Shown piece by piece: positions 1 to 32,000 of a stretch of 32,000 bases of DNA. The DNA is from Pseudodesulfovibrio mercurii (GTDB lineage Bacteria; Desulfobacterota; Desulfovibrionia; Desulfovibrionales; Desulfovibrionaceae). Numbering within the stretch: position 1 is the first letter of the stretch; every line of letters begins with the position of its first letter. The stretch spans positions 1,470,001 to 1,502,000 of the forward strand of contig NC_016803.1 in assembly GCF_000189295.2 (NCBI RefSeq), in the 5' to 3' direction. A program made the translations under genes and the position numbers. Under the pieces are notes generated by a model that saw only the letters and a list, made by a program, of their open reading frames with translations, did not search any database and was not told the origin of the DNA.

Positions 1-2641
1 GGAAGGCGATCTCCAGCCGCGAGTAGATCTCGAAGACCTGGCGCAGCTTCTCGGAGTAGTCCCAGCGGCGCATGGCGATGTTCCGCCTGCGGTCGGCGAA
101 CCCCTCAATGACTCCGGCCACGCAGTCCGAGGCGAGCTTGGAGATGACCGCCGCCCAGAGCTGCAGCACGGCCAGGGGATCGGTCGAGCCCGCCAGGATG
201 AGCATGCCCTCCACGCCCCAGTTGAAGAGCATGGCGATGGGGATGGACAGGACGCTGCGGAAGAAGTTGGCTGCGGCCGCCTCCCTGGGCAGCCCCCGGA
301 CCACGTTGTGGCTCGAGATGTACACCCCGTTGGTCAGGGCCATGATGGAGTAGAGCAGCAGCGGGTTGGTGGCCGTGGTCACGCCGAAGCCCTTGTCCAG
401 GACCACGGACTTGCACAGCCAGTCCAGCAGGGGCACGGAGAAGCCGGTGTAGAGCAGGGACTCGGAGATACGCTCCCAGTCCAGATAATCGTTCCAGGCC
501 AGGTAGGCCGAGCGCCGGAACCCGCCCCCGCCAAGCACGGACTGGATGACGTTGCGCAGGCCGGTGATGGAGAACCAGATGATCCCCCCGAAATAGGCCA
601 GGACCCACCAATCCTTGGTCAGGTAGAAGGTCAGGAAGGCGGGTATGAACCCGGCCAGGATCTTGAACACGTTCTTGAGCCCGGTGTTCAGGTGGCCGAG
701 GGAGGGACGGCGCTTGCAGGAATCCTCGGGCTCGAACAGGGACAGCCCGTTGCCCTGCCGCCGCTTGCCGCCCAGGGCGATGACGTTGCCGCCCGCCTCG
801 GTCACGGCATAGCCGTCCACGCGCCAGCGGCTGCACGTACGGCAGACCAGCCTTCGCAGGCCAGAGACCTGGGCGGCCATGTGGACCAGCCCGCTCCACC
901 AGCCCCGGCCCTGCCGGGGCATGACGTACTCGTTGGACCGGATGGCCGTGCCCTGCACCGGGATGCGGTCTGCGGGGCGCAGCCGGGCGGCCTCGCGCTG
1001 GGCGCGCAGGGGCAGGGTCTCAAGGACCGCGAAGCCCATGCCGTGGGTCCGGGTGGAACGCCCGGTGGAACCCGAGCCAATGCTCGTGCCCAGGGGCAGC
1101 CGCTTGTAGAATTCGAGGAGCCGGTCGAACCGCTCCAGGATGCCTTCGAGGACGCGCAGCCTGTCCTCGGACTCTTCCCCGCCCCGCTCGCGGACGGAGT
1201 CCATGCACCCCCGGATGAGGCGCTTGAGCTTGACCGCGTTCTGCTCGTTCAGGGCCTGCTGCAACTGGCTGAAGGGCATGCGCAGTAGGGTCTGTCCCGG
1301 CTCCAGATGCTTGGTGTTGAAGACCTCCAGGTGGGTGATCCGCCCCTGGCACTGGAACAGAATCTCCAGGGCGTCCTCCAGTTCGAGGTCGGCCAGGATC
1401 AGGGTCAGGTGGCTGGAGTGGGCGGCCTTGCGCAGCCTTGAAGACAGCTCGGCCGGGGTCAGGGAGAGCAGGTCGGGCATGCCCCCGGCCCGCGGCGCGT
1501 CCGGGTTCGGAATGTCCGTGTTCTCCTCCGGGGAGAGGTAGCGGGCCACCAGGGTGTCCACGTCCAGGGCGTCCAGGGACTCCACCTGCATGGCGATGGC
1601 CGCCTTGGCGTCGTAGTCGGCCTCGTCGAAGCCCCGGCGCAGGGCGGTCACCCGCTCCTCGAAGAGCGGCATGGCCAGGCAGTGGATGTAGTTGCCCAGG
1701 TGCAGCACGGACGGCTGCTCCACGCCTGCGGAGGCAGCCATTTCATCATAAGATACCGGCGGGAGCAGGACCCCGAATTCCTTGTGAATGGACTGACGGT
1801 GGCGGGTGTTGAAGGCCTCGATCACGGCCCGGACGTATGCGGACCGTGCGGCGTGCACCTCCCGGCCCCGTTCCATGAGCTCGCGCACGGCGTCCACCCG
1901 AAACAGCCCCTCTATGTCGCAGTCGTCGCGCAATCCGCCCGGACACCAGACGATCTTGACGAACCGACCCCGGTGCATTGCCCGGTATTCGATGCCGATG
2001 CGCACCTTGATGCCCAGGATGGCCGCCGAAGCGAGCAGTTCCCTGGCAACGGGCAGGTCCACGCAGTCGTAGTAGACCACGGTCAGGTAGCGGATGCCCT
2101 GGATCCAGGCGTCCATGACCAGGTGGGTGGCGGACTTGCGGCCCTTGCTGTTGGCGTCGTGGACCCGGTCGTCGAAGGCGATCTGGTTCCACTCCTCGGG
2201 CATCTCCAGGAGGTGATAGCGGCGCATCTGCTCGCGCAGGAAGCCGATCTTGCCGGCCGCGGCCCAGCGAAAGTCGTGGGCCAGGGCCAGCTGACGGCAG
2301 CGGTCCCCCTTGGCCCGGACCAGCTCCTTGCCGATCTGGAGCAGGACCCGCGCCCGGTTGTTGCGCATGGCCCCCTTGGCCGCGGTCAGGGTTTCGTCCC
2401 GCAGGGCGATGAGCGCCTTGGTCCGGTCCGAGGCCTGATCCGACTTCAGGGACTCGAGCAAATGCATGATGGCATAGGCGATGCGCAATCCCCGGTCCGC
2501 TGCCAGTTCCTTGATGCCATGCGGCTTCAGGTACGGCTCGAGCAGGGTCTTGAACTGCGCCTTGTCCACGCCACGGTTCAAGACATCTTCAACTATTTCC
2601 AGCAGTTTGTAATCATTCTTATCGTAATACAAAGAAGGCAT
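1..2641 (-). CDS. Large hypothetical protein (>880 aa): soluble N-terminal part plus C-terminal multi-pass membrane region. The C-terminus lies beyond the window edge.
   Basis: Not in the supplied ORF track because it runs off the window. The reverse-strand frame with codon starts at 2641, 2638 ... 4 appeared stop-free in my by-eye translation. The track lists no minus-strand ORF in this frame, as expected if the frame stays open to the window edge. ATG at 2641-2639 is preceded by an in-frame TAG (2650-2648) and a purine-rich GGGGGATAGGGA. Translation starts MPSLYYDKNDYKLLEIVEDVLNRGVDKAQFKTLLEPYLKPHG and ends ...RRWDYSEKLRQVFEIYSRLEIAF at position 2. Hydrophobic segments occur near the C-terminus (FKILAGFIPAFLTFYL, WWVLAYFGGIIWFSITG, LLLYSIMALTNGVYI, SIPIAMLFNWGVEGMLILAG). 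The + strand ORFs 308..1288 and 1682..2701 have shadow-type composition. I recognise no family. Confidence 0.8.
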   Translation of the reverse strand, partial: MPSLYYDKNDYKLLEIVEDVLNRGVDKAQFKTLLEPYLKPHGIKELAADRGLRIAYAIMHLLESLKSDQASDRTKALIALRDETLTAAKGAMRNNRARVLLQIGKELVRAKGDRCRQLALAHDFRWAAAGKIGFLREQMRRYHLLEMPEEWNQIAFDDRVHDANSKGRKSATHLVMDAWIQGIRYLTVVYYDCVDLPVARELLASAAILGIKVRIGIEYRAMHRGRFVKIVWCPGGLRDDCDIEGLFRVDAVRELMERGREVHAARSAYVRAVIEAFNTRHRQSIHKEFGVLLPPVSYDEMAASAGVEQPSVLHLGNYIHCLAMPLFEERVTALRRGFDEADYDAKAAIAMQVESLDALDVDTLVARYLSPEENTDIPNPDAPRAGGMPDLLSLTPAELSSRLRKAAHSSHLTLILADLELEDALEILFQCQGRITHLEVFNTKHLEPGQTLLRMPFSQLQQALNEQNAVKLKRLIRGCMDSVRERGGEESEDRLRVLEGILERFDRLLEFYKRLPLGTSIGSGSTGRSTRTHGMGFAVLETLPLRAQREAARLRPADRIPVQGTAIRSNEYVMPRQGRGWWSGLVHMAAQVSGLRRLVCRTCSRWRVDGYAVTEAGGNVIALGGKRRQGNGLSLFEPEDSCKRRPSLGHLNTGLKNVFKILAGFIPAFLTFYLTKDWWVLAYFGGIIWFSITGLRNVIQSVLGGGGFRRSAYLAWNDYLDWERISESLLYTGFSVPLLDWLCKSVVLDKGFGVTTATNPLLLYSIMALTNGVYISSHNVVRGLPREAAAANFFRSVLSIPIAMLFNWGVEGMLILAGSTDPLAVLQLWAAVISKLASDCVAGVIEGFADRRRNIAMRRWDYSEKLRQVFEIYSRLEIAF

Positions 2642-2837
2642 GAGTCCCTATCCCCCTGTTCGCAACGACTCACATTGTCACATAATCGTAACATATCCTA
2701 GCAGTATCCATGCCTGCCGTCATGCGCCAAGTGCCCTCCGAAATCCAATTTTTCCTGCCATCCCTTGGGGCTGTAGGGTTTTGCCCTCTCCCCGCAAGGC
2801 TTTCTGTCATGCCGCGCCCGGCCTCGCCATCCCCCGT

Positions 2838-2886
2838 TTTGCGCGCAAAGCGATCTTGCAAAGCGGTCGCGCAAGCATTTTTGCAA
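2838..2886. promoter_or_regulatory. Cluster of TTGC..GCAA palindromes; candidate enhancer (UAS) sites upstream of a sigma54 promoter
   Basis: Perfect 12-bp palindrome TTTGCGCGCAAA at 2838-2849. TTGCAA at 2856-2861 and again at 2881-2886. GCGCAAGC at 2869-2876. The cluster lies 33-81 bp upstream of the -24 element at 2919. Confidence 0.35.
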
Positions 2887-2918
2887 GAATATATACTTAA
2901 TATTCAAGTGATTATGCT

Positions 2919-2934
2919 TGGCATGCGAGTTGCT
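2919..2934 (+). promoter_or_regulatory. Sigma54 (RpoN) -24/-12 promoter
   Basis: TGGCATGCGAGTTGCT against the consensus TGGCACG-N4-TTGCW. GG and GC are at the canonical 12-nt offset. It sits about 53 nt upstream of ATG 2987, directly preceded by an AT-rich stretch (2886-2917). Confidence 0.75.
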
Positions 2935-2986
2935 AAGTTCGGGCAGCTATTGCGGAATAACAACCGATCAACCCAACGGTGACATC

Positions 2987-3421
2987 ATGGAAAAGATGAA
3001 AATCCTGCTCGTGGACGATGAAGAGCGCCTGCTCAGCACCACGAAAAAGCTCTTCGAAAAGCTCGGCATCGAGGCGCGCACGGCCACCTCGGGGGCCGAC
3101 GCCCTGGAGGTGCTGAAGACCTATGAAGCGCATGTCATCTTCCTCGACATCAAGATGCCCGGGATGGACGGCATGGAGACGCTCCAGCACATCAAGAAGG
3201 AATACCCCCTCAGCGAGGTCATCATCCTCACGGGCCACGCCACCATGGAGACAGCGGTGGAAGGCCTCAAGCTCGGCGCTCTCGACTACCTGATCAAGCC
3301 CGTCAGCATGAAGGACTTTCTGAGCAAGGCCGAGGAGGCCTTCGAAAAGGTCACGCTCCAAAAACAAAAGATACATTCTGCCCGTATGGCCGAGTCAGCC
3401 GGGCAGGGTGAACTGCGCTAG
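2987..3421 (+). CDS. Stand-alone response-regulator receiver protein (REC1, 144 aa)
   Basis: Lies inside ORF 2918..3421. The 5' part of that ORF overlaps the sigma54 promoter, so the start is placed at ATG 2987 (MEKMKILLVDDEE). Receiver hallmarks: LLVDDE, FLDIKMPGMDG, ILTGHA, YLIKP. Only a short tail follows, with no output domain. Confidence 0.9.
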   Translation: MEKMKILLVDDEERLLSTTKKLFEKLGIEARTATSGADALEVLKTYEAHVIFLDIKMPGMDGMETLQHIKKEYPLSEVIILTGHATMETAVEGLKLGALDYLIKPVSMKDFLSKAEEAFEKVTLQKQKIHSARMAESAGQGELR

Positions 3422-3441
3422 CTAACTTCAAGGAGGTTGTA

Positions 3442-4341
3442 ATGGTTAAAATCAAGGTCCTCATGGTAGACGATGAGGAGCGCTTCCGCACCACCACTGC
3501 GAAGATACTGGCCCGCAAAGGATTCGACACGATCCTGGCGGCCAGTGGGGAAGAGGCGTTGGAAAAACTGGCCGAACGGCCGGACGTCGTCGTTCTGGAC
3601 GTCAAGATGGGTGGGCTCGACGGTCACGAGACGCTCAAATTGATGAAGGAAAAGATGCCGGAGCTGCCGGTGATCATGCTCACCGGGCACGGCGACATGC
3701 CCGGGGCCAAGAAGGCGCTGGACACCGGAGCCTTCGACTACCTGGCAAAGCCCTGCGACGTGGATCTCCTGAGCACCAAGCTCCAGGACGCCTTCGAGTA
3801 CGCCACCAAGGCACCGTACGTCGAAAAACTGGCCAGAGGGATCATGATCCCCCTGGCGGAATACACCCAGATCCCCCTGAACAGCACCGTGCGTGACGCC
3901 ATCAAGGCCCTGGAGGACTCCATGCGCCACCTGATGGCCACGGACCGGCTCATGGACACGGGTCACCGCTCGGTGGTCGTCACCAACACCGACGGCAGCG
4001 TGGCCGGCCTGCTCAGCCCGCTCGACCTGATCGACGCCATCCGGCCCGGCTATCTGTCCGCGCCCAAACCGTCCATGGCGGACAGCCTGCAATACTCGGC
4101 CATGTTCTGGCAGGGGCTGTTCTCCTCGCGCGTCAAGGAAGTCATGAACAATCCCGTTCGCGACATCATGTCCGACACCCTGCCGGTCATCGACGCCGAC
4201 GCCAACCTCATGGACGTGGCCAACAACATGATCACGCTCCCGGCCCGACGCATGCTCGTCAGGGCGGGCAACGAGGACATCGGCATCGTCCGCGAACAGG
4301 AACTCTTCTACGAAATCGCCAAGATCATTTCGTCCAGCTAA
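3442..4341 (+). CDS. Response-regulator receiver fused to a CBS-pair domain (REC2-CBS, 299 aa)
   Basis: RBS AAGGAGG at 3430-3436. N-terminal receiver motifs: VLMVDDEE, VVVLDVKMGGLDG, MLTGHG, YLAKP. The C-terminal ~160 aa show two CBS-like repeats (IMIPLAEYTQIPLNSTVRDAIKAL..VVVTNTDGSVAGLLSPLDLI, then VRDIMSDTLPVIDADANLMDVANNM..LVRAGNEDIGIVREQELF). Confidence 0.85.
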   Translation: MVKIKVLMVDDEERFRTTTAKILARKGFDTILAASGEEALEKLAERPDVVVLDVKMGGLDGHETLKLMKEKMPELPVIMLTGHGDMPGAKKALDTGAFDYLAKPCDVDLLSTKLQDAFEYATKAPYVEKLARGIMIPLAEYTQIPLNSTVRDAIKALEDSMRHLMATDRLMDTGHRSVVVTNTDGSVAGLLSPLDLIDAIRPGYLSAPKPSMADSLQYSAMFWQGLFSSRVKEVMNNPVRDIMSDTLPVIDADANLMDVANNMITLPARRMLVRAGNEDIGIVREQELFYEIAKIISSS

Positions 4342-4368
4342 CCCGAAGTCCGAGAGCGAGGTTACAAC

Positions 4369-6219
4369 ATGGCTCAAGCAAAGAAGAAAGCAACCGGTTA
4401 CGACAAGTACGTCAACTGGAAGCTGCTCATAATTCCGGTGGTACTTTTCGCTGTGATCCTTGCCCTTCCCGTGCCGCAAGGCATGAAGGACGTAGGCATG
4501 CAATATTCGGTCGGACCCAAGGTGGTGTCCAACTATCTCTGTGAACAACTCTTCCAGAAAAAGAGCTCCGACTGCGAACAGTGGCAGATCCTGACCGCCC
4601 GCATGATGGAGCAGAACATGCGCATGGGCGCGCTGTCCAAGGCGCGGCTGATGAAGCGCAACGAGAAGTGGGCCAAGACCTACAAGATTCCCGTGGATTC
4701 GGCCAACTTCAAGCGGGCCATCGAGTACGTCAAGGACAACGTGCCCGACGATGCCTACCTGACCCTGATGAAGAGCGCCTTCGACCTGCGCATGAAGGGG
4801 CTCAAGTACGACAACCTGTCGGAAAAGGACCAGAAGAGCGCAACCAAGGGCGCATGGGACATCAAGGTCTCCATCGCCATGGTCGTGTTCGTGGTCTTCT
4901 GCTTCATGACCGAGTGCATGCCCCTGCCGGGCGTGGCATTCTGCATCGGCCTCATCCTGGTCTTCACCGGCGTCGTCTCGCGAAGCGCGGTGGCCGGGCT
5001 GTACTGGGATGACGCCTGCTGGTTCATCATGGGTTCGCTCATGTTCGCCGCCGCCTTCGTAAAGACCGGCGTGGACAAGCGCATGTGCCTCATGATGTTC
5101 AAGAAGCTCGCCGTACCCAACGTCCGTTGGATCACGTTGATCTTCTTCATCGTCATCACCCCGCTGGCGGCGTTCATCTCCGACCACGCGCTGGCGGCCA
5201 TGTTCCTGCCCATCGGCATGCTGCTCTACCAGAACAGCCTGACCGACGAGATTCCCGAGGACAAGGAGCTGGCCAAGATGCTGATGATCGCCATCGCCAT
5301 GGCCTGCAACATCGGCGGCCCCGGCGCTCCGTCCGGCGGCGCCCGCAACGTCATCATGATGACCTACCTGACCGACATGTTCGGCATGGACATCGGCTAC
5401 GCCCAGTGGATGATGTACTGTATGCCGTTCATCATCGTCATGATCCCGATCACCTGGTTCGTCACCAACATGCTCTTCAAGCCCCGCATCCGCTCCCTGG
5501 CCCCGGCCATGCGCCACCTCGAGGGCGAAATCAGCAAGATGGGCAAGTGGAACAAGAGCCAGATCTGGGCGATGATCATCTTCGTCGTCATGGTCTTCGG
5601 CTGGTTCACTGAGAAGGAGTTCTACAACATGGGCATCTACCCCGTGCGGCTCGGCATCGGCGTCATCGCGGTCGCGGGCGCTGTGGCCTACCTGCTCGCG
5701 GGCGTGGTCAACTGGCGTGACTACCAGGAAAAGGTCGACTGGGGCGTTGTCTGGCTGTACGCGGGCGCGATCATCTTCGGCCGTACCCTGGACAAGTCCG
5801 GCGCAGCCTTCTGGCTGGCCCAGTCGGTCATCGACCTGCTGGCCCCGCTGGGCATGAGCCACGGCATCCCGCTGATGCTCACCTCCAACGGGTTGACCGC
5901 CGTGCTGACCAACCTGATGGCCGACGGCCCGGCAGCCGCCGCGGTCGGTCCCATCACCCTGAACATGGCCAGCATCGTGCACCCCGGCACCACCTTCCTG
6001 CCCTTCATGGCCATGGCCACCGCAGTGGCGTCTTCCTTCGCCTACTGCCTGATCATCGGCACCCCGCCCAACGCCATCGTCTACGCCTCCGGTTACCTGG
6101 AGCCCAAGGACTACCTGCGTGTGGGCATCCCCATGTGGTTCGTCGCCAACATCGTCATCGTCCTGCTGACGGCGGTCTACTGGAGCGGCATCGGGTTCGG
6201 CAACCTGCCTGCATTCTGA
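4369..6219 (+). CDS. SLC13/DASS-family (Na+/sulfate-dicarboxylate type) anion permease with a ~130-aa hydrophilic insertion after TM1
   Basis: 616 aa with many hydrophobic segments. SSFAYCLIIGTPPNAIVYASG closely resembles the SLC13 signature SSFAFMLPVATPPNAIV. A second hairpin-like motif is NIGGPGAPSGGARNVIMM. Residues ~36-165 (nt 4474-4863) are hydrophilic and rich in K/E/M. Confidence 0.85.
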   Translation: MAQAKKKATGYDKYVNWKLLIIPVVLFAVILALPVPQGMKDVGMQYSVGPKVVSNYLCEQLFQKKSSDCEQWQILTARMMEQNMRMGALSKARLMKRNEKWAKTYKIPVDSANFKRAIEYVKDNVPDDAYLTLMKSAFDLRMKGLKYDNLSEKDQKSATKGAWDIKVSIAMVVFVVFCFMTECMPLPGVAFCIGLILVFTGVVSRSAVAGLYWDDACWFIMGSLMFAAAFVKTGVDKRMCLMMFKKLAVPNVRWITLIFFIVITPLAAFISDHALAAMFLPIGMLLYQNSLTDEIPEDKELAKMLMIAIAMACNIGGPGAPSGGARNVIMMTYLTDMFGMDIGYAQWMMYCMPFIIVMIPITWFVTNMLFKPRIRSLAPAMRHLEGEISKMGKWNKSQIWAMIIFVVMVFGWFTEKEFYNMGIYPVRLGIGVIAVAGAVAYLLAGVVNWRDYQEKVDWGVVWLYAGAIIFGRTLDKSGAAFWLAQSVIDLLAPLGMSHGIPLMLTSNGLTAVLTNLMADGPAAAAVGPITLNMASIVHPGTTFLPFMAMATAVASSFAYCLIIGTPPNAIVYASGYLEPKDYLRVGIPMWFVANIVIVLLTAVYWSGIGFGNLPAF

Positions 6220-6244
6220 CGACCCTGAACCATAACCATCCAAC

Positions 6245-6273
6245 CCGGCGGCCCGCCTCGGGCGGGCCGCCGG
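6245..6273 (+). terminator. GC-rich hairpin, candidate terminator or attenuator after the permease gene
   Basis: CCGGCGGCCCGCC (6245-6257), loop TCG, GGCGGGCCGCCGG (6261-6273): a perfect 13-bp stem. No U-tract follows (TCCACAAAAGG). Confidence 0.5.
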
Positions 6274-6292
6274 TCCACAAAAGGAAGTGAAC

Positions 6293-6448
6293 ATGAACAT
6301 GGAAGAGACCACCGACCGCAAACAGGCATTCGTCCACAAGAACGGCGTGACCTACTTCAGCAAGCGGACCGAACGACGCGTCCTGTTCCTGATGACCATG
6401 GCCATGCTGGTCTGGGGCATCGTGGAATACGCCGGGATTCTGTTCTAG
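6293..6448 (+). CDS. Small membrane protein (51 aa), below the ORF-track length cutoff
   Basis: RBS AAGGAAG at 6281-6287, ATG at 6293, TAG at 6446-6448. Translation: MNMEETTDRKQAFVHKNGVTYFSKRTERRVLFLMTMAMLVWGIVEYAGILF. It has one hydrophobic helix, and third-codon positions are GC-rich like neighbouring genes. Confidence 0.55.
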   Translation: MNMEETTDRKQAFVHKNGVTYFSKRTERRVLFLMTMAMLVWGIVEYAGILF

Positions 6449-6481
6449 ACACACCGACCTGCAACACATGGGGGGCAAACC

Positions 6482-7030
6482 ATGGAAGCAACAAGCGAAA
6501 ATACCGCACGGATGGGGATCCGGGAATATTTTGAAACCCTGATGGACGTCATGCGCTCGCCCGCGCGCTACTTCGAGCGGGTCGCGGCCGAGCCGGGCTC
6601 CCGGCGGGCGCTCATCTTCCTGATGATCTCGGGCCTGTTCTACTGCTCGGTGAGCATGGCCTACTTCTTCGAGAACTCCCTGGCCATGGGCATCGTCATG
6701 ATGCTCAACGCCATCCTCATGCCCGCCTTCGGCGCGGTCATCACCTTCATCCTGATCGGGATGACCGGTCAGGAACGCGTGCCCTTCGGACGCATCTTCA
6801 ACATCTACGCATACGCCAGCGGCGCGGTCATGGTCATCTCCTGGATACCGGGCCTGGCCATCGTCATGGAGCCGGTGCGGGCCGTGCTCATCGGCGTGGG
6901 CCTGCACAAGGCGGCCGGGGTGGGCAAGGTCCGGGCGGCCCTGCTCATCATCCTGACCGCCGTGGTCCTGCTCCTCTTCTTCTGGAGCGCCGCGCCCATG
7001 ATCGTCGAACTGAAGCAATTGTTCCACTAG
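6482..7030 (+). CDS. Multi-pass membrane protein, Yip1-domain-like (tentative)
   Basis: 182 aa. A hydrophilic N-terminus (REYFETLMDVMRSPARYFERVAAEPG) is followed by about 5 hydrophobic segments. The layout resembles bacterial Yip1-family proteins, but the family call is by pattern only. Confidence 0.6.
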   Translation: MEATSENTARMGIREYFETLMDVMRSPARYFERVAAEPGSRRALIFLMISGLFYCSVSMAYFFENSLAMGIVMMLNAILMPAFGAVITFILIGMTGQERVPFGRIFNIYAYASGAVMVISWIPGLAIVMEPVRAVLIGVGLHKAAGVGKVRAALLIILTAVVLLLFFWSAAPMIVELKQLFH

Positions 7031-7039
7031 GAGTCACCC

Positions 7040-7057
7040 CGCGCTGCGGGCAGCGCG
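7040..7057 (+). terminator. Short GC hairpin after the membrane-protein gene (weak terminator candidate)
   Basis: CGCGCTGC-GG-GCAGCGCG, with perfect 8-nt arms, 10 nt after the stop at 7030. No U-tract. Confidence 0.3.
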
Positions 7058-7145
7058 CGAGATGCATTCCTTACCCTCCCCATCCGGCCGGGGGCATGCC
7101 CCCGCCCCCGGCTCCGGACGGGAGGACGCACACGGGAGGACCGCC

Positions 7146-7529
7146 ATGCAAAAGATTCGTCTGCTCCTGGTCGATGACGAAACCGATTTCCTGAACGCCT
7201 ACGCCCGCCGCTTCGCGCGCCGGAACGTGGAGACCACCCTGGCCGCCAGCGGCCAGGAGGCCATCGACCTCGTCCGCGACGACGAGTTCGACGTGGTCGT
7301 CATGGACGTGATGATGCCGGGCATGAGCGGGCTCGAGACCCTGCGGCGGCTCAAAGCCATCAAGCCGGACCTGCCGGTCATCATCCTGACCGGCCACGCC
7401 GATTCCCGGGTGCTCATCGAGGGTATGGACATGGGGGCCTTCGACTTCCTGCTCAAGCCCGTGGGCACCGACGAGCTCTATTTCAAGGTGCTGGACGCCG
7501 TCCGCACCCGCCGTCGCGGCCAACCGTAG
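7146..7529 (+). CDS. Stand-alone response-regulator receiver protein (REC3, 127 aa)
   Basis: Lies inside ORF 7062..7529. RBS GGGAGGA at 7134-7140, then ATG at 7146 (MQKIRLLLVDDETD). Motifs: VVVMDVMMPGMSG, ILTGHA, FLLKP. Confidence 0.9.
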   Translation: MQKIRLLLVDDETDFLNAYARRFARRNVETTLAASGQEAIDLVRDDEFDVVVMDVMMPGMSGLETLRRLKAIKPDLPVIILTGHADSRVLIEGMDMGAFDFLLKPVGTDELYFKVLDAVRTRRRGQP

Positions 7530-7544
7530 ACCCGGAGGTTCGCC

Positions 7545-10142
7545 ATGAAGACCGCGCTCAAGACCCTGTTCCACTTCATCCACGGCAATCCCGAGGGAAA
7601 GCGTGAAGCGGTTGAAAAGTTCCTCAACAAGTCCGAAGACTTCCGACTTCTGCTCTCGGCCAACGGCAAGGCCCTGGAGCTCATGGCCGAGATGACGGAC
7701 GCGGCCCGGTCGGGCCAGCCGTCCGGGATCACCCGGGTGCGGGCGTTCAGCGTCATGGTCGCCTCCAGCGTCCGCCAGATGATCGAACGCCTCTGCCGCA
7801 TGGCCCCCGGCCGGTACGATGGCCTGCGCGAGGCCTTCAACGAGATCGTCCGGGACATGGACCAGGCCTTTTCCGGCCCGGCCAAGGGCCCGCTCGGTCC
7901 CCCGGTCATCCGCATGCGCGACGTGCGCGCCATCGACCTGCCCGAGACCGGCTCCAAGGTAGCCATGCTCGGCGAGATCCGGGCCGAACTCGGCGCGGTG
8001 GTGCCGCGCGGCTTCGCCATCACGGCCTCGGCCTTCCGCCTATTCATGCAGTCCACGGGGTTGGACGACGAGATCAACCGGCTCATCCAGATTCATGACG
8101 GGACCACCCTGGAGGAGCTGAGCGATCTGGCCGCGGGCATCCGCCAGGCCATCGACATGGCCCCCATGCCCCGCGAACTGGAAGAGGCCGTGCGCGAACA
8201 GTGCGCCCGCCTGGGCGACATCCGCTTCGCCGTGCGCTCGAGCGCGCTGGGCGAGGACTCGGAACAAACCGGGTTCGCCGGACAGTTCATCTCCAAGCTC
8301 GGCATCAAGCCCGCCCAGGTGACCGACGCCTACCGCGCGGTCATCTCGAGCATGTATTCGGCCACGGCCATCACCTACGTGCGCAACCGGGGGTTGCGCG
8401 AGGACGAAATGGTCATGGCCGCCGGATGCATGGAGATGATCAACGCCGTGGCCGGCGGGGTGGTCTACACCCGGCCCCCGGTGGGCGGCGACGCGGACAC
8501 GCTGATCATCAACGCCGTGCCCGGCCTGCCCTGCGCCGTGGTGGACGGCAGCTCCCTGGCCGACTCCTGGACCGTGGACCGAGGGACCGGCAGGATCGTG
8601 AGCCGCGACATCGCCGAAAAGGAAATCCGCTTCGTGCTGACCTCGGGCGGACAGGTGCGCAAGGAAAAGCTCTACGGCGGCCGCGAACTGGAACCGGCCA
8701 TCTCGGACCACGACGCCGAGCGGCTGGCCGCCCTGGCCCTGCGCATCGAGGAGCACTTCGGCCACCCCCAGGACATCGAGTGGGCCCGCGACCGCGACGG
8801 GCTGATCGTCATTTTGCAGTGCCGTCCCCTGACCATCTGCGAGGAGACGGCCGAGCTTCCGGCCGAGGACGAGGAGAGCCGGGGGCTGGCCATCCTGTCC
8901 GGCTGCATCCCGGCCAGCCCGGGCGCTGCCGCGGGCTACGTGGTCAAGGTCGAGACGGACGAGGACATGTTCCGCTTCCCGGACGGCGCGGTCCTGCTGG
9001 CCCGCAACGCCCGGCCGCAGCTGTCCGCCCTGCTGCCGCGCGCCGCCGCCCTGGTGGCCGAGTTCGGCAGCTCCGTGGGCCACCTGGCCAACGTGGCCAG
9101 GGAATACGCCGTGCCCGCGCTCATCGGCGCGCCCGGCGCGGTGGAGCGGCTGTCCGGCGTTGGCGTGATCACGGTCAACGGGACCAACGGGACCATCTAC
9201 CTGGGACGGCGCAAGCGGATGATCGAGCGGGAGGCCCGCCCGGCGGCCAAGATGCGCACCACGGACGTGGGGCTGGCCCTGGAACGGGTCCTCAAGTTCA
9301 TCACCCCGCTCAACCTGACCGACCCCGAGTCCCCGGACTTCCGGCCCGAGGGGTGCCGGTCCATGCACGACATAACGAGGTTCTGCCACGAAAAGGCGGT
9401 CCACGAGATGTTCACCCCGGGCGAGCGACCCGTGACGGGCGCGCGCAGGCTGGCCGGACAGCAGGCCATGCAGTACTGGCTGGTGGACATCGGCGGAGGC
9501 ACCGCGGGCGCCGACGGGAACGGGTCCCGCCGGAACATCACCATCGAGGACGTCCGGTCCAGCCCCATGCGCGCCCTGTGGTACGGCATGATGGCCGTGC
9601 CCTGGGAGGGCCCGCCGCCCCCGCGCATGGACGGGTTCATGTCGGTCATGACCAACGCGGCCCAGAACCCGGCCCTGGTGGCCGGGGCGCGCAACGACAT
9701 GGGCGAGCGCAACTACTTCATCGTGGGCGGCCACTACTGCAACCTGCAATCCCGGTTCGGCTTCCACTTCTGCACCATCGAGGGATTCGCGGGCGACGAC
9801 CCCAACGTCAACTACGCCCTGTTCCAGTTCAAGGGAGGCGGGGCGAGCATGGACCGCCGCCACCTGCGCGCGCGCCTGGTGTCCGAGGTCCTGGAAAAGC
9901 GCGGCTTCATCGCCGAAATCCGCGAGGACTCCCTGTTCGCGCGGCTGGAGGGCGTGGGCCGCCCGGTGGTGGAGCAGGCCATGGCCATGCTCGGCTACCT
10001 GCTCATGCACACCCGGCAGATCGACATGTCCATGGCCGACCCGGCCATGGTCGTCCGCTACCGCGACAAGTTCGAGGCGGACATCGAGGAACTGCTGGAA
10101 GGATTGCCCGGCGAGCTGCGGGAAGCGGGGTGCGCGGCATGA
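7545..10142 (+). CDS. PEP-synthase/PPDK-like protein: N-terminal helical region, PPDK_N-type ATP-grasp, phospho-His swivel domain, and an uncharacterised ~300-aa C-terminal domain (865 aa)
   Basis: RBS GGAGG upstream. ATP-grasp hallmarks: GSKVAMLGEIRAELGAVVPRGFAITASAF, VRSSALGEDSEQTGFAGQF, DIEWARDRDGLIVILQCRPLT. Swivel-domain hallmarks: AVLLARNARPQLSALLPRAAALVAEFGSSVGHLANVAREYAVPALIG, with the candidate phospho-His codon CAC at 9081-9083. The C-terminal ~300 aa (nt ~9225-10139) do not read like a PEP/pyruvate-binding TIM barrel. Confidence 0.85.
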   Translation: MKTALKTLFHFIHGNPEGKREAVEKFLNKSEDFRLLLSANGKALELMAEMTDAARSGQPSGITRVRAFSVMVASSVRQMIERLCRMAPGRYDGLREAFNEIVRDMDQAFSGPAKGPLGPPVIRMRDVRAIDLPETGSKVAMLGEIRAELGAVVPRGFAITASAFRLFMQSTGLDDEINRLIQIHDGTTLEELSDLAAGIRQAIDMAPMPRELEEAVREQCARLGDIRFAVRSSALGEDSEQTGFAGQFISKLGIKPAQVTDAYRAVISSMYSATAITYVRNRGLREDEMVMAAGCMEMINAVAGGVVYTRPPVGGDADTLIINAVPGLPCAVVDGSSLADSWTVDRGTGRIVSRDIAEKEIRFVLTSGGQVRKEKLYGGRELEPAISDHDAERLAALALRIEEHFGHPQDIEWARDRDGLIVILQCRPLTICEETAELPAEDEESRGLAILSGCIPASPGAAAGYVVKVETDEDMFRFPDGAVLLARNARPQLSALLPRAAALVAEFGSSVGHLANVAREYAVPALIGAPGAVERLSGVGVITVNGTNGTIYLGRRKRMIEREARPAAKMRTTDVGLALERVLKFITPLNLTDPESPDFRPEGCRSMHDITRFCHEKAVHEMFTPGERPVTGARRLAGQQAMQYWLVDIGGGTAGADGNGSRRNITIEDVRSSPMRALWYGMMAVPWEGPPPPRMDGFMSVMTNAAQNPALVAGARNDMGERNYFIVGGHYCNLQSRFGFHFCTIEGFAGDDPNVNYALFQFKGGGASMDRRHLRARLVSEVLEKRGFIAEIREDSLFARLEGVGRPVVEQAMAMLGYLLMHTRQIDMSMADPAMVVRYRDKFEADIEELLEGLPGELREAGCAA

Positions 10143-11815
10143 GTTCCTCCACCTACTCCCGACTCAAGTGGTACCTGGTGCTGATCATCATGGGGTTCTC
10201 CCTGGTCCCGCTCTTCGCCCTGGGCTACTTCATCCACAACGAATTCCGGCAGACCTACGAGGAGAAGCTGACCGACAACCTGCGGCTGATGGTCGCCAAC
10301 CGCCGCGACGCCATCTCCATGTTCCTCAACGAGCGGGTGGTCCAGCTCCAGATGCTGGCCGACATCCACACCTTCGGCGAGATGTCGGACCAGGCCTACC
10401 TGAACAAGGTCTTCGACGCCATCCACGGCACGTCCAGCTCCTTCTTCGACATCGGGGTCATCGGCCAGAACGGCGGCCACGAGGCCTACTGCGGGCCCTT
10501 CGACCTGATGCAGGTCAACTACAAGGACGAACCGTGGTTCCATCAGGTCATGCTCAAGGGGCTGTATATCAGCGACGTGTTCATGGGCTTCCGCAACTTC
10601 CCGCACTTCATCATCGCGGTGAAGCGGCAGGAGGCGGGCCGGACCTGGATTCTGCGGGCGACCATCGACTCCGAGGTGTTCACCTCGCTGGTGCGCAACG
10701 TGCGCACAGGCAAGCAGGGCGACGCCTACATCGTCAACGACAAGGACGTGCTCCAGACCCCGTCGCGCTTCGGCGGCAAGGCCCTGACCAGGGTCGTCCT
10801 GCCCGTGCACCCGCAGGGCGAGGGTGTGGAGATACAGTCCTGGCGGCGGGACGGCGTTCCGATCATCGCCGGGATCACTCCCCTGCCCAACACCAACTGG
10901 CGGCTGGTCATCATGGAGAACCCCGAGGAGGAGCTCTCCCCGCTGATTCGCACCCGCTCGCTGATCTACGCCCTGTTCGCCGGCTGCGGCCTGATGATCT
11001 TCGTCGGGGCCTACGTGACCGTGTCCTCGGCCGTGTCCCGGCTGCGGGCCTCGGACCGCCAACGCGCGGCCATGGACGCGGCGGTCATACAGTCGAGCAA
11101 GATGGCGTCCCTGGGCAAGCTGGCCGCGGGCGTGGCCCACGAGGTCAACAACCCCCTATCCATCATCCGCGAGAGCGCGGGCTGGATACGGGACATCATC
11201 AACGACGGCGAACTCGGCGAAGGCCCGGCCGTGGACGAACTCCAGGAGGCGGTCTCCGACATCGACCGCCACGTGGAGCGGGCCCGGACCGTGACCCACC
11301 GCATGCTCGGCTTCGCCCGGCGCATGGAGCCCCTCCAGGAGGACGTGGACCTGAACATGCTGGCCAACCAGACCGCCTCCTTCCTGGAGAACGAGACCCG
11401 GCACCGGAACATCGAGGTCGTCACCGAGCTGGACCCGGATCTGCCGCTGATCACCACCGACGCCAACCAGATACAGCAGGTCATCCTGAACCTGCTCGAA
11501 AACGCCATCGACGCCATCGACCGCGACGGCCAGATCACGGTGATCACCCGGACGGACGACATGGGCGTGGTCCTGAACATCGCCGACAGCGGGCCGGGCA
11601 TCCCAAAGGAATACCTGGCAAAGGTGTTCGACCCGTTCTTCACCACCAAGCCCACCGGCGAAGGGACCGGTCTGGGGCTGTCCATCGTCTACAGCACCTT
11701 GAGCAAGCTGGGCGGGACCATCAAGGTCAACAGCGAATCCGGACAGGGCACGACCTTCACCATCCACCTGCCCCTCACCGGTCCGCGATTCACGAGCGCC
11801 AAGGAGGAAGCATGA
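10139..11815 (+). CDS. Sensor histidine kinase (HK1) with a periplasmic Cache-like domain (558 aa)
   Basis: ATG at 10139 overlaps the upstream stop (ATGA). The upstream 1938 nt of track ORF 8201..11815 are an out-of-frame shadow. [31 protein letters not shown] (TM1) is followed by ~250 aa with a Cache-like pattern ([28 protein letters not shown]), then TM2. H-box [15 protein letters not shown]; N and G boxes [25 protein letters not shown]. Confidence 0.9.
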
Positions 11816-12210
11816 CCCAGATACGCGTACTTGTGGTTGACGACGAACCCGATTTCCTGAAGCTCATCCAGCGGCGGCTGACCAAACGGAACGTGCACGT
11901 GGACACCGTGACCAACGGCGAGGCCGCCCTGGCCTTCCTCCGGGAGAATCCGGTGGACGTGGTCATCCTCGACGTGCGCATGCCGGGGCTGTCCGGCATC
12001 GACACCCTGAAGGAGATCCGCAAGCGGTTCCGCGACACCGAGGTCATCATGCTGACCGGGCACGGCTCCCTGCAATCGGGCATCGAGGGCATCAGCCTCG
12101 GGGCCTACGACTACATCCTCAAGCCGTTCTCCATCGACAACCTGCTCGGGCGCATCCGCTCGGCCAACGAACACCTCAAGCTGCGCATCGAGAGGCGGGA
12201 ACCGCAATGA
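11812..12210 (+). CDS. Stand-alone response-regulator receiver protein (REC4, 132 aa)
   Basis: RBS AAGGAGGAAG upstream. ATG at 11812 overlaps the HK1 stop (ATGA). [38 protein letters not shown]. Confidence 0.9.
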   Translation: MTQIRVLVVDDEPDFLKLIQRRLTKRNVHVDTVTNGEAALAFLRENPVDVVILDVRMPGLSGIDTLKEIRKRFRDTEVIMLTGHGSLQSGIEGISLGAYDYILKPFSIDNLLGRIRSANEHLKLRIERREPQ

Positions 12211-13124
12211 GTCTGACCTACGCCCGACGGGTGATCATGCTCGGCCGTTCGGCCTACCCCGTGTCCTGCCTGGCCGTGGGCGCGGCCGCCTGGTTTCACG
12301 GGCGCACCGGGGACGGACTGGCCCTGGCCGCGGCCCTGGCCATCGTCTGCGGCATGTGGCTGCTGCTTTTCGCCTCGTCGCACTGGCTGGGCCAGGCAGA
12401 GGCCGAACGCGACGAGATGGGCGAACAGCTCATCCAGTCCCAGCGGGTCCTGGCCCTGGGCGAACTGTCCACGGGCATCGCCCACGAGATCAACAACCCC
12501 CTGAACATCATCCTTCAGGAGGCCGAGCTCATGCGCTACGACCTGGCCCTGGCCCCCACGGCCGAGACCATGGAGGAGGTCCGGTCCAGCCTGGACGTCA
12601 TCTACGCCCAGGTCTCGCGCTGCTCGGACATCACCCACAAGCTCCTGGACCTGGCCCGCAACCGCAAGCCCGTGTCCCAACCCGCGGACATCAACCGGCT
12701 GGTGGAGGACATGCTCGAGCTGGTGGAGCGCGAGGCCGGCCCCCGGGAAATCCATCTCCACCGGCGGCTCAGCCAGGATCTGCCCACCGTCATCTCGGAC
12801 CCGCCGCTGCTGCGCCAGGTCATCCTCAACCTGCTGATCAACGCGATCCAGGCCGTGGACAAGGACGGCGACATCTTCATCACCACCCATCGCGAGGGGA
12901 ACATGGCCTACACCGAAATCCGGGACACCGGGCCGGGCATCTCCGAGGAGAACCGCAAGCGCATCTTCAACCCGTTTTTCACCACCAAGGCCCCCGGCCA
13001 GGGCACCGGGCTCGGCCTGTCGGTCAGTCTGCGAATCATCAACGAACTGGGCGGGGACATTCAGGTGGCCTCCGCTCCGGGCAAGGGCGCCACGTTCACC
13101 GTGCGCATTCCCATCAAACGATAA
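12207..13124 (+). CDS. Histidine kinase (HK2) with a minimal two-helix membrane anchor and no sensor domain (305 aa)
   Basis: ATG at 12207 overlaps the REC4 stop (ATGA). It has two hydrophobic segments (YPVSCLAVGAAAWF and LALAAALAIVCGMWLLLFA). H-box STGIAHEINNPLNII; NLLINAIQA, DTGPGIS, GTGLGLSVS. Confidence 0.9.
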   Translation: MSLTYARRVIMLGRSAYPVSCLAVGAAAWFHGRTGDGLALAAALAIVCGMWLLLFASSHWLGQAEAERDEMGEQLIQSQRVLALGELSTGIAHEINNPLNIILQEAELMRYDLALAPTAETMEEVRSSLDVIYAQVSRCSDITHKLLDLARNRKPVSQPADINRLVEDMLELVEREAGPREIHLHRRLSQDLPTVISDPPLLRQVILNLLINAIQAVDKDGDIFITTHREGNMAYTEIRDTGPGISEENRKRIFNPFFTTKAPGQGTGLGLSVSLRIINELGGDIQVASAPGKGATFTVRIPIKR

Positions 13125-13134
13125 GAGGTGTATC

Positions 13135-13563
13135 ATGACCAATAAGGCGAGAATCCTCGTTGTGGACGACGAGGACCGGTTCCGGCAGTCCCTGTGCCGT
13201 CTGCTGCGCGCGGAGGGCTATACCGTGGACGCGGCCGAAAACGGGCTCGACGCCCTGAACAAACTGGCCACGAACGAGTTCGACGTGGTCCTGCTGGACA
13301 TGAAGATGCCCGGCATGTCGGGCTCGGAGACCTTCAACGAAATACAGCTCCAGGGTTTCGACGTGGAGACCGTCTGCCTGACCGGACACACCTCCATCAG
13401 CGACGCCATGAAGCTGCTGCACAACGGGGTCTTCGACTACCTGCTCAAGCCCGCGTCCATGCCGGAGATTATCGAGACCGTGCAGCGGGCCCTGGAGCGC
13501 AAGCTGCTGCGCCACGGGGAGATCGGCGTGTCGGAACTGATAGACGGGTCCGGAGGGCGCTAG
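13135..13563 (+). CDS. Stand-alone response-regulator receiver protein (REC5, 142 aa)
   Basis: MTNKARILVVDDEDR, VVLLDMKMPGMSG, CLTGHT, YLLKP. It starts 10 nt after the HK2 stop. Confidence 0.9.
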   Translation: MTNKARILVVDDEDRFRQSLCRLLRAEGYTVDAAENGLDALNKLATNEFDVVLLDMKMPGMSGSETFNEIQLQGFDVETVCLTGHTSISDAMKLLHNGVFDYLLKPASMPEIIETVQRALERKLLRHGEIGVSELIDGSGGR

Positions 13564-13598
13564 GCCGCCGGACCCGGCGCAAGGCCCGGGAGGGTTTC

Positions 13599-15122
13599 AT
13601 GGACGATTTCGCATACGAGAACCTCGGCATCTGCTACTGGAACGGATCGCTCGGCCCGTTCAACGTGGGCGTGGTGGGCACCGGCTCCATGCTCCGGGTC
13701 CTGCTCGACATCATCTACAACGAGGCCTTCCGCGAATTTCTGCCCGAGATGTGCCTGGCGGCCATCAGCGACACCGGCCCCGGCGAAACCCTGCCCGAGG
13801 ACTGCGAGACCTGTCCCATCTATCCGACCTACCGGGAGATGCTCGACGCCCACCCCGAGATCAACCTGGTGGTGGAGATCACCGGCGACCGGGGCGTGGC
13901 GGCCCGGCTGCGGCACGAGCTGCCCGCTTCCGTCTCGCTCATCGACCACCGGGAACTGGTCTTCCTGTGCGGGCTGCACGACATGGCCGTGGTCAAGGGC
14001 CACTACATGACCAGCCTGGACCACCAGCGCACCCTGATCCAGTCCATCATCGACGAGATCCGCGAGGACATCTTTCTCCTGGACAAGAGCGGCGACATCC
14101 AGGACCTGAACCGCACGGTCTGGCAGCGGGCGGGCGTACCGCGCAAGGAGCTGCTCGGCAAGCCGTGCTGGGAGGCCGCCCGGCTGCGCGACGGCTCCCC
14201 CTTCTGCAACCAACTGGACCCGGTCTGCCCCTTCCACAAGACGTTGCTCAGCGGCCGCAAGGAAGAGGCCATGGTCACCCGGGTCAACGGCAGCGGCCTG
14301 CTCCAGTATTACCGGCTCTATGCCTACCCGATCTTCGACATGCGCGGGCAAATGTCCCACATCATGGTCATGCACCGCGACATCACCGAGCGGACCCAGC
14401 GCGAGAAGTACCAGCAACAGCAGGACAAGTTCGCCATCATCGGCGAGATATCCACCTACCTGGCCCACGAGATCCGTAACCCGCTGTACGCGGTGGGCGG
14501 GTTCGCCAACGCCCTGCTGCGCTCGCCCAAGCTGGACGAACAGGAGCGCGAAAAGGTCCAGATCATCGTGGAGGAGACCCTCCGTCTGGACAAGCTTTTG
14601 ACCAACATGCTCAATTTCGTGCGCCCCGCGCCCGGTCCCGGCGCGGCCGTGGACCTGGTGGCAGTGTGCCGCGACGTGGCCGAGCTCATGGACGTGGGTT
14701 ACGGACGCCAGGGCTACAACATCTTGGTCCGGCCCGAGGCGAACCTGCCCGCGGTCCAGGGGGACGCCGACGCCCTCAAGCAGTGCCTGGTGAACATCAT
14801 CAAGAACTCCATCGAGGCCATGCCCGGCGGCGGCCAGATCGTCGTGGACCTGACCATGGGCAAGAGCGACGTGGTCGTGCGCATCATCGACACGGGCACG
14901 GGCATGAGCGAGACCGAGCTGGACCGCGCCTTCAACCCCTTCTACTCCACCAAGGCCGACGGCAACGGCCTGGGACTGCCCCTGATCAAGAAGATCATCG
15001 AGGAGTCCGGGGGCAGCGTGACCCTGGCCAGCCGCCCCGGCAAGGGCACCACCGTGACCCTGCACCTGCAACCGGCCATGGACGTGGACCACCCGCCCGT
15101 GAAGGCCGATAACGATACCTAG
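13599..15122 (+). CDS. Cytoplasmic histidine kinase (HK3): Rossmann-like N-terminal region, Cys-rich PAS domain, HisKA and HATPase (507 aa)
   Basis: Lies inside ORF 13194..15122. RBS GGGAGGG, then ATG at 13599 (MDDFAYENLGICYWNG). The N-terminus has FNVGVVGTGSMLRVLLDII (GxGxxG-like). The PAS region carries GKPCWEAARLRDGSPFCNQLDPVCPFHK. H-box STYLAHEIRNPLYAV; NIIKNSIEA, DTGTGMS, GNGLGLPLI. No hydrophobic helices seen. Confidence 0.88.
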   Translation: MDDFAYENLGICYWNGSLGPFNVGVVGTGSMLRVLLDIIYNEAFREFLPEMCLAAISDTGPGETLPEDCETCPIYPTYREMLDAHPEINLVVEITGDRGVAARLRHELPASVSLIDHRELVFLCGLHDMAVVKGHYMTSLDHQRTLIQSIIDEIREDIFLLDKSGDIQDLNRTVWQRAGVPRKELLGKPCWEAARLRDGSPFCNQLDPVCPFHKTLLSGRKEEAMVTRVNGSGLLQYYRLYAYPIFDMRGQMSHIMVMHRDITERTQREKYQQQQDKFAIIGEISTYLAHEIRNPLYAVGGFANALLRSPKLDEQEREKVQIIVEETLRLDKLLTNMLNFVRPAPGPGAAVDLVAVCRDVAELMDVGYGRQGYNILVRPEANLPAVQGDADALKQCLVNIIKNSIEAMPGGGQIVVDLTMGKSDVVVRIIDTGTGMSETELDRAFNPFYSTKADGNGLGLPLIKKIIEESGGSVTLASRPGKGTTVTLHLQPAMDVDHPPVKADNDT

Positions 15123-15145
15123 ACCCCTCCCCCACCCCAAGCAGC

Positions 15146-15175
15146 GAACCCCCGCGCCACACGGCACGGGGGTTC
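15146..15175 (+). terminator. Hairpin after HK3, candidate operon terminator
   Basis: GAACCCCCG (15146-15154), a 12-nt loop, CGGGGGTTC (15167-15175). It starts 24 nt after the stop at 15122. No clear U-tract. Confidence 0.45.
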
Positions 15176-15393
15176 CGGCGTTTCAGGGCCCGGCGCGGCG
15201 GCGGTTCGAGGTCTCCGCAGCCGGGAATTGGGAGCATGGTCGATGCGTGCCGCCGGGCGCTCCGGGAGCGCCGGACCCTTCGCTCGGCCCGGGCGCACGC
15301 CGAGCCTGCCCCGACACGACACCGGACATGCCGTCAGCGGCCGTCCGGCACGATGCGAACCGGCGGGCCGGGACCTTCCACGCCAGGCCCGCT

Positions 15394-15433
15394 GGAAAAG
15401 CTAAGGCCCCGCGCACAGGAAGTGCACGGGGCC
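15394..15433 (-). terminator. Candidate rho-independent terminator of the minus-strand hypothetical gene
   Basis: Stem GGCCCCG (15405-15411) / CGGGGCC (15427-15433). On the minus strand it is followed by TTAGCTTTTCC (complement of 15394-15404). It lies ~50 nt downstream of the stop at 15484. Confidence 0.45.
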
Positions 15434-15483
15434 AGCCCTGCGGGGCTTGCGGATGCCCCTGACGGGAAGAGGAGTGCCCGGAC

Positions 15484-16107
15484 TTACTCCGGGGACTTGG
15501 GAGAAGGTGTGGTGTGTTGGGGGGAGGGGAAAGCGGGGCCCATGTGCTCCGGACCGCCCTGGGCCAACTCGCGCCGGACCTCGTCGAGGTCGATGATGCG
15601 CGGAGCCACCAGAGTGAAACCCGAGGCGTCGCACCAGTCGTGGCTGGTGGCGAACTCGTTGCCGTAGCGGATTTCGTCCAGAATGTAGTAGCCCTCTTCG
15701 CCCATGATGCGGTCCCACTGGTGAACCATGAACTCGAACTTGGAGGGGTCGTACTCGGAGACATTGCTCCACTTCCAGGAAAACTTGCAAATTTCGTTGT
15801 CGAAGCCGAGCACGCAGAGATACTTTGCCCGGCTGTCCAGGAACATGCGTCGGCGAATCTGTAGGGGGTGGGCGATGATGTTGCCGTAATCGAACTCCAC
15901 CGGCTTGCCATCCACCGTTACCTGGATATTGCACATGTCGTCGATGCGCATGCCCCAGGTGGCGGTGTTGCCCTTGCGCCACCATTCCAAGGCCTTCATG
16001 GAATAGACGTCGGGGCCGTACTTCTCGATGGTGCGGGCCGTCTTCTCGGAAACCGGATGCAGGGCAAGGTCACAAGAATGACCGTGTGCGCTAAAAATTA
16101 TTTCCAT
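15484..16107 (-). CDS. Hypothetical cytoplasmic protein (207 aa), no recognisable family
   Basis: Lies inside ORF 15484..16179. The start is placed at ATG 16107-16105 because of the AAGGAG RBS ~10 nt upstream (AAAAGGAGTATGGATAATGG). MEIIFSAHGHSCDLALHPVSEKTARTIEKYGPDVYSMKALEWWRKGN... Codon usage resembles neighbouring genes. The C-terminal tail is Pro-rich. Confidence 0.75.
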   Translation of the reverse strand: MEIIFSAHGHSCDLALHPVSEKTARTIEKYGPDVYSMKALEWWRKGNTATWGMRIDDMCNIQVTVDGKPVEFDYGNIIAHPLQIRRRMFLDSRAKYLCVLGFDNEICKFSWKWSNVSEYDPSKFEFMVHQWDRIMGEEGYYILDEIRYGNEFATSHDWCDASGFTLVAPRIIDLDEVRRELAQGGPEHMGPAFPSPQHTTPSPKSPE

Positions 16108-16152
16108 TATCCATACTCCTTTTGGCTGGTCGCGTTTTCTGTTTCTCCACTT

Positions 16153-16168
16153 TGCATAGGGCATGCCG
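16153..16168 (-). promoter_or_regulatory. Possible sigma54-type promoter for the hypothetical gene
   Basis: The minus strand reads CGGCATGCCCTATGCA. GG and GC have the canonical 12-nt offset, but the first base is C rather than T and the -12 box is ATGC rather than TTGC. It sits ~46 nt upstream of ATG 16107. Confidence 0.35.
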
Positions 16169-16198
16169 GAGGGGGCCAAATCAAAATATTTTTTTCAC

Positions 16199-16226
16199 TT
16201 GATTGATATTATTAGATAATTATACT
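16199..16226 (+). promoter_or_regulatory. Near-consensus sigma70 promoter pointing rightward
   Basis: -35 TTGATT (16199-16204), 16-nt spacer, -10 TATACT (16221-16226), inside the most AT-rich patch of the window. Confidence 0.5.
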
Positions 16227-16340
16227 TGCGTGATCTGTCGCAAATATCGTGTTGCCAGATATCCTTTTTGCTGGCGCGATATTGCCAAACCATTGCCATG
16301 GGCCTTGCGCATCCGAAACGGCGTATTCACGTCCGAAGCG

Positions 16341-16606
16341 CGGAAGGAAAGGGATGCCTGGGGGTGAGAGGGGGAACAGGCGGGAAAGGAGCCGTAAGGC
16401 TCAGAGGGGCGAAAGAAAAACCACAGGGAGTGGAAACGTGCAGACCGGGGGGGTGAGGGAAGGGAATAGGGAAGTAAATGGGAATGTGCAGGCCGAAAAG
16501 AAATGGACGGAGACAAGAACGGCAAGGGCAAAATGCCGACAAATGGGCGCGGGGCGGAACCATGGATGGGAATCGACGGAAGCGCCCACCGCTGCGTGGG
16601 AGCGCT
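16341..16606 (+). ncRNA. Purine-rich, GGA-repeat transcript candidate (a long 5' leader of the downstream gene or an independent sRNA)
   Basis: 18 GGA trinucleotides in 242 nt (16341-16582). About 80% purine on the + strand (12 pyrimidines counted in 16441-16500). An imperfect hairpin AGCGCCCAC/GTGGG(A)GCGCT at 16581-16606 is followed by TT. No credible ORF: the track ORF 16249..16674 is R/G/E/K low complexity. Confidence 0.3.
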
Positions 16607-16640
16607 TGAAAGGCTGGGCGGGCGCTGGTAGCCTGTCCCC

Positions 16641-17351
16641 ATGGACAGCGAAATACTCAAGCAGTACGCCGTGAGCGCGGGCGCCACCGTGGCCCGCATC
16701 GCGGACCTGGCGAGGCTGCGGGGGATCGAGACCATGCCCCCGGACCTCCTGGACGGATTCCGCTACGCGGTGTCCCTGGCCGTGGCCCTGAGCGATCCGA
16801 TCATCGAGACCATCACGGACCGGCCCACGCCCATCTACGCCGCGCACTATCAGCGGGTGAACGCGCTCCTGGACGAGGCGGCCCTGCGGGTTTCCCGCTA
16901 TGTCGAGGAGCTCGGCGGCCGGGCCATGCCCCTGCCCGCCAGCCAGGTGCTGGACGTGCGCAACAACATGTCCTTCCTGTCGCACAAGGCCGTGGCCGTG
17001 GCCGCGGGCATCGGCTGGCAGGGCAAGAGCCTGCTCACGGTCAGCCCGCAATACGGCCCGCGCATCCGCCTGGTCTCCATACTGGTGGACGCGGACCTGA
17101 CCCCGGACGAACCGCTCAAGAACCGCTGCGGGAGCTGCACCCGGTGCACGGACGCCTGCCCGGCCGGGGCCATCCGGAACGTGAACACGGAGTCCCACTA
17201 CGCGTCACGGGAGGAGGCCCTGCACTTCGAGCGCTGCGTGCACCACGTGCGCGAGGTCTGCGCCAAGATGGAGAACATCGGCACGTCCATCTGCGGCGTG
17301 TGCATCAAGGTCTGCCCCTGGGGCGCGAAGAAACGGGCTCCGGCGGCCTGA
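16641..17351 (+). CDS. 4Fe-4S dicluster protein, epoxyqueuosine-reductase (QueG)/reductive-dehalogenase-like family (236 aa)
   Basis: MDSEILKQYAVSAGATVARIADL..., GIGWQGKSLLTVSPQYGPRIRLVSILVDADL, and ferredoxin-type motifs CGSCTRCTDACPAGAI and CGVCIKVCPWG. No obvious RBS. Confidence 0.7.
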   Translation: MDSEILKQYAVSAGATVARIADLARLRGIETMPPDLLDGFRYAVSLAVALSDPIIETITDRPTPIYAAHYQRVNALLDEAALRVSRYVEELGGRAMPLPASQVLDVRNNMSFLSHKAVAVAAGIGWQGKSLLTVSPQYGPRIRLVSILVDADLTPDEPLKNRCGSCTRCTDACPAGAIRNVNTESHYASREEALHFERCVHHVREVCAKMENIGTSICGVCIKVCPWGAKKRAPAA

Positions 17352-17380
17352 CGAACCGCCCGAACGAAAGACGCTCCGGA

Positions 17381-17692
17381 TCAGTGGGCATCGCCCAGCA
17401 GGGCGACGCAGAGCTGGTCCACGCAGGAGGTGTTCTTCCTGCCGCAGGTGATGCCCTTGAGCTTGTCGATCACTTCCTCGACGGGCATGCCCTCCAGCAG
17501 GGCGGCAATGGCCTTGAGGTTGCCGTCGCACCCGCCGGTGAATTGCAGGCGGGTCAGGCAGCCGTCCTCGACCTTGTAGCGGATCAGCTTGGAACAGACG
17601 TTTTCGGGTTTGAAGACTTCACGGTCGTCAGCCTGGGCGGCGGCCATGCCGAAAGAAGAGAGCGGGGTGAGTTCGGAGAGATTGGCTTTCAT
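17381..17692 (-). CDS. TIGR03905-family TSCPD-domain protein (4-Cys)
   Basis: LQFTGGCDGNLKAIAALLEGMPVEEVIDKLKGITCGRKNTSCVDQLCVALL matches the F-GGC-GN...GI-CG-K-TSC-DQL pattern of this family. An alternative start exists at ATG 17647. Neither start has a strong RBS. Confidence 0.8.
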   Translation of the reverse strand: MKANLSELTPLSSFGMAAAQADDREVFKPENVCSKLIRYKVEDGCLTRLQFTGGCDGNLKAIAALLEGMPVEEVIDKLKGITCGRKNTSCVDQLCVALLGDAH

Positions 17693-18194
17693 GACGGAAG
17701 ATGCATGGGGTTGAGGTTGCGTTGACGGTTTTCGAGGCCGATTCCCGGTCCGGCGGATCTGCTGGCCAACCGTTTGCCGCCCTGCGGCGGTTGACGGTCC
17801 GGGACGAGGCCACCGGGACCCGGCGCGCCCGGCGTGCCGACGGAGGAGGCAACATACCCCCCGGAGGCATCCTGCGCAAGGACAAATCGCTCCCTTTTCC
17901 CACTCCCCGCCCCTTTGTATGCCACATAATTGTCAACCACAGTATCAATCCGATAACGCCCCCCTTTCTTCTTGAGCGAAGGCGCGAAAAGTCGCCATAT
18001 CAACGGGTTGAAACTTGGCCGCAGCCATTTGCCCCACCGCATGTTCTCAAAATGATACAAACGATGCCCCGCCAAAGGGTAACCCGACACGTCCCTTTCG
18101 GACCGTGGACGGACGGATCCGGGACCGGCTCCCGGCCCGGCCGAGGTCTGGTCGAACCGGGGCGAAAACGGCCGGAAGCAAGGCGGGTCAAGGG

Positions 18195-18219
18195 TTGCCG
18201 ATTTTTGCAATAACGGCAA
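18195..18219. promoter_or_regulatory. Inverted repeat TTGCCG-N13-CGGCAA, candidate activator site
   Basis: TTGCCG at 18195-18200 and CGGCAA at 18214-18219, centred ~90 bp upstream of the sigma54 -24 element at 18296. Confidence 0.3.
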
Positions 18220-18295
18220 AACAGAATGATGCATGCCATAATTGAATGATCGTTTTTTACATTTTGAAGAACTTAGACATCTAACTCCGTCGCGC

Positions 18296-18311
18296 TGGTA
18301 CGCATATTGCT
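18296..18311 (+). promoter_or_regulatory. Sigma54 -24/-12 promoter of the ABC-transporter/dihydropyrimidinase operon
   Basis: TGGTACGCATATTGCT against TGGCACG-N4-TTGCW, with one mismatch in the -24 box. It sits ~62 nt upstream of ATG 18373 and is preceded by AT-rich DNA (18225-18290). Confidence 0.7.
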
Positions 18312-18372
18312 CATGTTGTGCATATCAACAACGCACGTCTGCCATCCGAGCAGCGCCACACAAGGAGGACAT

Positions 18373-19446
18373 ATGCGCAGAAGGGAGTTCCTGAAATATT
18401 CGGCCATGGGCGCCATGGGCACCATGCTCGGCACGGTTCCGGGCCTGTCATGGGCCGCCGACAAAGCCGTGCACTGGCTGACCTGGGAAAACCTGGCCTA
18501 CGACAAGTACGTGGCCGACTTCACCAAATCCACCGGCATTTCCATTGAAAAGGGGTTCATCGGCTCCGATGACGAGCAGTTTGCCAAGATTCGCGCGGGC
18601 GGCGGGGCCGACTGGGACCTGATCACCCCCGGACTGGACAAGGTCGAGCTCTACGTGGCCGCCGACCTGCTCCAGCCCCTGGACCTCTCCAAGATCCCCA
18701 ACGCCGCCAAGCGGTACGCCCCGTTCATGAACACCCCGCTGGGCAAGAAGGACGGCCAGGTCTACGGCCTGCCCTTCTACTGGGGCATCAACCCCATCGT
18801 CTACCGCGCCGACCTCATGGACAAGGAGCCCGACTGGTCCACCCTGTTCGAGGGTGAGAAGTACAAGGGCCGCCTGGCCATGCGCGACTACGCCCTGGAG
18901 GCCATCGCCATCGCCGCCATGTACGTGGGCATCCCCCGCGAGCGCATCTTCAAGATGGACGACAAGGAGCTGGCCGAGTGCAAGAAGGCCTGCATCGCCC
19001 AGAAGAAGCTGCTGCGCACCTACTGGAACTCCATCGCCGACCTGACCAACCTGTTCGCCACCGGCGAGGTGGTCTGCGCCTTCTCCTGGGTCCCGCCCTA
19101 CTACGACCTGCGCGCCAAGGGCATCAACATGGGCATGGCCAAGCCCAAGGAAGGGGTCATCGGCTGGTGCGACACCTGCGCCATCCCCAAGGACGCCTCC
19201 CCCGAGGGAGCCGCCGCGGCCCACGAACTGATCAACTACGTCATCGGACCCGACTACGGCTACAAGCTCGCCCTGGACGGCCCCTACGCCATCTCCACCT
19301 CCACGGCCCGCGACAGGCTGACCCCCGAGGAGCAGGAGCGCATCTTCATCAAGGACATCGGCGTCATGGACAGCTTCGTCTGGAAGGAGAACCCGGCCGA
19401 CTACGGCAAGTGGGTGCGCATCTGGAACGAAGTCAAGGCCAGCTAG
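18373..19446 (+). CDS. Periplasmic substrate-binding protein of an ABC importer, PotD/PotF (polyamine-type) family, with a twin-arginine signal peptide
   Basis: Lies inside ORF 18307..19446. RBS AAGGAGG at 18362-18368, then ATG at 18373. MRRREFLKYSAMGAMGTMLGTVPGLSWAADK looks like a Tat signal. The mature part reads like the PotD family (WDLITPG, LQPLDLSKIPN, YWGINPIVYR). Confidence 0.8.
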   Translation: MRRREFLKYSAMGAMGTMLGTVPGLSWAADKAVHWLTWENLAYDKYVADFTKSTGISIEKGFIGSDDEQFAKIRAGGGADWDLITPGLDKVELYVAADLLQPLDLSKIPNAAKRYAPFMNTPLGKKDGQVYGLPFYWGINPIVYRADLMDKEPDWSTLFEGEKYKGRLAMRDYALEAIAIAAMYVGIPRERIFKMDDKELAECKKACIAQKKLLRTYWNSIADLTNLFATGEVVCAFSWVPPYYDLRAKGINMGMAKPKEGVIGWCDTCAIPKDASPEGAAAAHELINYVIGPDYGYKLALDGPYAISTSTARDRLTPEEQERIFIKDIGVMDSFVWKENPADYGKWVRIWNEVKAS

Positions 19447-19449
19447 TAC

Positions 19450-20570
<1,121 letters not shown>

Positions 20571-20574
<4 letters not shown>

Positions 20575-21458
20575 GCCTGAAGCGCATCGACCGCGTCCGG
20601 CAACTGACCCTGCTGGCCCTGACCGGGCCCAACGTCCTGTTCCTGGCCTTCTTTTGCGTGGCCCCCCTGGCCGTGCTCTTCAGCTACAGCTTTTTCCAGG
20701 TGGATTTCGTGGCCATCGTGCGCGATCCCACCCTGGCCAACTACGGCCGTGTCCTCGAAAGCTCGACCTACCGAGGCCTTGTGGTCAAGGCCCTGGTCTA
20801 CGGCATCGGCATCGCGGCCCTGTGCTCGGTCATCGCCTACCCCCTGGCCTTCTTCATCGCGAAAAAGGTCAAGGTCTACAAGGCCGCCCTGCTGACCCTG
20901 CTGCTCATCCCGCTGTACACCGGCGACCTGATCCGCATCTTCGCCTGGCGCGTGGTCCTCGGGGCCGAGGGCGTGCTCAACTCCCTGCTCATGTGGCTCG
21001 GGATCATCAAGGAGCCCATCTGGGTGCTCCTGTTCTCCCCCTTTTCCACGGTGGTGGTCCTGACCTACAACTACCTGCCCTTCATGGTCCTGCCCCTGTG
21101 GGCGGCCCTGGAGGCCATGGACAACTCCTATCTCGAAGCCGCCATGGACCTGGGCTGCCGCCACATGGCCACCTTCTTCAAGGTGGTCCTGCCCCTGACC
21201 GGCGCGGGACTCATCGCGGGCTTCATGATGGTCTTCGTCCTGGTGGTCGGCGACTACCTGACCCCGCAGCTCATCGGCGGGTCCTCGGGCGTGACCGTGA
21301 CCAGCGCCATCCACGACATGTTCGGCGCGGCCTTCGACTGGCCCACCGGCTCGGCGCTGGCCTGGGTGCTCCTGACCGCCATGGCCGCCTTCATCACGGC
21401 CACGGTCTATCTCTTCTACAAGTCCCCCTGGGGACGCGGCATCAGGGGGGCGAAATAA
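20571..21458 (+). CDS. ABC transporter permease, PotB-like (295 aa)
   Basis: ATG at 20571 overlaps the ATPase stop (ATGA). MSLKRIDRVRQLTLLALTGPNVLFLAFF... It has six hydrophobic segments and an EAA-type loop, YLEAAMDLGCRHMATFFKVVLPL. Confidence 0.88.
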
Positions 21459-22240
21459 TGCGCCTCTCCGGATGGGCCGCCCTGCGCGGCTACACCTTCG
21501 TGGTCTACGGTTTCGTCTATCTGCCGATCATGCTCATGGGCCTCTTTTCCCTGAACTCCTCGGACATGATCGCCTTCCCCCTGACCGGCTTCACCCTGGA
21601 CTGGTACAACCAGATCCTCCACGACGGCCGCATCTTCAAGGGACTCGTGACGACCATGGCCGTGGCCTTCCCGGTGACGATCATCACCACGGTGCTCGGC
21701 TCCATGGCCGCCCTGGTCCTGACCCGCCACAAGTTCAAGGGCAAGACCGCCTTCCTGGCCCTGCTCGTGCTGCCCTTCTTCGTGCCCAAGCTCATCTTCG
21801 CCATCGCCCAGGTGACCTTCCTCAACGACGTGGGCATCCCCAAGGGCCTCTACACCGTGTGGATCTCCCAGGCCATGATCATCCTGCCCTTCGTCACCGT
21901 GATCATCGCCTCGGTCCTGTTCCGCGTGGACAAGCGGCTGGAGGAGGCCGCCGGCGACCTCGGGGCCACTCCCTGGCAGACCTTCCGCCGGGTGACGCTC
22001 CCCCTGATGAAGAACGGCATCCTGGCCGGATCGTTCATCTCCTTCGTCCTGTCCAACGCCGAATACACCGTCTCCTACTTCACCAGCGGCCGGGCCCAGC
22101 CCCTGTCCGTACTGGTCGCCTCGGACTTCCGGTTCCACCTCTCCCCGAGCCTGAACGCCCTGGCCATGCTCATCGTCTTCTTCAACATCCTGGTCATCGT
22201 GATCAGCGAATGGTTCCGGCGGCGCTCCGTGCAGGCCTGA
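21458..22240 (+). CDS. ABC transporter permease, PotC-like (260 aa)
   Basis: ATG at 21458 shares one nt with the upstream TAA (TAATG). MRLSGWAALRGYTFVVYGFVYLPIMLM... EAA loop LEEAAGDLGATPWQTFRRVTLPLM. Confidence 0.88.
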   Translation: MRLSGWAALRGYTFVVYGFVYLPIMLMGLFSLNSSDMIAFPLTGFTLDWYNQILHDGRIFKGLVTTMAVAFPVTIITTVLGSMAALVLTRHKFKGKTAFLALLVLPFFVPKLIFAIAQVTFLNDVGIPKGLYTVWISQAMIILPFVTVIIASVLFRVDKRLEEAAGDLGATPWQTFRRVTLPLMKNGILAGSFISFVLSNAEYTVSYFTSGRAQPLSVLVASDFRFHLSPSLNALAMLIVFFNILVIVISEWFRRRSVQA

Positions 22241-22260
22241 CCGGACATCGAGGCAACACA

Positions 22261-23661
22261 ATGAAAATACTCATCAAAAACGGCCTGGTCGTGAACGCCG
22301 ACCGCTCGGAGCACGCGGACGTGCTCATCGACGGCCAAACCATCCGGGAAGTGGGCGCGGACCTGGCCGCGGGCCCGGACTTCCGCGTCATCGACGCCGG
22401 GGGCCTCATGGTCATCCCCGGCGGCATCGACCCGCACACCCACCTGGAGATGCCCACCCCGGTGACCCGCACCGCCGACGGCTACGACAACGGCGGCCGC
22501 GCGGCCCTGTCCGGCGGGACCACCACGGTCATCGACTTCGTCAACCCCAAGTACGGCCAGTCCTACCTCGAAGCCTACGACGTCTGGATGGAGCGGGCCG
22601 CCAAGGCCACCTGCAACTACTCCTTCCACGTCACGGTCTCCTGGTTCAACGACGAGGTCGCCCGGGAGATGCGCACCCTGGTGGAGGAACGCGGGGTCAA
22701 CTCCTTCAAGCACTTCACCACCTACAAGGGCTCCCTCATGCTCGAGCCCGAGCAGATGCTCGCCAGCTTCGCCCTGGCCCGCGAGCTGGGCGCGCTCTGC
22801 ACCGTGCACGCCGAAAACGACGAGATCATCACCTACATGCAGCGCAAGCTCCTGGAAAAGGGCATCACTCAGCCCAGGGGCCACGTCCTGTCCCGCCCGC
22901 CCATCGCCGAGGGCGAAGCCACCTACCGGGCCATCGCCCTGGCCAGAATCGCGGGCGCGCCCATCTACATCGTGCACATGAGCTGCGAGGACGCCCTGCA
23001 CGCGGTCGTCCGCGCCCAAGCCGCCGGGCAGGAGGTCTACGCCGAGTCCCTGTGCGGCCACCTGCTCCTGGACGAGTCCGTGTACTTCAACGATGACCCG
23101 GAAATCGCCGCCCGCTACGTCATGAGCCCGCCCTTCCGCTCCGCCGAACACCGCGAAGCGTTGTGGCAGGGGCTCGCCGACGGCCACATCCGGGTCATCG
23201 GCAGCGACAACTGCACCTTCACCCAGGCCCAGCGCAACCTGGGCCTCGACGACTTCACCAAGATTCCCAACGGCGCGCCCGGCCTCGAAGACCGCATGCG
23301 CATCGTCTTCAGCGAAGGCGTGGCCAAGGGCCGCCTCACCCCGGAACAGTTCGTCGCCGTGACCTCCACCAATGCCGCGAAAATCTTCAACATCCATCCG
23401 CGCAAGGGAGTCGTCGCGCCCGGCGCCGATGCCGACGTGGTCCTCTGGGACCCGAAAAAACAACACACCGTGTCGGTCAAGACCCACCGCCACGCCATCG
23501 ACTACAGCATCTTCGAAGGCATGACCTTCACCGGCTCGCCGACCCTGACCATCCTCAACGGCGACGTGGTCTTCGAAAACGACCTCGTCACCAGCAACCC
23601 CGGCCAGGGCCGATTCATCCCCCGCCCCCCGCGCCAACGCATCCCCCCCTGCCACAGCTGA
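22261..23661 (+). CDS. Dihydropyrimidinase / D-hydantoinase-type cyclic amidohydrolase (466 aa)
   Basis: MKILIKNGLVVNAD...VIPGGIDPHTHLEMP (HxH metal site). NSFKHFTTYKG gives the carboxylated-Lys context typical of hydantoinases. Also VHAEN, IYIVHMS and GSDNCTF. Confidence 0.9.
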   Translation: MKILIKNGLVVNADRSEHADVLIDGQTIREVGADLAAGPDFRVIDAGGLMVIPGGIDPHTHLEMPTPVTRTADGYDNGGRAALSGGTTTVIDFVNPKYGQSYLEAYDVWMERAAKATCNYSFHVTVSWFNDEVAREMRTLVEERGVNSFKHFTTYKGSLMLEPEQMLASFALARELGALCTVHAENDEIITYMQRKLLEKGITQPRGHVLSRPPIAEGEATYRAIALARIAGAPIYIVHMSCEDALHAVVRAQAAGQEVYAESLCGHLLLDESVYFNDDPEIAARYVMSPPFRSAEHREALWQGLADGHIRVIGSDNCTFTQAQRNLGLDDFTKIPNGAPGLEDRMRIVFSEGVAKGRLTPEQFVAVTSTNAAKIFNIHPRKGVVAPGADADVVLWDPKKQHTVSVKTHRHAIDYSIFEGMTFTGSPTLTILNGDVVFENDLVTSNPGQGRFIPRPPRQRIPPCHS

Positions 23662-23680
23662 CGCAGGCATGCCCGAAATG

Positions 23681-23723
23681 AAACGGCCGACGCGATCCTG
23701 GATCGCGTCGGCCGTTTCGTTTT
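23681..23723 (+). terminator. Rho-independent terminator of the ABC/dihydropyrimidinase operon
   Basis: AAACGGCCGACGCGATCC / GGATCGCGTCGGCCGTTT: arms of ~17-18 bp that nearly abut (23681-23717), followed by CGTTTT. It starts 20 nt after the stop at 23661. Confidence 0.8.
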
Positions 23724-23742
23724 GGAATGCCTCCGGCGGCCA

Positions 23743-23773
23743 GGGGGGAAACTTTTGGAAAAAGTTTCCCCCC
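23743..23773. repeat. 14-bp-arm palindrome GGGGGGAAACTTTT / AAAAGTTTCCCCCC
   Basis: Arms at 23743-23756 and 23760-23773. A third partly complementary segment, AAACTTTTT, lies about 20 nt downstream. Confidence 0.6.
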
Positions 23774-23916
23774 TGGACCCCCCTTCCAAACTTTTTGTGT
23801 GCCTTCGGCAAGGGCGTGCGGCCGCGGCAAGCCCCCTGTCTTTTCCTTTTGGAGCGATTCCGACAGCGGCTCTTTTACCGCGTTCGCACTAGGCTTTCGA
23901 GAGTGGGTCATCCGTG

Positions 23917-23988
23917 CATTTTCTCCTGGGGGGCTTTCATCCTCACGTAGACGGCTACGCTGCGGTGAAAGCCCCCCAGGAGAAAATG
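23917..23988. repeat. 23-bp perfect inverted repeat with a nested mini-hairpin; probable terminator of the minus-strand activator gene
   Basis: CATTTTCTCCTGGGGGGCTTTCA (23917-23939) pairs with TGAAAGCCCCCCAGGAGAAAATG (23966-23988). The 26-nt loop itself contains CGTAG-ACGG-CTACG (23946-23959). It lies 31 nt downstream of the stop at 24019. Confidence 0.6.
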
Positions 23989-24018
23989 TGCGGATGGCCC
24001 GCTATCGGAAGCCGCCCC

Positions 24019-25785
24019 CTATTCCAGCCCGTACCTCTTGATCTTGCGGTACAGCGTGGCGATGCCGATGCCCAGCTTGTTCGCCACACGTTCCTTGGCC
24101 GCCTTGGTGCCGGTCTCGTCGCCGAAGGCCTTGAGGGCCTGCTGGATGAGGGTGCGTTCCATGGTTTCGAGGTTGTAGTCGGCGTATTCGGATTCGCGCG
24201 CGCCGGAGCGGACCTTGAGGGGCAGGGACTCGCGGGTGATGACGGCCGGGGAATCGACCACGTTGGCCACGTATTCGATGGAGTTCTGCAATTCGCGAAC
24301 GTTGCCGGGCCAGTGGTATTCGCTGACCGCGGTCCAGAAGGACTCCTTGATGGTCAGGATTTCCTTGTCCAGCCGGTCCATGCTCTGTTCGAGGAAGACC
24401 TTGGACAGCAGGTGGATGTCCCGGGGCCGTTCGCGCAGGGGCGGGATGTGGATGGGGATGACGTTGAGACGATAGTAGAGGTCTTCGCGGAAGGTGCCGT
24501 TGTGGACCATCTCCTCGAGGTTGCGGTTGGTGGCCGAAACCACGCGCACGTCGATGGCCGTGGGCTGGGTGGAGCCCAGCCGGGTGACCTCCCGCTGTTC
24601 CAGGGCGCGCAGGAGCTTGGCCTGGAGGTGCAGGGGCATGTCGCCTATCTCGTCGAGGAACAGGGTGCCGGTGTTGGCCTGCTCGAAGCGGCCCATCTTG
24701 CCCTTGGGGTTGGCCCCGGTGAAGGCCCCGCCCACGTAGCCGAAGAGCTCGCTTTCGAGCAGGGTCTCGGGGATGGCCCCGCAGTTGATGGCAACGAACG
24801 GGCCCTCCTTGCGGCCGCCCTCCTCGTTCAGGGCGCGGGCCACGAGCTCCTTGCCCGTGCCGGACTCGCCGGTGACCAGGACCGAGGAGTTGGAGTCCGC
24901 GAACCGGGCCACCTGTTCCTTGAGGGTGACGATGACGTCCGAGGTGCCGAGGATGGCGTCCAGGCCGAGACGCTCGTGGCTGGAGGCCAGGCGCAGGGCG
25001 TCGTCGTGCATGAGCTGGGCGTCGCGGAACATGAACATGCTCGAACTCTCGCCGTGCTGGAGGCGGTACTCGTTCCCGGCCACGTCGTGGGAGCGGCCCA
25101 GGAGGCTGACGGTGTATTCGGTGTACTGGAGCAGCCGGTTTTCGCCGCGCTTCAGGCGGACGGTGATGGCGTCCTGGCCCTCCAGGGGGAAGTCGAGGAT
25201 CTGCTGGGCGGCGCGGTTGGAGCGGACGATGCGCCCGTCCTTGGCCAGCAGGAGCACGCCCTCGTCCACCTTGTCCACCACGGTCTCGAGCAGCTGGCCC
25301 AGGGCGCGGCTGCGGGCGAACTCCATGGACTCGACCACCTTGGAGGCGAGGATGTCGGCCATTTGGGCCAAAAAGTCGAAAAAGACCTCGAAGTTGTCCT
25401 GGATGTGGGCCTTCTGCTCCTCGGTGAAGCAGACGAAGCCGATGACCCCGACCACCGTGCCCTGGTACAGGATGGGCGTGCTCATCTCGAAGGTCTCGTC
25501 GCAGGCCTGCCAGTTGGGGCAGTCGGCGCAGAACTCGGAGAAGCCGGGCTCGCGGATGACCAGAGGCCGCCCGGTCTTGAGCACCTGGCGGTACACGCCG
25601 CTGGCCGAGGACATCTGCTTGCCCACCAGAGAGGCGAACCGCCCGGTCCCGGCCACCCGGTAGAGGTTGCCGTCCACGATCTCCACGTCCACGCGCAGCA
25701 CCCGCGAGATGACCGCCGCGTACTGGGTGGCCGCCCCGCTGATGTCCCACAGGTCCTGGGGCACGTTCTCCACGTTCACTTCCAT
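24019..25785 (-). CDS. Sigma54-dependent transcriptional activator (EBP): Cys-containing GAF/PocR-like sensor, PAS-like region, AAA+ domain and Fis-type HTH (588 aa)
   Basis: Lies inside ORF 24019..26025. The start is placed at ATG 25785-25783 (MEVNVENVPQDLWDISG), with GGAG ~10 nt upstream. Walker A GESGTGKE; sigma54-contact motif GGAFTGA; Walker B LFLDEIGDM; RELQN; C-terminal HTH AKERVANKLGIGIATLYRKIKRYGL. Confidence 0.92.
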   Translation of the reverse strand: MEVNVENVPQDLWDISGAATQYAAVISRVLRVDVEIVDGNLYRVAGTGRFASLVGKQMSSASGVYRQVLKTGRPLVIREPGFSEFCADCPNWQACDETFEMSTPILYQGTVVGVIGFVCFTEEQKAHIQDNFEVFFDFLAQMADILASKVVESMEFARSRALGQLLETVVDKVDEGVLLLAKDGRIVRSNRAAQQILDFPLEGQDAITVRLKRGENRLLQYTEYTVSLLGRSHDVAGNEYRLQHGESSSMFMFRDAQLMHDDALRLASSHERLGLDAILGTSDVIVTLKEQVARFADSNSSVLVTGESGTGKELVARALNEEGGRKEGPFVAINCGAIPETLLESELFGYVGGAFTGANPKGKMGRFEQANTGTLFLDEIGDMPLHLQAKLLRALEQREVTRLGSTQPTAIDVRVVSATNRNLEEMVHNGTFREDLYYRLNVIPIHIPPLRERPRDIHLLSKVFLEQSMDRLDKEILTIKESFWTAVSEYHWPGNVRELQNSIEYVANVVDSPAVITRESLPLKVRSGARESEYADYNLETMERTLIQQALKAFGDETGTKAAKERVANKLGIGIATLYRKIKRYGLE

Positions 25786-25998
25786 CGTCCACCAACTCCA
25801 ATGGGGTCCCGTCACCCCCCGTATCAGAACGATACCGACATTGCGCCGCAACCATTGGCGGAGGATCGCAACAACCCGGCATCGCGTCGTTTTAGCCCGG
25901 CGGCAGGGAAAGACGGCCGCCGGTATCAAAATGAAAACACCTGTGACATAAACGTAATCAGCCCGGTGTTCAAGCGTTATTGCGCGGTTCCCATCCGG

Positions 25999-26012
25999 TG
26001 CGACGGGTCGCA
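25999..26012. promoter_or_regulatory. Palindrome TGCGAC-GG-GTCGCA, candidate EBP binding site
   Basis: Perfect 6-bp arms, 84-97 bp upstream of the sigma54 -24 element at 26096, in the divergent EBP/TRAP intergenic region. Confidence 0.3.
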
Positions 26013-26095
26013 AGGATTCACCCAATTGTCAGGCATACAATGACTTTTGACCAAAACACCAAAACGGCAAAAAAGTGCGCGGCGGACGTGAACAC

Positions 26096-26111
26096 TGGCA
26101 CGGTATCTGCT
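26096..26111 (+). promoter_or_regulatory. Sigma54 -24/-12 promoter of the TRAP transporter operon
   Basis: TGGCACGGTATCTGCT against TGGCACG-N4-TTGCW. The -24 box is perfect and the -12 box is CTGC. It sits ~48 nt upstream of ATG 26159. Confidence 0.75.
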
Positions 26112-26158
26112 TCGCATGGGTGTCCTTGCACAAGGGTATCACTTCAACCCACCATACT

Positions 26159-26698
26159 ATGCAAACACAGAAAACAACCCCATTCGTCAGCCTGGCCGCC
26201 GCCGTCGAGCGGTTCGCCTACCGGCTGAACTACGTCCTGGAGCGGCTCTGCGCCCTCCTGGTGGCCGCCATGATCGGCGTGGTCTGGTTCGGCATCGTCG
26301 AGCGCTACGCCCTGGCCCTGGGAGCCACCTGGACCGAGGAGCTGGCCCGCTACATAATGATCTGGGCCGCGCTCCTGGCCGTGCCCTGCTGCGCCTACCG
26401 GCGCGAGCACATCGGCCTGGACCTGGTCTTCTCCCGTCTCCCGCTGAACTGGCAGTTGCCCGCGCGCATGGTCCTCGACCTGCTCGGCCTGTGCTTCTTT
26501 CTGTTCCTGGCGTACTACGGCGTGACCATGGCCAAGTCGGGCGCGAACCAGTTCGCGACCATCTTCGGCATGACCATGTTCGTGCCCTTCACCGCCGTGC
26601 CCATCACCGCCGGGCTGACGGTCATCCAGATCGGAGCGGTCATGATCCGCGACGCCGCCCGGATCACACCCATGTTCGCCAGGAAGGAGGCCGCCTGA
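26159..26698 (+). CDS. dctQ: TRAP transporter small permease (DctQ family, 179 aa)
   Basis: Lies inside ORF 26075..26698, whose 5' part overlaps the sigma54 promoter, so the start is placed at ATG 26159 (MQTQKTTPFVSLAAAVERF). It has four hydrophobic segments and a TWTEELARYIMIW motif typical of DctQ. Weak RBS. Confidence 0.8.
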   Translation: MQTQKTTPFVSLAAAVERFAYRLNYVLERLCALLVAAMIGVVWFGIVERYALALGATWTEELARYIMIWAALLAVPCCAYRREHIGLDLVFSRLPLNWQLPARMVLDLLGLCFFLFLAYYGVTMAKSGANQFATIFGMTMFVPFTAVPITAGLTVIQIGAVMIRDAARITPMFARKEAA

Positions 26699-27981
26699 TG
26701 CTGACCGTCGCCATCGTCTTCTTCGGTTTGATGCTCATCGGCGTGCCCATCGGCTTCGTGCTCGGCATCGCGGGCGTCGTCGGCCTGGTCCAGGTGGGCG
26801 GGGACAACTTCCTGGTCATGGCCCCCAAGCGGTTTTTCGAGGGGCTCAACCTGTTCACCTTCATGGCCATGCCCTTCTTCATCCTGGCGGGCGAGATCAT
26901 GAACCGCGTGGGCATGACCCAGCGCATCGCCAACCTGGCCGACGCCCTGGTGGGCTACATGCGCGGCGGCCTGGCCCACTCGAACATGCTCGCCTCGGTG
27001 CTCTTCGCGGGCATGACCGGCGCGGCCGTGTCGGATGCCGCCGCCTTCGGCAACACCCTGGTCCCGGCCATGGTCAAGCAGGGCTACACCCGGCCCTTCG
27101 CCTGCGCGGTCACGGCCGCCGGGTCGATCATCGGCCCGACCATCCCGCCGTCCAACCTGATGGTCATCTACGGCTCGCTGGCGGGCGTGTCCATCGCCGG
27201 GCTGTTCGCGGCGGGCATCCTGCCCGGCCTGCTCATCTGCCTGGTGTGCATGGCGCTGATCGTGGCGCTGGGACGCAAGCTCGGCCTGCCCAAGAAGGAG
27301 GGCAGCCCGTCGCTCCGGGAAATCCTCTCCGCCTTCAAGGGCTCCCTGCTCGCCCTGATCATGCCCGCCATCATCCTGGGCGGCATCCTCGGCGGCATCG
27401 TCACCCCCACCGAGGCGGCGGCCATCGCGGTCTTCTACGCCCTGTTCGTAGGCGTGGTCGTCCACCGCAACCTGACCTTCAACGACATCCTGGGGATGCT
27501 CATCCGCACGGCCCGGATCACGGGCGTGGTCTTCCTGATCATCGCCTCGGCCTCGATCCTGAGCTGGTGGATGACCTTCATGCAGATTCCCCAGCAGATC
27601 GCGGACGCGTTCCTGACCCTGTCCACCACCCCGTGGATGATCAAGGCCATGATCCTGGTCATGCTCCTGATCATCGGCATGTTCATGGACATCAACGCGG
27701 CGCTCATCATCCTGACGCCCATGCTCGGCACCCTGACCCAGGCCATCGGCATGAACCCGGTGCACGCGGGCGTAATGATCGTCCTGACCCTGAACATATC
27801 GCTCATGACCCCGCCCGTGGGGGCCTGCATCTTCGTGCTCTCCTCGGTCACAGGCGAACGCATAGAGCGCATCAGCGCCTCCCTGTGGCCGTTCATACTC
27901 GTGGAGGTGGGCGTGCTCGTCATAACCACCTTCTGGACGGACCTGGCCATGTTTTTCCCCAAACTTCTGCTCGACATGTAG
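26698..27981 (+). CDS. dctM: TRAP transporter large permease (DctM family, 427 aa)
   Basis: RBS AGGAAGGAGG upstream. ATG at 26698 shares one nt with the upstream TGA (TGATG). MLTVAIVFFGLMLIGVPIGFVLG..MAMPFFILAGEIMN..GGLAHSNMLASVLFAGMTGAAVSD. Confidence 0.92.
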   Translation: MLTVAIVFFGLMLIGVPIGFVLGIAGVVGLVQVGGDNFLVMAPKRFFEGLNLFTFMAMPFFILAGEIMNRVGMTQRIANLADALVGYMRGGLAHSNMLASVLFAGMTGAAVSDAAAFGNTLVPAMVKQGYTRPFACAVTAAGSIIGPTIPPSNLMVIYGSLAGVSIAGLFAAGILPGLLICLVCMALIVALGRKLGLPKKEGSPSLREILSAFKGSLLALIMPAIILGGILGGIVTPTEAAAIAVFYALFVGVVVHRNLTFNDILGMLIRTARITGVVFLIIASASILSWWMTFMQIPQQIADAFLTLSTTPWMIKAMILVMLLIIGMFMDINAALIILTPMLGTLTQAIGMNPVHAGVMIVLTLNISLMTPPVGACIFVLSSVTGERIERISASLWPFILVEVGVLVITTFWTDLAMFFPKLLLDM

Positions 27982-28007
27982 CGGAACAAACCATGAGAGA
28001 GGATCGT

Positions 28008-29042
28008 ATGAGAATCGGTAAAAAAGTGATCGTGCTGCTCGCCGTGGCGGCGCTGATGCTGTGCTCGGCCCAGGGCGCCCTGGCCGCCAAGGTCATCAAG
28101 ATGCATCACCTGAACAAGAACGGCGCCTTCGACAACCCGTCCGGCGCGGCCGCCGTGGTCTTCAAGAACCTGGTGGAGTCCGGGACCAACGGCGACGTCC
28201 AGGTCCAGATCTTCCCCAGCGGCCAGCTCGGCAAGGACGCCGAAGTGGTCCAGCAGGTCAAGGACGGCATCATCCAGCTCGGCGTGCACTCCGTGGGCGC
28301 GGTGGGCAGCGTCTACCCCATGATCTCCGTGCTCGACGTGCCCTTCGCCTTCCCCAACCACGCCGTGGCCTATGAGGTCTTCGACGGACCCTTCGGCCAG
28401 AAGCTGGCGGGCGACATCACCGGCAAGACCGGCATGAAGTGCCTGGGCTTCTCCGACTCCGGCGGGTTCTTCCAGTTCACCAACTCCAAGCGGCCGATCA
28501 AGACCCTGGAGGACATGAAGGGGCTGAAGATCCGCACCATGGGCCTGGACACCCACAAGATGCTGGTCTCCGCCCTGGGCGGCCAGCCCGTGTCCATCGC
28601 CTGGTCCGAGGTCTACACCTCCCTGCAGACCGGCGTGGCCGACGGCCAGATGAACCCGGTGCCCATCGTCGAGTTCGCCAAGCTGTATGAGGTCCAGAAG
28701 TACCTGACCATCTCCAACCACCTGTTCGCGCCCCACGTCTGGCTGATGAACATGGACTTCTACAACTCCCTGACCCCGGCCGAGCGCACCGTCGTCGAGA
28801 GCGCCGCCAAGACCGCCATCGTGGTCTCCCGCGGCATCGCCAACGCCATCGAGGCGTCCGACCGCGGCCTGCCCTTCCTGTCCACCAAGATGGAGATCTA
28901 CACCCTGCCCGAGGCCGAGAAGGAGCGCTTCCGCGCCGCCGCCCAGCCGGTCGTCCTGAAGTACCTCGAAGAGAACTTCGGCGACGAAGGCAAGGCCATG
29001 CTGAACGCCTTCCTGGACGCCATCAAAGAGGCCTCCAAGTAA
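28008..29042 (+). CDS. dctP: TRAP transporter periplasmic solute-binding protein (DctP family, 344 aa)
   Basis: RBS GAGAGAGGA, then ATG at 28008. An alternative in-frame ATG is at 27993. Signal peptide MRIGKKVIVLLAVAALMLCSAQGALA. Also LKIRTMG, WSEVYTSLQTGVADGQMNP and KYLTISNHLF. Confidence 0.9.
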   Translation: MRIGKKVIVLLAVAALMLCSAQGALAAKVIKMHHLNKNGAFDNPSGAAAVVFKNLVESGTNGDVQVQIFPSGQLGKDAEVVQQVKDGIIQLGVHSVGAVGSVYPMISVLDVPFAFPNHAVAYEVFDGPFGQKLAGDITGKTGMKCLGFSDSGGFFQFTNSKRPIKTLEDMKGLKIRTMGLDTHKMLVSALGGQPVSIAWSEVYTSLQTGVADGQMNPVPIVEFAKLYEVQKYLTISNHLFAPHVWLMNMDFYNSLTPAERTVVESAAKTAIVVSRGIANAIEASDRGLPFLSTKMEIYTLPEAEKERFRAAAQPVVLKYLEENFGDEGKAMLNAFLDAIKEASK

Positions 29043-29062
29043 CCCGATCCAAGACCATGACG

Positions 29063-29090
29063 CCGGGCGGCGGGACTTCCCGCCGCCCGG
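29063..29090 (+). terminator. GC hairpin after dctP (terminator or attenuator candidate)
   Basis: CCGGGCGGCGGG (29063-29074), loop ACTT, CCCGCCGCCCGG (29079-29090): a perfect 12-bp stem. No U-tract. Confidence 0.45.
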
Positions 29091-29115
29091 CCATTCAACC
29101 TCAGCCTACGACGAC

Positions 29116-30399
29116 ATGAACAAGACACCCCGACCCGATCACGTCACAGGGATGCGCTGCACCATCTGCGGCAAGACCTACCTCCCCGGCGAGGTGGACT
29201 ACGTCTGCCCCGACCACGGCAACGAAGGCATCCTGGACATCCAATACGACTACGACGCCATCGGGCGACAGATTTCCCCCCAGACCCTGGCCCGGGACAA
29301 GACGTGCAGCCAGTGGCGCTACCGCCCGCTCCTGCCGGTCCTGCCGGAGACCCCGGCGCCCGCCGCCGCCGTGGGCTGGACCCCGCTCTACGAGAGCCCC
29401 CGCCTGGCGAGCGCCCTGCGCCTCGACACCCTGTTCGTCAAGGACGACTCGCGCCAGCCCACCGGCTCCCTCAAGGACCGGGCCAGCGCCCTGGCCGTGA
29501 TGAAGGCGCGCGAGGCCGGCGCGGACATGATCACCACCGCCTCCACGGGCAACGCGGCCGCCGCCCTGGCGGGCATGTGCGCGGCCAGCGACATGCCGTG
29601 CACCATCTTCGTGCCCCGCTCGGCCCCCAGGGCCAAGGTGGCCCAGCTCCTGGCCTACGGGGCGCGGGTCTTCCTGGTGGACGGCAGCTACGACGACGCC
29701 TTCGAGCTGTGCCTCAAGGCCGCCGCCGAGTACGGCTGGTACAACCGCAACACCGGCTTCAACCCGTACATGGCCGAGGGCAAGAAGACCGCCGCCTTCG
29801 AGATCTGCGAGCAGCTGGACTGGCGCTGCCCGGACGCGGTCTTCGTGGGCGTGGGCGACGGCTGCATCATCTCCGGCCTGCACAAGGGGTTCCTGGACAT
29901 GTACCGCCTGGGCTGGATCGACCGGTTGCCCCGGCTCATGGGCGTCCAGGCCGAGGGCAGCGACTTCCTGTACCGCTGCTGGAAGGCTGGGGCCGACCCG
30001 GTGACCTTCCCGGCCATCCGGGCCCACACCGTGGCCGACAGTATTTCCGCGGGGCTGCCCCGCGACCGCAAGAAGGCCATGGAGAGCGTGACCGACACGG
30101 GCGGCGCGTTCCTGCGCGTGTCCGACGAGGCCATCCTCCAGGCCATCCCCGAACTGGCCAGGGCCACCGGCGTGTTCGCCGAGCCCGCCGGGGCCTCGCC
30201 CCTGGCAGGGCTGCACGCGGCCGTGGACCAGGGACTGGTCCGCAGCGACGCCGTCTGCGTGCTCCTGGTGACCGGCTCGGGGCTGAAGGACGTGGACGCG
30301 ACCATCCGCGCCTGCGCCGCCGAGCCCAGGGTCATCGCCCCGACCCTCGACGCCCTGGACAAGGCCATGAACACCGCCACGCGAAACCAAGAATCATAA
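29116..30399 (+). CDS. Threonine-synthase-like fold-type-II PLP enzyme with an N-terminal Cys4 zinc-ribbon (427 aa)
   Basis: CTICGKTYLPGEVDYVCPDHG (CxxC...CxxH/C ribbon). PLP-Lys context QPTGSLKDRASALAV (canonical TGSFKDR). Also TASTGNAAAALA and GVGDGCIISG. Confidence 0.8.
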   Translation: MNKTPRPDHVTGMRCTICGKTYLPGEVDYVCPDHGNEGILDIQYDYDAIGRQISPQTLARDKTCSQWRYRPLLPVLPETPAPAAAVGWTPLYESPRLASALRLDTLFVKDDSRQPTGSLKDRASALAVMKAREAGADMITTASTGNAAAALAGMCAASDMPCTIFVPRSAPRAKVAQLLAYGARVFLVDGSYDDAFELCLKAAAEYGWYNRNTGFNPYMAEGKKTAAFEICEQLDWRCPDAVFVGVGDGCIISGLHKGFLDMYRLGWIDRLPRLMGVQAEGSDFLYRCWKAGADPVTFPAIRAHTVADSISAGLPRDRKKAMESVTDTGGAFLRVSDEAILQAIPELARATGVFAEPAGASPLAGLHAAVDQGLVRSDAVCVLLVTGSGLKDVDATIRACAAEPRVIAPTLDALDKAMNTATRNQES

Positions 30400-30419
30400 C
30401 CGATAAAGGAAGGACAACC

Positions 30420-31886
30420 ATGCTTGACCTGACCATCAACCCGCAGGGCCTGGAAAGCGCCGTGGCCTGCGCGCGCGAGAAGAATATCATCATCCCCACC
30501 CTGGAACAGATGTGCCACCCGGAGACGATCCCGGCCGCCATCCGGGAGAAGCTCGGCTCCGTCGGGCTGTGGGACCTCAACCCCCTGAACCTGTTCCGCA
30601 TCACCTGGAAGAACGAGCCCGCCGTCAGCGGCGGCAAGTACGCGGGCGTGAACCACATCGAGCTGCCCTCCTCCCTGACCGGGGTCCCGGCGCGCATCGT
30701 CATGCTCGTCGGCAAGTGGTTCCCCACCGGGGCGCACAAGGTCGGCGCGGCCTTCGGCTGCCTGGCCCCGCGCCTGGTCACCGGCCAGTTCGACCCGCGC
30801 AAACAGAAGGCGGTCTGGCCGTCCACCGGCAACTACTGCCGGGGCGGTGCCTACGACTCCAACCTGCTCGGCTGCGAGTCCATCGCCATCCTGCCCGAGG
30901 GCATGAGCCAGGAGCGCTTCGACTGGCTGGCCGCCGTGGCGGGCGAGACCATCAAAACCCCCGGCTCCGAGTCCAACGTCAAGGAGATCTTCGACAAGTG
31001 CTGGGAGCTGCGCAAGTCCGGCGACGACATCATGATCTTCAACCAGTTCGACGACATGGGCAACTACCTCTGGCACTACACCGTGACCGGCCGGGCCATG
31101 GTCGAGCTGATCGAGCAGCTGACCGACGACGCGGACAAGCGGTTCAAGGGCGTGGTCCTGTCCACCGGCTCGGGCGGCACCCTGGCCAGCGGCGACTACC
31201 TCAAGCAGCAGTACGCCCACGTCAAGGTGGCCGCCTGCGAGGCCCTGCAGTGCCCCACCCTGCTGAACAACGGGTTCGGCGCGCACCGCATCGAGGGCAT
31301 CGGCGACAAGCACGTGCCCTGGGTGCACAACGTGCGCAACACCGACATGGTCATCGCCGTGGACGACGAGGTGCCCATGAACCTCATCCGGCTGTTCAAC
31401 GAGCCCGCGGGCGTCGCGGCCCTCAAGGAGCACGGCGTCCCGGCGGAGATCGCCGACAACCTGCACCTGCTGGGCATCTCCTCGGTGGCCAACATGATCT
31501 CGGCCGTCAAGTTCGCCAAGTACTACGAGTTGGGCGAGGACGACGTGGTCCTGAGCGTGGCCACGGACTCCATGGAGATGTACCAGAGCCGCCTGGCCGA
31601 ACTGACCGCCGAGAAGGGCGCGTACGACGAGCAGGACGCCGCCTACTCGCGCGGCATGCTCGCGGCCACGACCATCGACAACATGGAGGAGCTCGGCTAC
31701 TACGACCGCAAGCGCATCCACAACCTCAAGTACTACACCTGGATCGAGCAGCAGGGCATGGCCTTTGCCGACATCCAGGCCCAGTGGTACGACGAGCACT
31801 ACTGGGAAAACATCCAGCGGCTCGCCCCGGAGGTGGACAAGCTGATCGACGCCTTCAACGCCAAGACCGGCCTGCTCGAGGGCTAG
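30420..31886 (+). CDS. Atypical long (488 aa) fold-type-II PLP-dependent enzyme (cysteine-synthase/Trp-synthase-beta superfamily), specific function unknown
   Basis: Lies inside ORF 29304..31886. RBS AAAGGAAGGA, then ATG at 30420 (MLDLTINPQGLESAVACAREK). Candidate PLP-Lys context WFPTGAHKVGAAFGCL. Also WPSTGNYCRGGAY and LSTGSGGTLASGDY (Gly-rich phosphate loop). A ~150-aa C-terminal extension goes beyond a normal CysK/CysM. Confidence 0.7.
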   Translation: MLDLTINPQGLESAVACAREKNIIIPTLEQMCHPETIPAAIREKLGSVGLWDLNPLNLFRITWKNEPAVSGGKYAGVNHIELPSSLTGVPARIVMLVGKWFPTGAHKVGAAFGCLAPRLVTGQFDPRKQKAVWPSTGNYCRGGAYDSNLLGCESIAILPEGMSQERFDWLAAVAGETIKTPGSESNVKEIFDKCWELRKSGDDIMIFNQFDDMGNYLWHYTVTGRAMVELIEQLTDDADKRFKGVVLSTGSGGTLASGDYLKQQYAHVKVAACEALQCPTLLNNGFGAHRIEGIGDKHVPWVHNVRNTDMVIAVDDEVPMNLIRLFNEPAGVAALKEHGVPAEIADNLHLLGISSVANMISAVKFAKYYELGEDDVVLSVATDSMEMYQSRLAELTAEKGAYDEQDAAYSRGMLAATTIDNMEELGYYDRKRIHNLKYYTWIEQQGMAFADIQAQWYDEHYWENIQRLAPEVDKLIDAFNAKTGLLEG

Positions 31887-31896
31887 GGAGGCGACC

Positions 31897-32000
31897 ATGC
31901 CGAACAAGGAAAAGTACTGCAATCTGAGCGTGGCCCTGTGCCAGGAGCTGGTCTCCCTGCCGAGCCTGTCCGGCGAGGAGGGCGACGTGGCCAAGGCCCT
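31897..32000 (+). CDS. M20-family metallopeptidase/amidohydrolase, YgeY/ArgE/DapE-like (N-terminal 34 aa only; continues beyond the window)
   Basis: RBS GGGAGG at 31886-31891, then ATG at 31897. MPNKEKYCNLSVALCQELVSLPSLSGEEGDVAKAL matches the L..LV.IPS.SG.E..VA N-terminal pattern of M20 enzymes. The fragment is too short for certainty. Confidence 0.45.
   Translation, partial: MPNKEKYCNLSVALCQELVSLPSLSGEEGDVAKA

Follow-up and report, generated by a model that had tools for sequence, protein, structure and literature searches.

The closest described relative of the locus analysed here is the DASS cluster of Desulfosarcina variabilis (Dvar_38230/38430), which is also found in other sulfate reducers (Sci Adv 2025, PMC11887813). 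According to that paper, Dvar_38430/Dvar_38450 encode an abundant, constitutive 'DASS-type sulfate transporter' together with two-component and CBS genes, and its authors proposed external sulfate sensing and CBS-mediated control. A second described system, known as the 'nitrate cluster', comes from D. vulgaris and D. alaskensis (DVU0251-DVU0245 and Dde_0597-0605; Korte et al. 2014, PMC4001038). Mutants in its TauE permease, single receiver and PPDK-like genes were all nitrate resistant in both species, and nitrate-cluster mutants of G20 displayed a mild defect on thiosulfate (PMC4001038). These genetics place all members in one pathway, tied to the entry of an oxyanion (thiosulfate or nitrate). 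In Dissulfuribacter, a homologous trio is up-regulated in thiosulfate disproportionation.

The locus lies in a window of 32 kb, the whole stretch of DNA that was analysed, and is the Pseudodesulfovibrio version of a cluster that sulfate reducers maintain around a highly conserved, putative permease for sulfate. The cluster type is known, as the 2025 'DASS-type sulfate transporter / two-component / CBS' cluster matches its core (PMC11887813). The gene order in the window is that of Dvar_38430/Dvar_38450; the permease belongs to the same clade and is 73% identical to that of a Desulfosarcina locus, the order permease-Yip1-(REC)CBS is common to both clusters, and both contain several receivers, kinases of the Cache type and a CBS protein. 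The window differs in having BIG inserted and REC3-dikinase-HK1-REC4-HK2-REC5-HK3 appended, which is the Desulfovibrionaceae layout. In addition, the text of PMC11887813 describes its regulators as 'WalR type' acting on promoters, whereas the receivers here and in all 72 related loci are without a DNA-binding domain. Neither sigma54 promoters nor a dikinase-like enzyme is mentioned in its main text and supplementary text. The features of the window are as follows.

1..2641, minus strand: BIG, 5' part of a membrane protein of ~1006-1034 aa; the gene extends beyond the window start
2836..2889, plus strand: upstream activator-type repeats, palindrome TTTGCGCGCAAA and three further TYGCR; positions 2839, 2856, 2867 and 2881
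2888-2918, plus strand: AT-rich stretch after the repeats
2919..2934, plus strand: sigma54-type promoter (-24 GG / -12 GC), TGGCATGCGAGTTGCT, exact TGGCAY-N5-TTGCW
2987..3421, plus strand: REC1, single-domain receiver, 144 aa (Pfam Response_reg, 2.6e-30)
3442..4341, plus strand: REC2-CBS, receiver and CBS pair, 299 aa (Pfam Response_reg and two CBS stretches)
4369..6219, plus strand: DASS (SLC13) permease, 616 aa (Pfam Na_sulph_symp, 1.1e-48; TIGR00785 over cut-off)
6245..6273, plus strand: hairpin, 13-bp GC stem directly 3' of the permease stop, without a U tract
6292..6447, plus strand: sTM, membrane ORF, 51 aa (motif GVTYFSKRTER..LF..T..ML.WG.)
6482..7030, plus strand: Yip1-family membrane protein, 182 aa (Pfam Yip1, 1.7e-11)
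7029..7125, plus strand: two GC-rich hairpins between Yip1 and REC3 (7029-7071, 7075-7125)
7146..7529, plus strand: REC3, single-domain receiver, 127 aa (Pfam), 15 nt 5' of the dikinase-like gene
7545..10142, plus strand: dikinase-like protein, PPDK_N and PEP-utilizers, 865 aa (Pfam)
10139..11815, plus strand: HK1, membrane histidine kinase with dCache-like periplasmic domain (Pfam, BLASTP)
11812..12210, plus strand: REC4, single-domain receiver, 132 aa (Pfam, 2.6e-33), 4-nt overlaps with HK1 and HK2
12207..13124, plus strand: HK2, histidine kinase with only a two-helix membrane anchor (Pfam HisKA, HATPase_c)
13135..13563, plus strand: REC5, single-domain receiver, 142 aa (Pfam, 2.5e-28)
13599..15122, plus strand: HK3, cytoplasmic PAS histidine kinase (Pfam PAS_4, HisKA, HATPase_c)

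The original prediction described 12 same-strand genes with short gaps or overlaps behind a sigma54 promoter, and the gene map agrees: 12 plus-strand genes follow the promoter at intergenic spacings of -4 to 115 nt. They encode five intact receivers, three histidine kinases, the DASS permease, two small membrane proteins and an enzyme with PPDK_N and swivel-His domains. The genes are real, but their reading as a single operon is not established because strong conserved hairpins lie 3' of the permease and of Yip1, dividing it into three segments or more. The hairpin at 6245-6273 (dG -34.9 kcal/mol, z -3.7) is a candidate partial terminator or mRNA stabiliser; a GC-rich hairpin occupies this position in all Desulfovibrionaceae-type loci, with differing stem sequences. 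The hairpins at 7029-7125 (dG -65.7 kcal/mol, z -3.6) have a visible equivalent in related loci.

The 12 genes are a composite of a widely conserved core and a lineage-specific appendix, not one self-contained unit. The core (genes 1-6 plus HK0; HK0-REC1-REC2CBS-DASS-sTM-Yip1) recurs across Desulfobacterota loci. Its conserved kinase is HK0, a dCache kinase whose gene lies shortly before the window start in all close relatives and which is present in 49 of 55 loci. REC1 (51/55 loci) lies directly 3' of HK0 in most lineages, REC2-CBS was found in 63 of 68 loci, Yip1 is 3' of the permease in 59 of 62, and an sTM homologue stands between them in about 60 of 64, with a gene call in L001 and L002. 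The permease, which has a ~125-aa insertion following TM1, is 68-92% identical across 72 Desulfobacterota loci and is the probable orthologue of Dvar_38430; taxonomy and expression studies suggest sulfate as its putative substrate. In Desulfovibrionaceae, BIG is located between HK0 and REC1; it matches L003:5252-8272 at 1807 bits (phmmer), and no Pfam domain was found in it. The appendix from REC3 to HK3 (genes 7-12) occurs in 20 of the 53 loci that have enough downstream sequence. It is a Desulfovibrionaceae add-on, centred on a paralogue of an uncharacterised dikinase-like family of ~860 aa.

Pfam and the shared residues confirm five paralogous receivers, one of them CBS-fused, as first described. 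The acidic pair, phospho-Asp, Thr, Lys, LTGH and KP motifs are kept in all five, and the receivers are 35-44% identical to REC1. For REC3, the most likely start is 7146 rather than 7062. A search for HTH, AAA+, GGDEF/EAL/HD-GYP, CheB/R and Hpt domains found none in the block (Pfam, all 12 proteins; NCBIfam, the eight other than the four bare receivers), which bears out the claimed absence of output domains. Among the 185 receiver ORFs of the 72 related loci, no C-terminal extension exceeds 60 aa, and there are no DNA-binding receivers. The term 'phosphorelay', which had been applied to the block, is not supported in the strict sense since neither an Hpt domain nor a hybrid kinase is present. 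HK1 is a paralogue of HK0 (33% identity over full length, BLASTP). Its Cache-like domain is indeed dCache-like, and HK0 passes the Pfam gathering score of 45 bits, but the HK1 match stays under it (34.6 bits, E 1.9e-8). The N-terminal region of HK3 contains GxGxxG, and its PAS domain is Cys-rich.

Receivers without an output domain are known from CheY-FliM, CpdR-ClpXP and DivK, where the phospho-state controls a partner protein, as we propose here. In Myxococcus, a single-domain regulator activates a membrane phosphoglycosyl transferase (PMC12802240). Unlike CheY-FliM, CpdR-ClpXP and DivK, the present locus combines several paralogous receivers with four kinases. CBS gating of MgtE, OpuA and ClC, and phospho-dependent inducer exclusion by EIIA-Glc, are similar by analogy only: a permease is bound by a soluble regulatory module that responds to an adenosyl ligand or to a phospho-state. 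In MgtE, OpuA and ClC the CBS pair is on the transporter, whereas here it is on a separate, receiver-fused protein; elsewhere (the clusters of L077, L090 and L126), CBS-only genes lie upstream of DASS genes.

The predicted sigma54-type promoter stood up well. Apart from TGGCATGCGAGTTGCT, neither strand of the 32 kb has an exact TGGCAY-N5-TTGCW match (chance expectation 0.05), and 23 related loci have an equivalent site in the corresponding place ahead of REC1. In these 23 loci, TTGCG is enriched 8-fold and CGCAA 14-fold between -130 and -40 from the -24 element. A sigma54 site is conserved both before REC1 and before HK0; 43 of 55 loci have one that lies close to the gene start and scores at least 9/11. 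The statement that the operon needs an enhancer-binding protein yet encodes none is correct for the block itself, but in all close relatives a membrane-anchored, receiver-less sigma54 activator is encoded ~5 kb upstream, outside the window. With HK0 and this activator just upstream in every close relative, there is a candidate transcriptional actor next door. In 22 loci HK0 has a full-length activator orthologue beside it; 13 other loci have an NtrC-type regulator. As read from the relatives' loci, the receiver-less protein is the likely activator of the 2919-2934 promoter. Its orthologues carry GAF[ST][DE]A in place of GAFTGA, and it is therefore uncertain whether it can drive sigma54.

The dikinase-like protein has a helical N-terminal extension (1-~115), an ATP-grasp domain (135-445), a swivel domain with His513, which is invariant in the family alignment, and a conserved C-terminal domain (~570-865). 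It shares the ATP-grasp and swivelling phospho-His with PEP synthase, PPDK and rifampin phosphotransferase (2ols, 5hv3; E 1e-21 to 1e-24). Unlike them, it lacks the PEP/pyruvate TIM barrel and the rifampin-binding domain and has instead the ~290-aa C-terminal domain and the ~115-aa extension. Fold searches with AF2 models found no PDB match for the C-terminal domain, the protein scores far below every NCBIfam cut-off, and no REC-dikinase fusion was seen among the proteins checked. The neighbourhood search upheld the association of this enzyme with receivers and an anion permease: in metagenome loci, a single receiver lies at most 6 kb upstream in 46 of 50 and a TauE or DASS permease upstream in 45 of 50. 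By annotation and gene order, the nitrate cluster probably belongs to this association. Like the window, it combines a permease for anions with a single receiver, a histidine kinase and a protein whose only domains are PPDK_N and the mobile His domain; by annotation and gene order, DVU0246 is the putative homologue of our protein. It differs in its TauE permease, where the window has a DASS permease, and in an extra phosphonate-type binding protein and phosphatase.

Based on these results, we propose that the locus is the Desulfovibrionaceae form of an uptake cluster for a sulfur oxyanion, putatively sulfate, with two layers of control; we give this reading a probability of about 0.5. In the transcriptional layer the promoter and repeats are observed and we infer the regulator, as we do the whole of the second layer, at the protein level. 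The sigma54 promoter, with its TTGCG/CGCAA repeats and AT-rich spacer, would drive REC1, REC2-CBS and the permease, and the receiver-less activator may also drive the second sigma54 promoter ahead of HK0. The hairpins after the permease and Yip1 would reduce or uncouple downstream expression. Post-translational control of the permease, which the original prediction listed among the candidate targets and which is the natural one, is plausible. The dCache domain of HK0 would sense a periplasmic anion, and HK0 would phosphorylate REC1 and REC2-CBS. REC2-CBS may integrate this signal with an adenosyl ligand on its CBS pair and act on a permease complex (DASS, the 51-aa protein and Yip1), thus tuning uptake. 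The appendix would add further inputs: a second periplasmic dCache domain in HK1, possibly the membrane complex itself through HK2, which has no sensor domain, and possibly redox or sulfide through the Cys-rich PAS domain of HK3. These would pass through REC4, REC5 and REC3 to the dikinase-like enzyme. Using ATP and His513, the enzyme may phosphorylate a target that its novel C-terminal domain binds, and may be a positive factor for transporter function.

The output could instead be transcriptional. The receivers would then be phosphate sinks, competitors or connectors for an NtrC-type regulator elsewhere or beside the cluster, or would bind the receiver-less activator, and the network would set only the amount of permease. 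The kinases score highest against AtoS/ZraS/NtrB models (NCBIfam), and REC2-CBS, the sole receiver in that scan, against AtoC/NtrC/NtrX; such kinases and receivers would allow cross-talk with an NtrC-type regulator at a distance. REC-AAA+-HTH regulators with REC1/REC4-like receivers flank the core in 13 loci, and a sigma54-dependent operon would permit autoregulation. The shared D. vulgaris mutant phenotype (PMC4001038) would fit an effect on expression as well and does not tell expression from activity. We nevertheless consider this reading rather unlikely, because the adjacent activator of Desulfovibrionaceae lacks a receiver and senses through a periplasmic domain of its own, a sigma54 activator is near only 5 of 50 dikinase-family loci, and three to five receivers per cluster, one CBS-fused, are many for mere sinks. 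In addition, the proteomics reported in the text of PMC11887813 found the permease constitutively abundant.

It is also conceivable that the two halves are merely adjacent, with genes 7-12 a separate sensory unit that has no relation to the permease and whose enzyme would take a small-molecule metabolite as its substrate. The second half is absent from most core-bearing loci and divided from the core by hairpins, and the characterised ATP-grasp/swivel relatives (PEP synthase, rifampin phosphotransferase) all phosphorylate small molecules. We find this quite improbable, because the dikinase-like family adjoins TauE/DASS permeases, nearly always with receivers, in 45 of the 50 independent metagenome loci, its gene lies between permease genes in L077, L081, L099 and similar loci, and in D. 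vulgaris mutating the probable homologue gives the same phenotype as mutating the transporter. We regard as very improbable the idea that the receivers bind the flagellar switch, as CheY does, and steer taxis toward sulfate or away from sulfide. They are single-domain, as CheY is, an MCP gene takes the place of HK3 at the cluster end in M. salexigens (L002), and an MCP is close to the TauE-type cluster in L075. However, Pfam found no CheA, CheW, CheB or CheR in the window or among the annotated genes of L001, L002 and L075-L077 (the other loci were annotated with reference proteins of this cluster only). The partner kinases belong to the classical HisKA type, REC2-CBS, the one receiver run against NCBIfam, matches NtrC-type models best, and the cluster is associated with permease genes, not flagellar genes.

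The block is made up of 12 genes on the forward strand, which occupy 2987-15122, and it is preceded by part of an opposite-strand gene for BIG, a large membrane protein:

1-2641, minus strand: 5' part of BIG, no Pfam domain (full length in a related locus, L003:5252-8272)
2987-3421, plus strand: REC1, receiver
3442-4341, plus strand: REC2-CBS, receiver fused to CBS
4369-6219, plus strand: DASS/SLC13 permease, 616 aa
6292-6447, plus strand: sTM, 51-aa membrane ORF
6482-7030, plus strand: Yip1-family membrane protein
7146-7529, plus strand: REC3, receiver
7545-10142, plus strand: dikinase-like protein (PPDK_N + PEP-utilizers), 865 aa
10139-11815, plus strand: HK1, histidine kinase
11812-12210, plus strand: REC4, receiver
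12207-13124, plus strand: HK2, histidine kinase
13135-13563, plus strand: REC5, receiver
13599-15122, plus strand: HK3, histidine kinase

The DNA is from a Pseudodesulfovibrio, and a best match of 92% identity was to Desulfovibrio sp. Huiquan2017. When all 12 proteins were scanned with Pfam and eight of them with NCBIfam, every domain named in the original prediction was confirmed. HTH, AAA+, GGDEF/EAL/HD-GYP, CheB/R and Hpt were all absent in these scans, as had been claimed. The kinases and receivers carry the classical two-component hallmarks. HK1, HK2 and HK3 each match HisKA and HATPase_c in Pfam, their H-box reads HE(V/I)(N/R)NPL, and their top-scoring NCBIfam models are of the AtoS/ZraS/NtrB type; REC2-CBS, the sole receiver scanned there, best matched models of the AtoC/NtrC/NtrX type. 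The five receivers are paralogues (35-44% identity to REC1) in which the acidic pair, phospho-Asp, Thr and Lys are invariant (DD...D...T...K). Four are bare and one is REC-CBS; none is coupled to an effector domain, and Pfam found no wHTH in any of the five. None of the 185 receiver ORFs in 72 related loci has a C-terminal extension of more than 60 aa. As this leaves no room for a DNA-binding domain, the receiver-only design, which was the central point of the original prediction, stands and is general. The idea that these proteins form a multi-step phosphorelay (His-Asp-His-Asp) found no support: Pfam and NCBIfam detected neither an Hpt domain nor a REC-fused kinase in the window, and an alignment showed no invariant His in the N-terminal helices of the dikinase-like protein.

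The 72 loci came from a scan of species-representative genomes that was anchored on the permease, and they were annotated with the window's proteins. They belong to Desulfovibrionaceae, Desulfobacterales, Desulfatiglandales (including NaphS2) and Desulfobulbus, and the permease is 68-92% identical across all 616 residues. The conserved core consists of a kinase, two receivers (one with CBS), the permease and two small membrane proteins, in the order HK0 (a dCache kinase), REC1, REC2-CBS, permease, sTM, Yip1. REC1 was found in 51/55 loci, HK0 in 49/55, REC2-CBS in 63/68 and Yip1 in 59/62, and the sTM ORF with its GVTYFSKRTER motif was present in ~60 of the 64 loci examined. Behind the core, genes 7-12 occur in just 20 of the 53 loci whose downstream sequence is long enough, and these 20 are all Desulfovibrionaceae-type. 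The block thus combines a widely conserved core with a lineage-specific second half. In Maridesulfovibrio salexigens, a methyl-accepting chemotaxis protein (L002:16021-17991) takes HK3's place at the cluster end.

In the window's lineage, BIG (1006-1034 aa, opposite strand) is inserted between HK0 and REC1, so HK0 lies outside the window. BIG has a ~660-aa cytoplasmic part followed by 4-5 membrane helices. In Desulfovibrionaceae it stands beside the cluster, either in the HK0-REC1 interval or, in loci L020 and L043, downstream. A 1012-aa protein of L077, a Desulfobacterales contig, was considered as a BIG homologue and rejected; it is HdrA-like and has no similarity to BIG. Two short permease contigs, L024 and L040, come from MAGs assigned to Anaerolineales and Gammaproteobacteria, which looks like misbinning given that the genes are 76-79% identical to those of Desulfobacterota.

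The sigma54 promoter that had been predicted to head the block is well supported. The site at 2919-2934, TGGCATGCGAGTTGCT, scores 10/11, with -24 GG and -12 GC at exact spacing (TGGCAC-N5-TTGCW), and it is the sole exact match to TGGCAY-N5-TTGCW on both strands of the 32 kb (chance expectation 0.05). A sigma54-type element lies before REC1 at the same distance in 23 related loci and a further one before HK0 in 20 loci; a site of at least 9/11 was found by the HK0 or REC1 start in 43/55 loci with enough upstream sequence. The promoter has upstream repeats. TTGCG is 8-fold and CGCAA 14-fold enriched at -130 to -40 from the -24 element, and the window contains the palindrome TTTGCGCGCAAA and three more elements at 2839-2885, after which comes an AT-rich stretch. 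AT-rich stretches of this kind often bind IHF. No second sigma54 site of at least 9/11 was found before REC3. Judged from these sequence features, the cluster is likely to depend on sigma54.

It had been noted that the operon lacks an EBP of its own. This is true of the 12 genes, but all close relatives encode a candidate divergently from HK0, ~5 kb upstream of REC1. It is a sigma54 activator ~840-870 aa long (L003:781-3315, minus strand) that contains no receiver. From the N-terminus, a membrane helix is followed by ~320 aa of periplasmic sequence, another helix, an AAA+ domain and a C-terminal region that we read as a winged-helix-like DNA-binding domain, where Pfam gave no match. BLASTP showed no similarity between its periplasmic part and the dCache domains of HK0 and HK1. 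Nearly all of the 23 orthologues have GAF[ST][DEQ]A in place of the GAFTGA loop, a variant that is unusual for a sigma54 activator and a caveat on its role. Instead of this activator, 13 Desulfobacterales/Desulfatiglandales loci have a classical REC-AAA+-HTH regulator and a kinase flanking the core.

The genes of the block had been described as one 12-gene run, and they do share a strand, but conserved hairpins after the permease and after Yip1 argue for graded expression in three segments over one uniform transcript. A 13-bp GC hairpin follows the permease stop (6245-6273; -34.9 kcal/mol, z -3.7). GC-rich hairpins occur at this position throughout the Desulfovibrionaceae-type loci, with different stem sequences. 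Two hairpins lie between Yip1 and REC3 (7029-7125; -65.7 kcal/mol in total, z -3.6). Both the post-permease and the post-Yip1 hairpins lack a U tract; each may be a partial terminator, a processing site or a stabiliser. Against a shuffled background, a sigma70 promoter consensus scan gave 4 sites (2.0 expected) and a U-tailed terminator scan gave 9 (7.3 expected), none of them at a cluster-internal gene boundary. The downstream end of the cluster is marked by a convergent 231-aa ORF with no Pfam match (15484-16179, minus strand), which is followed by a terminator-like hairpin at 15433-15405.

Very probably, the cluster is of the DASS sulfate-transporter type. Work on Desulfobacteraceae published in 2025 described a DASS transporter cluster that is conserved among 26 sulfate reducers, is rich in two-component systems and CBS proteins, and encodes the abundant, constitutively made 'DASS-type sulfate transporters' Dvar_38230 and Dvar_38430 (PMC11887813). 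In the scheme proposed there, Cache kinases detect sulfate outside the cell, the regulators, termed 'WalR type', act on promoters, and the CBS proteins are sensors of APS or ATP that contact the transporter (PMC11887813). Highly conserved DASS proteins such as these form group Ci of Marietou et al., who cite a Ci member expressed at high sulfate (PMC5840216). The literature basis for sulfate as the substrate is expression and proteome data. Our cluster resembles the published one in its permease, conserved at 68-92% identity across Desulfobacterota including Desulfosarcina (L058), and in the Cache-type kinases (HK1 in the window, HK0 in relatives) and REC2-CBS that adjoin it. It differs in that the window receivers have no WalR-type DNA-binding domain. 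Dvar_38430 is followed by the CBS protein Dvar_38450, which corresponds to the permease-Yip1-REC/CBS order of L058. Thus, by gene order and annotation, the window permease looks like an orthologue of Dvar_38430 and is a putative sulfate transporter. After its first membrane helix it has a ~125-aa insertion (residues ~40-165), probably periplasmic, with two Cys in NYLCEQLFQKKSSDCEQW. As a lineage-specific variant of a cluster type in the literature, the block is not categorically new. Its design is receiver-only, its control is probably by sigma54, and its dikinase-like protein belongs to an uncharacterised family that links DASS and TauE clusters.

The dikinase-like protein matches PPDK_N (1.2e-77) and PEP-utilizers (1.6e-13) in Pfam. 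Like PEP synthase and PPDK, it has an ATP-grasp domain and a swivel domain with the catalytic His, and this residue, His513, is invariant in 45 sequences. Unlike them, it has no PEP-utilizers_C match or C-terminal TIM barrel. The NCBIfam PEP synthase model matched at positions 7-485 of 798 (294 bits, cut-off 598). PDB matches were to 8a8e, 2ols and 5hv3, with 2ols and 1kbl among the fold matches, and a fold search with the full model aligned ATP-grasp and swivel only. The protein also differs from rifampin phosphotransferase, in which the swivel His is C-terminal, behind the ATP-grasp and substrate domains; here the swivel is central (478-549; 205 bits, cut-off 999). An exact-sequence look-up of the protein gave no match, and homologues were taken instead. 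The part from residue ~570 to 865 is a highly conserved domain, in which several Arg and His are invariant and which carries the motif C-x3-HD-x2-R-x-CHE. A separate model (pLDDT 70) shows a beta-meander and helices, not a TIM barrel, and a PDB fold search with it gave nothing significant (best E 0.037). The motif, at residues 604-616 (window 9354-9392), is nearly invariant in the family; together with the invariant R737, H741, R771 and R775 it could, speculatively, form a metal or oxyanion site. The domain family comprises 1,145 clusters at 50% identity (E<=1e-10) and almost always ends an ~860-aa protein. Its longest members (P0124, P0140, P0201 and P0212) include no REC-dikinase fusion and no extra Pfam domain.

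The context of the family was surveyed in 50 metagenome loci that extend 3 kb or more upstream, and receivers were counted up to 6 kb away on the same strand. One or more single receivers lie upstream in 46/50 loci and two or more in 29/50, an anion permease lies upstream in 45/50 (TauE 40, DASS 10), and a sigma54 activator is near in only 5/50. The usual order is dCache kinase, three RECs, TauE, a 236-aa membrane protein and the dikinase-like gene; DASS, kinase and REC genes often come after the latter. The 236-aa TauE partner shows no similarity to Yip1. Pseudodesulfovibrio and Maridesulfovibrio genomes carry both TauE-linked and DASS-linked paralogues, the latter being the one in the window. 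Between Pseudodesulfovibrio and M. salexigens, the permease is 85% identical overall, the dikinase-like protein only 46%. In L077, the gene after the dikinase-like one (10678-13716) encodes an HdrA-like flavoprotein and contains an in-frame TGA; ferredoxin-like and CCG-domain genes lie behind it. From its context, TNDCAM-U-IISPK, the TGA likely encodes selenocysteine.

The TauE-linked arrangement dominates the family, and experimental hints come from a cluster that resembles it. In the nitrate cluster of D. vulgaris and D. alaskensis (DVU0251-0245), the gene for a TauE permease is accompanied by genes for a hypothetical protein, a binding protein, a kinase and a single receiver and by one whose product has PPDK_N and mobile domains only (PMC4001038). 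Transposon mutants in the permease, receiver and PPDK-like genes were all nitrate resistant, G20 mutants were mildly impaired on thiosulfate, and a thiosulfate transporter that leaks was suggested (PMC4001038). In Dissulfuribacter, 'PEP synthase', TauE and the membrane partner rise together during thiosulfate disproportionation. Compared by annotation, DVU0246 and the window protein agree in architecture (PPDK_N + mobile only) and in gene order; DVU0246 and Dde_0604 were absent from the matches listed in a search seeded with the TauE-linked paralogue. If DVU0246 is indeed a family member, both the receiver and the dikinase-like enzyme contribute positively to the function of the transporter.

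We propose a model to which, as a whole, we assign a probability of about 0.5. The membrane activator would drive two sigma54 promoters. HK0 would phosphorylate REC1 and REC2-CBS, and REC2-CBS would integrate an adenosyl ligand and act on the permease complex. HK1, HK2 and HK3 would feed REC4, REC5 and REC3; REC3 would control the dikinase-like enzyme or be its substrate, and the enzyme would use ATP and His513 on some target. The observation behind the original prediction was confirmed, and its interpretation is partly supported; we put the post-translational layer at somewhat short of even odds.

Other readings have to be weighed against this model. With the membrane activator or the REC-AAA+-HTH regulator beside the core, a transcriptional actor is always close but is never one of the five receivers. 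That the receivers serve as sinks or connectors for transcriptional output seems to us rather unlikely. The second half of the block, lineage-specific as it is, might be independent of the core; its dikinase-like enzyme is tied to receivers and anion permeases, and we think independence improbable. Taxis as the output would be very surprising: MCPs are present only in M. salexigens-type loci, and neither CheA nor CheW was found in the window or among the Pfam-annotated genes of L001, L002 and L075-L077. A further reading, which we regard as a long shot, makes the dikinase-like proteins of ~860 aa a new class of phosphotransferase in signalling, in which ATP-grasp would load the swivel His for phosphoryl exchange with stand-alone receivers or for phosphorylation of the permease's accessory membrane proteins. 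If so, an enzyme that reads ATP/AMP would be wired directly into a network of receivers only, which in sulfate reducers would gate the uptake of sulfur oxyanions with no transcription factor.

Sulfate uptake is the first, rate-limiting step of dissimilatory sulfate reduction. Its switching or throttling has been debated since the physiology of the 1980s and 1990s, to our knowledge without a molecular mechanism. The locus offers a parts list that is amenable to genetics: one very conserved permease, two tiny membrane partners, a REC-CBS, four kinases, four bare receivers and a dikinase-like enzyme with a new domain. It connects two separately published clusters, the 'DASS sulfate transporter cluster' of 2025 and the 'nitrate cluster' of 2014. 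Should the permease or the dikinase-like enzyme be the target of the receivers, the locus would be a widespread case in which two-component signals end on a transporter and not on DNA; the 1,145 family clusters suggest its possible spread.

Other sigma54 systems are visible in the window. A sigma54-like site, TGGTACGCATATTGCT (18296-18311, 10/11), lies directly upstream of genes for an ABC transporter (solute-binding protein, TOBE-domain ATPase, permease) and an amidohydrolase (18307-23661). A sigma54 activator that has a GAF domain and a canonical GAFTGA loop (24019-26025, minus strand) is divergent from a fused TRAP DctM-type transporter (26096-27981, plus strand), which is preceded by the sigma54-like site TGGCACGGTATCTGCT at 26096; the two probably form a separate one-component sigma54 system.

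Follow-up and report, generated by a model that had tools for sequence, protein, structure and literature searches.

In Desulfovibrio vulgaris and strain G20, the DVU0245-0251 cluster and its counterpart encode a TauE permease, a small protein, a histidine kinase (HK), a receiver (REC) and a protein with a PPDK_N and a mobile domain, and disruption of the transporter, REC or dikinase-like gene produced the same nitrate-resistance phenotype (PMC4001038). Mutants of the cluster also showed a mild thiosulfate defect in G20. The HK is a pseudogene in D. vulgaris, yet the REC and dikinase-like mutants still display phenotypes, and in DvH a PTP/DSP phosphatase gene with the opposite phenotype lies just after the dikinase-like gene (PMC4001038). 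In the Desulfobacteraceae, a cluster associating a DASS-type sulfate transporter with two-component (TCS) genes and a CBS protein was proposed as a regulator of sulfate uptake, with no mention of a PPDK-like gene (PMC11887813). A third described system, VadK (Rv1127c) of M. tuberculosis, is a PPDK-derived regulatory autokinase in which autophosphorylation of the swivel His was demonstrated (PMC13400623).

The window analysed here is a 32,000-nucleotide stretch of the Pseudodesulfovibrio mercurii genome (contig NC_016803.1, positions 1,470,001 to 1,502,000), and it contains a PPDK/PEP-synthase-like gene at positions 7545..10142 of the forward strand, stop included. Much of the mineralisation of carbon under anaerobic conditions is due to sulfate reducers, which are also responsible for souring and corrosion; to our knowledge, the sensing and regulation of electron-acceptor uptake in these organisms are little understood. 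The gene encodes 865 amino acids from an ATG codon, with a Shine-Dalgarno sequence GGAGG 6 nt before it (7534..7538, forward strand). Full-length homologues were found with identities from 92% down to approximately 40%, indicating that the ORF is real and not an artefact of the high GC content. All the peptide strings quoted in a first-pass annotation made from the sequence alone were present in the translation.

The surrounding genes, all on the forward strand, form a signalling and transport cluster. Upstream lie a stand-alone receiver, REC0 (2987..3421; PF00072, E 4e-30; start deduced from the translation), a receiver fused to CBS domains, REC-CBS (3442..4341; PF00072 and PF00571), a DASS-family Na+-coupled anion symporter (4369..6219; PF00939, E 1e-48; TIGR00785 at 224 bits, above the cut-off of 198.6), a Yip1-domain membrane protein (6482..7030; PF04893, E 1.7e-11; syntenic in loci L006-L011 and L087) and the stand-alone receiver REC1 (7146..7529; PF00072, E 6e-30). 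REC1, whose true start is at 7146 (MQKIRLLLVDDE), possesses the DD, the phospho-acceptor D, the T and the K, and ends 15 nt before the PPDK-like gene. On the downstream side, the stop codon of the PPDK-like gene (10140-10142) is engaged in an ATGA overlap with the ATG at 10139 of a dCache-HisKA-HATPase sensor kinase, HK1 (10139..11815; Pfam), as the first-pass annotation had noted. HK1 shows the H-box AHEVNNPL together with the N, G1, F and G2 boxes. Next are the stand-alone receiver REC2 (11812..12210; PF00072, E 9e-32), the membrane HisKA-HATPase kinase HK2 (12207..13124; Pfam), the stand-alone receiver REC3 (13135..13563; PF00072, E 2.5e-28) and the PAS-HisKA-HATPase kinase HK3 (13599..15122; Pfam). 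The ATGA overlap is repeated between HK1 and REC2 (ATG at 11812) and between REC2 and HK2 (ATG at 12207), giving three in a row. All the receivers of the cluster are stand-alone or of the REC-CBS kind, and none of its response regulators carries an output domain. A 10168..12210 ORF present in a mechanical ORF list was rejected as the downstream kinase, which corresponds to 10139..11815.

The ATP-grasp and swivel domains of the protein carry every canonical motif, confirming the earlier assignment of an ATP-grasp of the PEP synthase/PPDK type followed by a phospho-histidine swivel. The ATP-grasp domain covers residues 121-445 (7905..8879, forward strand), with a match to PF01326 (PPDK_N) over residues 135-445 (E 1.2e-77, positions 4-325 of the 328 of the model). 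Its fold resembles the ATP-binding domain of rifampin phosphotransferase (RPH) 5hv6 (TMt 0.84-0.88 with Foldseek), and the PEP synthase (PEPS) 2ols was matched at E 2.5e-23. The motifs GxK, RSSAxxED, AGQ, QDxEW and LQxRP were invariant or almost so in homologues, and thirteen residues (K138, R231, S232, S233, A234, E237, D238, A245, G246, D410, E412, Q425 and R427) were invariant in 48 sequences. The swivel domain, residues 449-555 (8889..9209, forward strand), matches PF00391 (PEP-utilizers mobile domain) over residues 478-549 (E 1.6e-13) and aligns with the swivel of the PEP synthases 8a8e, 9dae and 2ols. The codon at 9081..9083 (forward strand), proposed from the start as that of the catalytic histidine, was read as CAC and specifies His513, the predicted phospho-carrier. 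Its counterpart in the three aligned PEP synthases is the catalytic His of their TSH motif, and the conservation of His513, chosen beforehand as a check that could refute the proposal, was complete (120/120 homologues). The PPDK-like protein has VGH in place of TSH, and the regulatory Thr is missing.

Where PEP synthases have the pyruvate/PEP TIM barrel, the protein has instead a strongly conserved domain of about 310 residues without known relative (residues 556-865, 9210..10139, forward strand), presumed to bind an acceptor or a partner. About 38 columns are invariant, including H608, D609, R612, H615, E616, R737, H741, N756, R771, R775, D795, T823, R824, Q825 and D827. The AF2 model shows an alpha+beta fold with a core pLDDT above 90. 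PEP-utilizers_C (PF02896), whose presence had been named in advance as the other observation that would refute the proposal, was absent from the 865-aa protein in a Pfam search at E<=10, no PDB sequence profile matched the domain at E<=10, and comparison with PDB folds returned no match (best E 0.02, TM<0.3), the PEPS, PPDK or EI barrel being absent among the fold matches. The suspicion that the C-terminus was no TIM barrel was thus borne out. So was the existence of an additional helical N-terminal region, residues 1-120 (7545..7904, forward strand), which forms three long helices (16-56, 62-86 and 93-108) in the full-length AF2 model, with a pLDDT of 70-96 over residues 30-110. It bears a conserved FRLLLSANxxALExM motif, with F33, A39, N40 and L94 invariant, and no conserved His was seen in these helices in the homologue alignment. 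Isolated pieces covering residues 1-125 or 556-865 matched nothing in Pfam at E<=10. The C-terminal domain was seen only within the ATP-grasp plus swivel architecture of about 860 aa (1,472 clusters at 50% identity). In P0199, a degenerate relative, the swivel is gone and both the N- and C-terminal domains remain; these may therefore act independently of phosphotransfer, which counts against the reading proposed below.

PEP synthase PpsA (TIGR01418/NF005057; 2ols, 8a8e, 9dae) shares with the PPDK-like protein the ATP-grasp-then-swivel order, the position of the catalytic His and presumably the chemistry that leads from ATP through His-PP to His-P; the structural alignment of the two spans only 462 columns, with 28% identity. 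It differs by its C-terminal TIM barrel, where the PPDK-like protein has the unrelated alpha+beta domain and, in addition, the N-terminal three-helix region; moreover, the PPDK-like gene sits in a signalling and transporter cluster, unlike that of PEP synthase. The NCBIfam PEPS models scored 294.5 bits against a cut-off of 598 and 278.6 against 739.75, with only positions 7-485 of the 798-position model matched. RPH and PigC/RedH likewise have an ATP-grasp and a swivel; they carry an alternative acceptor domain and are proof that His~P can be directed, within the superfamily, to acceptors other than pyruvate. Their order is ATP-grasp, acceptor domain, swivel (residues 768-863 in the alignment to RPH chains), whereas the swivel is central in the PPDK-like protein, and their acceptor domains are unrelated to its C-terminal domain. 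The scores were 204.6 versus 999, 197.4 versus 1300 and 179.2 versus 1350 bits for the RPH (NF041857) and PigC-RedH models. VadK resembles the PPDK-like protein by its ATP-grasp and swivel, the loss of the pyruvate domain and a role, presumed in the case of the PPDK-like protein, that is regulatory and not in central metabolism; it is a precedent for a PPDK-derived protein of this type working as a regulatory autokinase. At about 490 aa it lacks a third domain, whereas the PPDK-like protein adds the 310-aa C-terminal domain and the 120-aa N-terminal region; VadK interacts with methylcitrate-cycle enzymes, whereas the PPDK-like family is found in the Desulfobacterota and is tied to two-component genes. 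PTS Enzyme I (EI) possesses a homologous swivel domain and delivers its His~P to the protein HPr, a precedent for protein-directed transfer. EI, however, receives its phosphoryl group from PEP at a TIM barrel and, unlike the PPDK-like protein, lacks an ATP-grasp, and its models TIGR01417 and NF008382 reached only E 0.16-0.25, the mobile domain alone of the EI domains giving a match. No HisKA/DHp, Hpt or HATPase_c domain was detected in the PPDK-like protein (Pfam, E<=1), while the pairing with receiver-domain proteins typical of a canonical histidine kinase or Hpt is present in its genomic context.

The neighbourhood was compared in 56 loci. A stand-alone REC was found in 55 of them, an HK, often of the Cache type, in 43, and a TauE or DASS transporter in 45. 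The receiver was located within 4 kb of the PPDK-like gene in 41/43 loci. Conserved next to the gene are histidine kinases of the Cache type, between one and three receivers of the stand-alone kind, and a transporter that is either DASS or TauE, and relatives at 41-43% identity show the same module with a rearranged gene order. Directly upstream of the PPDK-like gene lies M228, the 228-aa membrane protein partner of TauE, in 30 loci, or a REC in 16. The transporter and membrane protein are DASS and Yip1 in this window, and TauE and M228 elsewhere. In L012, L024 and L060 the gene is directly upstream of DASS, in arrays of the Desulfobacteraceae type. The cluster described in that family is of the same kind as ours (DASS transporter, Cache sensor kinases, receivers, CBS protein), although its response regulators are WalR-type and those of this window are stand-alone or REC-CBS (PMC11887813). 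The association with a phosphorelay, suspected by the first-pass annotation from the single ATGA overlap, is thus much stronger than that overlap implied and extends to distant Desulfobacterota. Of its other suggestion, a route feeding ATP- or PEP-derived phosphoryl groups into the relay, the PEP-derived form has no support since the protein lacks a PEP-binding domain. A third conserved class of partners had been missed, the sulfur-oxyanion-type transporters, and these neighbours point to the regulation of anion uptake (PMC11887813; PMC4001038). Such neighbourhoods are evidence of functional linkage, not of mechanism.

We propose that the PPDK-like protein belongs to the PEP-synthase/PPDK dikinase superfamily without acting on pyruvate, and that it serves in the cytoplasm as a dedicated part of a two-component module governing sulfur-oxyanion transporters in sulfate-reducing Desulfobacterota, a reading to which we give a probability of about 55%. 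Because it adjoins sensor kinases, stand-alone receivers and sulfur-anion transporters in sequences from sulfate reducers, the protein is probably part of the control of sulfate or thiosulfate uptake. In this model, the ATP-grasp would pyrophosphorylate His513 from ATP with release of AMP, the gamma-phosphate would be lost to water or phosphate, and the swivel would then carry His513~P to the C-terminal domain, where the phosphoryl group would be passed to a non-pyruvate acceptor. Candidates for this role are the receivers, some other protein and a small molecule. The receivers would either control the enzyme or exchange phosphoryl groups with it. As the receivers of the cluster are output-less and the enzyme is the only conserved soluble one there, we take it as the point at which receiver phosphorylation and the ATP status of the cell are made to act on anion uptake.

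A rival reading, which we regard as credible while expecting it to be wrong more often than right, is that of a dikinase under two-component control, switched on or off by phosphorylated receivers. Its C-terminal domain would bind a non-pyruvate acceptor, which might be a metabolite or signalling molecule, or else a hydroxyl group of the transporter or of its accessory membrane protein. The third domain binds a non-protein acceptor in every characterised three-domain member, namely PEPS, PPDK, RPH, glucan water dikinase (GWD), PigC and phenylphosphate synthase/HpeHI, as is generally known (see also PMC4844700, PMC12167813). The C-terminal domain is rich in invariant Arg, His, Lys, Asp and Glu and has a GG-A loop, features typical of a catalytic or anion-binding site. 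Its approximately 20 invariant polar residues suggest catalysis on a small molecule rather than docking, which speaks against our main reading, since the product could be a metabolite unrelated to signalling. The frequent position of the gene directly after that of the transporter accessory protein M228 is in agreement with such an activity, as is the opposite phenotype of the DvH PTP/DSP phosphatase gene, which recalls the kinase/phosphatase logic of GWD and SEX4. Against it, no acceptor candidate can be named, and the genes conserved nearby are TCS and transporter genes only, with none for the metabolism of a phosphorylated product. Nor was a phosphatase gene conserved beside family members in the loci examined, whereas one follows DVU0246. 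The products DVU0246/Dde_0604 carry PPDK_N and the mobile domain, and their genes accompany those for a permease of the TauE type, a conserved small protein, a periplasmic binding protein, an HK and a REC that stands alone, a list which matches the surroundings of the PPDK-like family, for example in D. subterraneus. However, DVU0246 (744 aa) is about 120 aa shorter and was compared by domain list and length alone (PMC4001038); its homology, and the sharing of the C-terminal domain, are putative, and its phenotypes may not transfer to the family.

It is somewhat doubtful, in our opinion, that the protein is a donor or shuttle of the phosphorelay, His513~P being passed to or from the Asp of the stand-alone receivers by an ATP-grasp-type kinase or Hpt substitute that would use its C-terminal domain for sensing in the cytoplasm or as a docking platform. 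The receiver is the most constant neighbour, and at least four loci (L013, L055, L062, L063) possess the gene and a REC without an HK within 5-7 kb. Receivers outnumber kinases near PPDK-like genes by about 2:1 (111 RECs versus 54 HKs), and no Hpt protein was found around the genes in the loci surveyed. The delivery of His~P to HPr by Enzyme I, and the phenotypes maintained in D. vulgaris despite its HK pseudogene, also argue for a donor. On the other side, we know of no characterised ATP-grasp dikinase that phosphorylates a protein; Enzyme I does so without an ATP-grasp. The invariant polar residues of the C-terminal domain are denser than docking requires, and the canonical HKs with intact H-boxes that most loci contain could be sufficient for every REC. 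The neighbouring receivers do not group as one subfamily specific to the gene, and the phosphatase encoded in the DvH cluster belongs to the PTP/DSP type, whose substrates are phosphomonoesters and not acyl phosphates.

A more speculative and rather improbable version would make His513 a reversible phospho-carrier, its charge being set by the ATP-grasp partial reaction ATP + Pi <-> AMP + PPi + His~P and exchanged with the stand-alone receivers. Sulfate activation and APS reduction yield AMP and PPi directly as by-products. On this view the protein would be a new, non-HATPase type of kinase or phosphotransferase within a two-component pathway, reporting sulfate-activation flux and energy charge to DASS/TauE uptake, in parallel to the periplasmic Cache kinases. 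An enzyme of the RPH/PigC type, inactivating or building a secondary metabolite, is very unlikely: the RPH-like ATP-grasp and the partial NCBIfam matches to RPH, PigC and RedH are contradicted by the central swivel, the scores far under the cut-offs and a C-terminal domain unlike the RIF-binding domain, and the context of TCS and transporters is neither a resistance nor a biosynthetic cluster. Finally, an ordinary gluconeogenic PEP synthase (pyruvate, water dikinase), suggested by database names and by the best NCBIfam and PDB matches, is refuted at the sequence and fold levels by the absence of PF02896, the low scores, the alpha+beta C-terminus and VGH for TSH.

The PPDK-like protein is the only conserved soluble enzyme in sensor-kinase/receiver/transporter clusters proposed to control sulfate uptake. 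If the protein is indeed the output, or the energy-status input, of the uptake systems, it would explain how clusters with output-less receivers only can act, and would provide a new acceptor domain for the dikinase superfamily. Phosphoryl exchange with the receivers, if true, would represent a new class of kinases feeding two-component signalling. The family comprises thousands of sequences (3,957 clusters at 90% identity, E<=1e-3) nearly confined to sulfur-cycling Desulfobacterota, and at least 600 genome loci, mostly of this phylum, were counted. The present analysis corrects a widespread annotation error, as its members are routinely mis-named. The names "pyruvate, water dikinase" or "phosphoenolpyruvate synthase" were encountered for homologues in JGI and in some NCBI records.

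The PPDK-like gene encodes a variant of the dikinase superfamily carrying a domain absent from Pfam and the PDB, and it sits inside the proposed sulfate/thiosulfate-uptake regulatory clusters of sulfate reducers. The ORF (7545..10142, + strand, 865 aa) is preceded by a Shine-Dalgarno sequence, GGAGG, at 7534-7538. The G+C content of the region is 67-71%, and spurious ORFs of considerable length, such as 8201..11815, occur in other frames. The true frame was identified by its full-length homologues, whose identity ranges between approximately 40% and 92% (the latter for Desulfovibrio sp. Huiquan2017); they assign the window to a Pseudodesulfovibrio-like sulfate reducer. All the peptides quoted in the first-pass annotation were found in this translation, and the histidine codon it had singled out is the CAC of His513, at 9081-9083. 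Its description of an ATP-grasp domain and a mobile phospho-histidine domain followed by a non-canonical C-terminus was confirmed: the PPDK_N domain covered residues 135-445 (Pfam E 1.2e-77), the mobile domain residues 478-549 (E 1.6e-13), and residues 556-865 had no Pfam match at E<=10, even when searched as an isolated piece. The N-terminal region (residues ~16-108) had no accepted match either, the sole one, to RapA_C (E 0.015), being taken as noise.

The AlphaFold2 model of the full-length protein (pLDDT 84.7, pTM 0.72) showed three long N-terminal helices (16-56, 62-86 and 93-108), the ATP-grasp domain (121-445), the swivel (449-553) and then an alpha+beta C-terminal domain. Foldseek aligned this model with PEP synthase 2ols (E 2.5e-23, 462 aligned columns) and also with HpeI, PPDKs and the RPH ATP-binding domain (TMt 0.84-0.88), all the matches being confined to the ATP-grasp and swivel. 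In the alignment with the PEP synthase structures 8a8e, 9dae and 2ols, His513 paired with the histidine of the "TSH" motif. The PPDK-like protein has VGH where PEP synthases have TSH, and the regulatory threonine is missing. His513 was conserved in 120 of 120 homologues, and the ATP-grasp residues K138, R231-A234, E237, D238, A245-G246, D410, E412, Q425 and R427 were invariant in a 48-sequence alignment. The dikinase front end is intact.

The C-terminal domain is a novel, conserved domain standing in place of the pyruvate/PEP barrel. Its conservation equals that of the catalytic domains, with approximately 38 invariant columns, many of them polar (including H608, D609, R612, H615, E616, R737, H741 and N756, as well as R771, R775, D795, T823, R824, Q825 and D827) and motifs such as LHDITRFCHEK, RNYF..YC.LQSRFGFHF, ENY..FQFKGGAA...RR..R and HTRQxDM. 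Modelled alone, it reached a pLDDT of 77.8 (core above 90), with a core ordered strand-strand-strand-strand-helix-strand-strand-helix. No relative was detected in Pfam or the PDB: a family profile gave 0 matches at E<=10 against PDB sequences, the best phmmer match was 2g7j at an E of only 0.44, and Foldseek against 350,542 PDB chains returned nothing at E<0.001. A YbjN/T3SS-chaperone-like fold of the core, suggested by 4h5b and 2plg (Foldseek E 0.02-0.14, TM 0.18-0.34) and by the same 2g7j match, was rejected as too weak. A profile of the domain, searched exhaustively against 1.84 billion representatives, recovered 1,472 clusters, 735 of them at <1e-30. In essentially all matches the domain occupied residues ~560-860 of ~860-aa proteins, and the shorter ones resembled fragments. 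The best 150 of the 1,472 matches were of the same architecture or fragments, with no other architecture among them, and within these the domain is therefore limited to the PPDK-like architecture. None of nine matches of odd length carried an additional Pfam domain. A degenerate relative from the representative search, P0199 (765 aa), has lost the swivel and shows a decayed ATP-grasp (VLPSSMGEGQ versus VRSSALGED); the helices of the N-terminus and the majority of C-terminal motifs persist. P0199 is possibly a pseudoenzyme and hints at a phosphotransfer-independent role of the N- and C-terminal domains.

The family is large, mis-annotated and uncharacterised; no published work on it was found. 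Species-representative genomes contained at least 600 loci, nearly all in Desulfobacterota (Desulfovibrionales, Desulfobacterales, Syntrophobacterales, Desulfomonile and Desulfurivibrionaceae), with a few in MAGs labelled Acidobacteriota, Myxococcota or other phyla. A second homology search gave 3,957 family clusters at 90% identity. Often, one genome held two or more full-length paralogues, at times on either side of a single TCS array.

In the window, the gene cluster reads REC0 (2987-3421), REC-CBS (3442-4341), a DASS symporter (4369-6219), Yip1 (6482-7030), REC1 (7146-7529), the PPDK-like gene, dCache-HK1 (10139-11815), REC2 (11812-12210), HK2 (12207-13124), REC3 (13135-13563) and PAS-HK3 (13599-15122). 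The PPDK-like gene, HK1, REC2 and HK2 are chained by three successive ATGA overlaps, one at each junction. The phospho-site motifs are intact in the receivers and kinases, and none of the cluster's receivers has a DNA-binding output domain. The G+C content is only 0.59-0.60 at 2001-5000, a stretch that takes in REC0, REC-CBS and the 5' part of the DASS gene, compared to 0.65-0.71 across the PPDK-like gene and those flanking it. Ahead of its PAS domain, PAS-HK3 has approximately 270 residues (13599-14400) without a Pfam match, including a glycine-rich VGVVGTGSM resembling a dinucleotide-binding motif; this part may represent a cytoplasmic sensor domain not previously described. At 1-2900, the long ORFs 308-1288 (+), 1682-2701 (+) and 105-899 (-) gave neither a Pfam match nor a kinase or receiver signal; the window differs here from the syntenic locus L006, where a gene for a sigma-54 activator and one for a dCache kinase occupy this place.

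Custom HMMs were used to scan 80 genome loci, and features were counted in the 56 having at least 4 kb upstream. A receiver was present in 55 of these, a histidine kinase in 43, a TauE/SafE-family permease in 38, a DASS transporter in 11 (TauE or DASS in 45) and M228, a 228-aa membrane protein belonging to no Pfam family, in 37. The gene immediately upstream was M228 in 30/56 loci and a receiver in 16/56. When at least 4 kb was available on each side, a receiver lay within 4 kb of the PPDK-like gene in 41 of 43 loci. The commonest order was Cache-HK, one to three RECs, TauE, M228 and the PPDK-like gene; in the window's clade it was DASS, Yip1, REC, the PPDK-like gene, Cache-HK and so on. In three Desulfobacteraceae-type loci (L012, L024 and L060) the PPDK-like gene was immediately 5' of DASS. 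Called-gene tables showed identical partners in rearranged order around relatives of 41-43% identity. The association of the PPDK-like gene with Cache kinases, with receivers that stand alone and with transporters of the sulfur-oxyanion type is tight and ancient. The 181 receivers of these loci were mutually 36-52% identical, and their best-match classes were unrelated to position relative to the PPDK-like gene. M228 (228-235 aa, N-terminus MIAxKKEF...NSISKGSAYYI; for example L022:4376-5059, L029:4280-4981 and L088:9277-9981) had 0 matches in Pfam and NCBIfam and was invariably preceded by a TauE/SafE permease that is long (~430 aa). Its probable role is that of an accessory subunit to a transporter. 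No homology between the window's Yip1 and M228 was detected (BLASTP E 0.61).

Genes for a DASS-type sulfate transporter, Cache kinases and CBS proteins form a cluster that is conserved in 26 sulfate reducers and was proposed to regulate sulfate uptake; the PPDK-like gene goes unmentioned there (PMC11887813). The "nitrate cluster" of D. vulgaris and G20 comprises DVU0251 (TauE-like), DVU0250, DVU0249 (PtxB-like), DVU0248 (a histidine kinase, pseudogene in DvH), DVU0247 (REC), DVU0246 (PPDK_N and mobile domain, 744 aa) and DVU0245 (PTP-type phosphatase). Mutants of 0251, 0250, 0247 and 0246 were nitrate resistant and the 0245 mutant was sensitive; growth on thiosulfate was mildly impaired in G20 mutants, and a leaky thiosulfate transporter was suggested by the authors (PMC4001038). 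These phenotypes offer only a supporting analogy. That article alone was found for the DVU0246/Dde_0604 locus tags, and a homology search seeded with the Desulfovibrio-lineage protein of L020 had none named for the model strains among the matches listed. At two-paralogue loci every second copy was full-length, with no 744-aa form, and no PTP-like gene lay 3' of the PPDK-like gene in 11 loci inspected. In DvH, the sigma-54 activator DVU0151 is predicted to control the "transmembrane transport" operon DVU0150-0146, with the receiver DVU0145, a cluster induced during syntrophic growth without sulfate (PMC4641369, PMC4265775). At locus L004, genes for a sigma-54 activator, a member of the PF28216/DVU0150 family, a TauE permease and a receiver run directly into the PPDK-like gene. 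We infer that this cluster corresponds to the DvH operon, because components of the same kinds are common to both. A sigma-54 activator of ~840-870 aa with a long unannotated N-terminus, resembling DVU0151 (PMC4641369), is divergent beside the clusters at L004:929-3535 (-) and L006:1-1311 (-).

We propose, with a probability of roughly 0.55, that His513 would be autophosphorylated at the expense of ATP and the phosphoryl group handed over at the C-terminal domain to an acceptor other than pyruvate, the protein acting as an enzymatic output or an energy-status input of the anion-uptake control module. In VadK, a PPDK-derived regulator composed of ATP-grasp and swivel without the TIM barrel, the swivel histidine is autophosphorylated (PMC13400623). 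The first-pass annotation had suggested a dikinase controlled by the phosphorelay or a route feeding phosphoryl groups into it; it is upheld in part, for the novel dikinase variant among phosphorelay genes, each route being kept only as a tentative alternative. Within that proposal, two mechanisms would be almost equally likely on the sequence evidence. One is a dikinase under receiver control that phosphorylates a small molecule or the transporter; it is favoured by the wealth of invariant polar residues and by the precedent that all characterised three-domain dikinases set. The other, only slightly less likely, is a direct exchange of the phosphoryl group with the receivers, to which point the surplus of receivers (111 versus 54 kinases within 4 kb of the PPDK-like gene at 43 loci), the loci with a receiver and no kinase within 5-7 kb (L013, L055, L062 and L063), the absence of an Hpt protein and the DvH kinase pseudogene. 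Sequence and fold alike exclude both an ordinary PEP synthase and an enzyme of the RPH/PigC type: the NCBIfam PEP-synthase equivalogs matched only over their first ~485 of ~790 positions, scoring 294.5 and 278.6 bits versus cut-offs of 598 and 739.75, and the RPH, PigC and RedH scores were likewise well under their cut-offs.

Other genes recur beside the family. In two lineages, a 1,012-aa gene without a Pfam record lies immediately 3' of the PPDK-like gene (L001:10678-13716, L006:12951-15989), followed by Fer4 and CCG (HdrC/B-like) genes. On the near-identical contig L002 it is split into calls of 59 aa and 907 aa (10678-10857, 10993-13716; FAD/Pyr_redox_2/Fer4), and it resembles a gene for an HdrA-like flavoprotein interrupted by an in-frame stop codon that may encode selenocysteine. 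Another recurrent arrangement has the PPDK-like gene followed by a flavoprotein gene of the NDH-2/Pyr_redox_2 type, convergently oriented, and by a stand-alone receiver (L055:7905-9609, L062:7854-8996, L088:14640-18886; L088 additionally carries a CheA-like HATPase+CheW gene). These may form a second partner set for paralogues without a nearby Cache kinase. Farther along the window, a GAF/sigma-54 activator with HTH_8 (24019-26025, -) belongs to a separate unit in which it adjoins, at 26116-29042 and 29116-31886, genes of a TRAP transporter (DctM, DctP) and two genes for PALP (PLP-dependent) enzymes; the whole is probably an amino-acid/organic-acid utilisation locus unrelated to the PPDK-like gene.

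Follow-up and report, generated by a model that had tools for sequence, protein, structure and literature searches.

Very probable control of two neighbouring operons, predicted to serve ureide uptake and breakdown, by one YgeV-family sigma54 activator in Pseudodesulfovibrio mercurii

In a 32,000-nucleotide stretch of Pseudodesulfovibrio mercurii DNA (the window), one YgeV-type activator very probably switches on both neighbouring sigma54-promoter operons, and our favoured reading is that the two operons form one regulon for a single catabolic route of 2,3-diaminopropionate-based ureides. A preliminary description of this DNA had proposed one activator, two sigma54 operons and one ureide pathway with an uptake system in each operon, and four independent comparative lines now back that proposal. 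A paired, conserved upstream motif is shared by both promoters and occurs nowhere else in the window. The same motif family goes with YgeV-like activators across phyla. One metagenome contig carries all 12 genes of both operons as a co-directional string. Finally, the enzymes can be placed on successive steps of a pathway already published (PMC12507026). The range first reported, 18296-29042, is too small: the feature starts at about 17890-17942 (the cassette edge and the distal candidate site) and runs past 32000. Table 1 lists its parts.

Table 1. Parts of the locus, in window coordinates.
Feature	Positions	Strand	Evidence or remark
Cassette of ~6.1 kb: box pair, sigma54 promoter, ABC importer, dihydropyrimidinase, 3' hairpins	17890-24015	.	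blastn against L001
Distal candidate site, ABC promoter, GTATCAATCCGATAA	17942-17956	+	kept in L004, L005 and L060; 102 bp from proximal site
Exact IHF-consensus match, TATCAACGGGTTG	17998-18010	+	1 match in window, 0.12 expected; between the ABC boxes
Proximal candidate site, ABC promoter, TTCTCAAAATGATAC	18044-18058	+	252 bp upstream of -24; TTATCAAAATGATAC there in L005
Sigma54 promoter, ABC/dihydropyrimidinase operon, TGGTACGCATATTGCT	18296-18311	+	strict motif match
PotD/PotF-fold periplasmic binding protein	18373-19446	+	SBP_bac_8 3.7e-27; RRREFLK twin-arginine signal
ABC ATPase with TOBE_2 domain	19450-20574	+	domain match
ABC permease 1	20571-21458	+	domain match; start overlaps ATPase stop codon
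ABC permease 2	21458-22240	+	domain match
Dihydropyrimidinase/D-hydantoinase	22261-23661	+	TIGR02033, 561 bits (cut-off 393)
Three long hairpins in the gap between convergent genes	23673-23725, 23735-23781, 23892-24013 (arms)	.	probable terminators
YgeV-family sigma54 activator: GAF, PAS-like linker, AAA+, HTH_8	24019-25785	-	Sigma54_activat 8.3e-71; HTH_8
Distal candidate site, TRAP promoter, GTATCAGAACGATAC	25821-25835	+	upstream of the activator's own start codon
Proximal candidate site, TRAP promoter, GTATCAAAATGAAAA	25923-25937	+	102 bp from distal site; 173 bp upstream of -24
Sigma54 promoter, TRAP operon, TGGCACGGTATCTGCT	26096-26111	+	strict motif match
TRAP small membrane subunit DctQ	26159-26698	+	domain match
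TRAP large membrane subunit DctM	26698-27981	+	domain match
TRAP periplasmic binding protein DctP	27993-29042	+	domain and model matches
PLP enzyme 1, threonine-synthase-like, N-terminal Cys-rich segment	29116-30399	+	PALP 4.2e-80
PLP enzyme 2, 488 aa, cysteine-synthase-like core with N- and C-terminal extensions	30420-31886	+	profile and structure matches
YgeY-family M20 hydrolase, first 35 codons, cut by window end	31897-32000	+	translation MPNKEKYCNLSVALCQELVSLPSLSGEEGDVAKA

The activator and its candidate sites

By its sequence, the activator is a one-component regulator of the E. coli YgeV family with a Fis-type HTH. It is 40% identical to YgeV over the full length (595 aligned columns, E 3e-144), sensor domain included, and it carries the AAA+ motifs GESGTGKE and GAFTGA. 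The predicted structure of its N-terminus (pLDDT 86) matches GAF domains. When the AAA+ core is used as a tblastn query, this is the one gene found in the window, in agreement with the earlier claim that it is the sole sigma54 activator of the window. In 42 of 55 loci, the YgeV-like activator family is tied to YgeX, YgeY, HyuA and SsnA clusters.

The pattern TGGYACG-N5-TGCW, searched over the whole window, has two matches (0.11 expected; none of 100 shuffles reaches two or more). These are the two sigma54 promoters already proposed at 18296 and 26096, both with exact -24/-12 motifs, 62 nt before the ABC start at 18373 and 48 nt before the TRAP start at 26159. The ABC promoter is identical in locus L004 and reads TGGTATGCAATTTGCT in L005. 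The TRAP promoter is conserved in L001, L003, L004, L005 and L060, and reads TGGCATGTTCTGTGCT in distant relatives.

Upstream of each promoter are two GTATCAAAAYGATAC boxes with a spacing of 102 bp. With up to three mismatches allowed, the box matches four times in 32 kb, always upstream of the two promoters, where 0.22 matches are expected and 0 of 100 shuffles have four; two of the four boxes have three or two mismatches. Apart from the boxes, the two upstream regions are unrelated to each other. The pairs are kept in four other Pseudodesulfovibrio-group genomes, and all 20 box matches from six Pseudodesulfovibrio-type loci (128 kb) fall into ten pairs, spaced 101-102 bp, at these two promoter types. 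For the TRAP promoter, the core of the distal box is invariant in L001, L003, L004, L005 and L060 and is also found in more distant Desulfovibrionaceae, and the proximal box is part of a longer conserved block. The block around the putative IHF match is conserved in L004. The preliminary description had instead noted palindromes at 18195-18219 and 25999-26012, and had taken their difference as a caveat against co-regulation. Both palindromes are present at those coordinates, but neither is kept in relatives, so the caveat is moot.

The box type extends well beyond this group. In Firmicutes and E. coli, the form TTATCA-N3-TGATAA precedes sigma54 promoters that lie beside YgeV-like genes. Sigma54 promoters adjoining YgeV-like genes have 2-3 upstream copies of TTATCAAAATGATAA, and in 44 Firmicutes/Spirochaete loci 91 of the 104 TTATCAAAATGATAA matches lie at most 350 bp upstream of such a promoter. 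In E. coli, a copy with a single mismatch precedes ygfK, and ygeW has degenerate copies upstream. The recognition-helix sequence LGIGIATLYRKIK is common to the window activator, its Firmicutes homologues and YgeV. We predict that the activator binds the box pairs upstream of both promoters and so co-regulates the two operons; the box could in principle be bound by another protein. The activator probably regulates its own gene as well, because the distal TRAP box is 36 bp from its start codon.

Gene content and conservation

Every gene call of the preliminary description holds, with an importer and a hydantoinase-type enzyme in one operon and dctQMP and PLP enzymes in the other. By blastn, the window is colinear with P. 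thermohalotolerans (L001) over 7237-17910 and 24015-32000, and the segment between is missing in L001, with a left breakpoint just after ...CGCAAGGACAAA. This cassette is found, in the same layout, in L004, L005 and P. cashew (L060). Gene order, for which a conservation check had been suggested, is thus conserved in part: the activator-TRAP unit is present in all Desulfovibrionaceae loci sampled, whereas the ABC and dihydropyrimidinase unit is present in some genomes only. Among the Desulfovibrionaceae loci compared, P. thermohalotolerans and more distant relatives lack the cassette, which is therefore not needed for the core regulon. One terminator-like site on the minus strand (24002-23990) lies in the gap between the convergent genes.

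The binding protein scores 81 bits with the PotD equivalog model (cut-off 582) and is therefore not a polyamine PotD. Its Proteobacterial homologues, 67-76% identical, lie beside YgeX-like genes; there, the importer genes are followed by YgeX-like, M20 and CN-hydrolase genes. The dihydropyrimidinase has all metal-ligand motifs aligned (HxH, FKH, VHAEN, VHMS, SD), is 41% identical to E. coli HyuA, and has S. meliloti dihydropyrimidinase 3DC8 as its best solved structure (E 1.9e-153).

In the TRAP operon, the solved structures nearest to DctP are also DctP proteins, and their ligands do not hint at the substrate here. PLP enzyme 1 scores 289 bits with PRK08197, below the cut-off of 303, and its best solved structure is the threonine synthase 2zsj (8e-60). 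PLP enzyme 2 scores 100 bits with cysK (cut-off 351), and its core alone (residues 120-335) matches cysteine synthase (1e-19). The comparison with solved structures found no characterised close relative of either. Beside YgeV-like genes, PLP enzyme 1 and YgeX are mutually exclusive (15, 29 and 0 loci), which suggests that they lead to the same end product. The partial M20 translation, MPNKEKYCNLSVALCQELVSLPSLSGEEGDVAKA, corresponds to the N-terminal ends of the M20 proteins from L001 and L004. The L001 orthologue scores 464 bits with NF009555 (cut-off 321), while the identity of this M20 to E. coli YgeY is no more than 31% and its TIGR03526 score is below the cut-off. In relatives, the M20 gene is followed by a UacY-like D-aminoacylase (Amidohydro_3), which among solved structures is matched best by 3GIP/3GIQ, the structure by which UacY was defined (PMC12507026). 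Neither in the window nor in Desulfovibrionaceae loci L001-L008 do we find a homologue of YgeX, YgeW, YqeA, SsnA, YgfK or XdhD.

The pairing of ABC importer and dihydropyrimidinase genes is seen again in L061 and in the metagenome contig L062. L062 has, in one 12-gene string on one strand, dctQMP, both PLP enzymes, the M20 hydrolase, a D-aminoacylase-like gene, the binding protein, the ATPase, two permeases and the dihydropyrimidinase. The proteins are 60-84% identical to those of the window and L001.

Proposed regulation and pathway

In the mechanism that we propose, the GAF domain of the box-bound activator would sense a pathway compound, leading to ATP-driven opening of the sigma54-RNA polymerase complexes at the two promoters (18296 and 26096). 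The substrate of the ABC importer would be a cyclic ureide without charge, with 5-ureidomethylhydantoin or 5-ureido-dihydrouracil as the most plausible candidates, and the dihydropyrimidinase would open the ring of this ureide to give 2,3-diureidopropionate. Ring-opened forms, which are anionic (diureidopropionate, albizziin), would enter directly through the TRAP system. Removal of the two ureido groups by the UacY-like D-aminoacylase homologue and the YgeY-family hydrolase would give 2,3-diaminopropionate, which the two PLP enzymes, in place of the YgeX lyase, might convert to pyruvate and ammonia. This end of the pathway is a guess, because the PLP enzymes have no characterised close relative. 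Activities of HyuA, UacY, YgeY and YgeX on such ureides are published (PMC12507026).

What the enzymes appear to cover is the lower branch of the reductive urate (2,8-dioxopurine) pathway; the upper branch, which reduces the purine, is missing. A lower branch alone suggests that the cell scavenges intermediates that other anaerobes release, or albizziin from plants. The substrate class of the preliminary description, a cyclic ureide or its ring-opened product, is retained as the probable one; dihydropyrimidines, which it also named, seem less likely than 2,3-diaminopropionate-based ureides from reductive purine breakdown.

Alternative explanations

It is possible, although we consider it rather unlikely, that one YgeV-type regulon serves a different family of ureides or amides. 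These could be reductive pyrimidine products, with dihydrouracil or dihydrothymine converted to N-carbamoyl-beta-alanine, or 5-substituted D-hydantoins and N-carbamoyl- or N-acyl-D-amino acids, as in a natural form of the industrial "hydantoinase process" with the amino-acid products deaminated by the PLP enzymes. With TIGR02033 the dihydropyrimidinase scores above the equivalog cut-off, and it is nearest to the dihydropyrimidinases of S. meliloti and Pseudomonas. Since it is nearer to the canonical enzymes (3DC8) than to HyuA, dihydrouracil or other 5-substituted hydantoins may be its substrates. The Amidohydro_3 protein can be read as a generic D-aminoacylase homologue, M20 enzymes include carbamoylases, and the PLP enzymes are more like threonine synthase and cysteine synthase than like diaminopropionate ammonia-lyase. 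However, no PydA-type reductase or beta-alanine aminotransferase is present, and the M20 belongs to the YgeY family. The ties of the activator family to YgeX, YgeY, HyuA and SsnA clusters, the YgeX-like lyases adjoining homologues of the ABC importer, and the replacement of YgeX by PLP enzyme 1 also speak against this reading.

Regulation of the two operons by separate proteins is improbable. The activator would then drive the TRAP operon only, with the cassette under a sigma54 activator encoded elsewhere and the boxes coincidental or belonging to another protein. The cassette is indeed a mobile unit missing from close relatives, and its homologues in Proteobacteria and L062 are under RpiR-type and GntR-type regulators, without a sigma54 promoter. 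The ABC boxes, rather far from their promoter (252 and 354 bp), are also the weaker matches in the window, but they have only one mismatch in L005 and L060. All four boxes of the 32 kb are at these two promoters, with the same 101-102 bp pairing there and in four other genomes. Where cassette and activator gene both occur (L004, L005, L060 and the window's own genome), the cassette is always immediately downstream of the activator gene, and the window holds no second activator.

We give hardly any weight to an ordinary polyamine (PotABCD) importer beside an unrelated housekeeping pyrimidine enzyme, in a neighbourhood without functional meaning: PotD and PotF are the best named matches of the binding protein, but it falls far short of the PotD cut-off, the five genes are a tight operon behind a sigma54 promoter, and the ABC and dihydropyrimidinase genes recur together in L061 and L062, in the latter fused to TRAP, PLP, M20 and amidohydrolase genes.

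Comparison with known systems

The PotABCD and PotFGHI polyamine importers have the same gene set and binding-protein fold as the ABC importer here, which differs in a binding protein far below both the PotD and the PotF equivalog cut-offs and in a genomic context of ureide catabolism. The hyu clusters of Agrobacterium, Arthrobacter and Pseudomonas, with their D-hydantoinase-carbamoylase process, also combine a D-hydantoinase, carbamoyl-removing enzymes and a dedicated uptake system, but their carbamoylases are of the CN-hydrolase or AmaB type and their permeases belong to the NCS1 (Mhp1) family, and we know of no sigma54/YgeV control of these clusters.

In E. coli, YgeV (= IsrR) and the ygeW-ygeX-ygeY-hyuA-yqeA and ygfK-ssnA-ygfM-xdhD operons belong to the reductive uric acid/2,8-dioxopurine pathway (PMC12507026; bioRxiv 10.1101/2025.04.24.650524), with sigma54 promoters upstream of ygeWXY and YgeV as the presumed activator (PMC10602906). 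The window locus shares with it a sigma54 activator of the same family, divergent from a sigma54-promoter operon, the upstream box type, a hydantoinase and a YgeY-family M20 hydrolase. Unlike E. coli, it lacks XdhD, YgfM, YgfK, SsnA, YgeW, YqeA and YgeX, has two other PLP enzymes in the place of YgeX, two dedicated high-affinity importers (TRAP and ABC) and a hydantoinase of the canonical dihydropyrimidinase type, and its host is a sulfate reducer.

In the uricolytic cluster variant of Clostridioides difficile, UacY, a D-aminoacylase homologue, replaces YgeW/YqeA (PMC12507026). The Amidohydro_3 protein at the end of the relatives' TRAP operon is likewise a D-aminoacylase homologue, its likeness to UacY resting on the template 3GIP/3GIQ; the upper pathway (XdhD, UacX, SsnA) and YgeX, in contrast, are not found in the locus.

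Two Firmicutes loci have similar "lower-branch" clusters, which are uncharacterised and for which we found no description in the literature searched. L017 has the activator, YgeX, M20, an amidohydrolase, an NCS1 permease, hydantoin racemase, hydantoinase and a UacY-like enzyme; L036 has the activator, YgeX, M20, an SSF symporter and a UacY-like enzyme. Both resemble the locus described here in having a sigma54 promoter, a transporter of their own and no purine-reducing enzymes within 10 kb. The shared proteins are a YgeV-like activator at 45-46% identity, an M20 hydrolase from the same subfamily at 59-60%, and a UacY-like enzyme at 54-59%. They differ from it in having other transporter families, YgeX instead of the two PLP enzymes, and one operon rather than two.

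Two predicted sigma54 operons and one activator gene

The preliminary description read an ABC importer operon with a dihydropyrimidinase (ABC operon), a TRAP transporter operon with PLP enzymes (TRAP operon) and the sigma54 activator gene between them as one regulon for one pathway. We find support for this reading, with refinements, in paired boxes shared by the two operons, in a metagenomic contig that carries both gene sets as one string, and in enzymes that match consecutive steps of a published pathway. All of its gene calls were upheld by Pfam and NCBIfam, and the activator gene encodes the one sigma54 AAA+ domain of the whole window. The TRAP subunits DctQ, DctM and DctP are encoded side by side; the TRAP operon looks short here because the window stops 35 codons into the M20 gene. 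Genes in 1-17700 (two-component genes, a symporter, a PEP-utilising enzyme homologue and a TSCPD gene) are unrelated to the pathway.

Both sigma54 motifs lie where they had been placed. The strict pattern TGGYACG-N5-TGCW has two matches in the 32 kb, which are these two promoters, against 0.11 expected; two matches occurred in 0/100 shuffles. At 18296 and at 26096, GG and GC dinucleotides stand 10 nt apart in a TGGCAC-N5-TTGCW-like sequence, 62 nt and 48 nt respectively upstream of the first start codon of a tightly packed gene string. The predicted promoters are kept in Pseudodesulfovibrio thermohalotolerans (L001), in a further Desulfovibrionaceae locus (L003), in Desulfovibrio caledoniensis (L004), in a Pseudodesulfovibrio MAG (L005) and in P. 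cashew (L060). Distant Desulfovibrionaceae retain a variant promoter form, TGGCATGTTCTGTGCT, and a single box, GTATCAAAATGATAT.

A third sigma54-like motif, with one mismatch to TGGCACG-N4-TTGCW, precedes two response-regulator genes (the second also with a CBS domain) that are followed by a Na/sulfate-type symporter gene; no cognate activator for it is encoded in the window. Rfam at the gathering threshold gave zero matches in 17000-32000, so there is no known riboswitch or leader there, and a sigma70 scan of 23600-26200 for the activator's own promoter found nothing. The N-terminus of the ABC binding protein (MRRREFLKYS..., 18373-18460) is a textbook twin-arginine (Tat) signal, unlike the ordinary Sec-type signal of the TRAP DctP.

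Positions of features in the window and of regulatory sites in the E. coli K-12 locus
Feature	Position	Strand	Evidence or remark
Third sigma54-like motif	2919-2934	+	TGGCATGCGAGTTGCT
Response-regulator genes	2918-3421 and 3442-4341		
Na/sulfate-type symporter gene	4369-6219		
Candidate boxes, ABC promoter	17942 and 18044		upstream of promoter; <=3 mismatches
Sigma54 promoter, ABC operon	18296-18311		TGGTACGCATATTGCT
PotD-fold binding protein	18373-19446	+	Pfam/NCBIfam
ABC ATPase	19450-20574	+	Pfam/NCBIfam
Two ABC permeases	20571-21458 and 21458-22240	+	Pfam/NCBIfam
Dihydropyrimidinase/D-hydantoinase	22261-23661	+	TIGR02033, 561 bits vs cut-off 393
Inverted repeats	23673-23725, 23735-23781 and 23892-24013		arms 26, 22 and 59 nt
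Sigma54 activator	24019-25785	-	Pfam/NCBIfam
Candidate boxes, TRAP promoter	25821 and 25923		upstream of promoter; <=3 mismatches
Sigma54 promoter, TRAP operon	26096-26111		TGGCACGGTATCTGCT
dctQ, dctM, dctP	26159-29042	+	PF04290, PF06808, PF03480 on three adjacent genes
Threonine-synthase-like PLP enzyme (PLP1)	29116-30399	+	Pfam/NCBIfam
488-aa cysteine-synthase-like PLP enzyme (PLP2)	30420-31886	+	Pfam/NCBIfam
YgeY-family M20 hydrolase (predicted), first 35 codons	31897-32000	+	rest beyond window end
E. coli K-12 locus (L056), ygfK and ygeW	17790-17804, 17973-17988, 7942-7985 and 8157-8172		boxes and sigma54-like promoters; positions within L056

The activator and the YgeV family

By sequence comparison we place the activator in the YgeV family of sigma54 activators. 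Over 595 aligned columns it shares 40% identity with E. coli YgeV (E 3e-144), and the likeness takes in the sensor domain, since the alignment starts at residue 12 (YgeV residue 10). Among named relatives, Pseudodesulfovibrio proteins are nearest (90% in P. thermohalotolerans, 85% in P. sediminis and P. cashew). Homologues along the full length, at 45-50% identity, are frequent in Clostridia, Tissierellia, Tepidanaerobacter and some spirochaetes. In 42/55 loci a YgeY, YgeX, HyuA or SsnA-type gene lies within 10 kb of the activator homologue; the window's genes of this kind are the dihydropyrimidinase gene and the start of the M20 gene. The YgeV family has no curated model, and PrdR is the best NCBIfam match; PrdR, PrpR, NifA, NtrC and the other named activator families all scored far under their cut-offs and were rejected. 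In the literature YgeV figures as a putative activator only, with an inferred regulon (PMC10602906; PMC9426417).

The AAA+ domain (PF00158 Sigma54_activat, 8.3e-71) has GESGTGKE, FLDEIGD and GGAFTGA in both the translation and the alignment, and the C-terminal Fis-type HTH (HTH_8, 3.5e-06) includes LGIGIATLYRKIK. An AlphaFold model of residues 1-199 (pLDDT 86) matches GAF domains, including those of NifA and Nlh2. A GAF loop, C-x2-C-P-x4-C (residues 86-95; window 25500-25530, minus strand), is invariant in 12 diverse homologues and retained in E. coli YgeV; a fourth cysteine, C119, is conserved in 12/12 homologues and replaced in E. coli. This cysteine cluster may be a metal, Fe-S or redox site.

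A paired box upstream of both promoters

Two palindromes had been proposed upstream of the promoters, TTGCCG-N13-CGGCAA (18195-18219) and TGCGAC-GG-GTCGCA (25999-26012). Both are present but neither is conserved in L001, L003, L004 or L005, and we rejected them as binding sites. A conserved box, GTATCAAAAYGATAC, emerged instead when the region between the activator gene and dctQ was aligned with its counterparts in P. thermohalotolerans and one Desulfovibrionaceae MAG. At <=3 mismatches it has four matches in the window against 0.22 expected, and four occurred in 0/100 shuffles. The two boxes of a pair are exactly 102 bp apart in both upstream regions, and the pairs lie 173/275 bp (TRAP) and 252/354 bp (ABC) upstream of the promoters, inside the 80-400 bp expected for enhancer-binding proteins. 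Since pairwise alignment of the two upstream regions finds no overall homology, the shared boxes are not remnants of a duplication.

In six Pseudodesulfovibrio-type loci (128 kb), 20/20 box matches form ten pairs, 101-102 bp apart, at both kinds of promoter; the ABC boxes in L005 and L060 have one mismatch only. In footprint alignments the conserved islands are the boxes and the -24/-12 elements. The exact IHF consensus has one match, at 17998-18010, which falls between the two ABC boxes, not between boxes and promoter. Between the distal TRAP box and the start codon of the activator gene lie 36 bp, suggesting autoregulation by the activator. We consider it highly probable that the two operons share the activator.

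The box in other phyla and in E. coli

With a sensor-domain alignment we retrieved 44 Firmicutes and spirochaete loci, where the palindrome TTATCAAAATGATAA occurs in 2-3 copies just upstream of a sigma54-like promoter beside the activator gene. At <=1 mismatch, 91/104 matches in the 44 loci have such a promoter no more than 350 bp downstream. E. coli K-12 (NC_000913.3) has a one-mismatch copy, TTATCATAATGATAA, at about 3,015,789 between mocA and ygfK, 183 bp upstream of the sigma54-like TGGTGCGATTGTTGCT; the copies that precede the ygeW promoter TGGCACACTTATTGTT are degenerate. It is mainly this association of box and activator across phyla that leads us to assign the boxes to this activator and not to another protein. 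From loci L012-L047 and the E. coli locus, we propose TTATCA-N3-TGATAA as a candidate family-wide "YgeV box". No paper of the literature searched contains this sequence; two papers on the reductive urate pathway have nothing on a YgeV operator or on transporters, and the paper on the D. vulgaris sigma54 regulome (PMC4641369) is silent on hydantoin, TRAP and related genes.

A cassette beside a conserved activator-TRAP unit

The gene-order conservation that the preliminary description proposed to check in relatives holds for one unit and only in part for the other. The activator gene is divergent from dctQ, dctM, dctP, PLP1, PLP2, M20 and Amidohydro_3 genes in all sampled Desulfovibrionaceae loci (L001-L008, L055, L060). 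The ABC and dihydropyrimidinase unit is found downstream of the activator gene in the window, L004, L005 and L060, and is absent in P. thermohalotolerans and more distant relatives. By blastn, the window aligns colinearly with P. thermohalotolerans on either flank. What the latter lacks is exactly 17911-24014, with the two ABC boxes, their promoter, the five genes and the hairpins at the 3' end. The ABC unit is thus a 6.1 kb cassette with its own regulatory sites. Its G+C content has no anomaly, so composition is neutral on recent transfer, neither for nor against. At the right cassette edge, the dihydropyrimidinase and activator genes converge on a gap of 357 bp, which three long inverted repeats fill; L004 has about 550 extra bases in this gap.

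The two units also occur together without the activator. On a JGI metagenome contig (L062; 3300027985, 1-15300; G+C 51%), all twelve genes are on one strand in the order dctQMP, PLP1, PLP2, M20, Amidohydro_3, binding protein, ATPase, permease, permease, dihydropyrimidinase, with 94 bp between the two modules and proteins 60-84% identical to their counterparts in the window and L001. The string is preceded by a GntR/FCD-type regulator gene, and the contig lacks sigma54 promoters, boxes and YgeV-like genes alike; in this organism the pathway seems to have been rewired to another class of regulator. In Proteobacteria, all four importer subunits have homologues (51-76% identical), and downstream of these come genes for a lyase resembling YgeX (39-40% identity to the E. 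coli enzyme), an M20 and a CN-hydrolase. Another MAG (L061; GCA_018432935.1, 1-13424) has an importer homologue (binding protein 73% identical) with a hydantoinase-like gene after it. Genes of the xanthine dehydrogenase type (Ald_Xan_dh_C, FAD_binding_5, XdhC) stand about 3 kb away, which again ties this family of importers to purine catabolism.

Candidate enzymes of the reductive urate pathway

In the reductive urate pathway, HyuA opens 5-ureidomethylhydantoin and also 5-ureido-dihydrouracil, albizziin is then made by UacY or YgeW, and YgeY with YgeX converts albizziin to pyruvate (Li et al. 2025, PMC12507026). The enzymes encoded here, as judged from their sequences, would map in order onto the HyuA, UacY/YgeW and YgeY steps, with the ring opener in the ABC operon and the ureido-removing enzymes in the TRAP operon. 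The predicted assignment of the TRAP-operon M20 to the YgeY family comes from the L001 protein, which passes NF009555 (464 bits vs 321) and fails TIGR03526 (246 vs 321.5). In relatives the M20 gene is followed by a D-aminoacylase-like (UacY-like) gene; the best match of this Amidohydro_3 protein is N-acyl-D-glutamate deacylase 3GIP/3GIQ, the template that defined UacY. Searches by tblastn with E. coli XdhD, XdhA, YgfK and SsnA (upper branch) found none in the window or L001-L008, so only the lower, ureide-cleaving branch is encoded here. Homologues of YgeW, YqeA and YgeX were likewise absent from the window and L001-L008.

Checked as a possible diaminopropionate ammonia-lyase, PLP1 scored 59 bits against NF006058 (cut-off 276). 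Next to YgeV-like genes (among L001-L062), 15 loci have only the PLP1 type, 29 only YgeX, and 0 have both; this mutual exclusion suggests that PLP1 displaces YgeX non-orthologously. The 488-aa PLP2 type accompanies the PLP1 type in 14 loci, occurs without it in three (L009, L013, L041), and has no close characterised relative.

The dihydropyrimidinase is 41% identical to HyuA and closer to canonical dihydropyrimidinases (3DC8, E 1.9e-153), so its substrates may be pyrimidines or generic hydantoins. Its metal-ligand motifs DPHTH, FKHF, VHAEN, VHMS and SD align with 3DC8 and 5YKD. At residues 316-318 (window 23206-23214) it has SDN, where HyuA, 3DC8 and 5YKD have TDH after the catalytic Asp and relatives have (S/T)DH; SDN may be a subfamily signature related to substrate. 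Structure searches with both binding proteins returned no informative ligand, and we rejected a polyamine importer on scores of 81 bits against 582 for PotD and 64 against 636 for PotF. Overall, the evidence leans slightly towards substrates that are 2,3-diaminopropionate-based ureides.

Discussion

The motifs, gene families, conservation and synteny are direct observations; the architecture as such is ordinary for sigma54 systems. In the mechanism that we infer, the YgeV-type activator would bind the paired boxes and, once a pathway ureide occupies its GAF domain, activate the two sigma54 promoters. Carboxylates are the usual ligands of TRAP binding proteins. The TRAP system would import anionic ring-opened ureides, and the ABC system would import a neutral ring compound for the dihydropyrimidinase. 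UacY-like and YgeY-like hydrolases would release 2,3-diaminopropionate, and the PLP enzymes would complete the route to pyruvate and ammonia. Having two uptake systems for one pathway, which had seemed unusual, would then make sense because they would serve two entry points of different charge.

A broader reading can be put together from these pieces, although as a whole we regard it as rather unlikely. Pseudodesulfovibrio-group sulfate reducers and many lower-branch-only Firmicutes would live partly on ureides leaked by other anaerobes, namely 5-ureidomethylhydantoin, 2,3-diureidopropionate and albizziin from reductive purine degradation. Neutral-ring ABC and anion TRAP importers would stand under one YgeV-type sensor, with the ureide recognised by the Cys-bearing GAF domain; PLP1 and PLP2 would displace YgeX and make up a route, not recognised before, that leads from albizziin or 2,3-diaminopropionate to pyruvate; and E. 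coli YgeV would have its long-sought operator in TTATCA-N3-TGATAA.

It was not until 2025 that the reductive urate pathway was elucidated, in gut bacteria. Here its lower, ureide-cleaving half stands as a separate, transporter-equipped regulon in environmental sulfate reducers, which suggests that nitrogen-rich products of purine breakdown are shared by cross-feeding in anoxic sediments. The locus also supplies a concrete, testable operator sequence for the YgeV family, to which the little-understood E. coli YgeV belongs, two uncharacterised PLP enzymes as candidate replacements of diaminopropionate ammonia-lyase, and two candidate ureide-binding transport proteins. As an example of regulon growth it is clean, with a whole cassette (sites, promoter, importer and enzyme) captured beside an activator gene. 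We expect the operator proposed for the family, the capture of the cassette and the implied cross-feeding to be useful and directly testable.

This window is not alone in having a lower-branch-only cluster equipped with a transporter. Two Firmicutes loci have one as well: L017 has genes for the activator, YgeX, M20, an amidohydrolase, an NCS1 permease, hydantoin racemase, hydantoinase and a UacY-like enzyme, and L036 for the activator, YgeX, M20, an SSF symporter and a UacY-like enzyme. Compared with the known pathway, two importers are added here, the PLP enzymes are different and the host is a sulfate reducer. The evidence supports describing the locus as a YgeV regulon with the lower reductive urate pathway, re-equipped with the two importers and the different PLP enzymes.
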